Shown piece by piece: positions 1-37,481 of a stretch of DNA of 37,481 bases. Numbering within the stretch: the stretch's first letter is position 1; every line of letters starts with the position of its first letter. The DNA is from a virus, in the IMG/VR virus record IMGVR_UViG_3300045988_146796, positions 1 to 37,481 of that record. The stretch is one strand, 5' to 3'. The notes under the pieces were generated by a model that had not been told where the DNA came from, made no database searches, and saw nothing but the letters and a program-made list of their open reading frames with translations. A program made the translations under genes and the position numbers.

Positions 1-141
1 GTCGGCGGAGGTCGAGAAGATGAACGAGCGCGAGGGCATCTACAACGGCGCGCGCACGATGACGCCGCTCGTCCCCGGCGACACGCACAGAGACGGCACG
101 AAGAAGAAAACGAGCCACGTGCGCAACATCACGTTCGAGAA
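1..141. repeat. Terminal direct repeat copy 1, identical to 37341-37481
   Basis: I compared the two ends base by base: gtcggcggaggtcgagaagatgaacgagcg...cgttcgagaa occurs at both. The repeat lies inside the portal coding sequence. Confidence 0.95.
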
Positions 142-1942
142 CATCGAAAGCCAGGTATCGAGCGCGATTCCGCAGCCGAAGGTGACGCCGCGGCGCAAGA
201 AAGACGAGCACCTCGCAAACGTCATCGAGCATTTTCTGCGAAACGAGCTCGATCGGCTGCCGTTCGAGGCGATCAACGACCTCGCCGAGCGCACGGTGCC
301 CATTCAGGGCGGCGTGGGCTTCCTCGTGGAGTGGGACAACACGAAGCGCACGAGCACGACCGTCGGCGAGGTGAACGTAACACTCGTACACCCGAAGCAG
401 TTCGCGCCGCAGCCGGACGTATACACGTCGATCGCGGACATGGACTACTTCATCGTGAAAGTGCCGACGACGAAGGGCTGCATCGAACGGCGCTACGGCG
501 TGGTGCTTGAGACCGAGGGCGAGAGCGAGCCGGACATTCGCGGCGGCGACGGCTCGACGAGCGAAGAGAACCTGACGCTCTACATGGGCTATGCGCTGAA
601 TGACCACGGCGGCATTGACCGCTACACATGGGTGAACGACACCGAACTTGAGAGCCTTGAGGACTACCAGGCGCGGCGGCAGCCGGTGTGCGAGCGCTGC
701 GGGAAGGTCAAGCCTCTTGCGGGGCAGGAGGTGAACGGCAGCGTTTACGCGGGCGGCGCGTGCCCGTGGTGCGGCGGGAAGAAGTGGGACGAGCGCGTGC
801 AGGACTTTGAAGAGCTGCGCGTGCCGGTGCACAGAAGCGACGGCACGTTCCTTGGCGCCGCGGAGGCGGCGGGAGAGCCGACGAAGATCCCGTTCTATCG
901 CCCGGACTGCTACCCCATCGTATTGCAGCGCAGCGTGAGCGTCTATGGCCAGCTGCTCGGCAACAGTGACGTTGACATGATCCGCGACCAGCAGAACACG
1001 AGCAACCGCATCGAGCAGAAGATCATCGACCGGCTGATGAAGGCCGGCACGCGCATCACGCTGCCGGATCGCGCGGATCTGCGGACGGATCCGGAGGACA
1101 GCGAACGCTGGTACATCGGCAAGCCGAGCGACAAGCAGCTCATCGACGTCTATGACTTCTCGGGCAACTTGCAGTATGAGCTCACCTATCTCTCACAGGT
1201 ATACGAAGAGGCGCGGCAGATCATCGGCATCACGGACAGCTTTCAGGGCAGGCGCGACGCGACGGCGACGAGCGGCAAGGCAAAGGAATTCTCGGCCGCG
1301 CAGGCGGCGGGACGCCTTGAGAGCAAGCGCGTGATGAAGAACGCGGCCTACGCGGAGCTGTTCGAGGTCATGTTCAAGTTCTGGCTCGCCTATTCGGACG
1401 AGCCGCGACCCGTGACCTACAAGGACAGCACGGGCGAAACCGTATACGAGGAATTCAACCGCTACGACTTCCTCGAGCGCGGCGAGGACGGGGAGTGGCA
1501 CTGGAACGACCAGTTCCTTTTCTCGTGCGACACGAGCGCGCCGCTGGCAAGCAACCGCGAGGCCATGTGGCAGGAGACGCGGCAGAACTTGCAGACGGGC
1601 GCATTCGGCGACCAGACGGACATCGAGACGCTCATTCTCTTCTGGGCGAAGATGGAGGAGCTGCACTACCCCGGCGCGGGGCAGACGAAAAAGCATCTGG
1701 AAGAGAAGGCACAGCGCGCGGAAGAAATGCAGCGCATGCAGGCGGAAATGCAACGCATGCAGCAGGAGATGCAGCGAGCGCAGCAGCGGGCACAGGGAAC
1801 GCCGCAGGAAACGCCGGAAGGCGGCGCGGCGGCGGGCGAAGAGCTGCCGCCTGAGGTGCTGGCGGCGGTGGAAGCGCAGGCACAGCAGGACGCGATGCGC
1901 GCCGCGAGCGGGCAGGCGGAAGGCCTTTACACGCCGCAGTAA
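2..1942 (+). CDS. Portal protein, major C-terminal part (the true start is ATG 37258 across the circular junction; about 674 aa in total)
   Basis: The frame is open from base 2, and the track ORF 20..1942 is its internal part. The gene directly follows terL once the genome is circularised. Its size and the acidic, Q/A/E-rich C-terminal tail are typical of portals. It contains a CxxC...CxxC insertion at 689-772. Confidence 0.8.
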   Translation, partial: SAEVEKMNEREGIYNGARTMTPLVPGDTHRDGTKKKTSHVRNITFENIESQVSSAIPQPKVTPRRKKDEHLANVIEHFLRNELDRLPFEAINDLAERTVPIQGGVGFLVEWDNTKRTSTTVGEVNVTLVHPKQFAPQPDVYTSIADMDYFIVKVPTTKGCIERRYGVVLETEGESEPDIRGGDGSTSEENLTLYMGYALNDHGGIDRYTWVNDTELESLEDYQARRQPVCERCGKVKPLAGQEVNGSVYAGGACPWCGGKKWDERVQDFEELRVPVHRSDGTFLGAAEAAGEPTKIPFYRPDCYPIVLQRSVSVYGQLLGNSDVDMIRDQQNTSNRIEQKIIDRLMKAGTRITLPDRADLRTDPEDSERWYIGKPSDKQLIDVYDFSGNLQYELTYLSQVYEEARQIIGITDSFQGRRDATATSGKAKEFSAAQAAGRLESKRVMKNAAYAELFEVMFKFWLAYSDEPRPVTYKDSTGETVYEEFNRYDFLERGEDGEWHWNDQFLFSCDTSAPLASNREAMWQETRQNLQTGAFGDQTDIETLILFWAKMEELHYPGAGQTKKHLEEKAQRAEEMQRMQAEMQRMQQEMQRAQQRAQGTPQETPEGGAAAGEELPPEVLAAVEAQAQQDAMRAASGQAEGLYTPQ

Positions 1943-2008
1943 GAAAGGCTAAAGGCGCGAGAGAGAACGCGCGTAGCACATAATCCCCCCGCAAGGGGGA
2001 CGCCGCAT

Positions 2009-2029
2009 GGCAAGAGCGGGAAAATGCCG
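2009..2029 (+). promoter_or_regulatory. 21-nt repeat copy 1 (GGCAAGAGCGGGAAAATGCCG), upstream of the RBS of the 44-aa gene
   Basis: An exact copy occurs at 2241-2261. Both copies lie about 10-30 nt upstream of a GGAAAGGA(G/A)G Shine-Dalgarno sequence. GGCA...TGCC could form a small stem. Confidence 0.5.
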
Positions 2030-2055
2030 AATCCACGGGAAAGGAGGACGCAAGC

Positions 2056-2190
2056 ATGAGCGAGAAGAGCGGTTACGTCGGCAAAATCAAGAACGGCGGC
2101 ACGCAGGTCGTGAAAGCGCCGAACCAGCAGACCGACGCGAAGAAGGGCACCGTTCACACGGGCAGCGACCTTCGCACGGGCAAGAAGTAA
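2056..2190 (+). CDS. Small Lys/Gly-rich protein of 44 aa (MSEKSGYVGKIKNGGTQVVKAPNQQTDAKKGTVHTGSDLRTGKK), function unknown
   Basis: The ATG lies 7 nt after AAGGAGGA (2041-2048). The ORF is below the track's length cutoff. It sits between portal and scaffold. Confidence 0.55.
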   Translation: MSEKSGYVGKIKNGGTQVVKAPNQQTDAKKGTVHTGSDLRTGKK

Positions 2191-2240
2191 GCAAAGCGGA
2201 AACGCTTTACAGCGCAGCGATGTGAAGCTGCGAATCGCAG

Positions 2241-2261
2241 GGCAAGAGCGGGAAAATGCCG
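2241..2261 (+). promoter_or_regulatory. 21-nt repeat copy 2 (GGCAAGAGCGGGAAAATGCCG), upstream of the scaffold gene RBS
   Basis: It is an exact repeat of 2009-2029 and is followed by GAAAGGAAG and ATG 2277. Confidence 0.5.
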
Positions 2262-2276
2262 GAAAGGAAGAATGAA

Positions 2277-3275
2277 ATGGAATTCACCGAACAGCAGGTT
2301 TACGAAGCGATGGGCATGAGCGCGCCGGAAGAGCCGACACAGCAGCCCACAGGCGGAAACGAGCCGGGCGCCGCCGAACCGGCCGCGGAAGAGACCCACG
2401 GCACGCCGGAAGGCGGCACAGACGGCGGCACGGGCGGCGCGAACGCAGCGGGGACGAACCCCGAAGAAAAAGGCGCGCAGGATCCGAACGCCGAACCGGG
2501 CGGCACGGAAGGCGCAGAAGAAGGCGCTGCGGCGGGCGAGCCGGGCGGCAAGCACGAGCAGACGCCGGACGAGCGCCGCGCCCACGCGGCGGCAAGGCGA
2601 AGAGCCGAGCAGCAGGCAGCAGTGGACGAGGCGCTGAAAAAGCAGAGCGAAAAAACGAGCGCGGAGTGGAAAGCCTTTTTCGAGAAGGCGGGGCTCAAGA
2701 ACACGATGACCGGCGAGCCGATCACGAGCAAGGAAGGCTTCGACGCGTGGCAGAAGGAATACGCGCAGCGAAAGCTCGAGAGCGACCTTGCCGCCGGGAA
2801 GCTGACGCAGGAATCGCTGAACGCAGCCATCAGCGAGAACCCGATCGTCAAGCAGGCGGCGGAGATCGTGGCGGCGCGCGAGCGCGAGCAGGCGGCGGCC
2901 GAAGAGGCGCGCATGCAGCGCGAGATCGACAGCCAGATTGAGAATATCCACGCACTCGAGCCGGAGATCAACGGCGTGGAGGATCTCTTGAAGATCCCGG
3001 AGAGCGAAGACTTCTATGCGCGCGTGAAGAGCGGCGCGTCGTTCTTAGACGCCTACCTTCTCGCGACGCGAGAGCGGCGGGAAAGGGCGCTGGCCGAGGC
3101 CGCAAAGGTGCAGGCGGCGAGCAATGCCCGCGGCAAGGATCACCTGACGGGTTCGGCGGCTTCCAGAGGCGCGGGCGGAAGAGCGGTATCGAGCGACGAG
3201 ATCGCGCAGTTCCGCGTTTTTAACCCCACGGCGACGGAGGCGGAGATCCGCGCTTGGATCGAAAAGCACCAATAA
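2277..3275 (+). CDS. Capsid scaffolding protein (DUF4355-like)
   Basis: The protein has an acidic, low-complexity N-terminus, a long coiled-coil and charged region, and sits between portal and capsid. ATG 2277 has the better spacing from GGAAAGGAAG; the track start at 2256 is an alternative. Confidence 0.65.
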   Translation: MEFTEQQVYEAMGMSAPEEPTQQPTGGNEPGAAEPAAEETHGTPEGGTDGGTGGANAAGTNPEEKGAQDPNAEPGGTEGAEEGAAAGEPGGKHEQTPDERRAHAAARRRAEQQAAVDEALKKQSEKTSAEWKAFFEKAGLKNTMTGEPITSKEGFDAWQKEYAQRKLESDLAAGKLTQESLNAAISENPIVKQAAEIVAAREREQAAAEEARMQREIDSQIENIHALEPEINGVEDLLKIPESEDFYARVKSGASFLDAYLLATRERRERALAEAAKVQAASNARGKDHLTGSAASRGAGGRAVSSDEIAQFRVFNPTATEAEIRAWIEKHQ

Positions 3276-3295
3276 AAAAACGAAGGAGGAACAAC

Positions 3296-3706
3296 ATGTT
3301 TATTCCCATCAAGACGAACGACGGGGCGATGACCCCGTTTGAGTACATGGAGGCGGCTGCCGGCACGTATCAGGTCGGCCAGCTGCTGAACGTGACGGGC
3401 GGCAAGCTCGCCGCCATCGCTGCCGATCAGGCGACCACACCGCCCTACGTGTGCATGCAGAGCGGCACCGTAAAGGCGGGCGAACAGCTCGCGGTGGCGC
3501 GCGTGGGCGAGAAGTACATCTTCGAGACCGAGCTTGCGACGGCTGCGACGGCCGTGACGGTCGGCACCAAGATCCAGGTAGCGAGCGGCGGCCTCAAGGC
3601 GAAGTACGTCACGGGCGCGTCGGACGCAGCGGTGCCCGGCACGTTCGAGGTCGTGAGCCTCGACGGTACGGCGGCAGGCAGCAAAGTGCGCGGCCGCTTT
3701 GTGTAA
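3296..3706 (+). CDS. Putative head decoration or auxiliary capsid protein (DUF2190-like small beta protein)
   Basis: ATG 3296 lies 6 nt after GAAGGAGGA. The 136-aa Gly/Ala/Val-rich protein sits between scaffold and major capsid, which is the usual slot for such proteins. Confidence 0.4.
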   Translation: MFIPIKTNDGAMTPFEYMEAAAGTYQVGQLLNVTGGKLAAIAADQATTPPYVCMQSGTVKAGEQLAVARVGEKYIFETELATAATAVTVGTKIQVASGGLKAKYVTGASDAAVPGTFEVVSLDGTAAGSKVRGRFV

Positions 3707-3736
3707 GAGAAAAAGGGAGAAAGGAGACACAAGTAA

Positions 3737-4735
3737 ATGAACATCATTTTTTCGGAAAGCAGCGGCCTGAACGACAGCATCTATGGCAAGTGCCAGGCAC
3801 CGATCCGCATGTTCCTTGAGAAGCGAGGCGAGGAATTCGAGCAGAACAGCGTGCTCAAGAACCTGTTCTTCATGGGCAAGAGCGGCAACTACGCCGACAT
3901 GATGACCACCATGACGGCGATGAGCGGCTTTGAGCCGGTGGGCGAGAACGGCGCGTACCCTCTGGACGGCATGCAGGAGGGCTACCAGAAGCTCTTAAAG
4001 TACCAGACGTGGAAGGACTCGTTCAGCGTCTCGAAGGAGATGATGGAGGACGGCAAGCTGATGGACATGCGCAAGCAGCCCGCCGCCTTCATGACAAGCT
4101 ACAACCGCACGCGCGAGCTTTTCGGCGCGGCCCTGTACGGCGCGGCGATGAACGGCGCGGGCAGCGTGACCTTCAAGGGTGTCAAGTTCGACCTGACGGG
4201 TGCGGACGGCAGCAACCTGTTTGCAAAGGAGCACGCGCCGAAGGTGAGCGGCGACAAGCAGTGCAACTGCTTCAAGGACGCATTCAGCGTGGACGCGCTC
4301 GGCAAGCTCGAGACCGCGATGCACCTCTTCCGCGGCGACAACGACGAGATCCTCGACGTGGCGCCGGACACGATCCTGATCCCGGAGATCGCGACGCTCA
4401 AGAAGGACGTCTTTGCCGCCATCGGCGCGGACAAGGATCCCGTGAGCGCGAACAACGCCTTCAACTACCAGTATGGCCGCTGGAACGTCATCGTCTGGCC
4501 GTATCTCAACCAGTTCGTGACGAAAAACACAAACCCGTGGGTGCTGCTGGACAGCAAGTACAACGAGACCTACGGCGGCGCGGTATGGAACGACCGCGTG
4601 CAGCTTGAGGTGCGCTCGACCATCGACGAGAACACCGACGCGAACGTGTGGCGCGGCCGCAGCCGCTTCAACGCCGCCTTCAACGACTGGCGCTTTGCCG
4701 CCATCGGCGGCGTGGCAGCCGGCAACGCACTCTAA
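3737..4735 (+). CDS. Major capsid protein (presumably HK97 fold)
   Basis: The 332-aa ORF has a strong RBS (GGGAGAAAGGAGA) and sits after the scaffold and decoration genes. A stable hairpin follows it. The call rests on size, composition and position. Confidence 0.7.
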   Translation: MNIIFSESSGLNDSIYGKCQAPIRMFLEKRGEEFEQNSVLKNLFFMGKSGNYADMMTTMTAMSGFEPVGENGAYPLDGMQEGYQKLLKYQTWKDSFSVSKEMMEDGKLMDMRKQPAAFMTSYNRTRELFGAALYGAAMNGAGSVTFKGVKFDLTGADGSNLFAKEHAPKVSGDKQCNCFKDAFSVDALGKLETAMHLFRGDNDEILDVAPDTILIPEIATLKKDVFAAIGADKDPVSANNAFNYQYGRWNVIVWPYLNQFVTKNTNPWVLLDSKYNETYGGAVWNDRVQLEVRSTIDENTDANVWRGRSRFNAAFNDWRFAAIGGVAAGNAL

Positions 4736-4748
4736 GAAGCATACCCCC

Positions 4749-4782
4749 AGGGCGGGCGTGGGAAATGTCCCGCGCCCGCCCT
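4749..4782 (+). terminator. Strong hairpin after the capsid gene (possible partial terminator or attenuator)
   Basis: AGGGCGGGCG (4749-4758) pairs perfectly with CGCCCGCCCT (4773-4782). The trailing TTATCATT is only weakly U-rich. Confidence 0.45.
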
Positions 4783-4811
4783 TATCATTCCGAAAGAAGG
4801 GAGAGAGGAAC

Positions 4812-5189
4812 GTGACACCGAGAAAGGTGATCCAGCGTGTGGACGAGGCGAAGCCGAACGCCTTCCCCGAGGAAGCAAAGTTTGAGTGGCTCATGGCGCT
4901 TGAGGGCAGGATCGCGGCGGACGTGCTGCTGGCGACGCCGGAGGAGCTGGAAAGGATCATGCGCCGCGGCTTTGCAGACGGCATGGACGAGGAGCTGCTC
5001 GTGAAAGCGCCGCACGACGAGCTCTATGCGCTGTATCTGAAAGCATACATCGACAAGGAGAACGGCGAATACAACCGCTACGCGGATTCAAGCCAGCTCT
5101 ACAACGAGGCCTACGGCAACTTCGTGCGCTACTGGGGCAGAACATACGAGCCGGCGCAGGGCTATGAAAGGGGGTACGAGATCCGATGA
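4812..5189 (+). CDS. Head completion or head-tail adaptor candidate (function assigned by position only)
   Basis: GTG 4812 follows GAAGGGAGAGAGG. The upstream part of track ORF 4605.. overlaps the capsid gene and the hairpin. The 125-aa product lies between the capsid and fibre genes, and its stop overlaps the next start. Confidence 0.35.
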   Translation: MTPRKVIQRVDEAKPNAFPEEAKFEWLMALEGRIAADVLLATPEELERIMRRGFADGMDEELLVKAPHDELYALYLKAYIDKENGEYNRYADSSQLYNEAYGNFVRYWGRTYEPAQGYERGYEIR

Positions 5190-7051
5190 GAACGATCGAG
5201 GTGAAGGAGCTCGCCTATCTGCCGCTGGGCAGGCAGGGCGAGAACAAAGCGCAGAGGATCGTCTGGCCGGGGATCGCGGATTCGTGGGCGCGGCTGTACG
5301 GCGCGGGCGTATTCGCGCTGACGGTGAAGCGGCAGGGCGACGCCATGCCGTACCCCGCGAGCATCACGAGCGAGAACGGCGACGTCATCTGGGTACTCGG
5401 CAGCGCCGACACCGCGCGAGCGGGCGAGGGACTGGCCGAGCTTACTTACACGGTGGACGGCGTGGTCGCCAAGAGCAGAACGTGGCGGACGGTGACGGAG
5501 CCGTCGCTGAGCGCGGACGGGACGACCGAACCGCCGCCTGCGTACAAAAACTGGGTGGACGAGGTGCTCAAGGCCGGGGCGAGCGCGGAGACGGCGGTAT
5601 CGAAGATGCCCTACGTGGACGAGACCACGGGCAACTGGTTCAAGTGGGACGCCACAGCGGGCGCCTTTACCGACACAGGCGTTGCCGCGACCGGCCCGAA
5701 GGGAGATACCGGCCCCAAGGGAGACAAGGGCGAGCAGGGCAAGCGCGGCGTGCAGGGTGAGCGCGGCCCCGTCGGCGCGACCGGCGCGACCGGTGCGCGC
5801 GGCGAGACCGGCCCAAAGGGAGATACCGGCGCAGCTGGTCCCCGAGGGGAGAAGGGAGAAAAAGGCGAGAAGGGAGATCCCTTCACCTATTCGGACTTCA
5901 CGCCTGCACAGCTTGAAGGATTGCGCGGCGAACAAGGCCCCGTCGGCCCCAAGGGAGAGACAGGCGCAACGGGTGCAACCGGCGCGCGCGGTGAGACCGG
6001 CAAGGGCCTCACGGTGCTGAGCTACTACGAGAGCAAGGACGCGCTGGACGCGGCGAAGAAGGCGACGGCAAAGGCGGGCGATGCCTACGGCGTCGGCGCG
6101 GCACAGCCGTATGACATTCACATTTTCGACGGCGAGACCGGCGAATTCATCAACAACGGCCCCTTGCAGGGAGCGAAGGGCGAGACCGGCGAGCGCGGTC
6201 CGCAGGGCATTCAGGGCCCGAAGGGAGACCCCGGCAAGGACGGCGCAAAGGGTGCGGACGGCCTGCCTGGAAAAGACGGCGCAGACGGTGCGCCGGGTAA
6301 GGACGGGACAAACGGACGCGACGGCGTGACGTTTACGCCGAGTATGAGCGCGGCGGGCGATCTCTCGTGGACGAACGACGGCGGCAAGGCGAATCCTGAG
6401 ACCGTGAATCTCAAAGGCCCGAAGGGAGACACGGGCGCGAAAGGCGACCCCGGGGAGAAGGGCGATCCCGGCGAGAAGGGCGCGGACGGCGCTCCCGGCA
6501 AGGACGGAGCCAAGGGAGACAAGGGAGACACAGGCGCGCAGGGCCCACAGGGACTCAAAGGCGACACCGGCGAGCGCGGCCCGCAGGGCTTGCGCGGTCC
6601 GCAAGGCCAAAAGGGCGACACCGGACTGCAAGGCCCGATTGGCCCGCAGGGGCCGAAGGGCGACAAAGGCGACACCGGCCCGGCAGGCCCCGTCAACGTC
6701 CCCGCCACCACCTCTCTCATCAAGGGCAATGGCTCGGGCGGACTGGCCGCGGCGACGGCGGGCACGGACTATGCGCTGCGACCGACCACGCGCAAGGTGA
6801 CGCTGACCGCATCGGGGTGGAACAGCAGCACCAAGCAGCAGACGGTAACGTGCAGCGGCGTGCTCTCGGACGCGACAAAGCAGCTGCTGATCCCCACGCC
6901 CGCGAACACTGCGGCGGGCAATCCCTACGACGAGGCGAGCATTCAGATGGTCGCGCAGGGCGCGAACAGCGTGACGTTCTACGCCGACACCGTGCCGACG
7001 GTGAGCATCGACGTCTATGTGACGATCTACCCCATCAACTATCTCGGGTGA
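5186..7051 (+). CDS. Collagen-like tail fibre protein
   Basis: The 621-aa protein carries four blocks of Gly-X-Y triplets (for example [16 protein letters not shown]...). It has a globular BppU-like N-terminal domain and a beta-rich C-terminal domain. Confidence 0.8.
5693..6694 (+). repeat. Collagen-like GXY coding repeats in four blocks (5693-5881, 5918-6007, 6170-6325, 6416-6694)
   Basis: I read the triplet periodicity directly from the translation. The blocks contain 21, 10, about 17 and 31 GXY units. Confidence 0.9.
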
Positions 7052-7063
7052 GGGGGCAAGGAC

Positions 7064-7387
7064 ATGATCTATAACATGAGACGGCGGAAAAAGAAAGTAA
7101 GTCTGAAATGGTATTTCAATTCACGACTAAGAATTCTGGAGAATCGCACATATACTGCAAATTTTACATCTAATGAAAGAACATTTATCGAGCTAATCAC
7201 TAATACATCTTCCTGGTCGGGGGGATTTGCATACGGTTTTTATGCGCATGGTGGCAATAGAAATGATATTGTCTATAGTACCAAGACAAACACATGGAAA
7301 GCCGAAGCGTATCGAACCGTCGAATTTGACGAAGAACCCACCGGCGAACTGCTGGCGTTCCTGCAAGAGAACGCCACGCCGCTATGA
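7064..7387 (+). CDS. Small fibre-adjacent protein, paralogue 1 (107 aa, begins MIYNMRRRKKK)
   Basis: The ATG follows GAGGGGGCAAGG. The region is visibly AT-richer than its flanks. The N-terminus resembles those of the next two genes. Confidence 0.6.
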   Translation: MIYNMRRRKKKVSLKWYFNSRLRILENRTYTANFTSNERTFIELITNTSSWSGGFAYGFYAHGGNRNDIVYSTKTNTWKAEAYRTVEFDEEPTGELLAFLQENATPL

Positions 7388-7424
7388 GAAAGGAGTACAC
7401 TATGAACCTTAGAAACGCCCTCAG

Positions 7425-7442
7425 ATATATATATATATATAT
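7425..7442. repeat. (AT)9 dinucleotide microsatellite
   Basis: The tract atatatatatatatatat was read directly. It lies inside a 15-codon mini-ORF (7402-7449) that is preceded by GAAAGGAG. Confidence 0.95.
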
Positions 7443-7473
7443 CGGCTGAACCTTGCGAAAGCGGGGTGGGAGC

Positions 7474-7761
7474 ATGATCTTCAACCCCGTGAGAAGTGGA
7501 GGAAAGCCGAAGCAAGTGGAAGTCAATTGCAGGCTTGGCAGGCTAATGGCAGGCATGCAGAATGGAGTGGGTATCGGCGTATGGGGGGTAAGCCCTGGGG
7601 ATACATCATTGAGATTCCCGGTCATGCTCGACGCCAACTCAATATGCATTGTTTCCGAAAGTGGCGAAGCGCCCTCTGGATTCGTTGGAATGACGAAGAA
7701 GCATGGGCCTTTTGGTTCAAGCAGCAACAGGTGCGTCATCTGTGTGGTGAACGACGCCTGA
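7474..7761 (+). CDS. Small fibre-adjacent protein, paralogue 2 (95 aa, begins MIFNPVRSGGK)
   Basis: It shares a 33-nt start region (7472-7504) with 7779-7811, with only one mismatch. ATG 7474 is preferred over the track's TTG 7453. Confidence 0.6.
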   Translation: MIFNPVRSGGKPKQVEVNCRLGRLMAGMQNGVGIGVWGVSPGDTSLRFPVMLDANSICIVSESGEAPSGFVGMTKKHGPFGSSSNRCVICVVNDA

Positions 7762-7780
7762 CCCCTAAGGGGGTGACGGC

Positions 7781-8083
7781 ATGATCTTCAATCCCGTGAG
7801 AAGTGGAGGAAGAAAAAGCCAATTTCAGGTGGAGATCACCGGGATAACATCGTCTGCACGTTACGTTATAGTTAATGGCCAAAGGTACAAAGAAAATGCT
7901 ATAGTTGTAGCTCCTAAAAATGCAAACATTACTATAGTAGTATACAGTGGTGATTCTGTGCAATTTAACGGTGTCAACTGTTTTATGAATGTTACGAGCA
8001 ACGATGCACAGTTTGCAGTTCCGTTGCTGACGGATTACAAGATAGAAATCAACTACAGTAAAACAACAATTACATCGGAATAG
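7781..8083 (+). CDS. Small fibre-adjacent protein, paralogue 3 (100 aa, begins MIFNPVRSGGR)
   Basis: The ATG follows AAGGGGGTGA. The gene is low in GC and the product is beta-rich. It shares its N-terminus with paralogue 2. Confidence 0.65.
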   Translation: MIFNPVRSGGRKSQFQVEITGITSSARYVIVNGQRYKENAIVVAPKNANITIVVYSGDSVQFNGVNCFMNVTSNDAQFAVPLLTDYKIEINYSKTTITSE

Positions 8084-8098
8084 CAGAAAGGAGCACAC

Positions 8099-8479
8099 AT
8101 GAGCGCTATTTTAAAAGCAAACAACACCGAAACGCCGTGCGAGGCGGCGGAACACTACCGCGACAGCGCGTGGGGACGCCCCACCTGCACGGTGACGATC
8201 AAGGGCAGCGCGGCGGAGATCGCCGCCCTGCTGCCGGACGGTGCGCCGTGGTCGCTCATCGAGCGCGAAGACGTGCTGGACGAGAGCGGCGCGCCCACGG
8301 GTCAGACCGTCGACCACGAGCGCGACATGAGCGAGTACAGCCTCAGCGGTGACATCACCGACCACCGCGACGGAACGGTCAGCATCAAGATGGGCAAGCC
8401 CACGGAGGTGGAAGCGCTGAGAGCGCAGCTCGCCGACGCAGAGCACGCCGCAAAAATCCTGCTGATGGAGGAGAAATGA
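8099..8479 (+). CDS. Hypothetical protein, 126 aa
   Basis: The ATG lies 6 nt after AAAGGAG. Coding composition returns to the phage-typical high GC. Confidence 0.6.
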   Translation: MSAILKANNTETPCEAAEHYRDSAWGRPTCTVTIKGSAAEIAALLPDGAPWSLIEREDVLDESGAPTGQTVDHERDMSEYSLSGDITDHRDGTVSIKMGKPTEVEALRAQLADAEHAAKILLMEEK

Positions 8480-8480
8480 G

Positions 8481-8645
8481 ATGAAGAAAACCTACACCGA
8501 ACGCGCGCGCGAGCACGTCGCGGAGACCAAGGAAGCGCTGACGCTCGTATACAGCGAACTCAATCAGGGGCAACAGAAGAAAATCCTCAAGAACGAGCAG
8601 GTCAGGGCGATCCTGGTGAAGTATGGGGTCGTGGCAGAAAACTAA
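8481..8645 (+). CDS. Hypothetical small protein, 54 aa (MKKTYTERAREHVAETKEAL...)
   Basis: The ATG is 1 nt after the preceding stop, with GGAGGAGAAA upstream. The ORF is below the track cutoff. Confidence 0.5.
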   Translation: MKKTYTERAREHVAETKEALTLVYSELNQGQQKKILKNEQVRAILVKYGVVAEN

Positions 8646-8663
8646 AACGTGGAGAGGGAGCGA

Positions 8664-8966
8664 ATGGCAGATACAAAGCATTATGACGATGCGTCGATTG
8701 CACTGATTGATGCGCGGTGCAAGAGCAACACGCACCGAATCAACGAGCTGACAGAGCATCAGGTCGCGCTTGATCGGCTTGTAACCTCGGTTGAGGTGCT
8801 GGCCACAAAGCAGGAGACCGTGGAGGGCGATGTCAAGGAGATCAAAGAGGACGTCAAGCTCATCACTGGCAAGGCGGGGAAACGGTGGGACAGCATCGTG
8901 GACAAGCTGCTCGCCGTGCTCGCGGGGGCGTTCCTCGCGTGGCTGATCTCGGGAGGCATGGCATGA
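8664..8966 (+). CDS. xhlA: XhlA-like lysis-associated membrane protein
   Basis: It has an N-terminal coiled coil and a single C-terminal TM segment (LLAVLAGAFLAWLISGG). It is the first gene of a holin-amidase cassette, as in the PBSX xhlA-xhlB-xlyA arrangement. Confidence 0.55.
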   Translation: MADTKHYDDASIALIDARCKSNTHRINELTEHQVALDRLVTSVEVLATKQETVEGDVKEIKEDVKLITGKAGKRWDSIVDKLLAVLAGAFLAWLISGGMA

Positions 8967-9187
8967 AAGCGCTGAAAGCCCGCTGGGACAAGATGAAAAA
9001 GCGGGACAAGTACATATCCATCGCCATTTTCAGCCTGACATGGTACACCGTCGCCTCGCTCACCATGACGGCGCTCGGCGTGCCGCCGCCCGACGTGCTG
9101 ACGGAACGCTGGTTCAAGGCGTGGACAACAGAGCTCGTTGTGGTGGCGGGCATCAAGATTTTCAGAAAGGACGAAACGACACTATGA
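8963..9187 (+). CDS. Putative holin (74 aa, two hydrophobic segments)
   Basis: Its start overlaps the upstream stop as ATGA. The hydrophobic segments are ISIAIFSLTWYTVASLTMTAL and ELVVVAGIKIF. It lies upstream of the amidase. Confidence 0.5.
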   Translation: MKALKARWDKMKKRDKYISIAIFSLTWYTVASLTMTALGVPPPDVLTERWFKAWTTELVVVAGIKIFRKDETTL

Positions 9188-9381
9188 ATAACGAATTATT
9201 GAACAAGAGATTTGCGAACCTTTTGAGCGTAAAGTCGCTCGTGACGATTGCGCTGACGGCGACCTTCTGCGCGCTGACAGTACAGTCGAAGGTGACGCAG
9301 GAATTCAACACCGTGTACCTCATGGTCATTGCCTTCTACTTCGGCACGCAGAACGCGGCGGGCAGCGCGAAGGGAGAGTGA
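9184..9381 (+). CDS. Putative holin (65 aa, two TM segments)
   Basis: Its start overlaps the upstream stop as ATGA. The TM segments are LVTIALTATFCALTV and VYLMVIAFYFG. It lies immediately upstream of the amidase. Confidence 0.55.
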   Translation: MNNELLNKRFANLLSVKSLVTIALTATFCALTVQSKVTQEFNTVYLMVIAFYFGTQNAAGSAKGE

Positions 9382-10031
9382 GCGGTGTGAATATCCGCAA
9401 ATACCCGGCAAACGCCGGGAACGTCGGCGGCAAGCGCACGGCGAGCGGCATTCGCTACATCGTGATCCACTACACCGGCAACGACGGCGACACGGCGATG
9501 AACAACGCCAAGTACTACGCGGGCAGCGTGGTGAAGACCAGTGCGCACTACTTCGTCGATGCAAACGAGATCATCCAGAGCGTGGACGACCTGCGCATCG
9601 CGTGGGCGGTGGGCGGAAAGAAGTACCCGAGCTGCCCCCAGACGGGCGGCGGGACGCTGCACGGCCGCTGCCTGAACGCAAACAGCATCAGCATCGAGCT
9701 GTGCGACGCGAAGAAGGACGGCGCATACGCGCCGGACGCGCGCACCGTGGAGCGGGCACTTGCGCTGACGCGCGAGCTGATGAAGAAGTACAACATTCCG
9801 AATAGCAACGTCATTCGCCACTTCGATGTGACAGGCAAGCTGTGCCCTGCCTACTGGTCGGGCAAGGGCAGCGCGGGCAAGTGGGAAAGTGAGTTCCACG
9901 GGAAACTCGCAGAGCCGGACTACCGCGAAATGCTCAAGAAGCGCGCGGGACTCGAAGAGCGAACGATGGACTACCTCGCGGCCTACCAGTACGGCGGCGA
10001 CCTGATCCGAAAGCTCGCAACGATGAAGTAA
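9378..10031 (+). CDS. Endolysin: N-acetylmuramoyl-L-alanine amidase (Amidase_2/PGRP type)
   Basis: The motifs IVIHYTGN, AHYFVD, SISIELC and IRHFDVTGKLCP are typical of zinc amidases of the T7 lysozyme/PGRP family. The start is GTG 9378 (GTGA overlap) or GTG 9387. Confidence 0.85.
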   Translation: MSGVNIRKYPANAGNVGGKRTASGIRYIVIHYTGNDGDTAMNNAKYYAGSVVKTSAHYFVDANEIIQSVDDLRIAWAVGGKKYPSCPQTGGGTLHGRCLNANSISIELCDAKKDGAYAPDARTVERALALTRELMKKYNIPNSNVIRHFDVTGKLCPAYWSGKGSAGKWESEFHGKLAEPDYREMLKKRAGLEERTMDYLAAYQYGGDLIRKLATMK

Positions 10032-10091
10032 GGCACAGGGCGGGAGGGCGCGAACGCTCTCCCGCCCGGGAAGAAAGGAGGGAAGGAGGGC

Positions 10092-11519
10092 ATGCCTTCC
10101 AACTGGCTATACATCGACACGAACTTCCCGTCGTTCACGCAGAAAGAGAGCGACGGCGAGAAGATCGAGACGATGCAGGACTATCTCTTCATGCTCGTCG
10201 AGCAGCTGCGCTACACGCTGCGGAATCTCGACCTGAAGAACATGAACAAGGCGGCGATGAACGGATTTTTGCAGAATATCCGCGAGCCGATCTATGCCAA
10301 GATCGAGGACACGAACAAAAACGTAAACGAGCTGAGCATCACGGCAAAGGGACTGAGCGCGCGCATCAGCAATGCTGAGGGGAACATCACACAGCTCAGC
10401 GCGCGGGCAGACGGGCTTGCCGTCGAGATCCGCAATGCCAAGGGAGATATTACATCGCTCGGCGCACGGGCGGACGGCCTTGCGGCCGAAATCAAAAACG
10501 CCAAGGGCGACATCACCCAGCTCGGCGCGAGAGCAGACGGACTTGCCGCGCGGATCAGCAGCGCCGAGGGGAACATTACGCAGCTTGGCGCGACGGCGAA
10601 CGGGCTGAGCGCGCGCATCAGCAGCAACGAGGGCAGTATCACGAACCTGACGGCGGACGTAAACGGCATTCGCACGCAGGTGAGCGGGAAAATCAACAGC
10701 TCGGAGGCGCAGACACTCATCAACCAGAGCCTTGACGGGATCACGCTCTCGGCAACGAGCGGAGAGAGCGGGACGATCTTCAAGCTCATGTACGACGGCG
10801 CGGTGCTGGCAAGCACCGGCTCGGTCAACCTCTATGTAGACGCAGTGAACGTGTACGGCACGCTGACGGCGGAACGCCTGCAAGGCGGTTCGATCCGCAT
10901 TCTGGACGACGAGGGGAACAGATGCGGAACCATCTATTCAACCTACGCAAGCTCGGCAGACACGAAGATCGAGATCGACTCGGACGCGATCGAGCTCGGC
11001 GGCGACGACGGCAGTGTGTTCATTGGCTCTCGATGGGATCGGAGCACAAGGGGGTACTATGCCTCTATCGAGGTGGACGGATACTCGCAGGAGGTGCAGA
11101 TCAAGGGCGACGTCATTCCGAACGCGGACGCGACCTACAGCCTTGGCAGCCGGAATTTCGTGTGGGACGCGATCTATTGCAGCACGGACACGCTGAACGG
11201 CTCGGACCGGAACATCAAGAACAGCATCGAGGCGCTGCCGGAGAAGTACGTGAGCATGTTCGACCTCGTAGAACCAAGGCGCTACAAGCTCAACAGCGGC
11301 ACGAGCGGGCGCTTTCACACCGGATTCATCGCGCAGGAGGTAGAGGACGCCATGCGCGCATGCGGCATTGACTCGCAGGAATTCGCGGGCTGGGCCGCTG
11401 CCAAACGCGAGGACGGCAGCGAAACGTATTTCCTGCGGTACAGTGAATTCATTCCGATCCTGTGGGCGAAGGTGCGCGAGCAGGAAAAACGGCTAAAACG
11501 ATTGGAGGGAACGACATGA
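10092..11519 (+). CDS. Tail fibre or spike protein with a C-terminal intramolecular chaperone (Peptidase_S74) domain
   Basis: The C-terminus ...GSDRNIKNSIEAL...HTGFIAQEVEDA...LRYSEFIPILWAKVREQEKRL matches the S74 autoproteolytic chaperone signature. The shaft contains 21-aa tandem repeats. Confidence 0.8.
   Translation: MPSNWLYIDTNFPSFTQKESDGEKIETMQDYLFMLVEQLRYTLRNLDLKNMNKAAMNGFLQNIREPIYAKIEDTNKNVNELSITAKGLSARISNAEGNITQLSARADGLAVEIRNAKGDITSLGARADGLAAEIKNAKGDITQLGARADGLAARISSAEGNITQLGATANGLSARISSNEGSITNLTADVNGIRTQVSGKINSSEAQTLINQSLDGITLSATSGESGTIFKLMYDGAVLASTGSVNLYVDAVNVYGTLTAERLQGGSIRILDDEGNRCGTIYSTYASSADTKIEIDSDAIELGGDDGSVFIGSRWDRSTRGYYASIEVDGYSQEVQIKGDVIPNADATYSLGSRNFVWDAIYCSTDTLNGSDRNIKNSIEALPEKYVSMFDLVEPRRYKLNSGTSGRFHTGFIAQEVEDAMRACGIDSQEFAGWAAAKREDGSETYFLRYSEFIPILWAKVREQEKRLKRLEGTT
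10332..10682 (+). repeat. About 5.5 tandem 63-nt (21-aa) coding repeats in the fibre shaft
   Basis: The repeat unit L(S/G)ARADGLAxEIxNAKGDITQ was read directly from the translation. Confidence 0.85.
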
Positions 11520-11725
11520 ATGAGAAGATCAAGCAGGAAGCGGCGCATGCAATGCAGCTCATCAGCATGCTGAACGTGAGCGGCGACGGCGTGGACGTGG
11601 TGGCGGCGGCGCGGCAGGCGCTGCGCAACATCATGGCCATCTGCGACGCGACGGAGCCGCCGGTGGGAGAGAAGGGCGACGCGCCGGAGGAAGCGAAAGG
11701 AGCGGCCAAAAATGAGACTGCCTGA
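11516..11725 (+). CDS. Hypothetical small protein, 69 aa
   Basis: Its start overlaps the fibre stop as ATGA, with GGAGGGA upstream. Confidence 0.5.
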   Translation: MNEKIKQEAAHAMQLISMLNVSGDGVDVVAAARQALRNIMAICDATEPPVGEKGDAPEEAKGAAKNETA

Positions 11726-13364
11726 AACACCGTATGCCGACGGCATCGGCAAGCGCGGGCAGCTGCAATTCTACGGCCTTGACCACAATCTCGGCGCGGC
11801 GGACGGCGGGCTGTGGGACATGCGCAACCTGACGAGCGACTACTATCCGCTGCTGGCGACGCGGCCAAAGAGAAGGACGGTGCGCAAGCTCACGAGCGGC
11901 GGCGGGCTTTTCGCCTGGGACGCGCTCGCATGGGTGGACGGAACGGGCTTCTACTACGGCGGCGAGAAGAAGGGGACGGTGACGGCGGGAGAGAAACGCT
12001 TTGCCGCCATCGGTGCCTACATCATCGTTCTGCCGGACAAGAAGTACTACAACACCGTTTCGGGCGCGTTCGGCAGCTTAGAGAGCACGTGGAGCGGGCG
12101 GAGCCTGACCTTTACGAACGGGAAGCTCTTTGAAGAGGCGGCGGAGGCGAACACGATCCGCTGCGCGAACGTCAGGTGGGCGGACTACTTCAAGCCCGGC
12201 GACGCGGTGACGATCTCAGGCTGCACGAAACACCCGGAGAACAACAAAACGCCCGTCATCCGCGAGATCGACGGGGACAAGATGTACTTCTACGAAAACG
12301 TCTTCAAGCTGGACGGCAGCGAGGGAACGACGGAATACACCGAGAGCGGAAACTTGACGGTTCGACGCACGGTGCCGGATCTAAACTATCTATGCGAGAA
12401 CGAAAACCGGCTGTGGGGCTGCGACGGCCGGACGATCTACGCGAGCAAGCTCGGCGACCCGTTCAACTGGAACGTATACGAGGGGCTGGACACCGACAGC
12501 TACGCCGTGGACACGGGAAGCGCGGGGGACTTCACGGGCTGCGTGAGCTTCCTCGGCTATCCGGTGTTCTTCAAGGAGGATCACATCTACAAGGTGTACG
12601 GCAGCCTGCCGTCGAACTTTGAGGTGATGGGCAGCGCGACGCTCGGCGTGCAGAAGGGCAGCGGCGGGAGCCTCGCCATCGCGGGCGAGCGGCTGCTGTA
12701 TCTCTCGTCCTCGGGCGTGATGATCTACTCCGGCGGCATTCCGCAGAGCCTGCACGACGCCTTCGGGCAGACGCGGCTCAAGAACGGGCGCGCGGGCAGC
12801 GACGGCCTCAAATACTACCTGAGCGCGCAGGACGAGAGCGGGACATGGAAGCTCTACGTCTACGACACGCGAAAGGGCATGTGGCACATCGAGGACGAGA
12901 CGCACGCGACACACTTCTGCCGGCACGAGGGAAACACCTATTTCCTGACGGCCGGGGGCGAGATCGAGATGACGGGCAACATTCTGGACGCGCCGGAGGG
13001 GAGCGAAAACGAGGACGACTTCACCTGGTACGCCGAGACCGGCGACTTCACGGAGAAGGGGACGAGCCGCGCGACAAGCTACGACAGCGTGAAGAAGGGC
13101 ATTGCCAAGATCGAAATCCGCATCGAGGTGGCGGCGGGAGCGGAAGCGAAGGTGCTGCTGCAATTCGATTCGGACGGGAAGTGGGTGCAGGCCGGGCAGA
13201 CGCTGCGCGCGGAGAAGAAACGCAGCTACTACCTGCCCATCATTCCGCGGCGCGCGGATCACTACCGCATTCGCATCGAGGGCAAGGGCGAGTGCCGCGT
13301 CTATTCGATGACGCGCGAATACTACGCGGGCAGCGAGCTCAAATCGACAAGAGGCCCGCAGTAA
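11712..13364 (+). CDS. Virion or tail structural protein, 550 aa (possibly nozzle or hub-like)
   Basis: This large beta-rich ORF lies in the tail module. The function is assigned by position only. Confidence 0.35.
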   Translation: MRLPETPYADGIGKRGQLQFYGLDHNLGAADGGLWDMRNLTSDYYPLLATRPKRRTVRKLTSGGGLFAWDALAWVDGTGFYYGGEKKGTVTAGEKRFAAIGAYIIVLPDKKYYNTVSGAFGSLESTWSGRSLTFTNGKLFEEAAEANTIRCANVRWADYFKPGDAVTISGCTKHPENNKTPVIREIDGDKMYFYENVFKLDGSEGTTEYTESGNLTVRRTVPDLNYLCENENRLWGCDGRTIYASKLGDPFNWNVYEGLDTDSYAVDTGSAGDFTGCVSFLGYPVFFKEDHIYKVYGSLPSNFEVMGSATLGVQKGSGGSLAIAGERLLYLSSSGVMIYSGGIPQSLHDAFGQTRLKNGRAGSDGLKYYLSAQDESGTWKLYVYDTRKGMWHIEDETHATHFCRHEGNTYFLTAGGEIEMTGNILDAPEGSENEDDFTWYAETGDFTEKGTSRATSYDSVKKGIAKIEIRIEVAAGAEAKVLLQFDSDGKWVQAGQTLRAEKKRSYYLPIIPRRADHYRIRIEGKGECRVYSMTREYYAGSELKSTRGPQ

Positions 13365-13385
13365 AAAAGGAGGAAGGAGAAAGCA

Positions 13386-14744
13386 ATGGCTTACACCTAC
13401 GACGACTTTGAAAAGGCGAGAGCGGGCAGCGACGTATACTTTTCGCAGTACGACCTTGACCTTGCAAAACAGCACCCGGAATTCGGCATGAGCGTGCTGG
13501 ATCTCAAAAAGCAGTACGCGACCGCGCAGACGCCGGAGCAGCGCGCGCTCATCAACGCGCAGGCAAACGAGCTGCGCAAGAACTACGGCTACTATTCCGG
13601 CGGATCGGACGGCAGCAGCTACATCAGCACCGGCAAGTACGCGCCGAAGATCGACGAGACGCTCGACAAGATCGGCTCGTTCAAGCCGTTTGAGTACGGC
13701 AGCGCGCCGAGCTACGAAAACCGCTTCCAGCAGAAGCAGCAGGAGCTTTTGGACGCGGCGCTCAATCGAGATCCGTTCTCGTGGAGCAAGGAGACGGATC
13801 CGCAGTACAGCAGCTACAAAAAGACGTACCTGCGCGAGGGCGAGCGGGCGACGGCGGACGCGCTGGCGAAAGCAAGCACCGCGAGCGGCGGGCGGCCGAG
13901 CTCGTTCGCCGTGAACGCGGCGACGCAGGCGGGCGACTACTACGCGACGAAGCTCTCTGACGTGATCCCGACGCTCTATCAGCAGGCATACGAGCGGTAT
14001 CTCAAGGACTACCAGATGAAGCTGAGCGACCTGAACGCGGTGAACCAGCAGGAGCAGCTGGACTACGCGAAGTATCTCGACCGGCTGAACCAGTTCAACA
14101 CCGACAGAACCTTCGACTACAACAACTATCTCGGCGAGTACGGCCGCTTGCAGGACTACCTCGGCGGTTTGCAGGGGCAGGATCAGACGACATACAACCG
14201 CTATCTCGACGTGCTCGACCGCGAGCGGGAGAAGCAGCAGGCTGCGCAGGAGCTGAGCCGCGCCCAGATCGACGCGATGCTGCAAGTAGGCGTTTCGCCG
14301 AGCGCGGGGCTCATCGGCAAGAGCGGCTACGAAAACGAGTACATTCAGGCGCTCGAGAACTACTACAAGCAGCAGTCGGCAGCGAAGGCGGGCGGCGGAA
14401 GAGGATCCGGCGGCGGGGGCGGCAAGCCAAAGAGCAAAATGAACCTGACGACCGCGCAGAAGATGGCAAAGGCCGGACAGTTCACGCAGGAGGTGCTCGA
14501 CACGCTGCACGCGGGAGGATTCAACGACGCCTATCTCGCGTCGGTGTACGGCTATACCGGCGGCGGCAGCGGGCGCACGAAGTTCGGCTACGATTCGGAC
14601 GAGGGCATTTTCACGTGGAACGGGTACCGCTTCAATTCGCCGGAGGCATTTGCGGAAGCGCTGGATCGCGCGGCGCTGACGGACGCGGAAAAGGCCGAGA
14701 TTTCCAGAAAGCTGAGAGCCAACGGATTCAACATCACGTTCTGA
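13386..14744 (+). CDS. Virion-associated protein, 452 aa, Q/N/Y-rich with a Gly-rich linker
   Basis: It has a good RBS (AGGAGGAAGGAGA) and lies between the structural genes and the giant virion protein. Confidence 0.35.
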   Translation: MAYTYDDFEKARAGSDVYFSQYDLDLAKQHPEFGMSVLDLKKQYATAQTPEQRALINAQANELRKNYGYYSGGSDGSSYISTGKYAPKIDETLDKIGSFKPFEYGSAPSYENRFQQKQQELLDAALNRDPFSWSKETDPQYSSYKKTYLREGERATADALAKASTASGGRPSSFAVNAATQAGDYYATKLSDVIPTLYQQAYERYLKDYQMKLSDLNAVNQQEQLDYAKYLDRLNQFNTDRTFDYNNYLGEYGRLQDYLGGLQGQDQTTYNRYLDVLDREREKQQAAQELSRAQIDAMLQVGVSPSAGLIGKSGYENEYIQALENYYKQQSAAKAGGGRGSGGGGGKPKSKMNLTTAQKMAKAGQFTQEVLDTLHAGGFNDAYLASVYGYTGGGSGRTKFGYDSDEGIFTWNGYRFNSPEAFAEALDRAALTDAEKAEISRKLRANGFNITF

Positions 14745-14756
14745 TGAGGTGACGAC

Positions 14757-17700
14757 ATGGCAATTAAAATCACGCAGATCAAGCCCGAGGGCGCGCAGAA
14801 AAGCGCGCCCTCGGCAAAAGACTATTTTGAAGAAAAGCCGAGAGGAGAGAATACCGAATACACCGGGCGCATCAAGATCACGAAGATTCCGAGCGCGGAG
14901 ACACCGTATCAGAGAGCTTTGGACGAGGCAATTTTGAGAGCATCGGCGGCGGGGCAGACGCAGCTGCCCCCGGGCAGCAAAAAGCCGGGAGCACCGATGA
15001 GACAGTCGGAATATCAAAAAGCGCTGGACGAGGCGATGATGAAACGCGCGGCGGCGGATCGGAAGAACCGGGAGCGGGGGCGCAGGAGCTACAACCGCTC
15101 GCACGCGCAGGAAGTGCGCGAGATCACCGGCGACAGGACGAAAAAGAGCATTACCCCCATCATCAAGAGCGCGGCGGCGGGCTATGCGGCGGATATGGTC
15201 GGCGCGGCAGACACGCTGCTGCGCGCGCCGAGCGGACTGAACTACGCGGCGAGTCAGGAGCGCGGAGAGATCGAAGCCTCGAAAAAGAACATCGCCGCCT
15301 ATACCGAAAAGCTCAAGGCGGCGAAGACGGAGGAGGAACGCCAGCAGTGGCAGACGCTGATCGACCGCAACAAGCGCCTCATCGAGATCAACAGCAAGGC
15401 TGCGGACGAGCGGGTGAAAAACTATCAGGACGCAACGAGGGGCGCGCAGGAGAAGCTGCAAGGCACCTATCAGAAGCTGCGCAAGACCGCGTCCGACAAC
15501 ATGGAAAAGGCAAACGAAGGGCTCACGCCGGTCGGCAAGTACCTCAACAACGTCGGCGTGGCGGGCGCGCAGATGGCCGCAGACGCGGCACTCGGCGGCG
15601 GCAGCGCGCTCGGCCCGATGTTCCTGCGCGTATTCGGCGGAAACTCGCAGGAGGCGGCGGAAGCGGCGGACAAGCCCGGCATGAGCGCGGCGGAACAGCT
15701 GGACGCACAGAACCGGGCACTGCTGTACGGCACGGCGAGCGGCGCGGTGAGCATCGCGACGGAGAAGATCAGCAACGTTGCAGCCCCGTTCAAGAAAGCG
15801 TTCGGCGGCGGCTTCCTCGACAAGGCCATCGACGGCGCGATCGCCAAGATGAACGGAAACGCGGCGGGGCGGCTCGCCCTGTCGTTCCTGTCCGAGGGCG
15901 GCGAGGAAGTTATTGAGGACATCGTGCAGCCAGCCTTGCAGACGATCTACAACGGGCAGAGCGCCGGACAGAATTACAGCGAGCTTGACGCGGCGGAGAT
16001 TCTGAACGACTTCCTCGTCGGCGGCGCGCTCGGTCTGATCGGCAGCGGCGTGGAAGGCATTCACAATGCGGACGCGCGGCTTGCCGCCGAGCGGGCGGCA
16101 GGGGAAGCGGCAGCGCCGACAGCCGAGCAGCAGAATACCATGCCCGCACAGCCTGCGGCGGCGCAGGAGGGCGCGCAGGGCGTGGGCGAGGGTAATTTAG
16201 CACCCGTACCGCAGAGCGCCGCACAGGGCGCGCAGGAGGCGAGCACAAGCGTTGACACGAACCCGAAGAACCACACGCCGGAAGAACAGAAGCGCGTGGA
16301 GGATTATCGGGCGGCAACGGATTCCGGCATCGTTGCATTTGTTCAGAAGGTGAGAACGCTGAAAAACCCGCGGTATAGAAATTCGGTAAGATACCCGGTA
16401 TCAGACGTTTCCGCGCGGGAAGCATCAGCAGTACTGGACGCAACCGGAGTGAACACAAGTGGTTTCACGAATATCCTGACCGGCGGAGCAGTTGACCATA
16501 TCGAGAAAAGGCACGGCGCAAGCGGCAAGGCAGACAAGAGTATGCAGGATCTGAACGACCTCGGGCGAGTCGGCTACATTCTCGAAAACTTCGATGGTGC
16601 AGAATTGCTCCTGAATGAAGATGGAACGCCGTCCGTGAGCGACGTATGGAAAAACAGCGACGGGACGCCTGCGGCAAGAATGCTTTTTACAAAAAAAGTA
16701 GACGGTGTATATTACACCGCCGTAGCAACGCCGGACAGCAATGCGGGAGTCATTGCCATCGAAAGCGCATTTATGAGCAAAGAAAAAGGAAGCACCGGCA
16801 CAGTCCTGAACATGGAGAATATCTCCCCGCAGGTTACGCCCGAAGCGCCACAGCGCGCTAATGCTTCCTTCGATAACACTGTACCACAGGAAAGCGGCGG
16901 CGTCAAGGCGCAGGAGGGCACAGAAAGCGCGCAGACGGCGCAAGCAGACAACACAACGACCGCAGGAGGAATGAACCATGGAGGACAAGAAGTACAGAAC
17001 CATGCCGGAGGGGCTGAGTTTGCCGACACTGCCAAAAGAGGCACGCCGGAAGCAGCCGACGCAGCGAGTGCATTACCTGATGGAGCTGCCGAACGGGGAG
17101 AGCGTGAGCGTGGCGGAAGAGAATCTGGACGCATTCCTCGAGAAGTACGGAACGTCGGCGGAGAAGACGGAAACGCGCTGACGGTACAACAGCGGCTTGC
17201 GGCATCCGGTATCTCACAATTCATCAGCCCACGGGAGGCCAACGTGCCGAACGGCGCAAGCGGCGATAACACCGTCACCATCTTTGACGAGGTGGACTGG
17301 GACCAGGAGCTTATCGGCGCGGCGGACTGGGCAAAGTCAAAGGGCGTGAAGAAGGTAACGGCGCTGCTCGGTGTCATCAACATTGAAAAGAACGGAAGGA
17401 CCGGAAAGGCTTTCGGTGTATTCAATGCAGACACGGGCGAAATTTTCGTCAATGCCGGATCAGTGCAGCGCAGTGTGAGCGAGACGATCGAGCATGAAAC
17501 GGCGCATTACCTGGCCGAAGTGGCGAGGCGCGAGAACGTCAGGACGTTTATGCGCGACGTTCAGAGCCGGTACAGCAGTGAAGAGTGGGGCAAGGCGTAC
17601 GATGCCTACTTTGACCGCTATGCAGCGCTGACGGGCGACTATGTGGGAATGAGCGAGAACGATATCGAGCTCTATGTGTGGGAAGAGATCATGGGCGATG

Positions 17701-20700
17701 CCTATGCCGAGATCGACCAGTATGATGAGAAGGCGAGCCGATTCAACCGCGAGGCTGAAAACGCGCTGTCGCAGAGCGCGCCGGAAGCGCCGGCGCACAC
17801 CGTCAGCGAGCCGGAGAACGTGCGTCTGCGTGCGGTGGACGAGCCGAAGGGCAGAGGGCCGCCGGAGAGATTTTCCCTGAACGAGTTTGAAGACGGCAGG
17901 CGGTTTGTGGATGTGCAGGCAGACCAAGCTCAGTTTGATGGGTTGAACGACAAGCAAAAAACAAAGCTGGCAATTCAAATTATCAAAGAGAGATTTTCGG
18001 GTAAAGTTATCGGTATTGACAACCGTGTGTTTGTCAACGGCAGAAGCGCGGCGGAATACGGACACCCCACAAAAAACATTTCTCCCGATATTCGAGACGC
18101 TAAAATGAGAGCGTCTACAGAACTGGATAACCTGATTGACGCCGGCACGAATTTCAGAACAGAGCCGGACGGAAAAGATGGGCACATTCATCATAACACA
18201 GCCGGGGATTTCCGCTATTTCGATACAACATTCAAAGTTGGGAATGAGTATTATAAGGGCGTTGTCAATATTTTGCCGGTTTCAAAAGGACTCCTTTTGA
18301 AAGATATTACAAAAATAGAAAGCATCACACAGGACATCAGTAGCTCATACGGGCAAAGCCCGAAGTCTACATTCCTGCGTGATGCTTCTATGAGCAGTAT
18401 ATCCAGAAACGGCGGAAATGTCAAGTACAGCGCGTTCAACGAGGAAGTGGCGCGGCAGCTGGCGGGTGAGGAACAGGAAAAACAGCGGTACAGCGCAGAG
18501 AGCGACGAGTTCTACGAACGCCTCGACGAAGAGCTTGCCGATGAAAAAGAGATCGACAGGCAGGAACGAGCCTATGAAAAGGCAGAGCGCGATGGAATGC
18601 GCACAGACTTCCCGTCGATCTCCGCGGAATGGAAGACAAAGCTCGAACGCGCGCGGGCGGCGGCAACGAACAACATCAAGCCGTCCGGCTTCGACAGCTA
18701 CGACGCTTACCTCGACGCGCTGGACAAGCAGCACGCGGCAGATCGCGCTGAGCGGCTGCGCGTCAAGAGCAGGGACGAGTTCAAAGGCACGAAGGCGCTC
18801 GACGAGCTGGGCGTGAAGATCGCAAACAGTGCGGGTATCTACCACAACGCAGAACAGCTCCTTGCCAACGACAAGGCGGCGAAGAGCATTCAGAAGGCAA
18901 CCAAGCGCGCCGAGCAGCGCCTGGGCGCAACGCGGCAGGAAAAGCGCATCGCGCGCGACATCGCAAACGGCGAGCGATCGATGGCCGATATTCCTCGCAG
19001 CGTGAAGAAATCGCGCGTGCTTGAGCTCGTAGACTATTACACGGCGCAGAAGGCAACAAAGACGGGGCTTTTGCAGCAGCAGCGCATTGAGATCAACGAC
19101 GCGCTGCGTGAGCAGGCGCGCGAGCTCATCGGCACGGAAGCCCCGGAGATCAATCGAAAGGGCTTGAGTAAGCTCTTCGACCCGAGTAAAGGCCTTGTGC
19201 TTTACCACCGCACGCCGCAGCGTATTATGCGCGCTCTCTTCGGCTGGAAGCAGGGGCAGAAGATCAACGAGGCCGTCTTTGAGCCGGTCTACGAGAACGA
19301 GCAGGAACGCAAGCGCTTCATCAACCGCTTGTTTGACGAGGTGCGAACCTTTGAAGGCGCGGACGGCAAGAAAAGCGCACTGAACAAGGACGAGAGCGCT
19401 TTCGCCCAAAAGCTGAAAGAGGGGCGTACCGTCGAAGAGCTGGTCGAAAAGTCCGGCGTGGCAGAGAGTATCAGAGCGGCGGCGGAAAACCTCAAGAACG
19501 GCGCAGAAATGAAAGACGCGGCGCGTGAGTTCAATCTTGACGAAGGATCCCGCAACCTGACGCGGCAATATGCCGACTGGCTGCAAACGCAGGAAGACTA
19601 TGCGGCGGCGGAGAATATCGACCGAATGAAGATCGAGAACGCGATCGAGAAGTATACCGAGCTCTACGATAAGCTCTATGCTGCGATCAACGACTTCCTT
19701 GTGGCGCACGGCTATGAGCCGATCGGCTTCATCAAGGGATATGCCCCGCACTTCCAGCCGGAGGCGGAGAGCAGCAAGCTCGAAAGCGCGCTCAAGGCCA
19801 TCGGCGTTGACCTCGGTTCCGGCGTGGGCAAGCTGCCGACAAGCATTGCAGGATTGACTAAATCCTTCAAGCCAAACAAGCGGTACAATCCGTTCTTCCA
19901 GCACCGCAGAGGCAATGAGACGGACTACGATATCGTCAAGGGCTTTGAGACATACGTGGACTACGCGAGCGATGTGCTGTATCACACGGACGACATCATG
20001 CGCGTGCGTCAGATGGCAAACTACCTGAGGTCGACATTCGCGCCGGAAGAGATGAAAGCAGATATCGACCAGATGGAGGCCATGCGCTACGCGCCGGCAG
20101 ACGTGAAGGAAGAATACTTACGAGATAAAAAGAAGATCGCAGACGACACCTTCTTGAGCTATGAAGATCTGACTGCCATGATGGAGCAATACACGGACGA
20201 GAAGTATCGCACAATGGAGGACGTTACAGAATTCAGCGATCTCGTCACATGGCTGGACGACTATGCGAACAAGCTCGCGGGCAAGCAGCTCTTTGAAGAC
20301 CGCCTGATGGAGCGCGAGGTCGGGCGCGAAGCGCTGAACGGCGCGAAGAAGCTCAACCGCATGTTCGCCCGCGCGAACGTTGCGGGCAACCTCTCATCGG
20401 CACTGAACCAGACGGCGCAGCTGCCAATGATCGCAACTGAGCTTGGGCAGAAAAACACATGGCGCGCCGTGGGTGATATCCTGCGATGGAAGACGACCGG
20501 CATGAGCGCATTCCGTGGGGAGAGCGACTTCCTGACGGAAAAGAGCGGCATCGACTATATCCAGAGCACCAAGGGAGAAAAGGCGCTGAAAGTGCTGTTC
20601 AGCCCACTGGAAAAGGTCGATACGCTCGTCAGCACGATCGCTGTGCGCGGAAAGTATCGCATGGAGCTGGACGCCGGAAAGAGCCCGAAAGAGGCGATGA

Positions 20701-21854
20701 AAGCGGCGGATCGTTGGGCGCGCGACATCATGGGTACACGCTCGAAGGGATCGGTGCCGCTGACGTTCCAATCGAAAAACCTCATCGCGCAGATGATGAA
20801 CATGTTTCAGGTCGAGGCGGCAAACACCTTCGAGCACGTCACGCAGGACAGGCTCGGCCCGGGATTCAAGGAAATGGCCGCAAAGATCGGCAAGGACAAG
20901 GCCATCAAAAAGCTTGCGAGCGACGCCATCGCCTACATGCTGCTTGCATTCCTGCTCAACCGGCTGGACGAAGAGCTGTACGGCGGAACACCGGCGCCCT
21001 TTGATGTCCTCGGCATGGGGCTGAATGCCGTAGCCTCCGGAAACGGTCTGACATCGAGCGACCTGCTCAAGACGATCATGGACAATGTGACCGAGAGCTT
21101 CTTCGGCGAGCGGCTCTTCGACACAGACCCGGACGCTATGAACGACGAGTTTGACGGCTGGGCGGCGGCAGAGGACACCTTGTACAACATCAGCAACGAT
21201 GTGCCGTATGTGCGCAACGTCTCCGGCCTGCTCGGCGTGGGAGACCAGACACTGCCGATGCCCGACATCGTCGGTGCACTGAGCAAAGGGAAAAAGGCGC
21301 TGAAAAATGCCGACAGTCCGGGCGAATTCTGGGCGGAGATCGCGCGGCAGCTCATGGGCCTTGCGGGAGACACGCTGCCGGGCGGCCGACAGGCCGAGAA
21401 AACCGCGCAGGGAATTGAAGCCGTTGCACGCGGCGGATCCTACAAGGGGAGCGGCGACAGCAAGCGGCTGCAATACCCGGTGGAGTCGCCGCTGGAAGAT
21501 CCGTGGACGGCGCTGCGGGCAGCCATCTTCGGCAAGAACGCGCTGCCGGAATCTCGCACATACTGGGCGGCGGGCGGCAAGGCGCTGAGCGCGGCGCAGA
21601 CGAGACTCTACGAAGATCTCGTGGACAGCGGCCTGAGCCGGAAGCGGGCATACGAGATCCTCAAGCGCTTCAACGACGCGACGGCGGATCTGGAAGCCGA
21701 CCGGGACAAGAACGGGAACCCCATCGGCGGGAGCAAGAAGGAAAAGATCGTCAAGGAGATCAATAAGCTGCCGCTGAGCCGGAAGCAGAAAAACATGCTC
21801 TATCTCAGCAGGGGATACAGCGAGAAGGATCTGAACGGCTTGCCGTGGAACTGA
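14757..21854 (+). CDS. Giant polyvalent virion or ejection protein, 2365 aa
   Basis: It is a single uninterrupted ORF. It contains a DHIEKRHG motif (16494-16517) in a PBECR/barnase-EndoU-like module and an HETAH zincin motif (17493-17507). It also has Gly/Ala-rich tape-measure-like N-terminal segments and a long helical C-terminal half. Confidence 0.6.
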   Translation: MAIKITQIKPEGAQKSAPSAKDYFEEKPRGENTEYTGRIKITKIPSAETPYQRALDEAILRASAAGQTQLPPGSKKPGAPMRQSEYQKALDEAMMKRAAADRKNRERGRRSYNRSHAQEVREITGDRTKKSITPIIKSAAAGYAADMVGAADTLLRAPSGLNYAASQERGEIEASKKNIAAYTEKLKAAKTEEERQQWQTLIDRNKRLIEINSKAADERVKNYQDATRGAQEKLQGTYQKLRKTASDNMEKANEGLTPVGKYLNNVGVAGAQMAADAALGGGSALGPMFLRVFGGNSQEAAEAADKPGMSAAEQLDAQNRALLYGTASGAVSIATEKISNVAAPFKKAFGGGFLDKAIDGAIAKMNGNAAGRLALSFLSEGGEEVIEDIVQPALQTIYNGQSAGQNYSELDAAEILNDFLVGGALGLIGSGVEGIHNADARLAAERAAGEAAAPTAEQQNTMPAQPAAAQEGAQGVGEGNLAPVPQSAAQGAQEASTSVDTNPKNHTPEEQKRVEDYRAATDSGIVAFVQKVRTLKNPRYRNSVRYPVSDVSAREASAVLDATGVNTSGFTNILTGGAVDHIEKRHGASGKADKSMQDLNDLGRVGYILENFDGAELLLNEDGTPSVSDVWKNSDGTPAARMLFTKKVDGVYYTAVATPDSNAGVIAIESAFMSKEKGSTGTVLNMENISPQVTPEAPQRANASFDNTVPQESGGVKAQEGTESAQTAQADNTTTAGGMNHGGQEVQNHAGGAEFADTAKRGTPEAADAASALPDGAAERGERERGGRESGRIPREVRNVGGEDGNALTVQQRLAASGISQFISPREANVPNGASGDNTVTIFDEVDWDQELIGAADWAKSKGVKKVTALLGVINIEKNGRTGKAFGVFNADTGEIFVNAGSVQRSVSETIEHETAHYLAEVARRENVRTFMRDVQSRYSSEEWGKAYDAYFDRYAALTGDYVGMSENDIELYVWEEIMGDAYAEIDQYDEKASRFNREAENALSQSAPEAPAHTVSEPENVRLRAVDEPKGRGPPERFSLNEFEDGRRFVDVQADQAQFDGLNDKQKTKLAIQIIKERFSGKVIGIDNRVFVNGRSAAEYGHPTKNISPDIRDAKMRASTELDNLIDAGTNFRTEPDGKDGHIHHNTAGDFRYFDTTFKVGNEYYKGVVNILPVSKGLLLKDITKIESITQDISSSYGQSPKSTFLRDASMSSISRNGGNVKYSAFNEEVARQLAGEEQEKQRYSAESDEFYERLDEELADEKEIDRQERAYEKAERDGMRTDFPSISAEWKTKLERARAAATNNIKPSGFDSYDAYLDALDKQHAADRAERLRVKSRDEFKGTKALDELGVKIANSAGIYHNAEQLLANDKAAKSIQKATKRAEQRLGATRQEKRIARDIANGERSMADIPRSVKKSRVLELVDYYTAQKATKTGLLQQQRIEINDALREQARELIGTEAPEINRKGLSKLFDPSKGLVLYHRTPQRIMRALFGWKQGQKINEAVFEPVYENEQERKRFINRLFDEVRTFEGADGKKSALNKDESAFAQKLKEGRTVEELVEKSGVAESIRAAAENLKNGAEMKDAAREFNLDEGSRNLTRQYADWLQTQEDYAAAENIDRMKIENAIEKYTELYDKLYAAINDFLVAHGYEPIGFIKGYAPHFQPEAESSKLESALKAIGVDLGSGVGKLPTSIAGLTKSFKPNKRYNPFFQHRRGNETDYDIVKGFETYVDYASDVLYHTDDIMRVRQMANYLRSTFAPEEMKADIDQMEAMRYAPADVKEEYLRDKKKIADDTFLSYEDLTAMMEQYTDEKYRTMEDVTEFSDLVTWLDDYANKLAGKQLFEDRLMEREVGREALNGAKKLNRMFARANVAGNLSSALNQTAQLPMIATELGQKNTWRAVGDILRWKTTGMSAFRGESDFLTEKSGIDYIQSTKGEKALKVLFSPLEKVDTLVSTIAVRGKYRMELDAGKSPKEAMKAADRWARDIMGTRSKGSVPLTFQSKNLIAQMMNMFQVEAANTFEHVTQDRLGPGFKEMAAKIGKDKAIKKLASDAIAYMLLAFLLNRLDEELYGGTPAPFDVLGMGLNAVASGNGLTSSDLLKTIMDNVTESFFGERLFDTDPDAMNDEFDGWAAAEDTLYNISNDVPYVRNVSGLLGVGDQTLPMPDIVGALSKGKKALKNADSPGEFWAEIARQLMGLAGDTLPGGRQAEKTAQGIEAVARGGSYKGSGDSKRLQYPVESPLEDPWTALRAAIFGKNALPESRTYWAAGGKALSAAQTRLYEDLVDSGLSRKRAYEILKRFNDATADLEADRDKNGNPIGGSKKEKIVKEINKLPLSRKQKNMLYLSRGYSEKDLNGLPWN

Positions 21855-21862
21855 AAATGACG

Positions 21863-21896
21863 AAGAGCGGGGCCGCGAGGCCTCGCTCTTTGTTGA
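21863..21896. terminator. Rho-independent terminator, usable from both convergent genes
   Basis: AAGAGCGGGGCC-GCGA-GGCCTCGCTCTT forms a 12-bp stem with one G-U pair. It is followed by TGTTG. Confidence 0.7.
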
Positions 21897-21901
21897 TTCA
21901 A

Positions 21902-22402
21902 TTACTCCCAGTGATGGAACTCCCGGACAAATTGCTTCGCCCTCGCCTTATTCTCCGCGACATATTCTGCGAAAATGGGAGAACGGCTCTCGCTGGCATG
22001 TGACTCCATGACGGAAAAGGCAAACGAAGGGAAGTTGATAGGAACATAAACGTCTTTTTTCCGACCGATTGGTTTATTCTTACGCCCCAATTCGCACAAA
22101 GTGCGATAAGATTCAATGGCGCTCCAATTAAAACGAACAGCTTCGTCATAATCAATTTCGCCAGAGAAGGACAGGCCGGCAATGAAACCGGATACAAGCC
22201 CTTCCTGCCGGGCGGCGCGACTCTCCCCGCTTGGCGCATCGGATGCGCGAGTCAGCGCAAAATAAAGGGCTACAGCGATAACGCAAAACAGTTCAAAAAC
22301 GCCGAAAAGGTCTCGCCGTGCCGCATCGACCGCGCGAACAACGAAGCCAAGACAGCCGACAGAGAGAACGGCAAGTAACAGATAATAAAAGATTTTTTTC
22401 AC
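21902..22402 (-). CDS. Membrane (possibly lipo-) protein, 166 aa, probable moron
   Basis: GTG 22402 lies 6 nt after GAGGTG. The N-terminus MKKIFYYLLLAVLSVGC is signal- or lipobox-like, and a second hydrophobic helix (LFGVFELFCVIAVALYFAL) follows. It is one of the few genes on the minus strand. Confidence 0.6.
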   Translation of the reverse strand: MKKIFYYLLLAVLSVGCLGFVVRAVDAARRDLFGVFELFCVIAVALYFALTRASDAPSGESRAARQEGLVSGFIAGLSFSGEIDYDEAVRFNWSAIESYRTLCELGRKNKPIGRKKDVYVPINFPSFAFSVMESHASESRSPIFAEYVAENKARAKQFVREFHHWE

Positions 22403-22563
22403 AACAAGCACCTCGCTTTAGAGACACAATATCGGAAAAGCGGCGGTTTGTCAAATTGAAAAAAGCAAGGCGGGAGCCACGCCATCTGCTTGCACAATGA
22501 AAGAATATAAGGAGCAAAAGGCTGCATATGCAGAATCCATACTGTCTTTTTGAATATTAACTA

Positions 22564-22592
22564 TTTACAAGTTGCAAAAAAGGGTGTAGAAT
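22564..22592 (+). promoter_or_regulatory. Sigma-70-like promoter TTTACA-N17-TAGAAT for the Dcd-fold::TM gene
   Basis: I read the hexamers and spacing directly. The element lies about 27 nt upstream of ATG 22619, and AAGGAGGA lies at 22604-22611. Confidence 0.55.
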
Positions 22593-22618
22593 CCGACTAT
22601 TCAAAGGAGGAAACTGCC

Positions 22619-23416
22619 ATGGTACTTGTAGATCGCGACATCACAAGGATGGTGGAGAGCAATAGCCTAATCGAGAACTTTGATAAAAGTTGCCTTACAA
22701 ATATCGGGTACGACTTGCGGGCAGAGTATTTCGCGGTCAACTGGAAAGAGGAACGCTCCGTTACATTAAGACCAGGAGAATCAGTATTTGTTGCTTCAAA
22801 AGAAGCAGTCAGACTGCCGGATAATCTGTTAGGGCGAGTTTATTTGAAGAACAGCAGAATAAGACAGGGATTGTCGCTAGAATCGCCTGTATATCAGCCT
22901 AGACATTTCACGAAGGTATTCTTCCGGCTGAGAAATGTATCAAGCGGAGAAATTAAGCTGTCCGAGAACCAAAAATACGCCATGATCGTCTTTGAACAGT
23001 TGAGCGGAGAGCCTGACGAGCCGTATCACGGGGCATTCCAAAGTGAGATCGACTTCAAAGGGCTTGCTGACTATACAGAAATCTATAAGGGGCAAGTAGA
23101 AGAGATTGAGAAAAAGACCGAGGACCTAAAAAACATGGAGCATAACATTTACGCAAACGTCCTCGTAATCTTAACTGTATTTGTCGCATTGTTCTCTTTC
23201 TTGACTACGAACATCGGCCTGTTCTCAAGAGAGAGCAGCAGCGCTGAATTCGCACTTTATAATTTTATCATGCTAGGCGGAATCAGCTTCTTAGTCGCCA
23301 CACTTTGCAGCACAATCGGGACAAACAAATTTGCCAAATGGGCTATTTGGATAGCTACCATCGTTTTCTTCGCCGCTGCATTCTTTTTGCTATGGAAAAC
23401 AAAAATCATTACATAA
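22619..23416 (+). CDS. dCTP deaminase/dUTPase-fold domain (apparently catalytically degenerate) fused to a coiled coil and three TM helices; candidate defence or exclusion protein
   Basis: The blocks MVLVDRDI, IGYDLR, LRPGE...LPDNLLGRVYLKNSRIRQGL, FFRLRN and IVFEQLSGEPDEPY resemble Dcd family blocks. The C-terminal hydrophobic segments are NVLVILTVFVALFSFLTT, FIMLGGISFLVATLCSTI and WAIWIATIVFFAAAFFLLW. The gene is markedly AT-richer than the phage backbone. Confidence 0.6.
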   Translation: MVLVDRDITRMVESNSLIENFDKSCLTNIGYDLRAEYFAVNWKEERSVTLRPGESVFVASKEAVRLPDNLLGRVYLKNSRIRQGLSLESPVYQPRHFTKVFFRLRNVSSGEIKLSENQKYAMIVFEQLSGEPDEPYHGAFQSEIDFKGLADYTEIYKGQVEEIEKKTEDLKNMEHNIYANVLVILTVFVALFSFLTTNIGLFSRESSSAEFALYNFIMLGGISFLVATLCSTIGTNKFAKWAIWIATIVFFAAAFFLLWKTKIIT

Positions 23417-23421
23417 TTCAC

Positions 23422-23450
23422 AAAGGCAGGGCACTCGCCCTGCCTTTGCC
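23422..23450 (+). terminator. Rho-independent-like terminator
   Basis: AAAGGCAGGGC-ACTC-GCCCTGCCTTT forms a perfect 11-bp stem, and its last three bases are T. Confidence 0.7.
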
Positions 23451-23487
23451 TTATTGAGCGCGAGATAGTTGCAAAGCGCTTGATAAG

Positions 23488-23539
23488 AATTATGGTTAAA
23501 TGAAGTCCGGGCCACCGGATACCAATTAACCATAAAAAT
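23488..23539. other. Candidate attP core for the serine integrase (imperfect 50-bp inverted repeat)
   Basis: AATTATGGTTAA-ATGAAG-TCCGG-GCCA-CCGGA-TACCAA-TTAACCATAAAA lies immediately 3' of int. It could alternatively be the int terminator. Confidence 0.4.
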
Positions 23540-23545
23540 GGCAGG

Positions 23546-25042
23546 CTAAAGGACGAGGCGGTAGTGGACGGTCAGGGTGTTGGCGGCTTTGTTCCATGTG
23601 ATATTTTCGGCAACGCTGCGGACGGCGGCGTTCTTTTCGGCGACGGTGGCGTCGGACGATTGCAGCGTCTTTACCACGGCGCGGAGAGCGGAGCGCAGCA
23701 GCTTCGGATCGGCGGCAGCCTTATCCTCTTTCTGCATGGCGGCGATCTGCGCGTCGAGATCGGCGATGCGCTGCTGCACGGCGGCCTTGCTCGCCTTGTA
23801 CTCTTCCACGGTATCGGCGCCGGTGAGATAGGCGTCGCGCAGGCGGTCGAGCATACGGGCAGCGGAATCGCGGGACGCTTCCAGCGCGGCCATGGCGGAC
23901 ACGCCATTGTCGCCGGAGCGAACCACCTCGAACTCGGGAGAGGAGCCGCGCGCGGCGTCCTCACGGAAACGGGAAAGCAGCGCGTCCTCCAAAACGTCGC
24001 GCCGGATCGACTGCCGAACAAGGCAGGAGCCGTGAATATAATTTTTACACACCAGATACTCGGGTGTATTCACGACGAGGGAGCCGCCGCAGGCGGCGCA
24101 ATGGACGAGGCCGGAAACCCAATGCTTTTGCGTCCAGGACTGGCGGGAATACTTCGGGTAGAGCAGCTTCTGCTCGTCGATACGGCGCTGGACGGCAGAG
24201 AAGGTCTCTTCGTCGATCAGAGGGACGTGCTTGCCGTCGGAGAGGACAACGTTTTCGTTCGCATAGTCGCGGCGGGTGCGACCGGTCGGGTTCCAGCGGA
24301 GTTTGCCGATGTAGACGGGGTTGCGCAGGATATACTCAACGGTACGGTTCTCAAACTTGCCGCCGCGGTGCGTGCGCTGCCCGCAGCTGTTCAGCCAACG
24401 GGCAAGGGGGAAGAAACCTTCGCCCGCGAGATAGCGGCGGAAGATCTCCCTCACATAGTCGTCCTCGGGCGGCTTCGGCACGTACACATGATCCTTGAGA
24501 CCGTAGCCATACGGCGGAGCGCACTGCACCTCGCCGCGACGGTGCTTCTCTTCCATACCACGCTTGACTTCCTGGGCGAGGTTGATGCTGTAGTATTCGT
24601 CCATCGCCTCGATGAGCGCCTCGGTGATGAGGCCCATGCCGCCCTCGGCCACCGGCTCGGAGATCGAGATGACATCAATGCCGAGCTGCTTGCGCAGGAT
24701 CGACTTATACATGACCGCATCGTCGCGGTTGCGGGCGAAACGGGAGAACTTCCAGAGCAGGATCGCGTCGAAGGGCTTGGGCTTTGACTTCGCGACGCCG
24801 ATCATGCGGCGGAATTCGTCGCGCTTTTTCACGCCGCGGCCGGAAATGCCCTCGTCCATGAAAACAAATTCATCCGGCACGATATAGCCATTGCGCGCGG
24901 CCCATTTGCGGATCTCGACGAGCTGCGAGGCGGGGGAGAGCTCCACCTGCTCATCGGTAGAGACGCGGATATAAGCCGCGGCGATGCGAAGATCAGGCAG
25001 CGGCGCGGGGACGGGAGAAGTAAAGCCTTTCGGCGGGGTCAT
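23546..25042 (-). CDS. int: Large serine recombinase (integrase)
   Basis: It contains AAYIRVSTDEQ with the catalytic Ser, a resolvase-type N-domain, and a recombinase domain. A zinc ribbon (CAACGGSL...CKNYIHGSC) and a C-terminal coiled coil are also present. The product is 498 aa. Confidence 0.9.
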   Translation of the reverse strand: MTPPKGFTSPVPAPLPDLRIAAAYIRVSTDEQVELSPASQLVEIRKWAARNGYIVPDEFVFMDEGISGRGVKKRDEFRRMIGVAKSKPKPFDAILLWKFSRFARNRDDAVMYKSILRKQLGIDVISISEPVAEGGMGLITEALIEAMDEYYSINLAQEVKRGMEEKHRRGEVQCAPPYGYGLKDHVYVPKPPEDDYVREIFRRYLAGEGFFPLARWLNSCGQRTHRGGKFENRTVEYILRNPVYIGKLRWNPTGRTRRDYANENVVLSDGKHVPLIDEETFSAVQRRIDEQKLLYPKYSRQSWTQKHWVSGLVHCAACGGSLVVNTPEYLVCKNYIHGSCLVRQSIRRDVLEDALLSRFREDAARGSSPEFEVVRSGDNGVSAMAALEASRDSAARMLDRLRDAYLTGADTVEEYKASKAAVQQRIADLDAQIAAMQKEDKAAADPKLLRSALRAVVKTLQSSDATVAEKNAAVRSVAENITWNKAANTLTVHYRLVL

Positions 25043-25164
25043 AAAAGGTCACTCCTTTGCGGGGGGGATTTTTACCGGTGGCGGGGCGGGACAGAATGGT
25101 ATATACTGTTCTGCGGCGCCGAATATAATCATCGGGAGCTTCTGAGAGGAAAGAGAGGCAAACC

Positions 25165-25296
25165 ATGCCCGACCGACTCGATCAAGAGATCCTTGCAAAG
25201 TTCCGCGAGCTTACCCCTGAGAATCAGGAAGCGATTCTTGCTTACTTAGTAGAAGTTCTATTTGGGCCAGCAGCATCTTCTTCTGATCGTCGGTAA
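25165..25296 (+). CDS. Possible 43-aa micro-protein (MPDRLDQEILAKFRELTPENQEAILAYLVEVLFGPAASSSDRR) antisense to the repressor 3' end
   Basis: The ATG lies 6 nt after GAGAGGAAAGAGAGG. It overlaps the repressor stop region by 86 nt on the opposite strand. The peptide resembles the repressor C-terminal helix motif. Confidence 0.3.
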   Translation: MPDRLDQEILAKFRELTPENQEAILAYLVEVLFGPAASSSDRR

Positions 25297-25573
25297 GCCG
25301 GCGAACCAATTCCATCAAGCGCGCTTCCAATGGGGAAAGACCGTCGACCTTCAGGTCGGCGGTTTTTTCTGTTTCATCATACCCGAGCAGATACGCCGGA
25401 GACGTGCGGAGCACAACAGCGAGTTTCGCGATCTTGTCTCTACGCATATTAGCAATGTCTCCGGTTTCCCATTTGCGAACGGTGCTTTTACCGACGCCGA
25501 CAATATTGCCGACTTCCTCTAAAGTCAGGCCGAGCTCTTCTCGGCGCTGCTTGATTTTATCTTTCATTTCCAT
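25211..25573 (-). CDS. cI-like repressor (XRE-family HTH)
   Basis: It contains LGLTLEEVGNIVGVGKSTVRKWETG, a classic HTH_3 motif. It is transcribed divergently from a Cro-like gene and lies next to the integrase. Confidence 0.85.
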   Translation of the reverse strand: MEMKDKIKQRREELGLTLEEVGNIVGVGKSTVRKWETGDIANMRRDKIAKLAVVLRTSPAYLLGYDETEKTADLKVDGLSPLEARLMELVRRLTDDQKKMLLAQIELLLSKQESLPDSQG

Positions 25574-25597
25574 AGGGTATCACCTCACTTTTCGATG

Positions 25598-25626
25598 ATG
25601 ATAACATAAAGGTGTCATTTATGCAA
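25598..25626 (-). promoter_or_regulatory. Repressor promoter (minus strand), TTGCAT-N17-(TGt)TATCAT
   Basis: I read it from the reverse complement. It lies about 25 nt upstream of the GAGGTGA RBS and ATG 25573. Confidence 0.55.
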
Positions 25627-25633
25627 CATAAAA

Positions 25634-25649
25634 GTATCGTAAAAGACAA
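25634..25649. promoter_or_regulatory. Operator-like dyad copy 1 (GTATCGTAAAAGACAA)
   Basis: It shares the pattern GTrTC-N6-GAC with the copies at 25688 and 25922. It lies between the divergent promoters. Confidence 0.45.
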
Positions 25650-25658
25650 AAATAATTC

Positions 25659-25686
25659 TTGACATTCGAAAATGGTATGATAATAT
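25659..25686 (+). promoter_or_regulatory. Early (Cro-side) promoter, TTGACA-N16-(TGa)TAATAT
   Basis: The -35 hexamer is consensus and the -10 is extended. It lies 38 nt upstream of GTG 25724. Confidence 0.65.
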
Positions 25687-25687
25687 A

Positions 25688-25703
25688 GTGTCGTAAAGGA
25701 CGC
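25688..25703. promoter_or_regulatory. Operator-like dyad copy 2 (GTGTCGTAAAGGACGC)
   Basis: It starts 2 nt after the -10 of the early promoter, an ideal position for repression. The half-sites GTGTC and GACgC are near-palindromic. Confidence 0.5.
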
Positions 25704-25723
25704 TTGAAAAGGAGGTGAACATC

Positions 25724-25930
25724 GTGAACTCGAAGGCATTGTACGACGCTATGAAGGCAAAGGGAATCCAGGTCGGGAAAATGTGCGAGCTTTTGAACAT
25801 GAGCAGAAGCGCATTTTATAGAAAGACAAGAGGTAAATCCGAATTTACGCTGAGCGAGATCCAGAAAATTTGTGAGGTGCTGAACCTGTCTTCGCCGATC
25901 GGGATTTTTTTTGCGCAAGCGGTGTCCTAA
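25724..25930 (+). CDS. Cro-like small HTH regulator (DUF739/XRE-like)
   Basis: GTG 25724 lies 6 nt after GGAGGTG. The product contains MCELLNMSRSAFYRKTRGKSEFTLSEIQKI, an HTH motif. It is divergent from the repressor. Confidence 0.7.
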   Translation: MNSKALYDAMKAKGIQVGKMCELLNMSRSAFYRKTRGKSEFTLSEIQKICEVLNLSSPIGIFFAQAVS

Positions 25931-25937
25931 AAGACGC
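25922..25937. promoter_or_regulatory. Operator-like dyad copy 3 (GTGTCCTAAAAGACGC)
   Basis: It matches copy 2 at 13 of 16 positions, and the shared GACGCTT continues the match to 25939. It overlaps the Cro-like stop codon. Confidence 0.45.
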
Positions 25938-25950
25938 TTATAGGCAAAAG

Positions 25951-25985
25951 AAAACCGCTGCGGAACCAGCGCAGCAGTTTTCTCC
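25951..25985. terminator. Bidirectional rho-independent terminator
   Basis: AAAAC-c-GCTGCG-gaaccag-CGCAGC-a-GTTTT carries an A-run on one side and a T-run on the other. It sits between the convergent Cro-like gene and a small minus-strand gene. Confidence 0.65.
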
Positions 25986-25996
25986 GGCGTTAGGTA

Positions 25997-26155
25997 TCAC
26001 ATCGCAGAAAGTTCATCTGCAAGAACTCGGATGAATTCAGCGACATCCTTTGCGCTTTCGCCATCAGGATGAATAGCCGTGCAGGCAGGACTGGCAAGAA
26101 CGACTTTCGCAACTTCGATAGCGTGCTCTAACGCCTGGTCTCTTGTGTACACCAT
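25997..26155 (-). CDS. Small acidic protein, 52 aa (MVYTRDQALEHAIEVAKVVLASPACTAIHPDGESAKDVAEFIRVLADELSAM)
   Basis: The ATG lies 6 nt after AAAGGAGGTGAGAC. Only the last 52 codons of the 279-aa track ORF look real. A consensus promoter lies upstream. Confidence 0.55.
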   Translation of the reverse strand: MVYTRDQALEHAIEVAKVVLASPACTAIHPDGESAKDVAEFIRVLADELSAM

Positions 26156-26219
26156 TGTCTCACCTCCTTTCGCTAATAATGCGGCAGGGGCGAAGACGCG
26201 GCGGAGAGACGGCAAAATT

Positions 26220-26248
26220 ATTATATCAAAAATTTGTCTTTTTTGCAA
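26220..26248 (-). promoter_or_regulatory. Near-consensus promoter TTGCAA-N17-TATAAT on the minus strand
   Basis: I read it from the reverse complement. It drives the 52-aa gene with a leader of about 45 nt. Confidence 0.6.
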
Positions 26249-26329
26249 CACATATTCGGCGAACCGAAAGGCTGCGGCAAGCGGACAAACCGGGGCGGCA
26301 TAGATTCTGAAAGAAAGGAGCGTGCGGGC

Positions 26330-26509
26330 ATGGGGAAGCGGAAACAGGAGCCGATCATCGTAAAGGCCTACGTCAAGACGGCGGACGGCGGCGAGGTGGA
26401 CGTGGACACGCTCAGCGACGAGCAGCGCGAGAAGCTGGGCACATGGCTGCGCGTGACCTACCTGAACGAGCTGTGCCGCGGAAAGGCAAAATTCCACGTG
26501 AAACAATAA
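26330..26509 (+). CDS. Hypothetical early protein, 59 aa
   Basis: The ATG lies 10 nt after GAAAGGAG. It is the first + strand ORF of the early region. Confidence 0.5.
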   Translation: MGKRKQEPIIVKAYVKTADGGEVDVDTLSDEQREKLGTWLRVTYLNELCRGKAKFHVKQ

Positions 26510-26548
26510 GAGGCAAGGGAAACGCCTTTGCAGAAAGAGAGGGACAAA

Positions 26549-26821
26549 ATGCAAAAGAGAGACCGACGCACGAGAGAAGAGCGGGCGCTGCGGCGCGCGC
26601 AGACGCTGCTGCGGCTGGCGGTACTGCTGTGGATCGCGGTGCTGCTGCTGTGCCTGCTGTCGCCGGACTGCCTGGCAGCTGAGGCGGAGGCGATGGCAGC
26701 GGCGGCGGAAGAGCCGGACGTGACGTGGCTGGCCGTGATCGGCGCGGCATGGCTCACCTATCGGGGCATGACGCTGCTGCTGAAGCTGGACGAGCCGAGA
26801 AAGAAAAGGAGGATCAAATGA
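26549..26821 (+). CDS. Small membrane protein, 90 aa, two hydrophobic segments
   Basis: ATG 26549 follows AGAAAGAGAGGGA; the track's TTG 26528 is an alternative. The hydrophobic segments are LLRLAVLLWIAVLLLCLL and WLAVIGAAWL. Confidence 0.5.
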   Translation: MQKRDRRTREERALRRAQTLLRLAVLLWIAVLLLCLLSPDCLAAEAEAMAAAAEEPDVTWLAVIGAAWLTYRGMTLLLKLDEPRKKRRIK

Positions 26822-27150
26822 GCAACTTATCACCAAACGGGCAGTTATTAGGGAATCTGGAACACACGGCGGCGGAGCTGCTGGAAAGCACGGTGCAGGA
26901 GCGTGGGCGCGGATTCGCCAGCGACAATGAGAGCTGGGCCGAGATCAAGGGGCACCTTGAGCGCGCGAAGAAGATGGCAGGCGACGTCGAAAAAGTCCAC
27001 AAAGAAATGTGGGACGCCATCAAGGACCAGAACGACGACGCATACAGAGCGCTTGCAAACGAGCTGACGCGCGCCGGCGCTGCGACGGCGGCGGAATGGG
27101 TCATTGTATCCGTCCTGTCGAAGATCGCCGTTGAGATGACGCAGGAGTAG
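26818..27150 (+). CDS. Hypothetical protein, 110 aa
   Basis: Its start overlaps the upstream stop as ATGA, with AAAGGAGGA upstream. Confidence 0.55.
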   Translation: MSNLSPNGQLLGNLEHTAAELLESTVQERGRGFASDNESWAEIKGHLERAKKMAGDVEKVHKEMWDAIKDQNDDAYRALANELTRAGAATAAEWVIVSVLSKIAVEMTQE

Positions 27151-27153
27151 ACG

Positions 27154-27483
27154 ATGAAGGAGGACAAGTTCTGCAACAAGAATCACCGGCCGACGCTCTG
27201 CTGGTCATGCCGGCGGGCGTGCGGCGGGTGCTCATGGACGGCGAGAGACCCCAAGACACACGAGATCCGCTTTGAGCCTGTGGAAGGGTGGGAGGCGGAA
27301 AAGACAGTGGTGCGAGGGACGAGCAGCCGAAGACAGGGACACAAGCTCGAAGGCTACTCGACCTACTACTACGCCATGGAAAGCTACCGCGTGCTGCGCT
27401 GCCCGCTCTACGAGCCAGACACGCGGACGAGGGCCAAAAGCGCCATGCCGGACTGGGCGGTGCGCGCGAGGGTAAGGGTATGA
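27154..27483 (+). CDS. Cys-rich (zinc-binding?) hypothetical protein, 109 aa
   Basis: It contains CNKNHRPTLCWSCRRACGGC and a later RCP motif. The ATG follows CAGGAG. Confidence 0.55.
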   Translation: MKEDKFCNKNHRPTLCWSCRRACGGCSWTARDPKTHEIRFEPVEGWEAEKTVVRGTSSRRQGHKLEGYSTYYYAMESYRVLRCPLYEPDTRTRAKSAMPDWAVRARVRV

Positions 27484-27544
27484 AGGAAAATAAAAAGGGC
27501 GGCTGACCGATGGCACCGGTCAACCGCCACGAAGAAAAACACAC

Positions 27545-29422
27545 ATGAAAGGAGATTTTCTTCCCCGCCATTATAGCATGCGGCGGGGAAGAAGTGCAAG
27601 GGGAATGCTGGAACGAAATTATCAGAAAAGCGCGCTCGACGAGCTGAGTGTCGTGCTTTTTGCGGGCGGAGGGGGCAGCGACACGGGAATCTCGTGTATG
27701 ACCGGCAAGCCCGTTGACATCGCTATCAACCATGACGCCGATGCGATCCGGATGCATAAGACGAACCACCCTTGGACGCGGCATTTGCAGGAGGACGTTT
27801 TCGCAGTAGATCCGAAAGAGGTCTGCGCCGACCAGAAGGTCGGCATTCTGTGGGCCTCACCGGACTGCACACACTTCTCCAGGGCGCGCGGCGGCGTGCC
27901 GGTCAAGAAAGAGATTCGCGGGCTCTCGTGGGTTGTGGTCAAATGGGCGCTCGCCGTGCGGCCGCGCGTGATGTTCATGGAGAATGTCGAAGAAATCCAG
28001 ACATGGGGGCCGTGCATCGAAACGCCGAAGGGGTTGCAGCCGGACCCTGCACGGGCGGGGGAGACTTTCAAGGGCTTCCTTGCCATGCTGACAAGCGGCA
28101 TTGCACCGGATCATCCGGCGCTCAAGGAATGCTGCGAGTTTCTGCACGTCTCAGAAGGCAGCACGGAGGCGAAGCGGCTGATCGCTGGTCTCGGCTACGA
28201 CTTCGGCAGCAAAATTCTATGCGCTGCAGATTATGGCGTGCCGACCATCCGCAAGCGCTGGTTCGCCGTGTTCCGCTGCGACGGGCAGCCGGTGAAATTT
28301 CCCGAGCCTACTCACGCCAAAGACGGGAAGGACGGCCTGCCGCGCTGGCGAAGCGCCGCAGAGGTCATTGACTGGGCACTTCCGTGCCCGAGCATTTTCG
28401 CCAGCAAAGCAGAGATCGCAGAGAGGTACGGGCTAAAAGCTGTTCGTCCGTTGGCGGACAACACGATGCGCCGCGTCATCCGCGGCGTGGACAAGTTTAC
28501 CATTAAAAGCGGGAAGCCATTCCTTGTGGAGTGCAATCACGGCGGTGACGGGCACACGCGAAGTATCGAAACGCCTGTCAACACCATAACGGGCCGCTAT
28601 ACCGGCGGCGTGTGCAAATCCGTGCTGTCGCCGCTGACCATGAGCAATGTTTCCGGCGCGGCGGGCACGGACTGCCGTGCACCATTGAACACAGCGCGCA
28701 CGAGCGGCGGGGGCGGCCAGATGCTTATTGCATCCAGTCTGATTCAGTATCACACCGAGAGAACGGAGAGCGCACGGGTGCAAGGGCTCGGCGCTCCGCT
28801 GCAAACGGTGGACGGATCCAACCGCTACGGCCTCGCGTCCGCAAACCTCATTGAATATTACAGCAACGGCCGGCCGCTCGACATCAGAGAGCCAATACAT
28901 ACGCAGACAGCAAAAGACCGCGACGCGCTGATGATAACGCACATCTGCAAATTCAAGGGCGACAACATCGGACAAGCCCCGGCGGAACCTTTGCAAACCG
29001 TTACTGCCTCGGCGGGAGAATTCGCCGCCGTCAAAGTAACGATTGAGCGCTGCAAGAACGGCGCGGGGCTGGGCTTCTGGCCGAAGGTGAGGGTGCTGCT
29101 GAATACATATTGCGGCTACGATCTCGGCGATGACGAGATTATCCTGCTCTGGATCAGCGGCGCGGCGTACTTTATCAGCGATATCGGGTTGAGGATGCTG
29201 ACGCCGCGCGAGCTGTATAACGCGATGGGGTTTCCGCCGGACTATGTTATTGACCGCGATTATACGGGCAAAGAGTACAAGCGCAGCGCCCAGGTCGCAC
29301 GATGCGGGAATGCGGTATGCCCGCCCGTCGCGGGCGCCTTGGTTGCCGTTAACCTGAAAGACTGCGCACTGCCGCATTATATCGGCACACTGAGCGAGCT
29401 GTGGGAAAGGGTGAGCGCATGA
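27545..29422 (+). CDS. DNA (cytosine-5)-methyltransferase with an unusually long variable (target-recognition) region
   Basis: Recognised motifs are I (LFAGGGG), IV (SPDCTHFS), VI (MENVEEI), VIII (TIRKRWF), IX-like (LTPRELYNAMGFP) and X (GNAVCPPV). About 300 aa separate motifs VIII and IX. The start codon is uncertain (27545, 27578 or 27605). Confidence 0.85.
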   Translation: MKGDFLPRHYSMRRGRSARGMLERNYQKSALDELSVVLFAGGGGSDTGISCMTGKPVDIAINHDADAIRMHKTNHPWTRHLQEDVFAVDPKEVCADQKVGILWASPDCTHFSRARGGVPVKKEIRGLSWVVVKWALAVRPRVMFMENVEEIQTWGPCIETPKGLQPDPARAGETFKGFLAMLTSGIAPDHPALKECCEFLHVSEGSTEAKRLIAGLGYDFGSKILCAADYGVPTIRKRWFAVFRCDGQPVKFPEPTHAKDGKDGLPRWRSAAEVIDWALPCPSIFASKAEIAERYGLKAVRPLADNTMRRVIRGVDKFTIKSGKPFLVECNHGGDGHTRSIETPVNTITGRYTGGVCKSVLSPLTMSNVSGAAGTDCRAPLNTARTSGGGGQMLIASSLIQYHTERTESARVQGLGAPLQTVDGSNRYGLASANLIEYYSNGRPLDIREPIHTQTAKDRDALMITHICKFKGDNIGQAPAEPLQTVTASAGEFAAVKVTIERCKNGAGLGFWPKVRVLLNTYCGYDLGDDEIILLWISGAAYFISDIGLRMLTPRELYNAMGFPPDYVIDRDYTGKEYKRSAQVARCGNAVCPPVAGALVAVNLKDCALPHYIGTLSELWERVSA

Positions 29423-29640
29423 AGCGAAGCGACTATCTGAAGCTCTGCGTGAGCGCGGCGATGCTTACCTATCGCAAGCCGAAGGTGCTGTATGCCGGGA
29501 TTGAATATTACCCGGAGGGGTACGAAATGCGCTTCGACAAAAGCGGCAAGGCGATCCATACGGCAATTTTGCGCGACTGCGCGAAGAAAAACTGCCTTTT
29601 CTACTGCCCGCTGAAGAAGGTGCAGGAGGTAGAGGCATGA
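29419..29640 (+). CDS. Hypothetical small protein, 73 aa
   Basis: Its start overlaps the methyltransferase stop as ATGA. Confidence 0.55.
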   Translation: MKRSDYLKLCVSAAMLTYRKPKVLYAGIEYYPEGYEMRFDKSGKAIHTAILRDCAKKNCLFYCPLKKVQEVEA

Positions 29641-30248
29641 GCAAAGCGGTTTTAATCAGTATCCGCCCGCGATGGTGCGAGAAGATCGTCAACGGCGATA
29701 AGACGATCGAGGTGCGCAAGACGCGCCCGAAGATGAACACGCCGTTTAAGTGCTATATCTACTGCACGCTGCCAAAATATCCGCACGAGGACTTCATTGC
29801 GACGAACTATCCAAGGCCACAGTTTTACGGCGGCGGCAAGGTCGTCGGGGAGTTTACCTGCGACCGAATCGACTGGATCACGCACATCGGGTACACGGGC
29901 ATTCCGAATTTAGTGGAGACTCGCATTTGCGACGCCGCCACCATGCGCACATCGCCCGTCGGCGGGCTGCTCAATGCAGCCTGCTTGACGCCTGAAATGC
30001 TGAATGATTACCTCGCGTGGGACGACGGTTACGGCTGGCATATCTCTGATCTGCGCATCTACGACGTGCCGCGCGAGCTGAGTGAGTTTTGGCGAAGCTG
30101 CCCGGAATATTCAGAGCTTAGCACAAACTGCTTGCTATGCGAAAATGTTTGCGGAGATAGCGACGAAACGGACTGCAACACGGATGGGCGGATATATCTT
30201 CGCCGCGCGCCGCAGAGCTGGTGCTATGTAGAGGAGGTGCGCGCATGA
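29637..30248 (+). CDS. ASCH (PUA-like) domain protein
   Basis: The N-terminus KAVLISIRPRWCEKIVNGDKTIEVRKTRP matches the ASCH signature. Its start overlaps the upstream stop as ATGA. Confidence 0.6.
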   Translation: MSKAVLISIRPRWCEKIVNGDKTIEVRKTRPKMNTPFKCYIYCTLPKYPHEDFIATNYPRPQFYGGGKVVGEFTCDRIDWITHIGYTGIPNLVETRICDAATMRTSPVGGLLNAACLTPEMLNDYLAWDDGYGWHISDLRIYDVPRELSEFWRSCPEYSELSTNCLLCENVCGDSDETDCNTDGRIYLRRAPQSWCYVEEVRA

Positions 30249-30934
30249 ACATTGCTGAAAATATCGATTGTATGAAGGCAATGAAGAAGCTGCCGGACAA
30301 GGCTTTTGACCTCGCTGTGGTCGATCCGCCGTATTTCAGCGGGCCGGAGCGGCGCGGATATTATGGCTGCAAGATCAGCAAAATTGGTGTACACAGAGAC
30401 TACCCCATATCACCAAAGTGGGATATTCCGACACGTGAATATTTCGATGAGCTGGAACGGGTCGCAAAGCGCTATGTCGTTTGGGGCTGTAACTACTTCG
30501 ACTATCACTTTGCGCCGGGGCGCATTGTTTGGGACAAGTGCAACGAGGGCAGCCCTTTTAGCGATTGCGAGATCGCAGCCACAAACTGCCATGACAGCGT
30601 GCGGCTTTTCCGCTACATGTGGAATGGCATGATGCAGGGCAAAAGCATCGCAGAGGGGTTTATCCAGCGAGGGAATAAGGCGCTGAACGAGCAGCGCATT
30701 CATCCGACGCAGAAGCCTGTGGCGCTTTACGTGTGGTTGCTTCAGAAGTACGCGAAGCCCGGGGACAAGATACTCGATACACACCTCGGCAGCGGCAGCA
30801 GCCGTATCGCTGCATTGGAGCTTGGGCTCGATTTTGTAGGGTACGAAATTGACGAGTACTACTACGAAGCGCAGGAAAGGCGCTTTGAGGAATATGCCTC
30901 GCAGGGGAGCCTTTTTGCAGGAGGTGCGCGATGA
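30245..30934 (+). CDS. DNA N6-adenine/N4-cytosine methyltransferase (beta class, N6_N4_Mtase family)
   Basis: It contains DPPY (VVDPPYF), HPTQKP and LDTHLGSGSS in the beta-class order. ATG 30245 follows GAGGAGGTG. Confidence 0.85.
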   Translation: MNIAENIDCMKAMKKLPDKAFDLAVVDPPYFSGPERRGYYGCKISKIGVHRDYPISPKWDIPTREYFDELERVAKRYVVWGCNYFDYHFAPGRIVWDKCNEGSPFSDCEIAATNCHDSVRLFRYMWNGMMQGKSIAEGFIQRGNKALNEQRIHPTQKPVALYVWLLQKYAKPGDKILDTHLGSGSSRIAALELGLDFVGYEIDEYYYEAQERRFEEYASQGSLFAGGAR

Positions 30935-31023
30935 ATAGCATTCAGGCGAGCCAGATCATGGGCGGGAACGGGGCAAAGGCGAACGTCGGCGGCGTGGTCA
31001 TCCACGAGAGCTTCAAATTTTAA
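30931..31023 (+). CDS. Possible 30-aa ORF (MNSIQASQIMGGNGAKANVGGVVIHESFKF)
   Basis: Its start overlaps the upstream stop as ATGA, after CAGGAGGTG. It is very short, and there is no other support. Confidence 0.25.
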   Translation: MNSIQASQIMGGNGAKANVGGVVIHESFKF

Positions 31024-31036
31024 GGAGGGTATAGAC

Positions 31037-31291
31037 ATGATCAGCTACAAGAATGAGAACGGAAACGTGAAGGAACTGGCGGCCCAAGGGTCGATGAAAG
31101 ACCTGCTCGCCGAATCGGCCTACCTGCTCACGGCGGTCTACAGTATGCTTGCGCGCAGAGACAAAGCGGTGGCGGAGATCTTCAAGGTGAGCATGATGAT
31201 GGCCGTGGGAGACCCGGAATCGCCGGTATGGCAGGACCTGAAGCCGAACTGCCTCAGCATCGTGGAGAGGAGAAAGAAGGAGGAGACGTGA
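31037..31291 (+). CDS. Hypothetical protein, 84 aa
   Basis: The ATG lies 7 nt after AAGGAGGG. Confidence 0.55.
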   Translation: MISYKNENGNVKELAAQGSMKDLLAESAYLLTAVYSMLARRDKAVAEIFKVSMMMAVGDPESPVWQDLKPNCLSIVERRKKEET

Positions 31292-31623
31292 TGGTTTCGG
31301 GCGAGGCGCTGAAAAAGTTGCAAGAGCAGATCGCGGCGTGGCCGATGACGCAGCGGTTCGTGGTGCAGCAGCTCATTGAGGATTATTCGAATATCAGAAA
31401 GGATTTGCTCGCATACAAGAACACGGGGCTGACGCCGGAGCAGTGCGAAAACGCGAAGGTCATCATCGAAGCTGCCTTTAGCGATGACACGTCAAAGGCA
31501 GAGCGGATTCGGGAACTGTTGAAAGCTGACAAGGACGGTCGGTTGGTGGTGCTGCCTGTGCAAGGTGGGCGACACGCTATGGGTGACTGGACGCGACAAT
31601 GTGCCGCGAGAAATGGAACTTGA
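31291..31623 (+). CDS. Hypothetical protein, 5' part of an apparently frameshifted gene
   Basis: The ATG overlaps the previous stop. The last roughly 19 codons (GGRHAMGDWTRQCAARNGT) look out of frame, while the +1 frame continues with VGDTLWV... Confidence 0.45.
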   Translation: MVSGEALKKLQEQIAAWPMTQRFVVQQLIEDYSNIRKDLLAYKNTGLTPEQCENAKVIIEAAFSDDTSKAERIRELLKADKDGRLVVLPVQGGRHAMGDWTRQCAARNGT

Positions 31624-31804
31624 AGCCCCGGACATCAGAGCTGTTTGCACAGATGAGGATAATCTGTGTATGTCAACGTGCAATCGCAAGCCGGACGGGT
31701 TCTGCGCGTATCGTCTGCGTAATGATGGCACGGACATCGGTAAAACCATATTCCTGACCCACGAGGAAGCGGAGAAAGCATTGGAGGTGATGAAGGATGA
31801 ATGA
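31565..31804 (+). CDS. Hypothetical protein, 3' part of the same apparently frameshifted gene (or a separate 79-aa ORF from GTG)
   Basis: The frame opens at GTG 31565, inside the previous ORF. No separate RBS is visible. Confidence 0.45.
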   Translation: MGDTLWVTGRDNVPREMELEAPDIRAVCTDEDNLCMSTCNRKPDGFCAYRLRNDGTDIGKTIFLTHEEAEKALEVMKDE

Positions 31805-32105
31805 ATACATTGAGAGGGCTGCTGCTGTAAAGGTAGTTTTGCGGGAACGAAAACCAACAAATAGTGTGCCGCAAAATCGCATGTTATCTATTATCCAGCG
31901 AGATCTATTGACAATGCGCGCCGCTGACGTCGCGCCGGTGGTGCGTGGGCGGTGGGTCTCTGTTGCAGGAAAACGCGACCGCATTTGCTCACGGTGTCTG
32001 CGCAACGAGCCTTACAAAAATGCTGATGATGATGCAGAGGTGTTTGAATTTTGCCCGCATTGTGGCGCAAAGATGGACGGAGGTGGCGGCGATGAGGCTG
32101 ATTGA
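31797..32105 (+). CDS. Hypothetical protein, 102 aa, with a C-terminal CxxC...CxxC zinc ribbon
   Basis: The ATG overlaps the previous gene's end. It contains CSRC...CPHC. Confidence 0.55.
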   Translation: MNEYIERAAAVKVVLRERKPTNSVPQNRMLSIIQRDLLTMRAADVAPVVRGRWVSVAGKRDRICSRCLRNEPYKNADDDAEVFEFCPHCGAKMDGGGGDEAD

Positions 32106-32334
32106 TGCGGACACGATCTGTGAAGGCATGGTTGAAGGATGGCAAACGGTGCTTATCAAGGCTCAAGTTGATAACGCTCCCACCGTCGATGCCGTGGTCG
32201 TGGTGCGGTGCAAGGACTGCAAGCACCTTGTCGCGGCCAACGTCAACGGGAAAGGAATTCCCACCTGTCGAGTGAGCGGCATGGAGATCGCACCAGACGA
32301 ATTTTGCAGCCGCGGAGAGAAAGGACGGAGGTGA
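32092..32334 (+). CDS. Hypothetical protein, 80 aa (begins MRLIDADTI), Cys-containing
   Basis: ATG 32092 follows GGACGGAGGTGG. Its start overlaps the end of the upstream gene. Confidence 0.5.
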   Translation: MRLIDADTICEGMVEGWQTVLIKAQVDNAPTVDAVVVVRCKDCKHLVAANVNGKGIPTCRVSGMEIAPDEFCSRGEKGRR

Positions 32335-32912
32335 ATGCGGTGGTACGGACATTCTGCGACCGGTGCGGGCGGGTGATCGCGGGCGCGAGCAAGCTCGGCG
32401 GCGCGACGGTGCGCGCGGCGGACGAGCACGGAAACGAGATCATCAAGCTCGACTTCTGCGCATTCTGCGCGGACTGGGCGGTGAACAAGCTGCTGCGAAA
32501 GGCGCTGACCGAGCGGCACGAAGACGAGCAGGCGGGCGAGCGCGCGATGGACAAGCTGGAATTCGACCTGACGGCCGGGAAGCTGCGCGAGAAGGAAGCG
32601 CCGGAGAGCGAGCGCATCGGCTGGACGGCGAAGAAAGCGCGGGGCACAGCGGTGGAGGAAAAGAAACCAGTGCCGAACATCAAAGGCCGCGGCGCGGCGG
32701 AGAAGAAGGTCATCTTCGACGAGCTGCTGCGCTACAAGGAGCGGACGGGCGCGGGCTGGGCCGTGCGCATCGGCAAGGCGACGGGCGGAAAGGTCAACAG
32801 CGAGGTCGTGCGCGCGATCGTCACGGACGGCTTGGTGGCGGACATGGCGGTCTGGCGCGGGATCGCAAAGGCGATCGAAACGCTCAGGAAAGAAGAGCGT
32901 GAAGCGACATGA
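32331..32912 (+). CDS. Hypothetical protein, 193 aa, with an N-terminal zinc ribbon and a basic middle region
   Basis: The start is GTG 32331 (GTGA overlap), after AAAGGACGGAGG. It contains CDRC...CAFC. Confidence 0.5.
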   Translation: MNAVVRTFCDRCGRVIAGASKLGGATVRAADEHGNEIIKLDFCAFCADWAVNKLLRKALTERHEDEQAGERAMDKLEFDLTAGKLREKEAPESERIGWTAKKARGTAVEEKKPVPNIKGRGAAEKKVIFDELLRYKERTGAGWAVRIGKATGGKVNSEVVRAIVTDGLVADMAVWRGIAKAIETLRKEEREAT

Positions 32913-33064
32913 AGGTCACGGTCATCTTGGAGGCCAACGTGCCGGAAAGCGCGGTGCAGGGGCTCAAGGAGCGCGCGGCGATGGATCTTGAGCGCTACGG
33001 CGACGTGCGCGTCGTGAAGATCCTCGTCGAAAGGCCGCGCGAGCACGAGCAGTTACATCTTTAA
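32909..33064 (+). CDS. Hypothetical small protein, 51 aa (MKVTVILEANVPESAVQGLKERAAMDLERYGDVRVVKILVERPREHEQLHL)
   Basis: Its start overlaps the upstream stop as ATGA. The ORF is below the track cutoff. Confidence 0.45.
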   Translation: MKVTVILEANVPESAVQGLKERAAMDLERYGDVRVVKILVERPREHEQLHL

Positions 33065-33097
33065 TCACGCCTGCGGGCGAAAAAGAAGGAGATCATC

Positions 33098-33721
33098 ATG
33101 CAGAAGATCAACATTAAGAAGTACACGAAGGAGCAGATGCTCAAGATGCTCGAAGAGGCGCAGGACAAGCAGGAAGCGGCGGAGGCCGAGGCGGCGGCAC
33201 ATTTTAAGGACGGCGTAAAACTGGCCGAGGAAAATGAAAAGCTGCGCGGAGAGATCGGCGCGCTGACGGAAAAGCTCGAGGCGAACGAGAAAGCGCTGGA
33301 CGAGATGACGGCGCTGTACAAGAGTGCGAACCATTCGGCGGCGATCCTGCGCTCGCGCATCGATGAAGAGAAGGCGCTGCGCGACCAGGCGCTCGAGGCG
33401 CACGGCGAGGACATGAAGGCGCTCGAGAAGGCAAAGAACGAAAGCCGCGAGCTGGCGCACCTGCTGGGCAAGCGTGAGCTGGAGCTGGCCGAGGCCAAGC
33501 AGCGCCACGACGACGCGCTGACTGAAGCGGTGCATCTGCGCGGCGAGCTCAAGGCGGCGGAGGAACGCGCAAAGCGCAAGGAAGAGCTGCTGTGCGCGGC
33601 GCTGCACACGATCAAGACCGAGAAAAGCATCAAGGAGGACTACCACAAGAGCCTCAAGTGGTGCATGGCGCATCCGTGGCGCAACCTGTGGCGCTGCGTG
33701 AAAGAGCATTTCCGGTTCTGA
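33098..33721 (+). CDS. Coiled-coil protein, 207 aa
   Basis: The ATG follows AAGAAGGAGA. The sequence is a long, heptad-like charged helix. Confidence 0.6.
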   Translation: MQKINIKKYTKEQMLKMLEEAQDKQEAAEAEAAAHFKDGVKLAEENEKLRGEIGALTEKLEANEKALDEMTALYKSANHSAAILRSRIDEEKALRDQALEAHGEDMKALEKAKNESRELAHLLGKRELELAEAKQRHDDALTEAVHLRGELKAAEERAKRKEELLCAALHTIKTEKSIKEDYHKSLKWCMAHPWRNLWRCVKEHFRF

Positions 33722-33725
33722 CATC

Positions 33726-34025
33726 ATGAGCGGGGAGGGAGAAGGGCACATGTTCCGATACAAGAAGAGCGTGCCGGTGAGCTATGAGCGGCAGGGATAC
33801 ATCTATTTCTCGTCGCTCCTCTACCGCGAGATGCCGGAGCGGGCGCAGCAGAAGATCCTGAACCTGTGCATGGAGTGCGGCGGCGGAGACTATTACCGGG
33901 CGCTCTTCGAATTCGTGACGACGGACGCGAACGCGACGTACATCTGCATGAAGCATTCTCTCTCCCGCTCGACGCTTGAGCGGATCGTGCGCAGGTACTA
34001 CGAACGATTCCCGCCACGACTATAA
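33726..34025 (+). CDS. Putative late-gene transcriptional regulator (sigma region-4/ArpU/RinA-like C-terminal HTH)
   Basis: The C-terminus reads MKHSLSRSTLERIVRRYYERF. It is the last gene before the packaging region. The alternative start ATG 33750 has the better RBS. Confidence 0.35.
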   Translation: MSGEGEGHMFRYKKSVPVSYERQGYIYFSSLLYREMPERAQQKILNLCMECGGGDYYRALFEFVTTDANATYICMKHSLSRSTLERIVRRYYERFPPRL

Positions 34026-34122
34026 CAGGGCTTCGGCCCTGTGTGCGCTGCCGCAAAAGGGCGCGGCGGCGCACAGAAGGCCGAACAGATACTTTATAGA
34101 TAACGCGCGCGTGCGCGTTATC
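34026..34122 (+). promoter_or_regulatory. Cluster of three strong GC-rich hairpins
   Basis: Hairpin 1 is CAGGGC-TTCG-GCCCTG (34026-34041). Hairpin 2 has a 13-bp stem, TGTGCGCTGCCGC...GCGGCGGCGCACA (34042-34075). Hairpin 3 is a perfect GATAACGCGC-GCGT-GCGCGTTATC (34099-34122). Confidence 0.7.
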
Positions 34123-34192
34123 GGGGTTCCTTGAGCGTTGGGTTTAGAACCATCTATCACGATCGGGAGAAAAGAGACGGGAGGGCGAAGAC

Positions 34193-34960
34193 ATGGCGGA
34201 GGGCTACTGGGTGATCCGAACGTACACGGCGGGCGCCGTGGGCGAAAAAATAAAATACTGGGTACCGGGGGAGAGACCGACACGCTCGCAGAGAAAGATC
34301 AAAAGCGACATCAAGCAGCAGCAGCGGAACGAGGCGAACGCGGAGAAGAAGCTGGCGCGCACGCTGAACGAGAATTTCAGCCACGCCGACCACCTGCTGC
34401 GCCTGAGCTATGCCGAGGAAGCCTTTGCTGCCCTGGGCGGAGAGGAAGAAGAACCGGAAACGCTGTGGAAGAATGCGAACAGGCAGCTCAAGCTATGGCT
34501 GAGAAGAACGAGGCGCGCCTGCAAAGCGGCAGGGGTGCCGTTTCGCTATGTGCCGGTGACGGCGGATTTAGACGGCAAGACGGGCGAATACGTGCGCGTG
34601 CATCATCACGTGGTCGTGAATGCGGAGGCGGCGGAGATCGCGCGCGAAAAGTGGACGGCGGGCGGGACACACTGCGAACACCTGTACAACGAGGTCGACT
34701 ATCTGGCGCTGGCGCACTATCTGCTTGCGCAGGTGCGCTATGTGCCGGACGAAAAGAAATACTGCCCAAGCCGGAATCTCAAGCAGCCGCAGCCGAAGGA
34801 CGTGATCGCGCGCTCCGGCGCGGAACTGAGCGTGCCGCGCGGCGGGCAGCTGCTGCATCGCGCAGGCTGGACGCCGGGCATGCCGCAGTACATACGCTAT
34901 ATCCTGCCCGAGGTGGGCAAGATCCGGAGAGAACGGGAGAACGAGAAGAAAACAGAATAG
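34193..34960 (+). CDS. Putative HUH-superfamily endonuclease (rolling-circle Rep-like), 255 aa
   Basis: The candidate motifs occur in the canonical order and spacing: LLRLSY (motif I-like), RVHHHVVVN (HUH) and EVDYLALAHYLLAQ (Tyr motif). The ATG follows GGGAGGGCGAAG. Confidence 0.4.
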   Translation: MAEGYWVIRTYTAGAVGEKIKYWVPGERPTRSQRKIKSDIKQQQRNEANAEKKLARTLNENFSHADHLLRLSYAEEAFAALGGEEEEPETLWKNANRQLKLWLRRTRRACKAAGVPFRYVPVTADLDGKTGEYVRVHHHVVVNAEAAEIAREKWTAGGTHCEHLYNEVDYLALAHYLLAQVRYVPDEKKYCPSRNLKQPQPKDVIARSGAELSVPRGGQLLHRAGWTPGMPQYIRYILPEVGKIRRERENEKKTE

Positions 34961-35008
34961 CGAGAGAGCAAACGCAACACGACGACGCGCGCGGGGGAGC
35001 CCGGGCGC

Positions 35009-35064
35009 GCTGTGCGCGTGCGCGATCGGAATGCATTTGCTGTGCTTCGCGCGCGTGCGCGCGA
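35009..35064. repeat. GC-rich direct repeats GCTGTGC..GCGTGCGCG, containing a 14-mer also present at 34104-34117
   Basis: CGCGCGCGTGCGCG at 35048-35061 is identical to 34104-34117. GCGCGTGCGCG also occurs at 35014-35024. Confidence 0.6.
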
Positions 35065-35082
35065 GGAAACGCCGATAGCCTT

Positions 35083-35112
35083 AGAGCCGCAAGGGATTGC
35101 GGCTCTTTTTTT
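35083..35112 (+). terminator. Rho-independent terminator
   Basis: AGAGCCGCAA-GGGA-TTGCGGCTCT forms a 10-bp stem and is followed by 6 further T residues (T7 counting the last stem base). Confidence 0.8.
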
Positions 35113-35192
35113 ATGCCCGAAAGTTGACGGTTCGTGACGTGTTGCATTTGCTACACTTTTTCCTAACAGGAGAGAAAAGAGGTGAGGCGCGA

Positions 35193-35744
35193 ATGGCGCG
35201 GCAGAAGAAATACGGCACAGCGAAGGCACTCGAAAGAGCGTGCGAGCGCTATTTCGCGTCGATCACGCGGCGGGTGAAGGTGACGGAGCTGGTCGACTCC
35301 GGCGAGCGGGACGACAAGGGACACGTCATCATGCTGCCGGTGCCTGTGGAAAACAGCCTCGGCGAAGAGCTATACACGATCGAATACCTGCTGCCGCCGA
35401 GCATGCACGAGCTGTACGCCGCGCTCGGCATCGACAAATCGACGTGGAGCCGGTACATGGCCGAGGGCGAGGACTATGCGCGCGTGGGCGCGTGGGTCTA
35501 CGAGCGCATGAAGGCATGGAACGAGCACGAGATGCTGACGCGCGAGGGGAAGAACCTCAAGGGCATTCTCTTCAACCTGACGAACAACTACGGATACAGC
35601 GAGAAGAAGGAAGTGGAGCTCGGCGAGCGGGCGACGAAGACGGTGACGGCGGCGAGCATTCCGCTCGAGGACCGGCAGGAGATGCTGCGCGAGCTGATGC
35701 AGGAGTTTGAGCGCGATGAGCGGGAAGACGGAAGCGAGCCTTGA
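35193..35744 (+). CDS. terS: Terminase small subunit
   Basis: ATG 35193 follows AAGAGGTGAGG. The protein has an HTH-like PPSMHELYAALGIDKSTWSRY, the motif ILFNLTNNYGYSEK and an acidic C-terminus. It overlaps terL. Confidence 0.7.
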   Translation: MARQKKYGTAKALERACERYFASITRRVKVTELVDSGERDDKGHVIMLPVPVENSLGEELYTIEYLLPPSMHELYAALGIDKSTWSRYMAEGEDYARVGAWVYERMKAWNEHEMLTREGKNLKGILFNLTNNYGYSEKKEVELGERATKTVTAASIPLEDRQEMLRELMQEFERDEREDGSEP

Positions 35745-37245
35745 GCGAGAGCTTGAGGTGGCGCTGTGGTGGCGGGACTTCCGCGCGACGAACAACCGCG
35801 CATTTCTGCCGCTGCTGTTCGACCGGCACCGCTATCTCGTGCTCAAGGGCGGCGGCGGCTCGGGCAAGTCGATCTTCACCGGGCGCAAGATCTTAGAGCG
35901 CGTGACGAGCGAGCCGGGGCACCGCTGGCTCGTATGCCGAAAGGTCGCGAAGACGCTGCGCGAGAGCTGCTTCGAGCAGCTGTGCGGCCAGATCTCGGAC
36001 TACTACCCGGAGAGCGGGGCGAGAGTCAACAAGAGCGACATGAGCATCACGTTTTCAAACGGCAGCAAGATCCTCTTCGCCGGACTCGACGACCCGGAAA
36101 AGCTCAAGTCGATCTACGACATCACGGGGATATGGATCGAGGAAGCGAGCGAACTGGAAAAGAAGGACTTCGACCAGCTGGACATTCGACTGAGAACGAA
36201 CTTCCCCTACTACCTGCAAATGATCCTGACCTTTAACCCGATCAGTATCACGCACTGGCTCAAGAAGCGATTCTTCGACTACCACGATCCGCGCGCGACG
36301 GTGCACGAGAGCACGTATCTCGACAACCGCTTTCTGTCGGCGGAGGCCATTCGGACGCTCGAAGCCTTCCGCGAGACGGACGAGTACTACTACCAGGTCT
36401 ACTGCCTCGGCCAGTGGGGCGTGACGGGCAAGACGGTATTCGATGCGAAGAAGGTGAGCGAGCGGCTGCTCGCGGTGGAGCGGGGGAAGAAGCCAAAGCG
36501 CGGCTGCTTCGAGAACGTCGTCAAGGAAGACGGCGTGCATCTCGAGCGCTGGGCGTGGGTGGACGATCCGGACGGCGCGGTGACGATCTACGAAGAGCCG
36601 GTGCCGGGGCGCCCCTACGTCATCGGCGGCGATACGGCGGGCGACGGCAGCGACTTCTTCGTGGGGCAGGTGCTGGACAACATCACGGGCAAGCAGGTCT
36701 GCACGCTGCGCCACCGATACGACGAAGACACCTACGCGCGGCAGATGTACTGCCTCGGCAAGTACTACAACGACGCGCTGCTGGCCATCGAGACGAACTT
36801 CTCAACGTACCCGGTGAAGCTGCTCGACCTGATGGACTACCGCAACCTCTATGTGCGCGAGGTGGAGGACGACTTCACAGGGAAGACGAAGCACGCCTTC
36901 GGCTTCCGCACAGACCGGCTGACGCGGCCGGTGATCCTCTCTGAGCTTATCCGTATCCTGCGCGAGAGCATGAGCACGGTGAACGACCGCGACACGCTGC
37001 TTGAAATGCTGACGTTCGTGCGGCGGGAGAAGGATCTGCAAGGAGAGGCCGAGAGCGGCGCGCACGACGACTGCGTGATGGCGCTGGCGATCGCGCACTA
37101 TGCGCGGCCGCAGCAGACGATGGAAATTAAGACCGCTGGCAGCGCGAAGAAAACGCGCTGGACACAGGACATGTGGGAGGACTACAACGGCGCGACCGAG
37201 AGCGAGCGGGCGGAAATGCTGAAGCTCTGGGGCGAGCCGCGATAA
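35716..37245 (+). CDS. terL: Terminase large subunit (PBSX/Terminase_3-like)
   Basis: It has Walker A (LKGGGGSGKS), Walker B-like (IWIEEASE), and the nuclease motifs GGDTAGDGSDF and HDDCVMALAIA. ATG 35716 is preferred; the track gives TTG 35707. Confidence 0.9.
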   Translation: MSGKTEASLERELEVALWWRDFRATNNRAFLPLLFDRHRYLVLKGGGGSGKSIFTGRKILERVTSEPGHRWLVCRKVAKTLRESCFEQLCGQISDYYPESGARVNKSDMSITFSNGSKILFAGLDDPEKLKSIYDITGIWIEEASELEKKDFDQLDIRLRTNFPYYLQMILTFNPISITHWLKKRFFDYHDPRATVHESTYLDNRFLSAEAIRTLEAFRETDEYYYQVYCLGQWGVTGKTVFDAKKVSERLLAVERGKKPKRGCFENVVKEDGVHLERWAWVDDPDGAVTIYEEPVPGRPYVIGGDTAGDGSDFFVGQVLDNITGKQVCTLRHRYDEDTYARQMYCLGKYYNDALLAIETNFSTYPVKLLDLMDYRNLYVREVEDDFTGKTKHAFGFRTDRLTRPVILSELIRILRESMSTVNDRDTLLEMLTFVRREKDLQGEAESGAHDDCVMALAIAHYARPQQTMEIKTAGSAKKTRWTQDMWEDYNGATESERAEMLKLWGEPR

Positions 37246-37257
37246 AAGGAGGAGAAC

Positions 37258-37481
37258 ATGGCAAAGGAAACGACGGGCCACACCGTCAGCGAGAAGCTGA
37301 GAGAGTGGCAGGAGAGGCTTTCGCAGAGCGACGGCAGGTGGTCGGCGGAGGTCGAGAAGATGAACGAGCGCGAGGGCATCTACAACGGCGCGCGCACGAT
37401 GACGCCGCTCGTCCCCGGCGACACGCACAGAGACGGCACGAAGAAGAAAACGAGCCACGTGCGCAACATCACGTTCGAGAA
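37258..37481 (+). CDS. Portal protein N-terminus (continues at base 1/142 after circularisation)
   Basis: The ATG lies 6 nt after AAAGGAGGAGA. It is in frame, with no stops, with the ORF that opens the window. 37341-37481 duplicates 1-141. Confidence 0.8.
   Translation, partial: MAKETTGHTVSEKLREWQERLSQSDGRWSAEVEKMNEREGIYNGARTMTPLVPGDTHRDGTKKKTSHVRNITFE
37341..37481. repeat. Terminal direct repeat copy 2, identical to 1-141
   Basis: The identity is exact, checked by direct comparison. Confidence 0.95.

Follow-up and report, generated by a model that had tools for sequence, protein, structure and literature searches.

The open reading frame at 14757..21854 (+ strand) of the window, the whole 37,481-nt stretch of viral DNA analysed here, is a real gene of a gut Clostridia prophage and encodes a 2365-aa protein of the polyvalent class. 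On balance it appears to be a polyvalent protein as Iyer et al. (2017; PMC5512222) define the term, one in which a three-part scaffold (modules A, B, and C) has two slots holding exchangeable effector cassettes, and which is probably injected with the phage DNA. The frame opens with an ATG, with a Shine-Dalgarno-like sequence (GAGGTG) 6 nt before it, immediately past the stop codon of the preceding gene; it takes up 19% of the 37.3-kb genome and is the terminal gene of the rightward late (structural) operon. It is not a chance ORF, since more than 2486 database proteins match it. An earlier note, made by a model from the sequence, had listed this ORF and several motifs within it, and all of these features were recovered.

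The polyvalent class was defined in 2017, with a model of injection alongside the DNA (Iyer, Burroughs, Anand, de Souza, and Aravind; PMC5512222). The 2365-aa protein adds to this already described class, the new details being an unnamed module C and the slot structure. As in the proteins of that work, many unrelated domains occupy one giant chain, including a zincin-like “hub,” a PBECR RNase, and an LPD domain; the gene stands beside the virion genes of a portal/terminase phage; and orthologues differ as domain mosaics (PMC5512222). The disparate activities of this polypeptide are a PBECR3 RNase, a zincin-like module, and an LPD3-like domain (all predicted), with two large unnamed modules in addition. 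The window is a complete temperate phage genome, with TerL, P22-like portal, capsid, and tail-fibre genes. The hallmark domains of the class, ART-PolyVal, MuF_C, LPD23, LPD3, PBECR5, and SprT-like/DUF6782, are found in relatives both close and distant. In contrast to the published examples, modules A and C match no Pfam family from that work, and the cassettes lie at two fixed slots in a scaffold that is otherwise nearly identical. The earlier note had held that a lack of PBECR, zincin, or LPD matches would tell against the assignment; PBECR3 scores over its cut-off when its region is scanned alone, and relatives carry the hallmark domains.

The whole protein has no match in PHROGs or NCBIfam, and the PDB, searched by sequence with the protein itself and with profiles A1 and A2, returned nothing relevant. 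Megablast against phage records found no match, and tblastn of the protein against 50,697 phage records (INPHARED) found one uncultured hit only, at 25% identity, and no cultured phage with a sequence relative.

The slots are defined by comparison with close relatives. Phages at 95–96% DNA identity differ from this one only in aa 496–742 (slot 1; 16242..16982, + strand), where identity drops sharply, and aa 1008–1243 (slot 2; 17778..18485, + strand). Mapped against one near-identical phage, DNA identity is 95.5% up to aa 496, breaks, is 94% over aa 743–1007, breaks again, and is 96.4% over the remainder, starting at aa 1244; another phage has the same slot 1, its difference being confined to slot 2. 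Relatives hold PBECR5, ART-PolyVal, MuF_C, LPD23, or LPD3 cassettes in these places instead, and slot 2 alone has twelve cassette types among the 119 closest relatives. The three-part scaffold is fixed, and effector cassettes are swapped at two slots, including between near-identical phages.

Slot 1 contains a PBECR3 domain (aa 555–676; 16419..16784, + strand), predicted to be an endoRNase and intact in its active-site residues. When aa 501–750 are scanned alone, the match to PBECR3 (Pfam PF18812) reaches 35.8 bits (E 8e-9; cut-off 30 bits); with the whole protein scanned it is 29.9 bits, slightly below the cut-off. The PBECR nuclease core that the earlier note had placed at aa 580–587 falls within LTGGAVDHIEKRHG (aa 574–587), which includes H581, R585, and H586, and the domain score and residue conservation bear that placement out. 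In an alignment of 14 sequences H581 and H586 never vary, and Ser/Thr is retained near aa 672; G587, D613, and K646 are also among the conserved residues of the domain. The family has been described as a predicted metal-independent endoRNase (PMC5512222). Conservation of the catalytic residues indicates that the cassettes are under selection. After the PBECR3 cassette comes NASFDNTVPQESGGVKAQ (16860..16913, + strand), a weak match (7.0 bits) to a motif that recurs at cassette ends.

Slot 2 appears to hold a divergent LPD3 domain, to which no activity is assigned. The domain is opened by a junction motif, GPPERFS (aa 1034–1040; 17856..17876, + strand), whose general form, GPP-x1-6-[FY]S, was observed 23 times against 0.5 expected. 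An LPD3-like alpha+beta domain follows (aa 1041–1198; 17877..18350, + strand), with FKVGNEYYKGVVNILPVSKG at aa 1159. Pfam LPD3 (PF18798) aligns to aa 1066–1167 with 17.7 bits (E 0.004), below its 27-bit cut-off, while in a relative with 51% identity (P0300) this region reaches 34.3 bits, above the cut-off; nine of 33 aligned members match LPD3. This is the second beta-rich module that had been noticed from the sequence earlier. A second BECR nuclease was also considered for this domain, whose model has a helix and then strands, but its Pfam link is to LPD3 and not PBECR. Structure comparison of the LPD3-like domain by Foldseek gave weak, non-significant NTF2-like and cystatin-like hits, which are not relied on. 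A second linker motif, DASMSSISRNGGNVKYSAF (18381..18437, + strand; 15.7 bits), follows, and a second (K/R)YSA copy, at aa 1244–1247, marks the start of module C. The linker motifs may merely be conserved tails of homologous cassettes, and not cleavage sites.

Between the slots lies module B (aa 743–1007; 16983..17777, + strand), a conserved part of the chain. Its motifs and predicted structure suggest a zincin-like metallopeptidase. The putative zinc-binding and catalytic motif HETAH (aa 913–917; 17493..17507, + strand) is placed on a helix in the predicted structure, and of 204 module B sequences 200 have an HExxH. Downstream, EEIMGDAYA (aa 976–984; 17682..17708, + strand) is a candidate helix for the third zinc ligand, a Glu: the pattern EE-x3-[AT][YAF]A is found in 173 of the 204, at a median of 63 aa past HExxH. 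Both motifs are kept in relatives at merely 17–36% identity. The model (pLDDT >90) has a helix, a five-strand sheet, the HExxH helix, and then four more helices, an order of elements that is zincin-like. The zincin module proposed in the earlier note has partial support, from motif conservation and model topology, but family and fold matches are only weak: DUF6782 (E 0.065) and DUF3810 (E 0.25) among families, and, by Foldseek, six anthrax lethal factor entries at the top (E 0.08, probability 0.8). Module B and slot 2 together matched nothing in the PDB at E<=1e-3 by Foldseek, and a PDB profile search for a zincin relation of module B found nothing relevant. Iyer et al. tied the polyvalent metallopeptidase domain to the anthrax lethal factor fold (PMC5512222).

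The N-terminal part of the scaffold, module A (aa 1–495; 14757..16241, + strand), is 81–97% identical in close relatives and is present in 34 of 148 distant representatives. Gly and Ala make up 22–37% of residues across the first 500 aa, and there are weakly hydrophobic Gly-rich segments at aa 277–295 and 410–428. The YQ(R/K)ALDEA(I/M) motif is duplicated (14907..15038, + strand), as YQRALDEAI at aa 51–59 and YQKALDEAM at aa 86–94. Many relatives lack some 31–35 aa around this repeat on alignment (with offsets such as q72 = s41), which would fit a motif whose copy number varies. Composition and duplication are thus as the earlier note described them, but its term “tape-measure-like” for this region is unsupported. 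Module A has no Pfam, PHROG, or NCBIfam match.

No other part of the protein is as conserved or as widespread as module C (aa 1244–2365; 18486..21851, + strand), which occurs in giant phage proteins of 2539 clusters (at 50% identity). The predicted structure of this C-terminal half, which had earlier been singled out as a conserved helical region of about 1100 aa, is indeed nearly all helix, with a core of about 1000 residues (aa ~1340–2310; nt 18774–21686). Invariant motifs are spread along it: GFIKGYAPH (aa 1657), YHTDD (aa 1742), LAGKQ (aa 1840), NQTAQLP (aa 1884), FQVEA (aa 2017), GGTPAPFD (aa 2076), and PGGRQ (aa 2208). Pfam, PHROGs, NCBIfam, and the PDB hold no match to the module, and Foldseek finds nothing in the PDB at E<=0.001 (best E 0.15). 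Since tblastn of module C against plasmids also gave no match, there is no sign of a relative in conjugative elements. The predicted fold does recur in C-terminal pieces of phage proteins in BFVD (41 matches at E<=1e-3), which bear names such as LPD3, ART-PolyVal, nuclease, methylase, and helicase; the top match is an LPD3-named “Podoviridae sp.” protein. One structural relative in BFVD is S0A015 of Cellulophaga phage phi19:3. Because many of its invariant residues are polar, module C could itself be active and not just a passive carrier. An enzymatic role based on YHTDD and the other invariant polar motifs was considered, but the all-helical model fits no known polymerase or nuclease fold.

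A role in the virion is suggested by the genes around the giant gene. Upstream is a 550-aa gene (11712..13364, + strand) that matches PHROG 511, “internal virion protein,” and accompanies the giant gene in close and distant phages. Between the two is a 452-aa gene (13386..14744, + strand) with no family match, which adjoins the giant gene on its 5′ side, as it does in the phage whose giant protein is 25% identical. The order (a 550-aa internal-virion-protein homologue, a gene of about 450 aa, and the giant gene) is kept in prophages and in that 25%-identical phage. Past the giant gene comes the lysogeny region, and the next gene is convergent; relatives have ToxN or other unrelated genes in this place. 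Searches of the neighbouring ORFs with Pfam, PHROGs, and NCBIfam turned up no family of tail-tube, sheath, tape-measure, or tail-chaperone proteins, although this is not proof of absence, because several small ORFs there have no hit at all. With that reservation, the picture of a phage without tail-tube, sheath, or chaperone genes, whose structural operon ends with this ORF, holds; the earlier designation “virion protein,” however, continues to depend on gene order.

Two prophages of C. clostridioforme LM41 (CP125626.1), phi1 and phi4, are among the closest known parallels. Reported in 2024, each has a 3′-terminal ORF of ~8 kb, ~20% of the genome; they are predicted podoviruses, and podovirus-like particles were seen (PMC11318856). 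Like the phage studied here they are temperate phages of gut Clostridia (genomes ~41 kb) with a giant 3′ ORF, and their ORFs resemble an LPD3-named “Podoviridae sp.” protein, as does the fold of module C. The homology of these ORFs to the giant gene is drawn from their description and not from sequence, and that report contains no domain or slot analysis (PMC11318856). A second parallel is gp50 of phage N4, a giant virion RNA polymerase that is packaged and injected, and whose C-terminal region is needed for encapsidation and contains a zincin-like HExxH domain (PMC5512222). Unlike gp50, the 2365-aa protein has no RNA polymerase domain (no polymerase family hit). Modules B and C were considered as a counterpart of the encapsidation region, but hhalign against gp50 aa 2101–3500, a single template sequence, was non-significant (E 0.059, around HExxH only; E 0.55 for module C).

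By the injected-polyvalent-protein model, the giant protein would be made late in infection and, along with both upstream gene products, become an internal or ejection component of a podovirus-like particle. It would leave the capsid with the DNA upon infection. Packaging and exit would be the work of the scaffold, and the cassettes would act in the new host in the first minutes, ahead of phage gene expression, the PBECR3 cassette presumably on RNA. The cassettes may be freed by the zincin module, through cleavage of the chain at conserved linkers. One difficulty for the model is the temperate lifestyle: an active RNase injected into the phage's future lysogen would have to have a restricted target or a short-lived activity. 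A more ambitious proposal, put forward tentatively and less probable than the general model, is that module C is an undescribed and very widespread domain that forms the essential packaging-and-ejection carrier of a natural plug-in delivery platform, used by short-tailed phages whose hosts are Gram-positive gut bacteria. Cassettes would recombine at the conserved linkers into the fixed slots, and after injection the built-in zincin would free them by cutting (K/R)-(F/Y)-S linkers on the N-terminal side of the aromatic residue.

In phage T7, which is short-tailed, three large helical internal proteins, gp14, gp15, and gp16, suggest another view: their genes stand side by side where the structural region ends, and the biggest of the three has an enzymatic domain. 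The giant gene and its neighbours are similarly in a row at the end of the late genes, although here the host is Gram-positive, and in place of a transglycosylase there are cassettes that are nucleic-acid or protein effectors. Similarity of the giant protein to the three T7 proteins was not detected, either by PDB sequence search or by Foldseek against the PDB at E<=0.001. The protein might then be chiefly an essential structural part of the DNA-ejection apparatus, as gp16 is, with the cassettes secondary and module C performing the real function, for example as a channel or motor-like conduit across the Gram-positive envelope. This seems rather unlikely as the main account, though it is the strongest rival. 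The conservation and spread of module C (2539 clusters), its all-helical prediction, and its one moderately hydrophobic helix (aa 2049–2071, the most hydrophobic of the module) would fit, as would the conserved position of the gene after an internal-virion-protein homologue and the existence of family members that scarcely exceed module C (P0178, 1162 aa; P0240, 1270 aa). So would the case of PTXU04, an E. coli phage whose gp25, a putative polyvalent protein of 2198 aa, is required for infection, its knock-down strongly lowering plating (PMC11879866); gp25 shows that giant putative polyvalent phage proteins can be essential, although it has no detectable sequence similarity to the present one (tblastn, 50,697 phage records, one uncultured contig only). 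Against a conduit, the hydropathy maximum is 1.49, no segment being at a typical transmembrane level, and the PDB holds no structural match to module C under the Foldseek threshold; against a secondary role for the cassettes is the selection on their catalytic residues. The idea is in any case compatible with the polyvalent model, and shifts its emphasis only.

The cassettes themselves raise a further alternative, which appears improbable: a phage-borne polymorphic toxin (compare MuF-fused toxins), directed at competing bacteria or co-infecting phages and not serving the phage's own anti-defence. The PBECR, ART, and MuF_C repertoire is shared with the toxin domains of conflict systems, and rapid cassette turnover is typical of polymorphic toxins; PTXU04 gp25, too, is toxic or interfering upon expression (PMC11879866). 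The cassettes here are internal, however, whereas those of polymorphic toxins are C-terminal (PMC5512222). Nor was a MuF head domain found in the giant protein, and the convergent gene that follows leaves it without an immunity-like gene downstream on the same strand.

A tape-measure protein of a long-tailed phage with embedded enzymatic domains is very improbable: great length, a mostly helical chain, and a Gly/Ala-rich N-terminus would suit one, and tape-measure proteins sometimes bear peptidase or lysozyme domains, but there is no such family match in Pfam, PHROGs, or NCBIfam (nor does the protein align with tape-measure proteins in any library, a check named in the earlier note), tube, sheath, and chaperone genes are not seen 5′ nor distal-tail genes 3′ of this last late gene before the lysogeny region, the portal is P22-like, and the similar LM41 prophages are the predicted podoviruses with podovirus-like particles described above.

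The opening minutes of an infection are predicted to hinge on polyvalent proteins, of which almost none have been tested. For the polyvalent reading preferred here, near-identical relatives differing only in slot content amount to a natural cassette-swap set on one scaffold, and the locus singles out pieces to clone, residues to mutate (H581, H586, and E914), and a cleavage-site prediction. Module C merits definition as a family: thousands of giant phage ORFs are now named solely by whatever small cassette each holds. If the scaffold really carries cargo into cells, chosen proteins might be deliverable into gut Clostridia.

Alignment of its 119 closest relatives onto the giant protein (14757..21854, + strand; 2365 aa) resolves three conserved blocks and two variable slots: module A (aa 1-495), slot 1 (aa 496-742), module B (aa 743-1007/1040), slot 2 (aa 1008-1243), and module C (aa 1244-2365). 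Exchangeable domain inserts, or cassettes, of four types occupy slot 1 and of twelve types slot 2; those of the relatives include LPD23 with a second SprT/DUF6782-type zincin and MuF_C, PBECR5, ART-PolyVal, and LPD3. In DNA comparisons, one relative aligns at 95.5% identity from window position 10428 to aa 496, at 94% over aa 743-1007, and at 96.4% from aa 1244 to the end, but cannot be aligned in either slot; in another, slot 1 is shared at 96% and only slot 2 differs. With near-identical DNA flanking unalignable slots, cassette exchange is recent and restricted to fixed places. A jackhmmer search of 148 distant representatives detected module B in 92, module A in 34, the LPD3-type domain in 29, and the PBECR3 cassette in 13.

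The gene begins with an ATG preceded by GAGGTG, a ribosome-binding sequence immediately 3′ of the upstream gene's stop codon. All motifs quoted in an earlier note were found where it placed them: YQ(R/K)ALDEA at aa 51 and 86, LTGGAVDHIEKRHG at aa 574-587, HETAH at aa 913-917, and FKVGNEYYKG at aa 1159. Its domain calls, made from sequence alone, were largely right; a “tape-measure-like” N-terminus finds no support, and module A has no match in Pfam, PHROGs, or NCBIfam. Gly and Ala together make up 22-37% of residues across the first 500 aa. A 1224-aa ORF on the opposite strand (12390-16064, - strand) overlaps three well-supported + strand genes, and is most likely a by-product of 59% G+C rather than a gene.

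In slot 1, Pfam PBECR3 (cut-off 30 bits) matches aa 555-676; the score rises from 29.9 bits for the whole protein to 35.8 bits (E 8e-9) for a scan confined to aa 501-750. In an alignment of 14 cassettes, H581, H586, G587, D613, and K646 show little or no variation, and a Ser/Thr near aa 672 is retained; the predicted domain thus agrees with the PBECR RNases, for which a configuration of His plus Ser/Thr has been described (PMC5512222).

Module B (aa 743-1007) has an HExxH motif in 200 of 204 family sequences, followed in 173 of them by EE-x3-[AT][YAF]A, a median of 63 aa downstream. Its AlphaFold model (core pLDDT above 90) runs from a helix through a five-strand sheet to the HExxH helix and four further helices. 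The best family and fold matches, to DUF6782 (E 0.065) and anthrax lethal factor (E 0.08), are weak, and we therefore call it zincin-like without assigning it to a named family.

What the earlier note had called a second beta-rich module, in slot 2 (aa 1041-1198), is modeled as a confident alpha+beta domain. Scanned alone, it matches LPD3 at E 0.004 and 17.7 bits, below the Pfam cut-off of 27 bits; a 51%-identical relative exceeds the cut-off in the same region, and LPD3 is matched by 9 of the 33 aligned members. By sequence, the slot-2 domain is a putative divergent LPD3 domain. A stand-alone 277-aa relative of it, 65% identical, is encoded on two ENA metagenome contigs of 277 and 468 kb (L003 and L004, 6001-6834), with an overlapping upstream gene for a 333-aa protein without assigned function; the pair lies among housekeeping genes (birA, greA, rluD-type), outside any prophage.

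A search with aa 1241-2365 against 1.84 billion representative proteins found module C in 2539 clusters (50% identity) at E<=1e-3, and in 1210 at E<=1e-30. The shared core (aa ~1340-2310) occurs in proteins whose lengths range from 800 to 5671 aa, mostly near the C-terminus. Thirty diverse members have many invariant polar residues in common, within motifs such as GFIKGYAPH, YHTDD, LAGKQ, NQTAQLP, FQVEA, GGTPAPFD, and PGGRQ, and in none of them does a Pfam family cover the module. The model is almost entirely helical (pLDDT 70.8, pTM 0.67), and nothing resembling it was found in the PDB by sequence/profile search or Foldseek. The BFVD matches at E<=1e-3 comprise 41 predicted viral structures, all of them C-terminal pieces of giant uncultured-phage proteins, each named by its own cassette (LPD3, ART-PolyVal, nuclease, methylase, or helicase). 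Given these thousands of clusters, the lack of Pfam and PDB matches, and the cassette-based names, module C is a common, unnamed part of phage polyvalent proteins. In many distant members (P0128-P0268), an additional 200-430 residues separate the end of the core from a short conserved C-terminal tail, which suggests a third variable slot, empty in the present phage.

The cassette ends share a recurring motif, s(I/V)xQ-x4-VK-x-K(F/Y)S. Searched with a small HMM of this linker, 318 family proteins gave 209 sites at >=5 bits, and their shuffled copies gave none; two of the sites are in the giant protein, at aa 702-719 and 1209-1225. In 138 non-redundant proteins, VK..(F/Y)S was observed 44 times (6.5 expected), mostly N-terminal to module C, and GPP-x1-6-(F/Y)S 23 times (0.5 expected). 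At the junction of slot 2 and module C, the giant protein has KYSA and RYSA 22 aa apart, while one relative has a single copy. As hypotheses, the linkers may be recombination joints, zincin sites, or merely conserved tails of related cassettes; if the zincin does cut them, its preference would be for an aromatic residue immediately following the cleavage site.

A perfect 141-nt direct repeat (window 1-141 = 37341-37481) marks the window as a circularly closed assembly, therefore a complete phage genome of ~37,340 bp, of which the giant gene occupies 19%. A large terminase (35707..37245), a P22-like portal (20..1942), and a capsid protein (3737..4735) are encoded, the last followed directly by a 621-aa protein (5186..7051) with long collagen (Gly-X-Y) repeats, which has many tail-fibre matches in PHROGs, via the repeats only, and could be a fibre or head decoration. 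Two adjoining small genes, apparently tandem paralogues, share a 42-nt repeat (7463-7504 and 7770-7811; 90% identical) spanning the ribosome-binding site and the opening codons (MIFNPVRSGG); translation of the first gene probably begins at the ATG at 7474, not at the TTG at 7453. Lysis-type genes lie within the structural operon (8649-10031), between the head genes and the tail-fibre gene, as in related prophages: an XhlA/“hemolysin”-like ORF (8649..8966, PHROG 937), a small ORF (9040..9381, PHROG 13256), and an Amidase_2 endolysin (9378..10031). Then come a tail fibre with an S74 chaperone domain (10092..11519), a 550-aa protein (11712..13364) matching PHROG 511, “internal virion protein” (E 9e-82), a 452-aa protein without a family match (13386..14744), and the giant gene. 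Searches of Pfam, PHROGs, and NCBIfam detected no tube, sheath, tape-measure, or tail-chaperone families among the phage genes, which is not proof of their absence, since several small ORFs have no assignment.

Beyond the giant gene, the lysogeny region includes a large serine integrase (23546..25042, - strand). Between the two lies a gene for a 288-aa protein (22550-23416) in which a dCTP-deaminase-like domain is fused with an LptF/LptG-like membrane region; related prophages have a ToxN toxin gene here instead, so that this locus seems to be a variable site for defence genes or morons. With two DNA methyltransferase genes in the early region (27545-29422, 625 aa; 30221-30934, 237 aa), the phage DNA is probably also protected by methylation.

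The order amidase, fibre, 69-aa gene, 550-aa gene, ~460-aa gene, giant gene is repeated in prophages of spore-forming Clostridia, a host we infer from the CotJA/CotJB and SpoIVA genes flanking one of them. An uncultured phage whose giant protein is just 25% identical also has the 550-aa gene and a ~450-aa partner with its giant gene.

In membership tests, the giant protein did not fit the tape-measure proteins, the T7 core proteins, or the N4-type virion polymerases. It does show those hallmarks of the polyvalent class that could be tested; the class is known rather than new: it dates from 2017 (Iyer et al., PMC5512222), and very similar ~8-kb terminal ORFs, ~20% of the genome and with LPD3 similarity, were noted in 2024 in C. 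clostridioforme prophages, for which podovirus-like particles were reported (PMC11318856). The published descriptions found do not extend to the fixed slots, the unnamed C-terminal module, or the linker motif. The best-supported mechanism is that of Iyer et al., with packaging inferred from the position of the gene after an internal-virion-protein homologue, in conserved order, from the short-tailed gene set, and from the C. clostridioforme report together with phage PTXU04, which requires a putative polyvalent protein of 2198 aa for infection (PMC11879866). The giant protein would be made late in infection, packaged, and then exit with the DNA; the scaffold would serve packaging and exit, and the cassettes would act early in the new cell.

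Follow-up and report, generated by a model that had tools for sequence, protein, structure and literature searches.

The gene at positions 22619 to 23416 of the window (the whole stretch of 37,481 nucleotides analysed, IMG/VR record IMGVR_UViG_3300045988_146796) encodes a protein, designated here DCD-3TM, in which a domain resembling dCTP deaminase (Dcd) and dUTPase is joined to three transmembrane (TM) helices. A first-pass annotation of the sequence had described a degenerate Dcd-like domain wired to a membrane module, and had proposed the gene as a single-gene abortive-infection or superinfection-exclusion system. The locus therefore raises the question of what a fold known from nucleotide metabolism might do at the membrane of a lysogen, and whether it is there as an enzyme, a sensor or a scaffold.

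The DCD-3TM gene and its genomic settings

The reading frame and the signals around it are located as follows:

22564..22592, plus strand: sigma-70-type promoter-like site, TTTACA-N17-TAGAAT, predicted by a consensus scan
22604..22611, plus strand: ribosome-binding site AAAGGAGG, separated from the ATG by 7 nt, read from the sequence
22619..23416, plus strand: DCD-3TM gene, a 265-aa protein plus stop codon, from ORF calling, with more than 200 full-length clusters at 90% identity
23421..23448, plus strand: hairpin with a perfect 12-bp stem (arms 23421-23432 and 23437-23448) and a 4-nt loop, 5 nt past the stop codon

The Met encoded by the ATG is the start in 119 of 121 relatives, and a longer ORF initiated by TTG at 22550 is hence unlikely. 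A GGAGG-type ribosome-binding site is also kept among the DCD-3TM relatives. The promoter that the first-pass annotation had assigned to the gene was found, but the number of TTTACA-N17-TAGAAT-type sites in the consensus scan equals chance expectation. Equivalent TTTACA/TATAAT hexamers lie 5' of relatives in approximately 9 of 12 unrelated loci, and the layout of -35, -10 and ribosome-binding site is kept upstream of relatives despite their unrelated contexts. As judged from its sequence, the predicted promoter appears constitutive. The stem of the hairpin downstream is perfect, as first described, but has 12 rather than 11 bp; its T tail is weak, and the hairpin is absent from the list produced by a terminator-consensus scan of that region. 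It is likely to be a terminator common to the DCD-3TM gene and the convergent integrase gene. The gene is AT-richer than the phage backbone, as had been noted, with a GC content of 0.434 versus 0.600 in the remaining window.

The DCD-3TM family is tightly conserved and comprises ≥156 clusters at 50% identity; its members come, to date, only from uncultured gut Clostridia and their prophages. The window is a prophage of gut Clostridia. On the 5' side of the gene are a polyvalent-type ORF of 2365 aa and, after it, a small ORF on the minus strand; on the 3' side are a large serine recombinase and then an HTH repressor. A 169-aa two-TM ORF (21902-22411, minus strand) was considered as a partner and rejected, as it is present only in the nearest relatives of the window; at locus L001 an unrelated ORF takes this slot.

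Tyrosine or serine integrases and CI/ImmA-type regulators adjoin the gene in at least eight different prophages, an integrase lies within 4 kb of 8 of the 10 full-length IMG/VR copies, and one prophage remnant consists of a lysin, an integrase and the DCD-3TM gene only. Thus, the position in the lysogeny module, which had been likened to the classical slot for morons or lysogenic conversion genes, recurs in many unrelated prophages. One member is located inside a type I R-M operon, between hsdS and hsdR, and adjoins genes for Shedu SduA (E 1.7e-109) and PDC-S25 SIR2 (E 1e-171). Most of the 18 MAG loci are solitary islets flanked by housekeeping genes, which include those for an ABC transporter, Mur ligase, P5C reductase and aminotransferase and differ from genome to genome, and no defence gene was found among the two ORFs on each side of most MAG copies. 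The association with defence islands rests on one family member and one distant relative. The occurrence in prophage slots or defence islands anticipated for homologues was therefore seen in the prophages and in the R-M/Shedu/SIR2 island but not for most of the MAG copies, and housekeeping surroundings are not the only ones in which the gene is found.

In 27 of 28 loci the GC content of the gene is below that of its flanks, nearly everywhere by 4-21 GC points, and no conserved neighbour or operon partner (e.g. a cyclase) was found in any context examined. The gene is an autonomous low-GC cassette carried by mobile elements. Records of cultured phages (INPHARED) and plasmids (PLSDB) contained no family member, the matches there being one distant relative from Rhizobium and, with an identity of ~25%, soluble proteins of the Dcd or dUTPase type. 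A Rhizobium Dcd-like-2TM/MazG operon was observed at locus L047.

The Dcd/dUTPase-fold domain

The N-terminal part of the protein forms one domain:

22619..22999, plus strand: Dcd/dUTPase-fold beta-barrel, residues 1-127, from Pfam DCD, AF2, Foldseek and hhalign

The match to Pfam DCD (PF22769) is significant (E 3.4e-12; 47 bits, cutoff 27), as is that to phrog_1663 (E 9.5e-16), while the score for TIGR02274 dCTP_deam, 58 bits, lies under the equivalog cutoff of 92.8. The best PDB matches in phmmer were the Thermococcus dUTPases 8y1w and 9ln0. The AF2 model, with a pLDDT of 86 overall and >90 across residues 1-127, is closest in its predicted fold to these dUTPases, the Foldseek comparison with 9ln0 giving a TM-score of 0.84, an rmsd of 2.1 Å and E 2e-13. 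Profile search, structural model and structure comparison hence all agree with the fold proposed from the sequence, and residues 1-127 are assigned with confidence to a Dcd/dUTPase beta-barrel. Its conserved motifs are TNIGYDLR, LKNSRIRQGL, PVYQP(G/R)HxT and FFRL(T/R)N.

The catalytic columns were taken from an hhalign alignment with E. coli Dcd (probability 95%), the sequence of which is identical to 1xs1_A, and conservation was counted in 149 representatives at 50% identity, with totals that differ between columns. The deaminase Glu of E. coli Dcd, E138, aligns with R103, and D128-P-G-W aligns with Q93-P-R95-H96; both replacements had been recognised in the first-pass annotation. The further replacement of GRSS by KNSR was read off by one position, as G109-R-S-S aligns with L76-K77-N78-S79. 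The first Ser, S111, is therefore replaced by N78, while the second Ser persists, as does Arg115 (R82); Y136 aligns with Y171. The catalytic Glu, equivalent to E129 of the Mtb enzyme and E145 of that from M. jannaschii, is the residue picked for mutation in solved structures (PDB variants E138A/E138D from E. coli and E145A/E145Q from M. jannaschii), and in the query Arg takes its place.

The replacement residues are not peculiar to this protein. R103 is present in 138 of 144 representatives, H96 in 139 of 145, N78 in 138 of 141, R82 in 137 of 142, and Y136 in 142; the motif-1 Asp, D32, is invariant, and the phosphate-binding residues are retained in the family. Position 93 is occupied by Q, F, H, Y or R, but never by D. 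The family consensus is QPGH where the query has QPRH, R95 being unique to the query allele; since Gly95 is found in 117 of 121 relatives, this allele could be atypical. The canonical catalytic residues are thus not intact, and the term 'degenerate' that was applied to the domain does not suit one under strong constraint with invariant replacements. On the evidence of the alignments, the combination of substitutions and conservation is the pattern of a pseudoenzyme, although a different chemistry may be carried out via the invariant Arg, His or Asn despite the loss of the canonical residues.

Compared with Dcd, bifunctional Dcd:dUTPase and archaeal dUTPase (PF22769; 1xs1, 2qxx, 8y1w and 9ln0), the beta-barrel fold is alike, and DCD-3TM keeps the motif-1 Asp, the K/R-x-S...R phosphate site, the PY of the arm and the N106 column. 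It differs in the changes of Glu to Arg, of Ser111 to Asn and of the Asp of DPGW to Gln, Phe or His, in being without the H121 loop, and in having a stalk and three TM helices. No such stalk and helices were found among the solved or BFVD viral relatives.

The same R103/QPGH domain occurs in a sister family of ~24 clusters of full-length relatives (302-310 aa), in which an alpha/beta domain replaces the 3TM module. This alpha/beta domain matches the PADLOC TIR effector model (E 9.6e-5), has a sub-threshold similarity to Nuc_deoxyrib_tr/DNPH1 (E 0.07-0.3), and shows a beta-alpha-beta secondary-structure pattern. As the Foldseek list for the model of sister protein P0209 was filled by matches to the N-terminal domain, it is on these three lines that the assignment of the C-terminal domain rests; it is probably TIR/deoxyribosyltransferase-like. 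Sister genes adjoin SLATT (SLATT_1) and DUF4062 genes on a mobilisable element.

Arm, stalk and membrane helices

The remainder of the protein is divided into the following segments:

23000..23062, plus strand: flexible C-terminal arm PxPYxGxFxxE, residues 128-148, matching the presumed active-site lid region of Dcd
23063..23149, plus strand: charged stalk helix, residues 149-177, continuous with TM1 in the AF2 model
23150..23221, plus strand: TM1, residues 178-201, the best-conserved helix, with N180, I184 and N198 on the a/d stripe
23252..23317, plus strand: TM2, residues 212-233, with N215, L219, G220, F224 and L225 nearly invariant
23345..23404, plus strand: TM3, residues 243-262, the least-conserved helix, with W244, F251 and A254 sharing a face

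The three hydrophobic helices of ~20 aa seen in the first reading correspond to these TM segments. The charged stretch that precedes them is present, but the separate coiled coil described there is part of one unbroken helix of 55 residues (149-203), which spans the charged stalk and TM1 in the AF2 model. The highest conservation falls on the heptad a/d stripe, from the stalk through TM1 (permutation p = 0.001). N180, I184 and G220 are invariant, and N198, N215 and W244 are found at ≥98%.

In Dcd and dUTPases, the C-terminal arm closes above the bound nucleotide, and by analogy residues 128-148 would serve as the lid. Y136, G138 and E143 of the arm are invariant, and the pLDDT of the arm and the start of the stalk is the lowest of the chain save the last five residues, with 10-residue means of 57-59 for residues 141-160 and 78 for 131-140. 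Lys residues abound in the TM2-TM3 loop, from which the positive-inside rule predicts a cytoplasmic location for the Dcd-like soluble domain. Soluble truncated forms of 157 aa also occur in some viral contigs (L066-L070).

A search with a profile of 34 C-termini did not reveal the stalk-3TM module on any other sensor and returned only truncated calls of the DCD-3TM family; this is a weak negative, since the search depends on shared 5-residue words. As the module was not found on other sensors, its status as an effector is drawn from the DCD-3TM family only. Profiles SLATT_1 to SLATT_5 gave no match to the query at E up to 10, nor to the 34 C-termini. A relation to LptF/LptG (PF03739; 24.7 bits against a cutoff of 27.9) was rejected as a compositional match shared by 1 of the 34 C-termini; a truncated gene call of the DCD-3TM family, P0271, is named LptF/LptG permease in nr. 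A relation to CorA was likewise rejected. Its basis was two sub-threshold CorA-like matches in the TM region (E 0.007 and 0.055), the only ones obtained with the PADLOC-DB v2 system models, which gave none for member P0179.

Possible function and relation to known systems

The DCD-3TM gene is a good candidate for a new single-gene anti-phage sensor-pore. That it encodes a nucleotide-sensing membrane effector which shields the host, and with it the prophage, from incoming phage has in our judgement an even chance of being correct. What we infer of the trimer, ligand, gating, pore and phenotype is the following. The gene would be expressed from its own promoter, also in the lysogen. To our knowledge, all members of the Dcd/dUTPase superfamily are homotrimers, and the domain would likewise form a homotrimer with ligand pockets at the subunit interfaces. 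A pocket with D32, K/R77, S79, R82 and Y136 might bind a pyrimidine (deoxy)nucleotide-like anion; binding would be without turnover, because the residues that hold the nucleotide are kept while the Glu (Arg103), Ser111 (Asn78) and dUTPase Asp (Gln93) are lost. Occupancy of the pocket, or its loss, could be passed via the arm to the membrane part, since the flexible arm runs straight into the 55-residue stalk/TM1 helix. Three TM1 helices would line a central path with Asn rings N180 and N198, and their rearrangement would lead to leak, membrane depolarisation and aborted infection or cell arrest. Judged by context and architecture, the outcome would be abortive infection or superinfection exclusion.

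A narrower form of this proposal is possible, though we hold it to be rather doubtful: a ligand-gated trimeric channel in which the Dcd/dUTPase pseudoenzyme reads the pyrimidine deoxynucleotide state and causes depolarisation without a second messenger or partner, and in which the sensor is reused with the TIR-like effector. Its triggers could be, for example, dUTP, the 5-hydroxymethyl-dUTP or 5-hydroxymethyl-dCTP of phages with modified DNA, or a collapse of dCTP/dTTP. The occurrence of the same domain with a 3TM or a TIR-like effector fits better with a sensor.

The helices might instead serve only as an anchor, close to where DNA enters or is replicated, for an active enzyme that uses R103, H96 and N78 to hydrolyse or deaminate a canonical or phage-modified pyrimidine nucleotide, either as a defence by depletion or cleaning of the dNTP pool or in prophage nucleotide metabolism. 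The invariance of D32 and of the nucleotide-binding residues, closest structures that are real dUTPases, and the established defence logic of nucleotide depletion would all suit such an enzyme, and the invariant polar residues of the pocket could make a new active site. However, both chemistry residues of the superfamily are replaced, position 93 varies (Q, F, H, Y, R) as a catalytic residue would not, a mere anchor needs neither 98-100% Asn in its TM helices nor a phase-conserved stalk, and the fusion of the Dcd-like domain to a TIR-like effector is a better fit to a sensor. Hence, an enzyme is considered unlikely. Sie-type membrane proteins of temperate Firmicutes phages (lactococcal, streptococcal) sit between integrase and repressor, a slot that recurs for the DCD-3TM gene. 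Regulators, among them the Stl repressor of SaPI, are bound by trimeric dUTPases, work that is alluded to by the titles of three of the Foldseek matches (PDB 6h4c, 3zez and 8p8o). A superinfection-exclusion, injection-blocking or other lysogenic-conversion factor, in which the Dcd-like domain mainly provides a scaffold for trimerisation or a decoy for a phage protein (e.g. an inhibitor of host Dut/Dcd), would account for both. It is nevertheless improbable, as the invariant residues align with the Dcd nucleotide pocket and are not spread along the sequence, the soluble domain is predicted from the Lys-rich TM2-TM3 loop to be cytoplasmic and would not face the incoming phage, and further copies of the gene are found in R-M/defence islands and in solitary chromosomal islets.

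Movement of a single low-GC unit between elements, its survival in the remnant with lysin and integrase, and the frequent toxicity of membrane-active proteins would be expected of a toxin-like addiction or maintenance module, or of a membrane protein that benefits the element in another way without an anti-phage role. Such a role is very unlikely, given that there is no conserved antitoxin-like neighbour, that a promoter of constitutive appearance would be lethal for an unregulated toxin, and that the conserved ligand pocket implies regulated activity. The many MAG copies between housekeeping genes could also indicate an ordinary protein of the membrane or of nucleotide homeostasis in Oscillospiraceae and Lachnospiraceae, acquired incidentally by prophages, but this is hardly credible for a gene that has its own promoter, lies 4-21 GC points under its flanks almost everywhere, is flanked by genes that vary from genome to genome, is patchily distributed and often beside integrases, and is absent from the INPHARED and PLSDB records searched.

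The proposed nucleotide-sensing effector would resemble the defence effectors that join a sensor to TM helices, namely CBASS Cap15, the S-2TM/4TM effectors, Pycsar PycTM, Cam1 of type III CRISPR, CorA and SLATT. In line with what is proposed for DCD-3TM, these combine a small nucleotide-binding domain with few TM helices and are found on mobile elements or in islands, and by analogy the same outcome, membrane disruption and abortive infection, would be expected. They have no sequence or profile relation to DCD-3TM, which is without a conserved cyclase or other signal-producing partner and has as its sensor a Dcd fold, expected to be trimeric, rather than a SAVED, CARF, cNMP-binding or beta-barrel domain. 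The defensive dCTP deaminase of Tal et al., one of the known dCTP-deaminase defences with which the first-pass annotation had compared the gene, is a zinc-dependent cytidine deaminase with a kinase domain (bioRxiv 10.1101/2021.04.26.441389). It shares with the present proposal pyrimidine deoxynucleotides and phage defence, but has an unrelated fold, depletes dCTP enzymatically and has no TM segment. As the proteins are not homologues, the comparison is one of name only.

Kongming is a multi-gene system of other proteins, with an effector that is soluble and reportedly consumes NAD+, and what DCD-3TM would have in common with it is the signal logic. The immune signal of Kongming is a base-modified dNTP, dITP (bioRxiv 10.1101/2024.12.20.629578), and the system is a precedent for a non-canonical deoxynucleotide signal read by a bacterial immune effector. 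DefensePredictor includes a 'dUTPase' domain computationally predicted as defensive (Fig. 6F, citing Burroughs et al. 2015; PMC13092281), which has a dUTPase-superfamily domain in common with DCD-3TM; the accessible text of that source is silent on both TM fusion and loss of catalysis. No description of the DCD-3TM architecture was found in the literature searched on dCTP-deaminase-like or dUTPase-like proteins and defence, and PADLOC and NCBIfam are without a model for it, in agreement with the initial view that this is not a described system.

Being invisible to PADLOC and NCBIfam, with at least one truncated call mislabelled in nr, the DCD-3TM family is a blind spot in the annotation of defence genes in the gut microbiome. 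If the domain should be an active enzyme or a scaffold, the family would still represent a new type of prophage cargo, conserved and recognisable by a defined set of motifs. If, on the other hand, the proposed nucleotide-sensing effector is real, it would provide a compact model for the coupling between a transmembrane helix and the C-terminal arm of dUTPase-superfamily proteins as this arm becomes ordered, and a new one-protein path from nucleotide-pool sensing to membrane killing. Bacterial immunity would also gain a sensor fold new to it, with a receptor derived from a housekeeping enzyme of dNTP metabolism.

Expression signals and surroundings of the DCD-3TM gene

The DCD-3TM gene begins at a Met that is used identically by 119 of 121 relatives, and a longer TTG-initiated reading from 22550 was therefore rejected as the gene start. 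As the first-pass annotation had noticed, the gene is richer in AT than the phage around it, forming a GC trough (0.434 vs 0.600 in the remainder of the window). A promoter and a terminator of its own had also been proposed for it. The promoter-like site is present, though as a single instance it is not above chance expectation in the consensus scan. When the upstream 105 nt were aligned for 12 relatives located in unrelated contexts, the consensus was TTTACAAA ... GGTGTATAAT ... GGAGG ... ATG, and the expression signals thus move together with the gene. The proposed terminator, described as a perfect 11-bp stem, is indeed a perfect hairpin; its stem is 12 bp, its T tail is weak, and it was absent from the output of the terminator-consensus scan.

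Features in and around the DCD-3TM gene
14757-21854 (+), giant ORF of 2365 aa with a PBECR3 (Barnase/EndoU/colicin-like) nuclease domain, upstream of the gene
21902-22411 (-), low-GC ORF of 169 aa, two TM helices at the N-terminus of its product, divergent from the gene
22564-22592 (+), promoter-like site TTTACA-N17-TAGAAT, from the consensus scan
7 nt 5' of the ATG (+), ribosome-binding site AAAGGAGG, read from the sequence
22619-23416 (+), DCD-3TM gene, clean ORF of 265 codons
23421-23448, hairpin with a perfect 12-bp stem, 3' of the gene
23490-23535, imperfect palindrome, 21 + 21 nt, 81% complementary, 4-nt centre
Downstream, convergent, large serine recombinase of 498 aa
Beyond the recombinase, HTH repressor

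The palindrome may be the core of attP; it lies between the hairpin and the serine recombinase stop codon. The divergent 169-aa ORF had no match in Pfam or PADLOC and is confined to the nearest relatives of the window (loci L018-L020), while the equivalent slot at locus L001 holds an unrelated ORF; the 169-aa ORF is probably an accessory gene in its own right. The giant ORF resembles the "polyvalent proteins" of phages, with modules exchanged. Its relatives in L018-L020 are 2658-2936 aa long and have LPD23/LPD3 or MuF_C/PBECR5 domains. A C-5 cytosine DNA methylase (27545-29422, +; PF00145, E 8.8e-22) is encoded in the early region of this phage.

Fold and catalytic columns of the N-terminal domain

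Residues 1-150 were assigned to the Dcd/dUTPase superfamily by profile searches, with matches to Pfam DCD (E 3.4e-12, over threshold) and phrog_1663 (E 9.5e-16); the score of 58 bits did not reach the cutoff of 92.8 for the NCBIfam equivalog of true dCTP deaminases. Among solved structures the best sequence matches are to the Thermococcus Dcd-like dUTPases 8y1w and 9ln0, and the bifunctional enzyme of M. tuberculosis comes next. The AF2 model, built with 121 sequences (pLDDT 86 overall and >90 over residues 1-127), aligns with 9ln0 at a TM-score of 0.84 and an rmsd of 2.1 A, and in comparisons with PDB and BFVD structures nothing aligned beyond its N-terminal half. Structurally the protein belongs to the superfamily; as a Dcd or a Dut it passes neither the catalytic-residue nor the equivalog test.

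Columns were paired by hhalign (probability 95%) between the DCD-3TM family profile and E. coli Dcd, the reference sequence of which was checked and is identical to 1xs1_A.

Paired columns, E. coli Dcd residue followed by window protein residue
R110, K77
S111, N78
S112, S79
R115, R82
D128, Q93
G130, R95 (Gly in the family)
W131, H96
E138, R103
N141, N106
Y171, Y136

A phmmer alignment to M. tuberculosis Dcd agrees for E129 and D119. The replacement of the catalytic Glu by Arg, claimed from the sequence by eye, is thereby upheld in both alignments (E138 and E129), and the reading of DPGW as QPRH holds as well, with hhalign giving QP(G/R)H. The GRSS block is also substituted; the register had been set one position off, as GRSS pairs with LKNS.

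By alignment, the residues with which Dcd holds the nucleotide are retained, namely the Asp of motif 1, the phosphate cradle (basic-x-Ser...Arg) and the closing-arm Tyr. Both of the residues that the superfamily uses for deamination and pyrophosphate hydrolysis have been exchanged for others, which are in turn fixed. In the 121-sequence alignment, D5, Y31, D32, F57, N78, R80, R82, P90, Q93, P94, H96, R103 and N106 are invariant in the N-terminal part, as are Y136, G138, E143, Y152, Y156, Y178, N180, I184 and G220 from the arm to the TM helices. Among more divergent representatives, R103 is retained in 138/144, H96 in 139/145, N78 in 138/141 and R82 in 137/142; position 93 is Q, F, H, Y or R and never Asp. 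Hence the domain, previously called degenerate, is better described as re-specified. On sequence grounds this pattern is the signature of a ligand-binding pseudoenzyme, which does not amount to proof that all catalysis is lost.

The window allele has two extra basic residues close to the predicted pocket: Arg95 (codon 22901-22903), in place of the Gly found in 117 of 121 relatives, turning the QPGH consensus into QPRH, and Arg105 (codon 22931-22933), where Thr is usual. An identical protein is encoded on four contigs from different samples, so neither is a sequencing error.

Arm, stalk and membrane helices

The three hydrophobic C-terminal helices reported earlier were recovered by hydropathy.

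TM1, residues 178-201
TM2, residues 212-233
TM3, residues 243-262

The TM2-TM3 loop is Lys-rich, and the Dcd-like domain is therefore predicted to lie in the cytoplasm. Residues 128-148 are presumably the counterpart of the Dcd/dUTPase C-terminal arm, which in those enzymes folds shut on the nucleotide. AF2 predicts one unbroken helix from 149 to 203, comprising stalk and TM1; the last five residues aside, the lowest pLDDT precedes this helix (10-residue block means of 78 at 131-140 and 57-59 at 141-160). Conservation in 149-201 is concentrated on one heptad a/d stripe (L149, Y152, Y156, Q159, I163, K166, L170, I177, N180, I184, L191, F194, N198), the best of seven phases, with a permutation p of 0.001 prior to correction for the choice of phase. 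Of the three helices, conservation is highest in TM1 and lowest in TM3, and Asn is at least 98% conserved at N180 and N198 in TM1 and N215 in TM2.

A profile of the stalk-3TM module alone, used in a search that relies on shared 5-residue words, retrieved only truncated gene calls of the same family. One of these, P0271 (residues 122-265 of the window protein), is named [quoted passage not shown] in nr. As the Pfam LptF/LptG match is sub-threshold and was given by 1 of 34 family members, this relationship was rejected and the name is a mis-annotation. A CorA-like relationship (PADLOC, E 0.007) was unconvincing and was likewise rejected.

Five viral contigs in IMG/VR (L066-L070) carry a 157-aa version of ~55% identity (e.g. 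L067, 4001-4474) that ends exactly at the expected start of the stalk helix, corresponding to the soluble sensor domain alone. These versions could be decayed copies, or could serve the phage carrying them as a decoy or sponge that takes up the same ligand.

Distribution, relatives and proposed mode of action

A database of 5.8 billion proteins yielded 210 family clusters at 90% identity, all of ~260 aa and the same architecture, and when 1.84 billion 50%-identity representatives were searched exhaustively by profile, 156 matched below 1e-30. Genome matches were all to gut Clostridia MAGs (Oscillospiraceae, Lawsonibacter, Faecousia, Oscillibacter, Faecalibacterium, Lachnospiraceae); no member was found among 50,697 INPHARED phage records or in PLSDB plasmids. 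The gene occurs in prophage lysogeny modules, in a defence island and in solitary islets, and its GC content is below that of the flanks in 27/28 loci, typically by 6-18 points. In at least eight different prophages it adjoins a tyrosine or serine integrase and CI/ImmA-type regulators, frequently in the order lysin-integrase-gene-repressor, and an integrase lies within 4 kb of 8/10 full-length IMG/VR copies. One remnant beside the host RNase Y gene consists of lysin, integrase and DCD-3TM gene only. In the defence island (L045, 1814-11811), the 351-aa member P0179, which has an additional C-terminal extension beyond TM3, is inserted in a type I R-M operon (hsdM, hsdS ... hsdR), where it shares the gap between hsdS and hsdR with Shedu SduA (E 1.7e-109) and a PDC-S25 SIR2 protein (E 1e-171). 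The housekeeping genes flanking the islets are unrelated and different in each genome, and no conserved neighbour gene was found across the contexts examined.

A sister family of ~24 clusters (P0209 and relatives, 302-310 aa in full length) has the same N-terminal domain, including KNS..R, QPGH.T and R..N, with a beta-alpha-beta fold in place of the stalk and helices. This C-terminal domain matches the PADLOC CBASS "TIR effector" model (E 9.6e-5) and, weakly, Nuc_deoxyrib_tr/DNPH1, and a TIR-like assignment is only moderately supported; elsewhere it is fused to NUDIX, chaperonin-like (Cpn60_TCP1-like) and ricin-lectin N-termini. On a mobilisable element with relaxase and MobC (L041, 2711-8930), P0209 forms a row of four genes with a 1205-aa ORF, a SLATT_1/DUF4231 protein and a DUF4062 protein, the latter two encoded next to it. 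Immune sensors are typically built in this way, from a single N-terminal domain combined with interchangeable killing modules. Rhizobium beringeri plasmid NZ_CP140875 (L047, 2292-9091) encodes, directly 3' of a Gabija pair (GajA E 1e-279, GajB E 7e-248), a more distant relative, a Dcd-like protein that has a C-terminal pair of TM helices and in which ADPGF is still present. The next ORFs, assigned by eye from translations, appear MazG-like (117 aa) and Old Yellow Enzyme (OYE)-like (324 aa), and the group may be a further nucleotide-centred candidate system.

The defensive "dCTP deaminase" with which the protein had been compared is a zinc cytidine-deaminase domain with a kinase domain (bioRxiv 10.1101/2021.04.26.441389) and is unrelated. 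In its proposed working the protein would resemble the sensor-TM effectors of CBASS, Pycsar, type III CRISPR and SLATT, but it belongs to none of these systems and has no signal-generating partner gene. A "dUTPase" domain is already among the predicted, unvalidated defence domains in PMC13092281, so a role of the superfamily in immunity is not a new idea; the literature search found no description of the TM fusion, the fixed Arg-for-Glu signature or the DCD-3TM family.

In the mechanism proposed here, the protein would be a constitutively expressed homotrimer with pockets holding a pyrimidine deoxynucleotide-like anion without turnover. Ordering and disordering of the lid arm would track ligand occupancy and, since the arm runs without a break into the stalk/TM1 helix, the three TM1 helices would re-pack. 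A polar path lined by Asn rings would then open, depolarising the membrane and aborting infection. The trigger may be a nucleotide present only in infection (dUTP, hm-dUTP or hm-dCTP) or else the disappearance of a normal nucleotide; alternatively, a phage protein could bind to the trimer. The fold, the substitutions, their conservation, the topology, the self-contained cassette and its contexts are results of the analysis, and the trimer, ligand, coupling, pore and phenotype are inferred from them. The nucleotide-gated channel, in this specific form, is a tentative proposal that we consider rather unlikely to be correct.

The first-pass observation of a Dcd fold joined to three TM helices is thus confirmed with small corrections. 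Its interpretation as an abortive-infection or superinfection-exclusion module is supported in part, being strengthened by genomic context and the effector swap, with the term "degenerate" and the comparison class corrected. The chances that the family is a defence or exclusion module, in which a Dcd-pseudoenzyme sensor would act on a membrane effector, appear to us about even.
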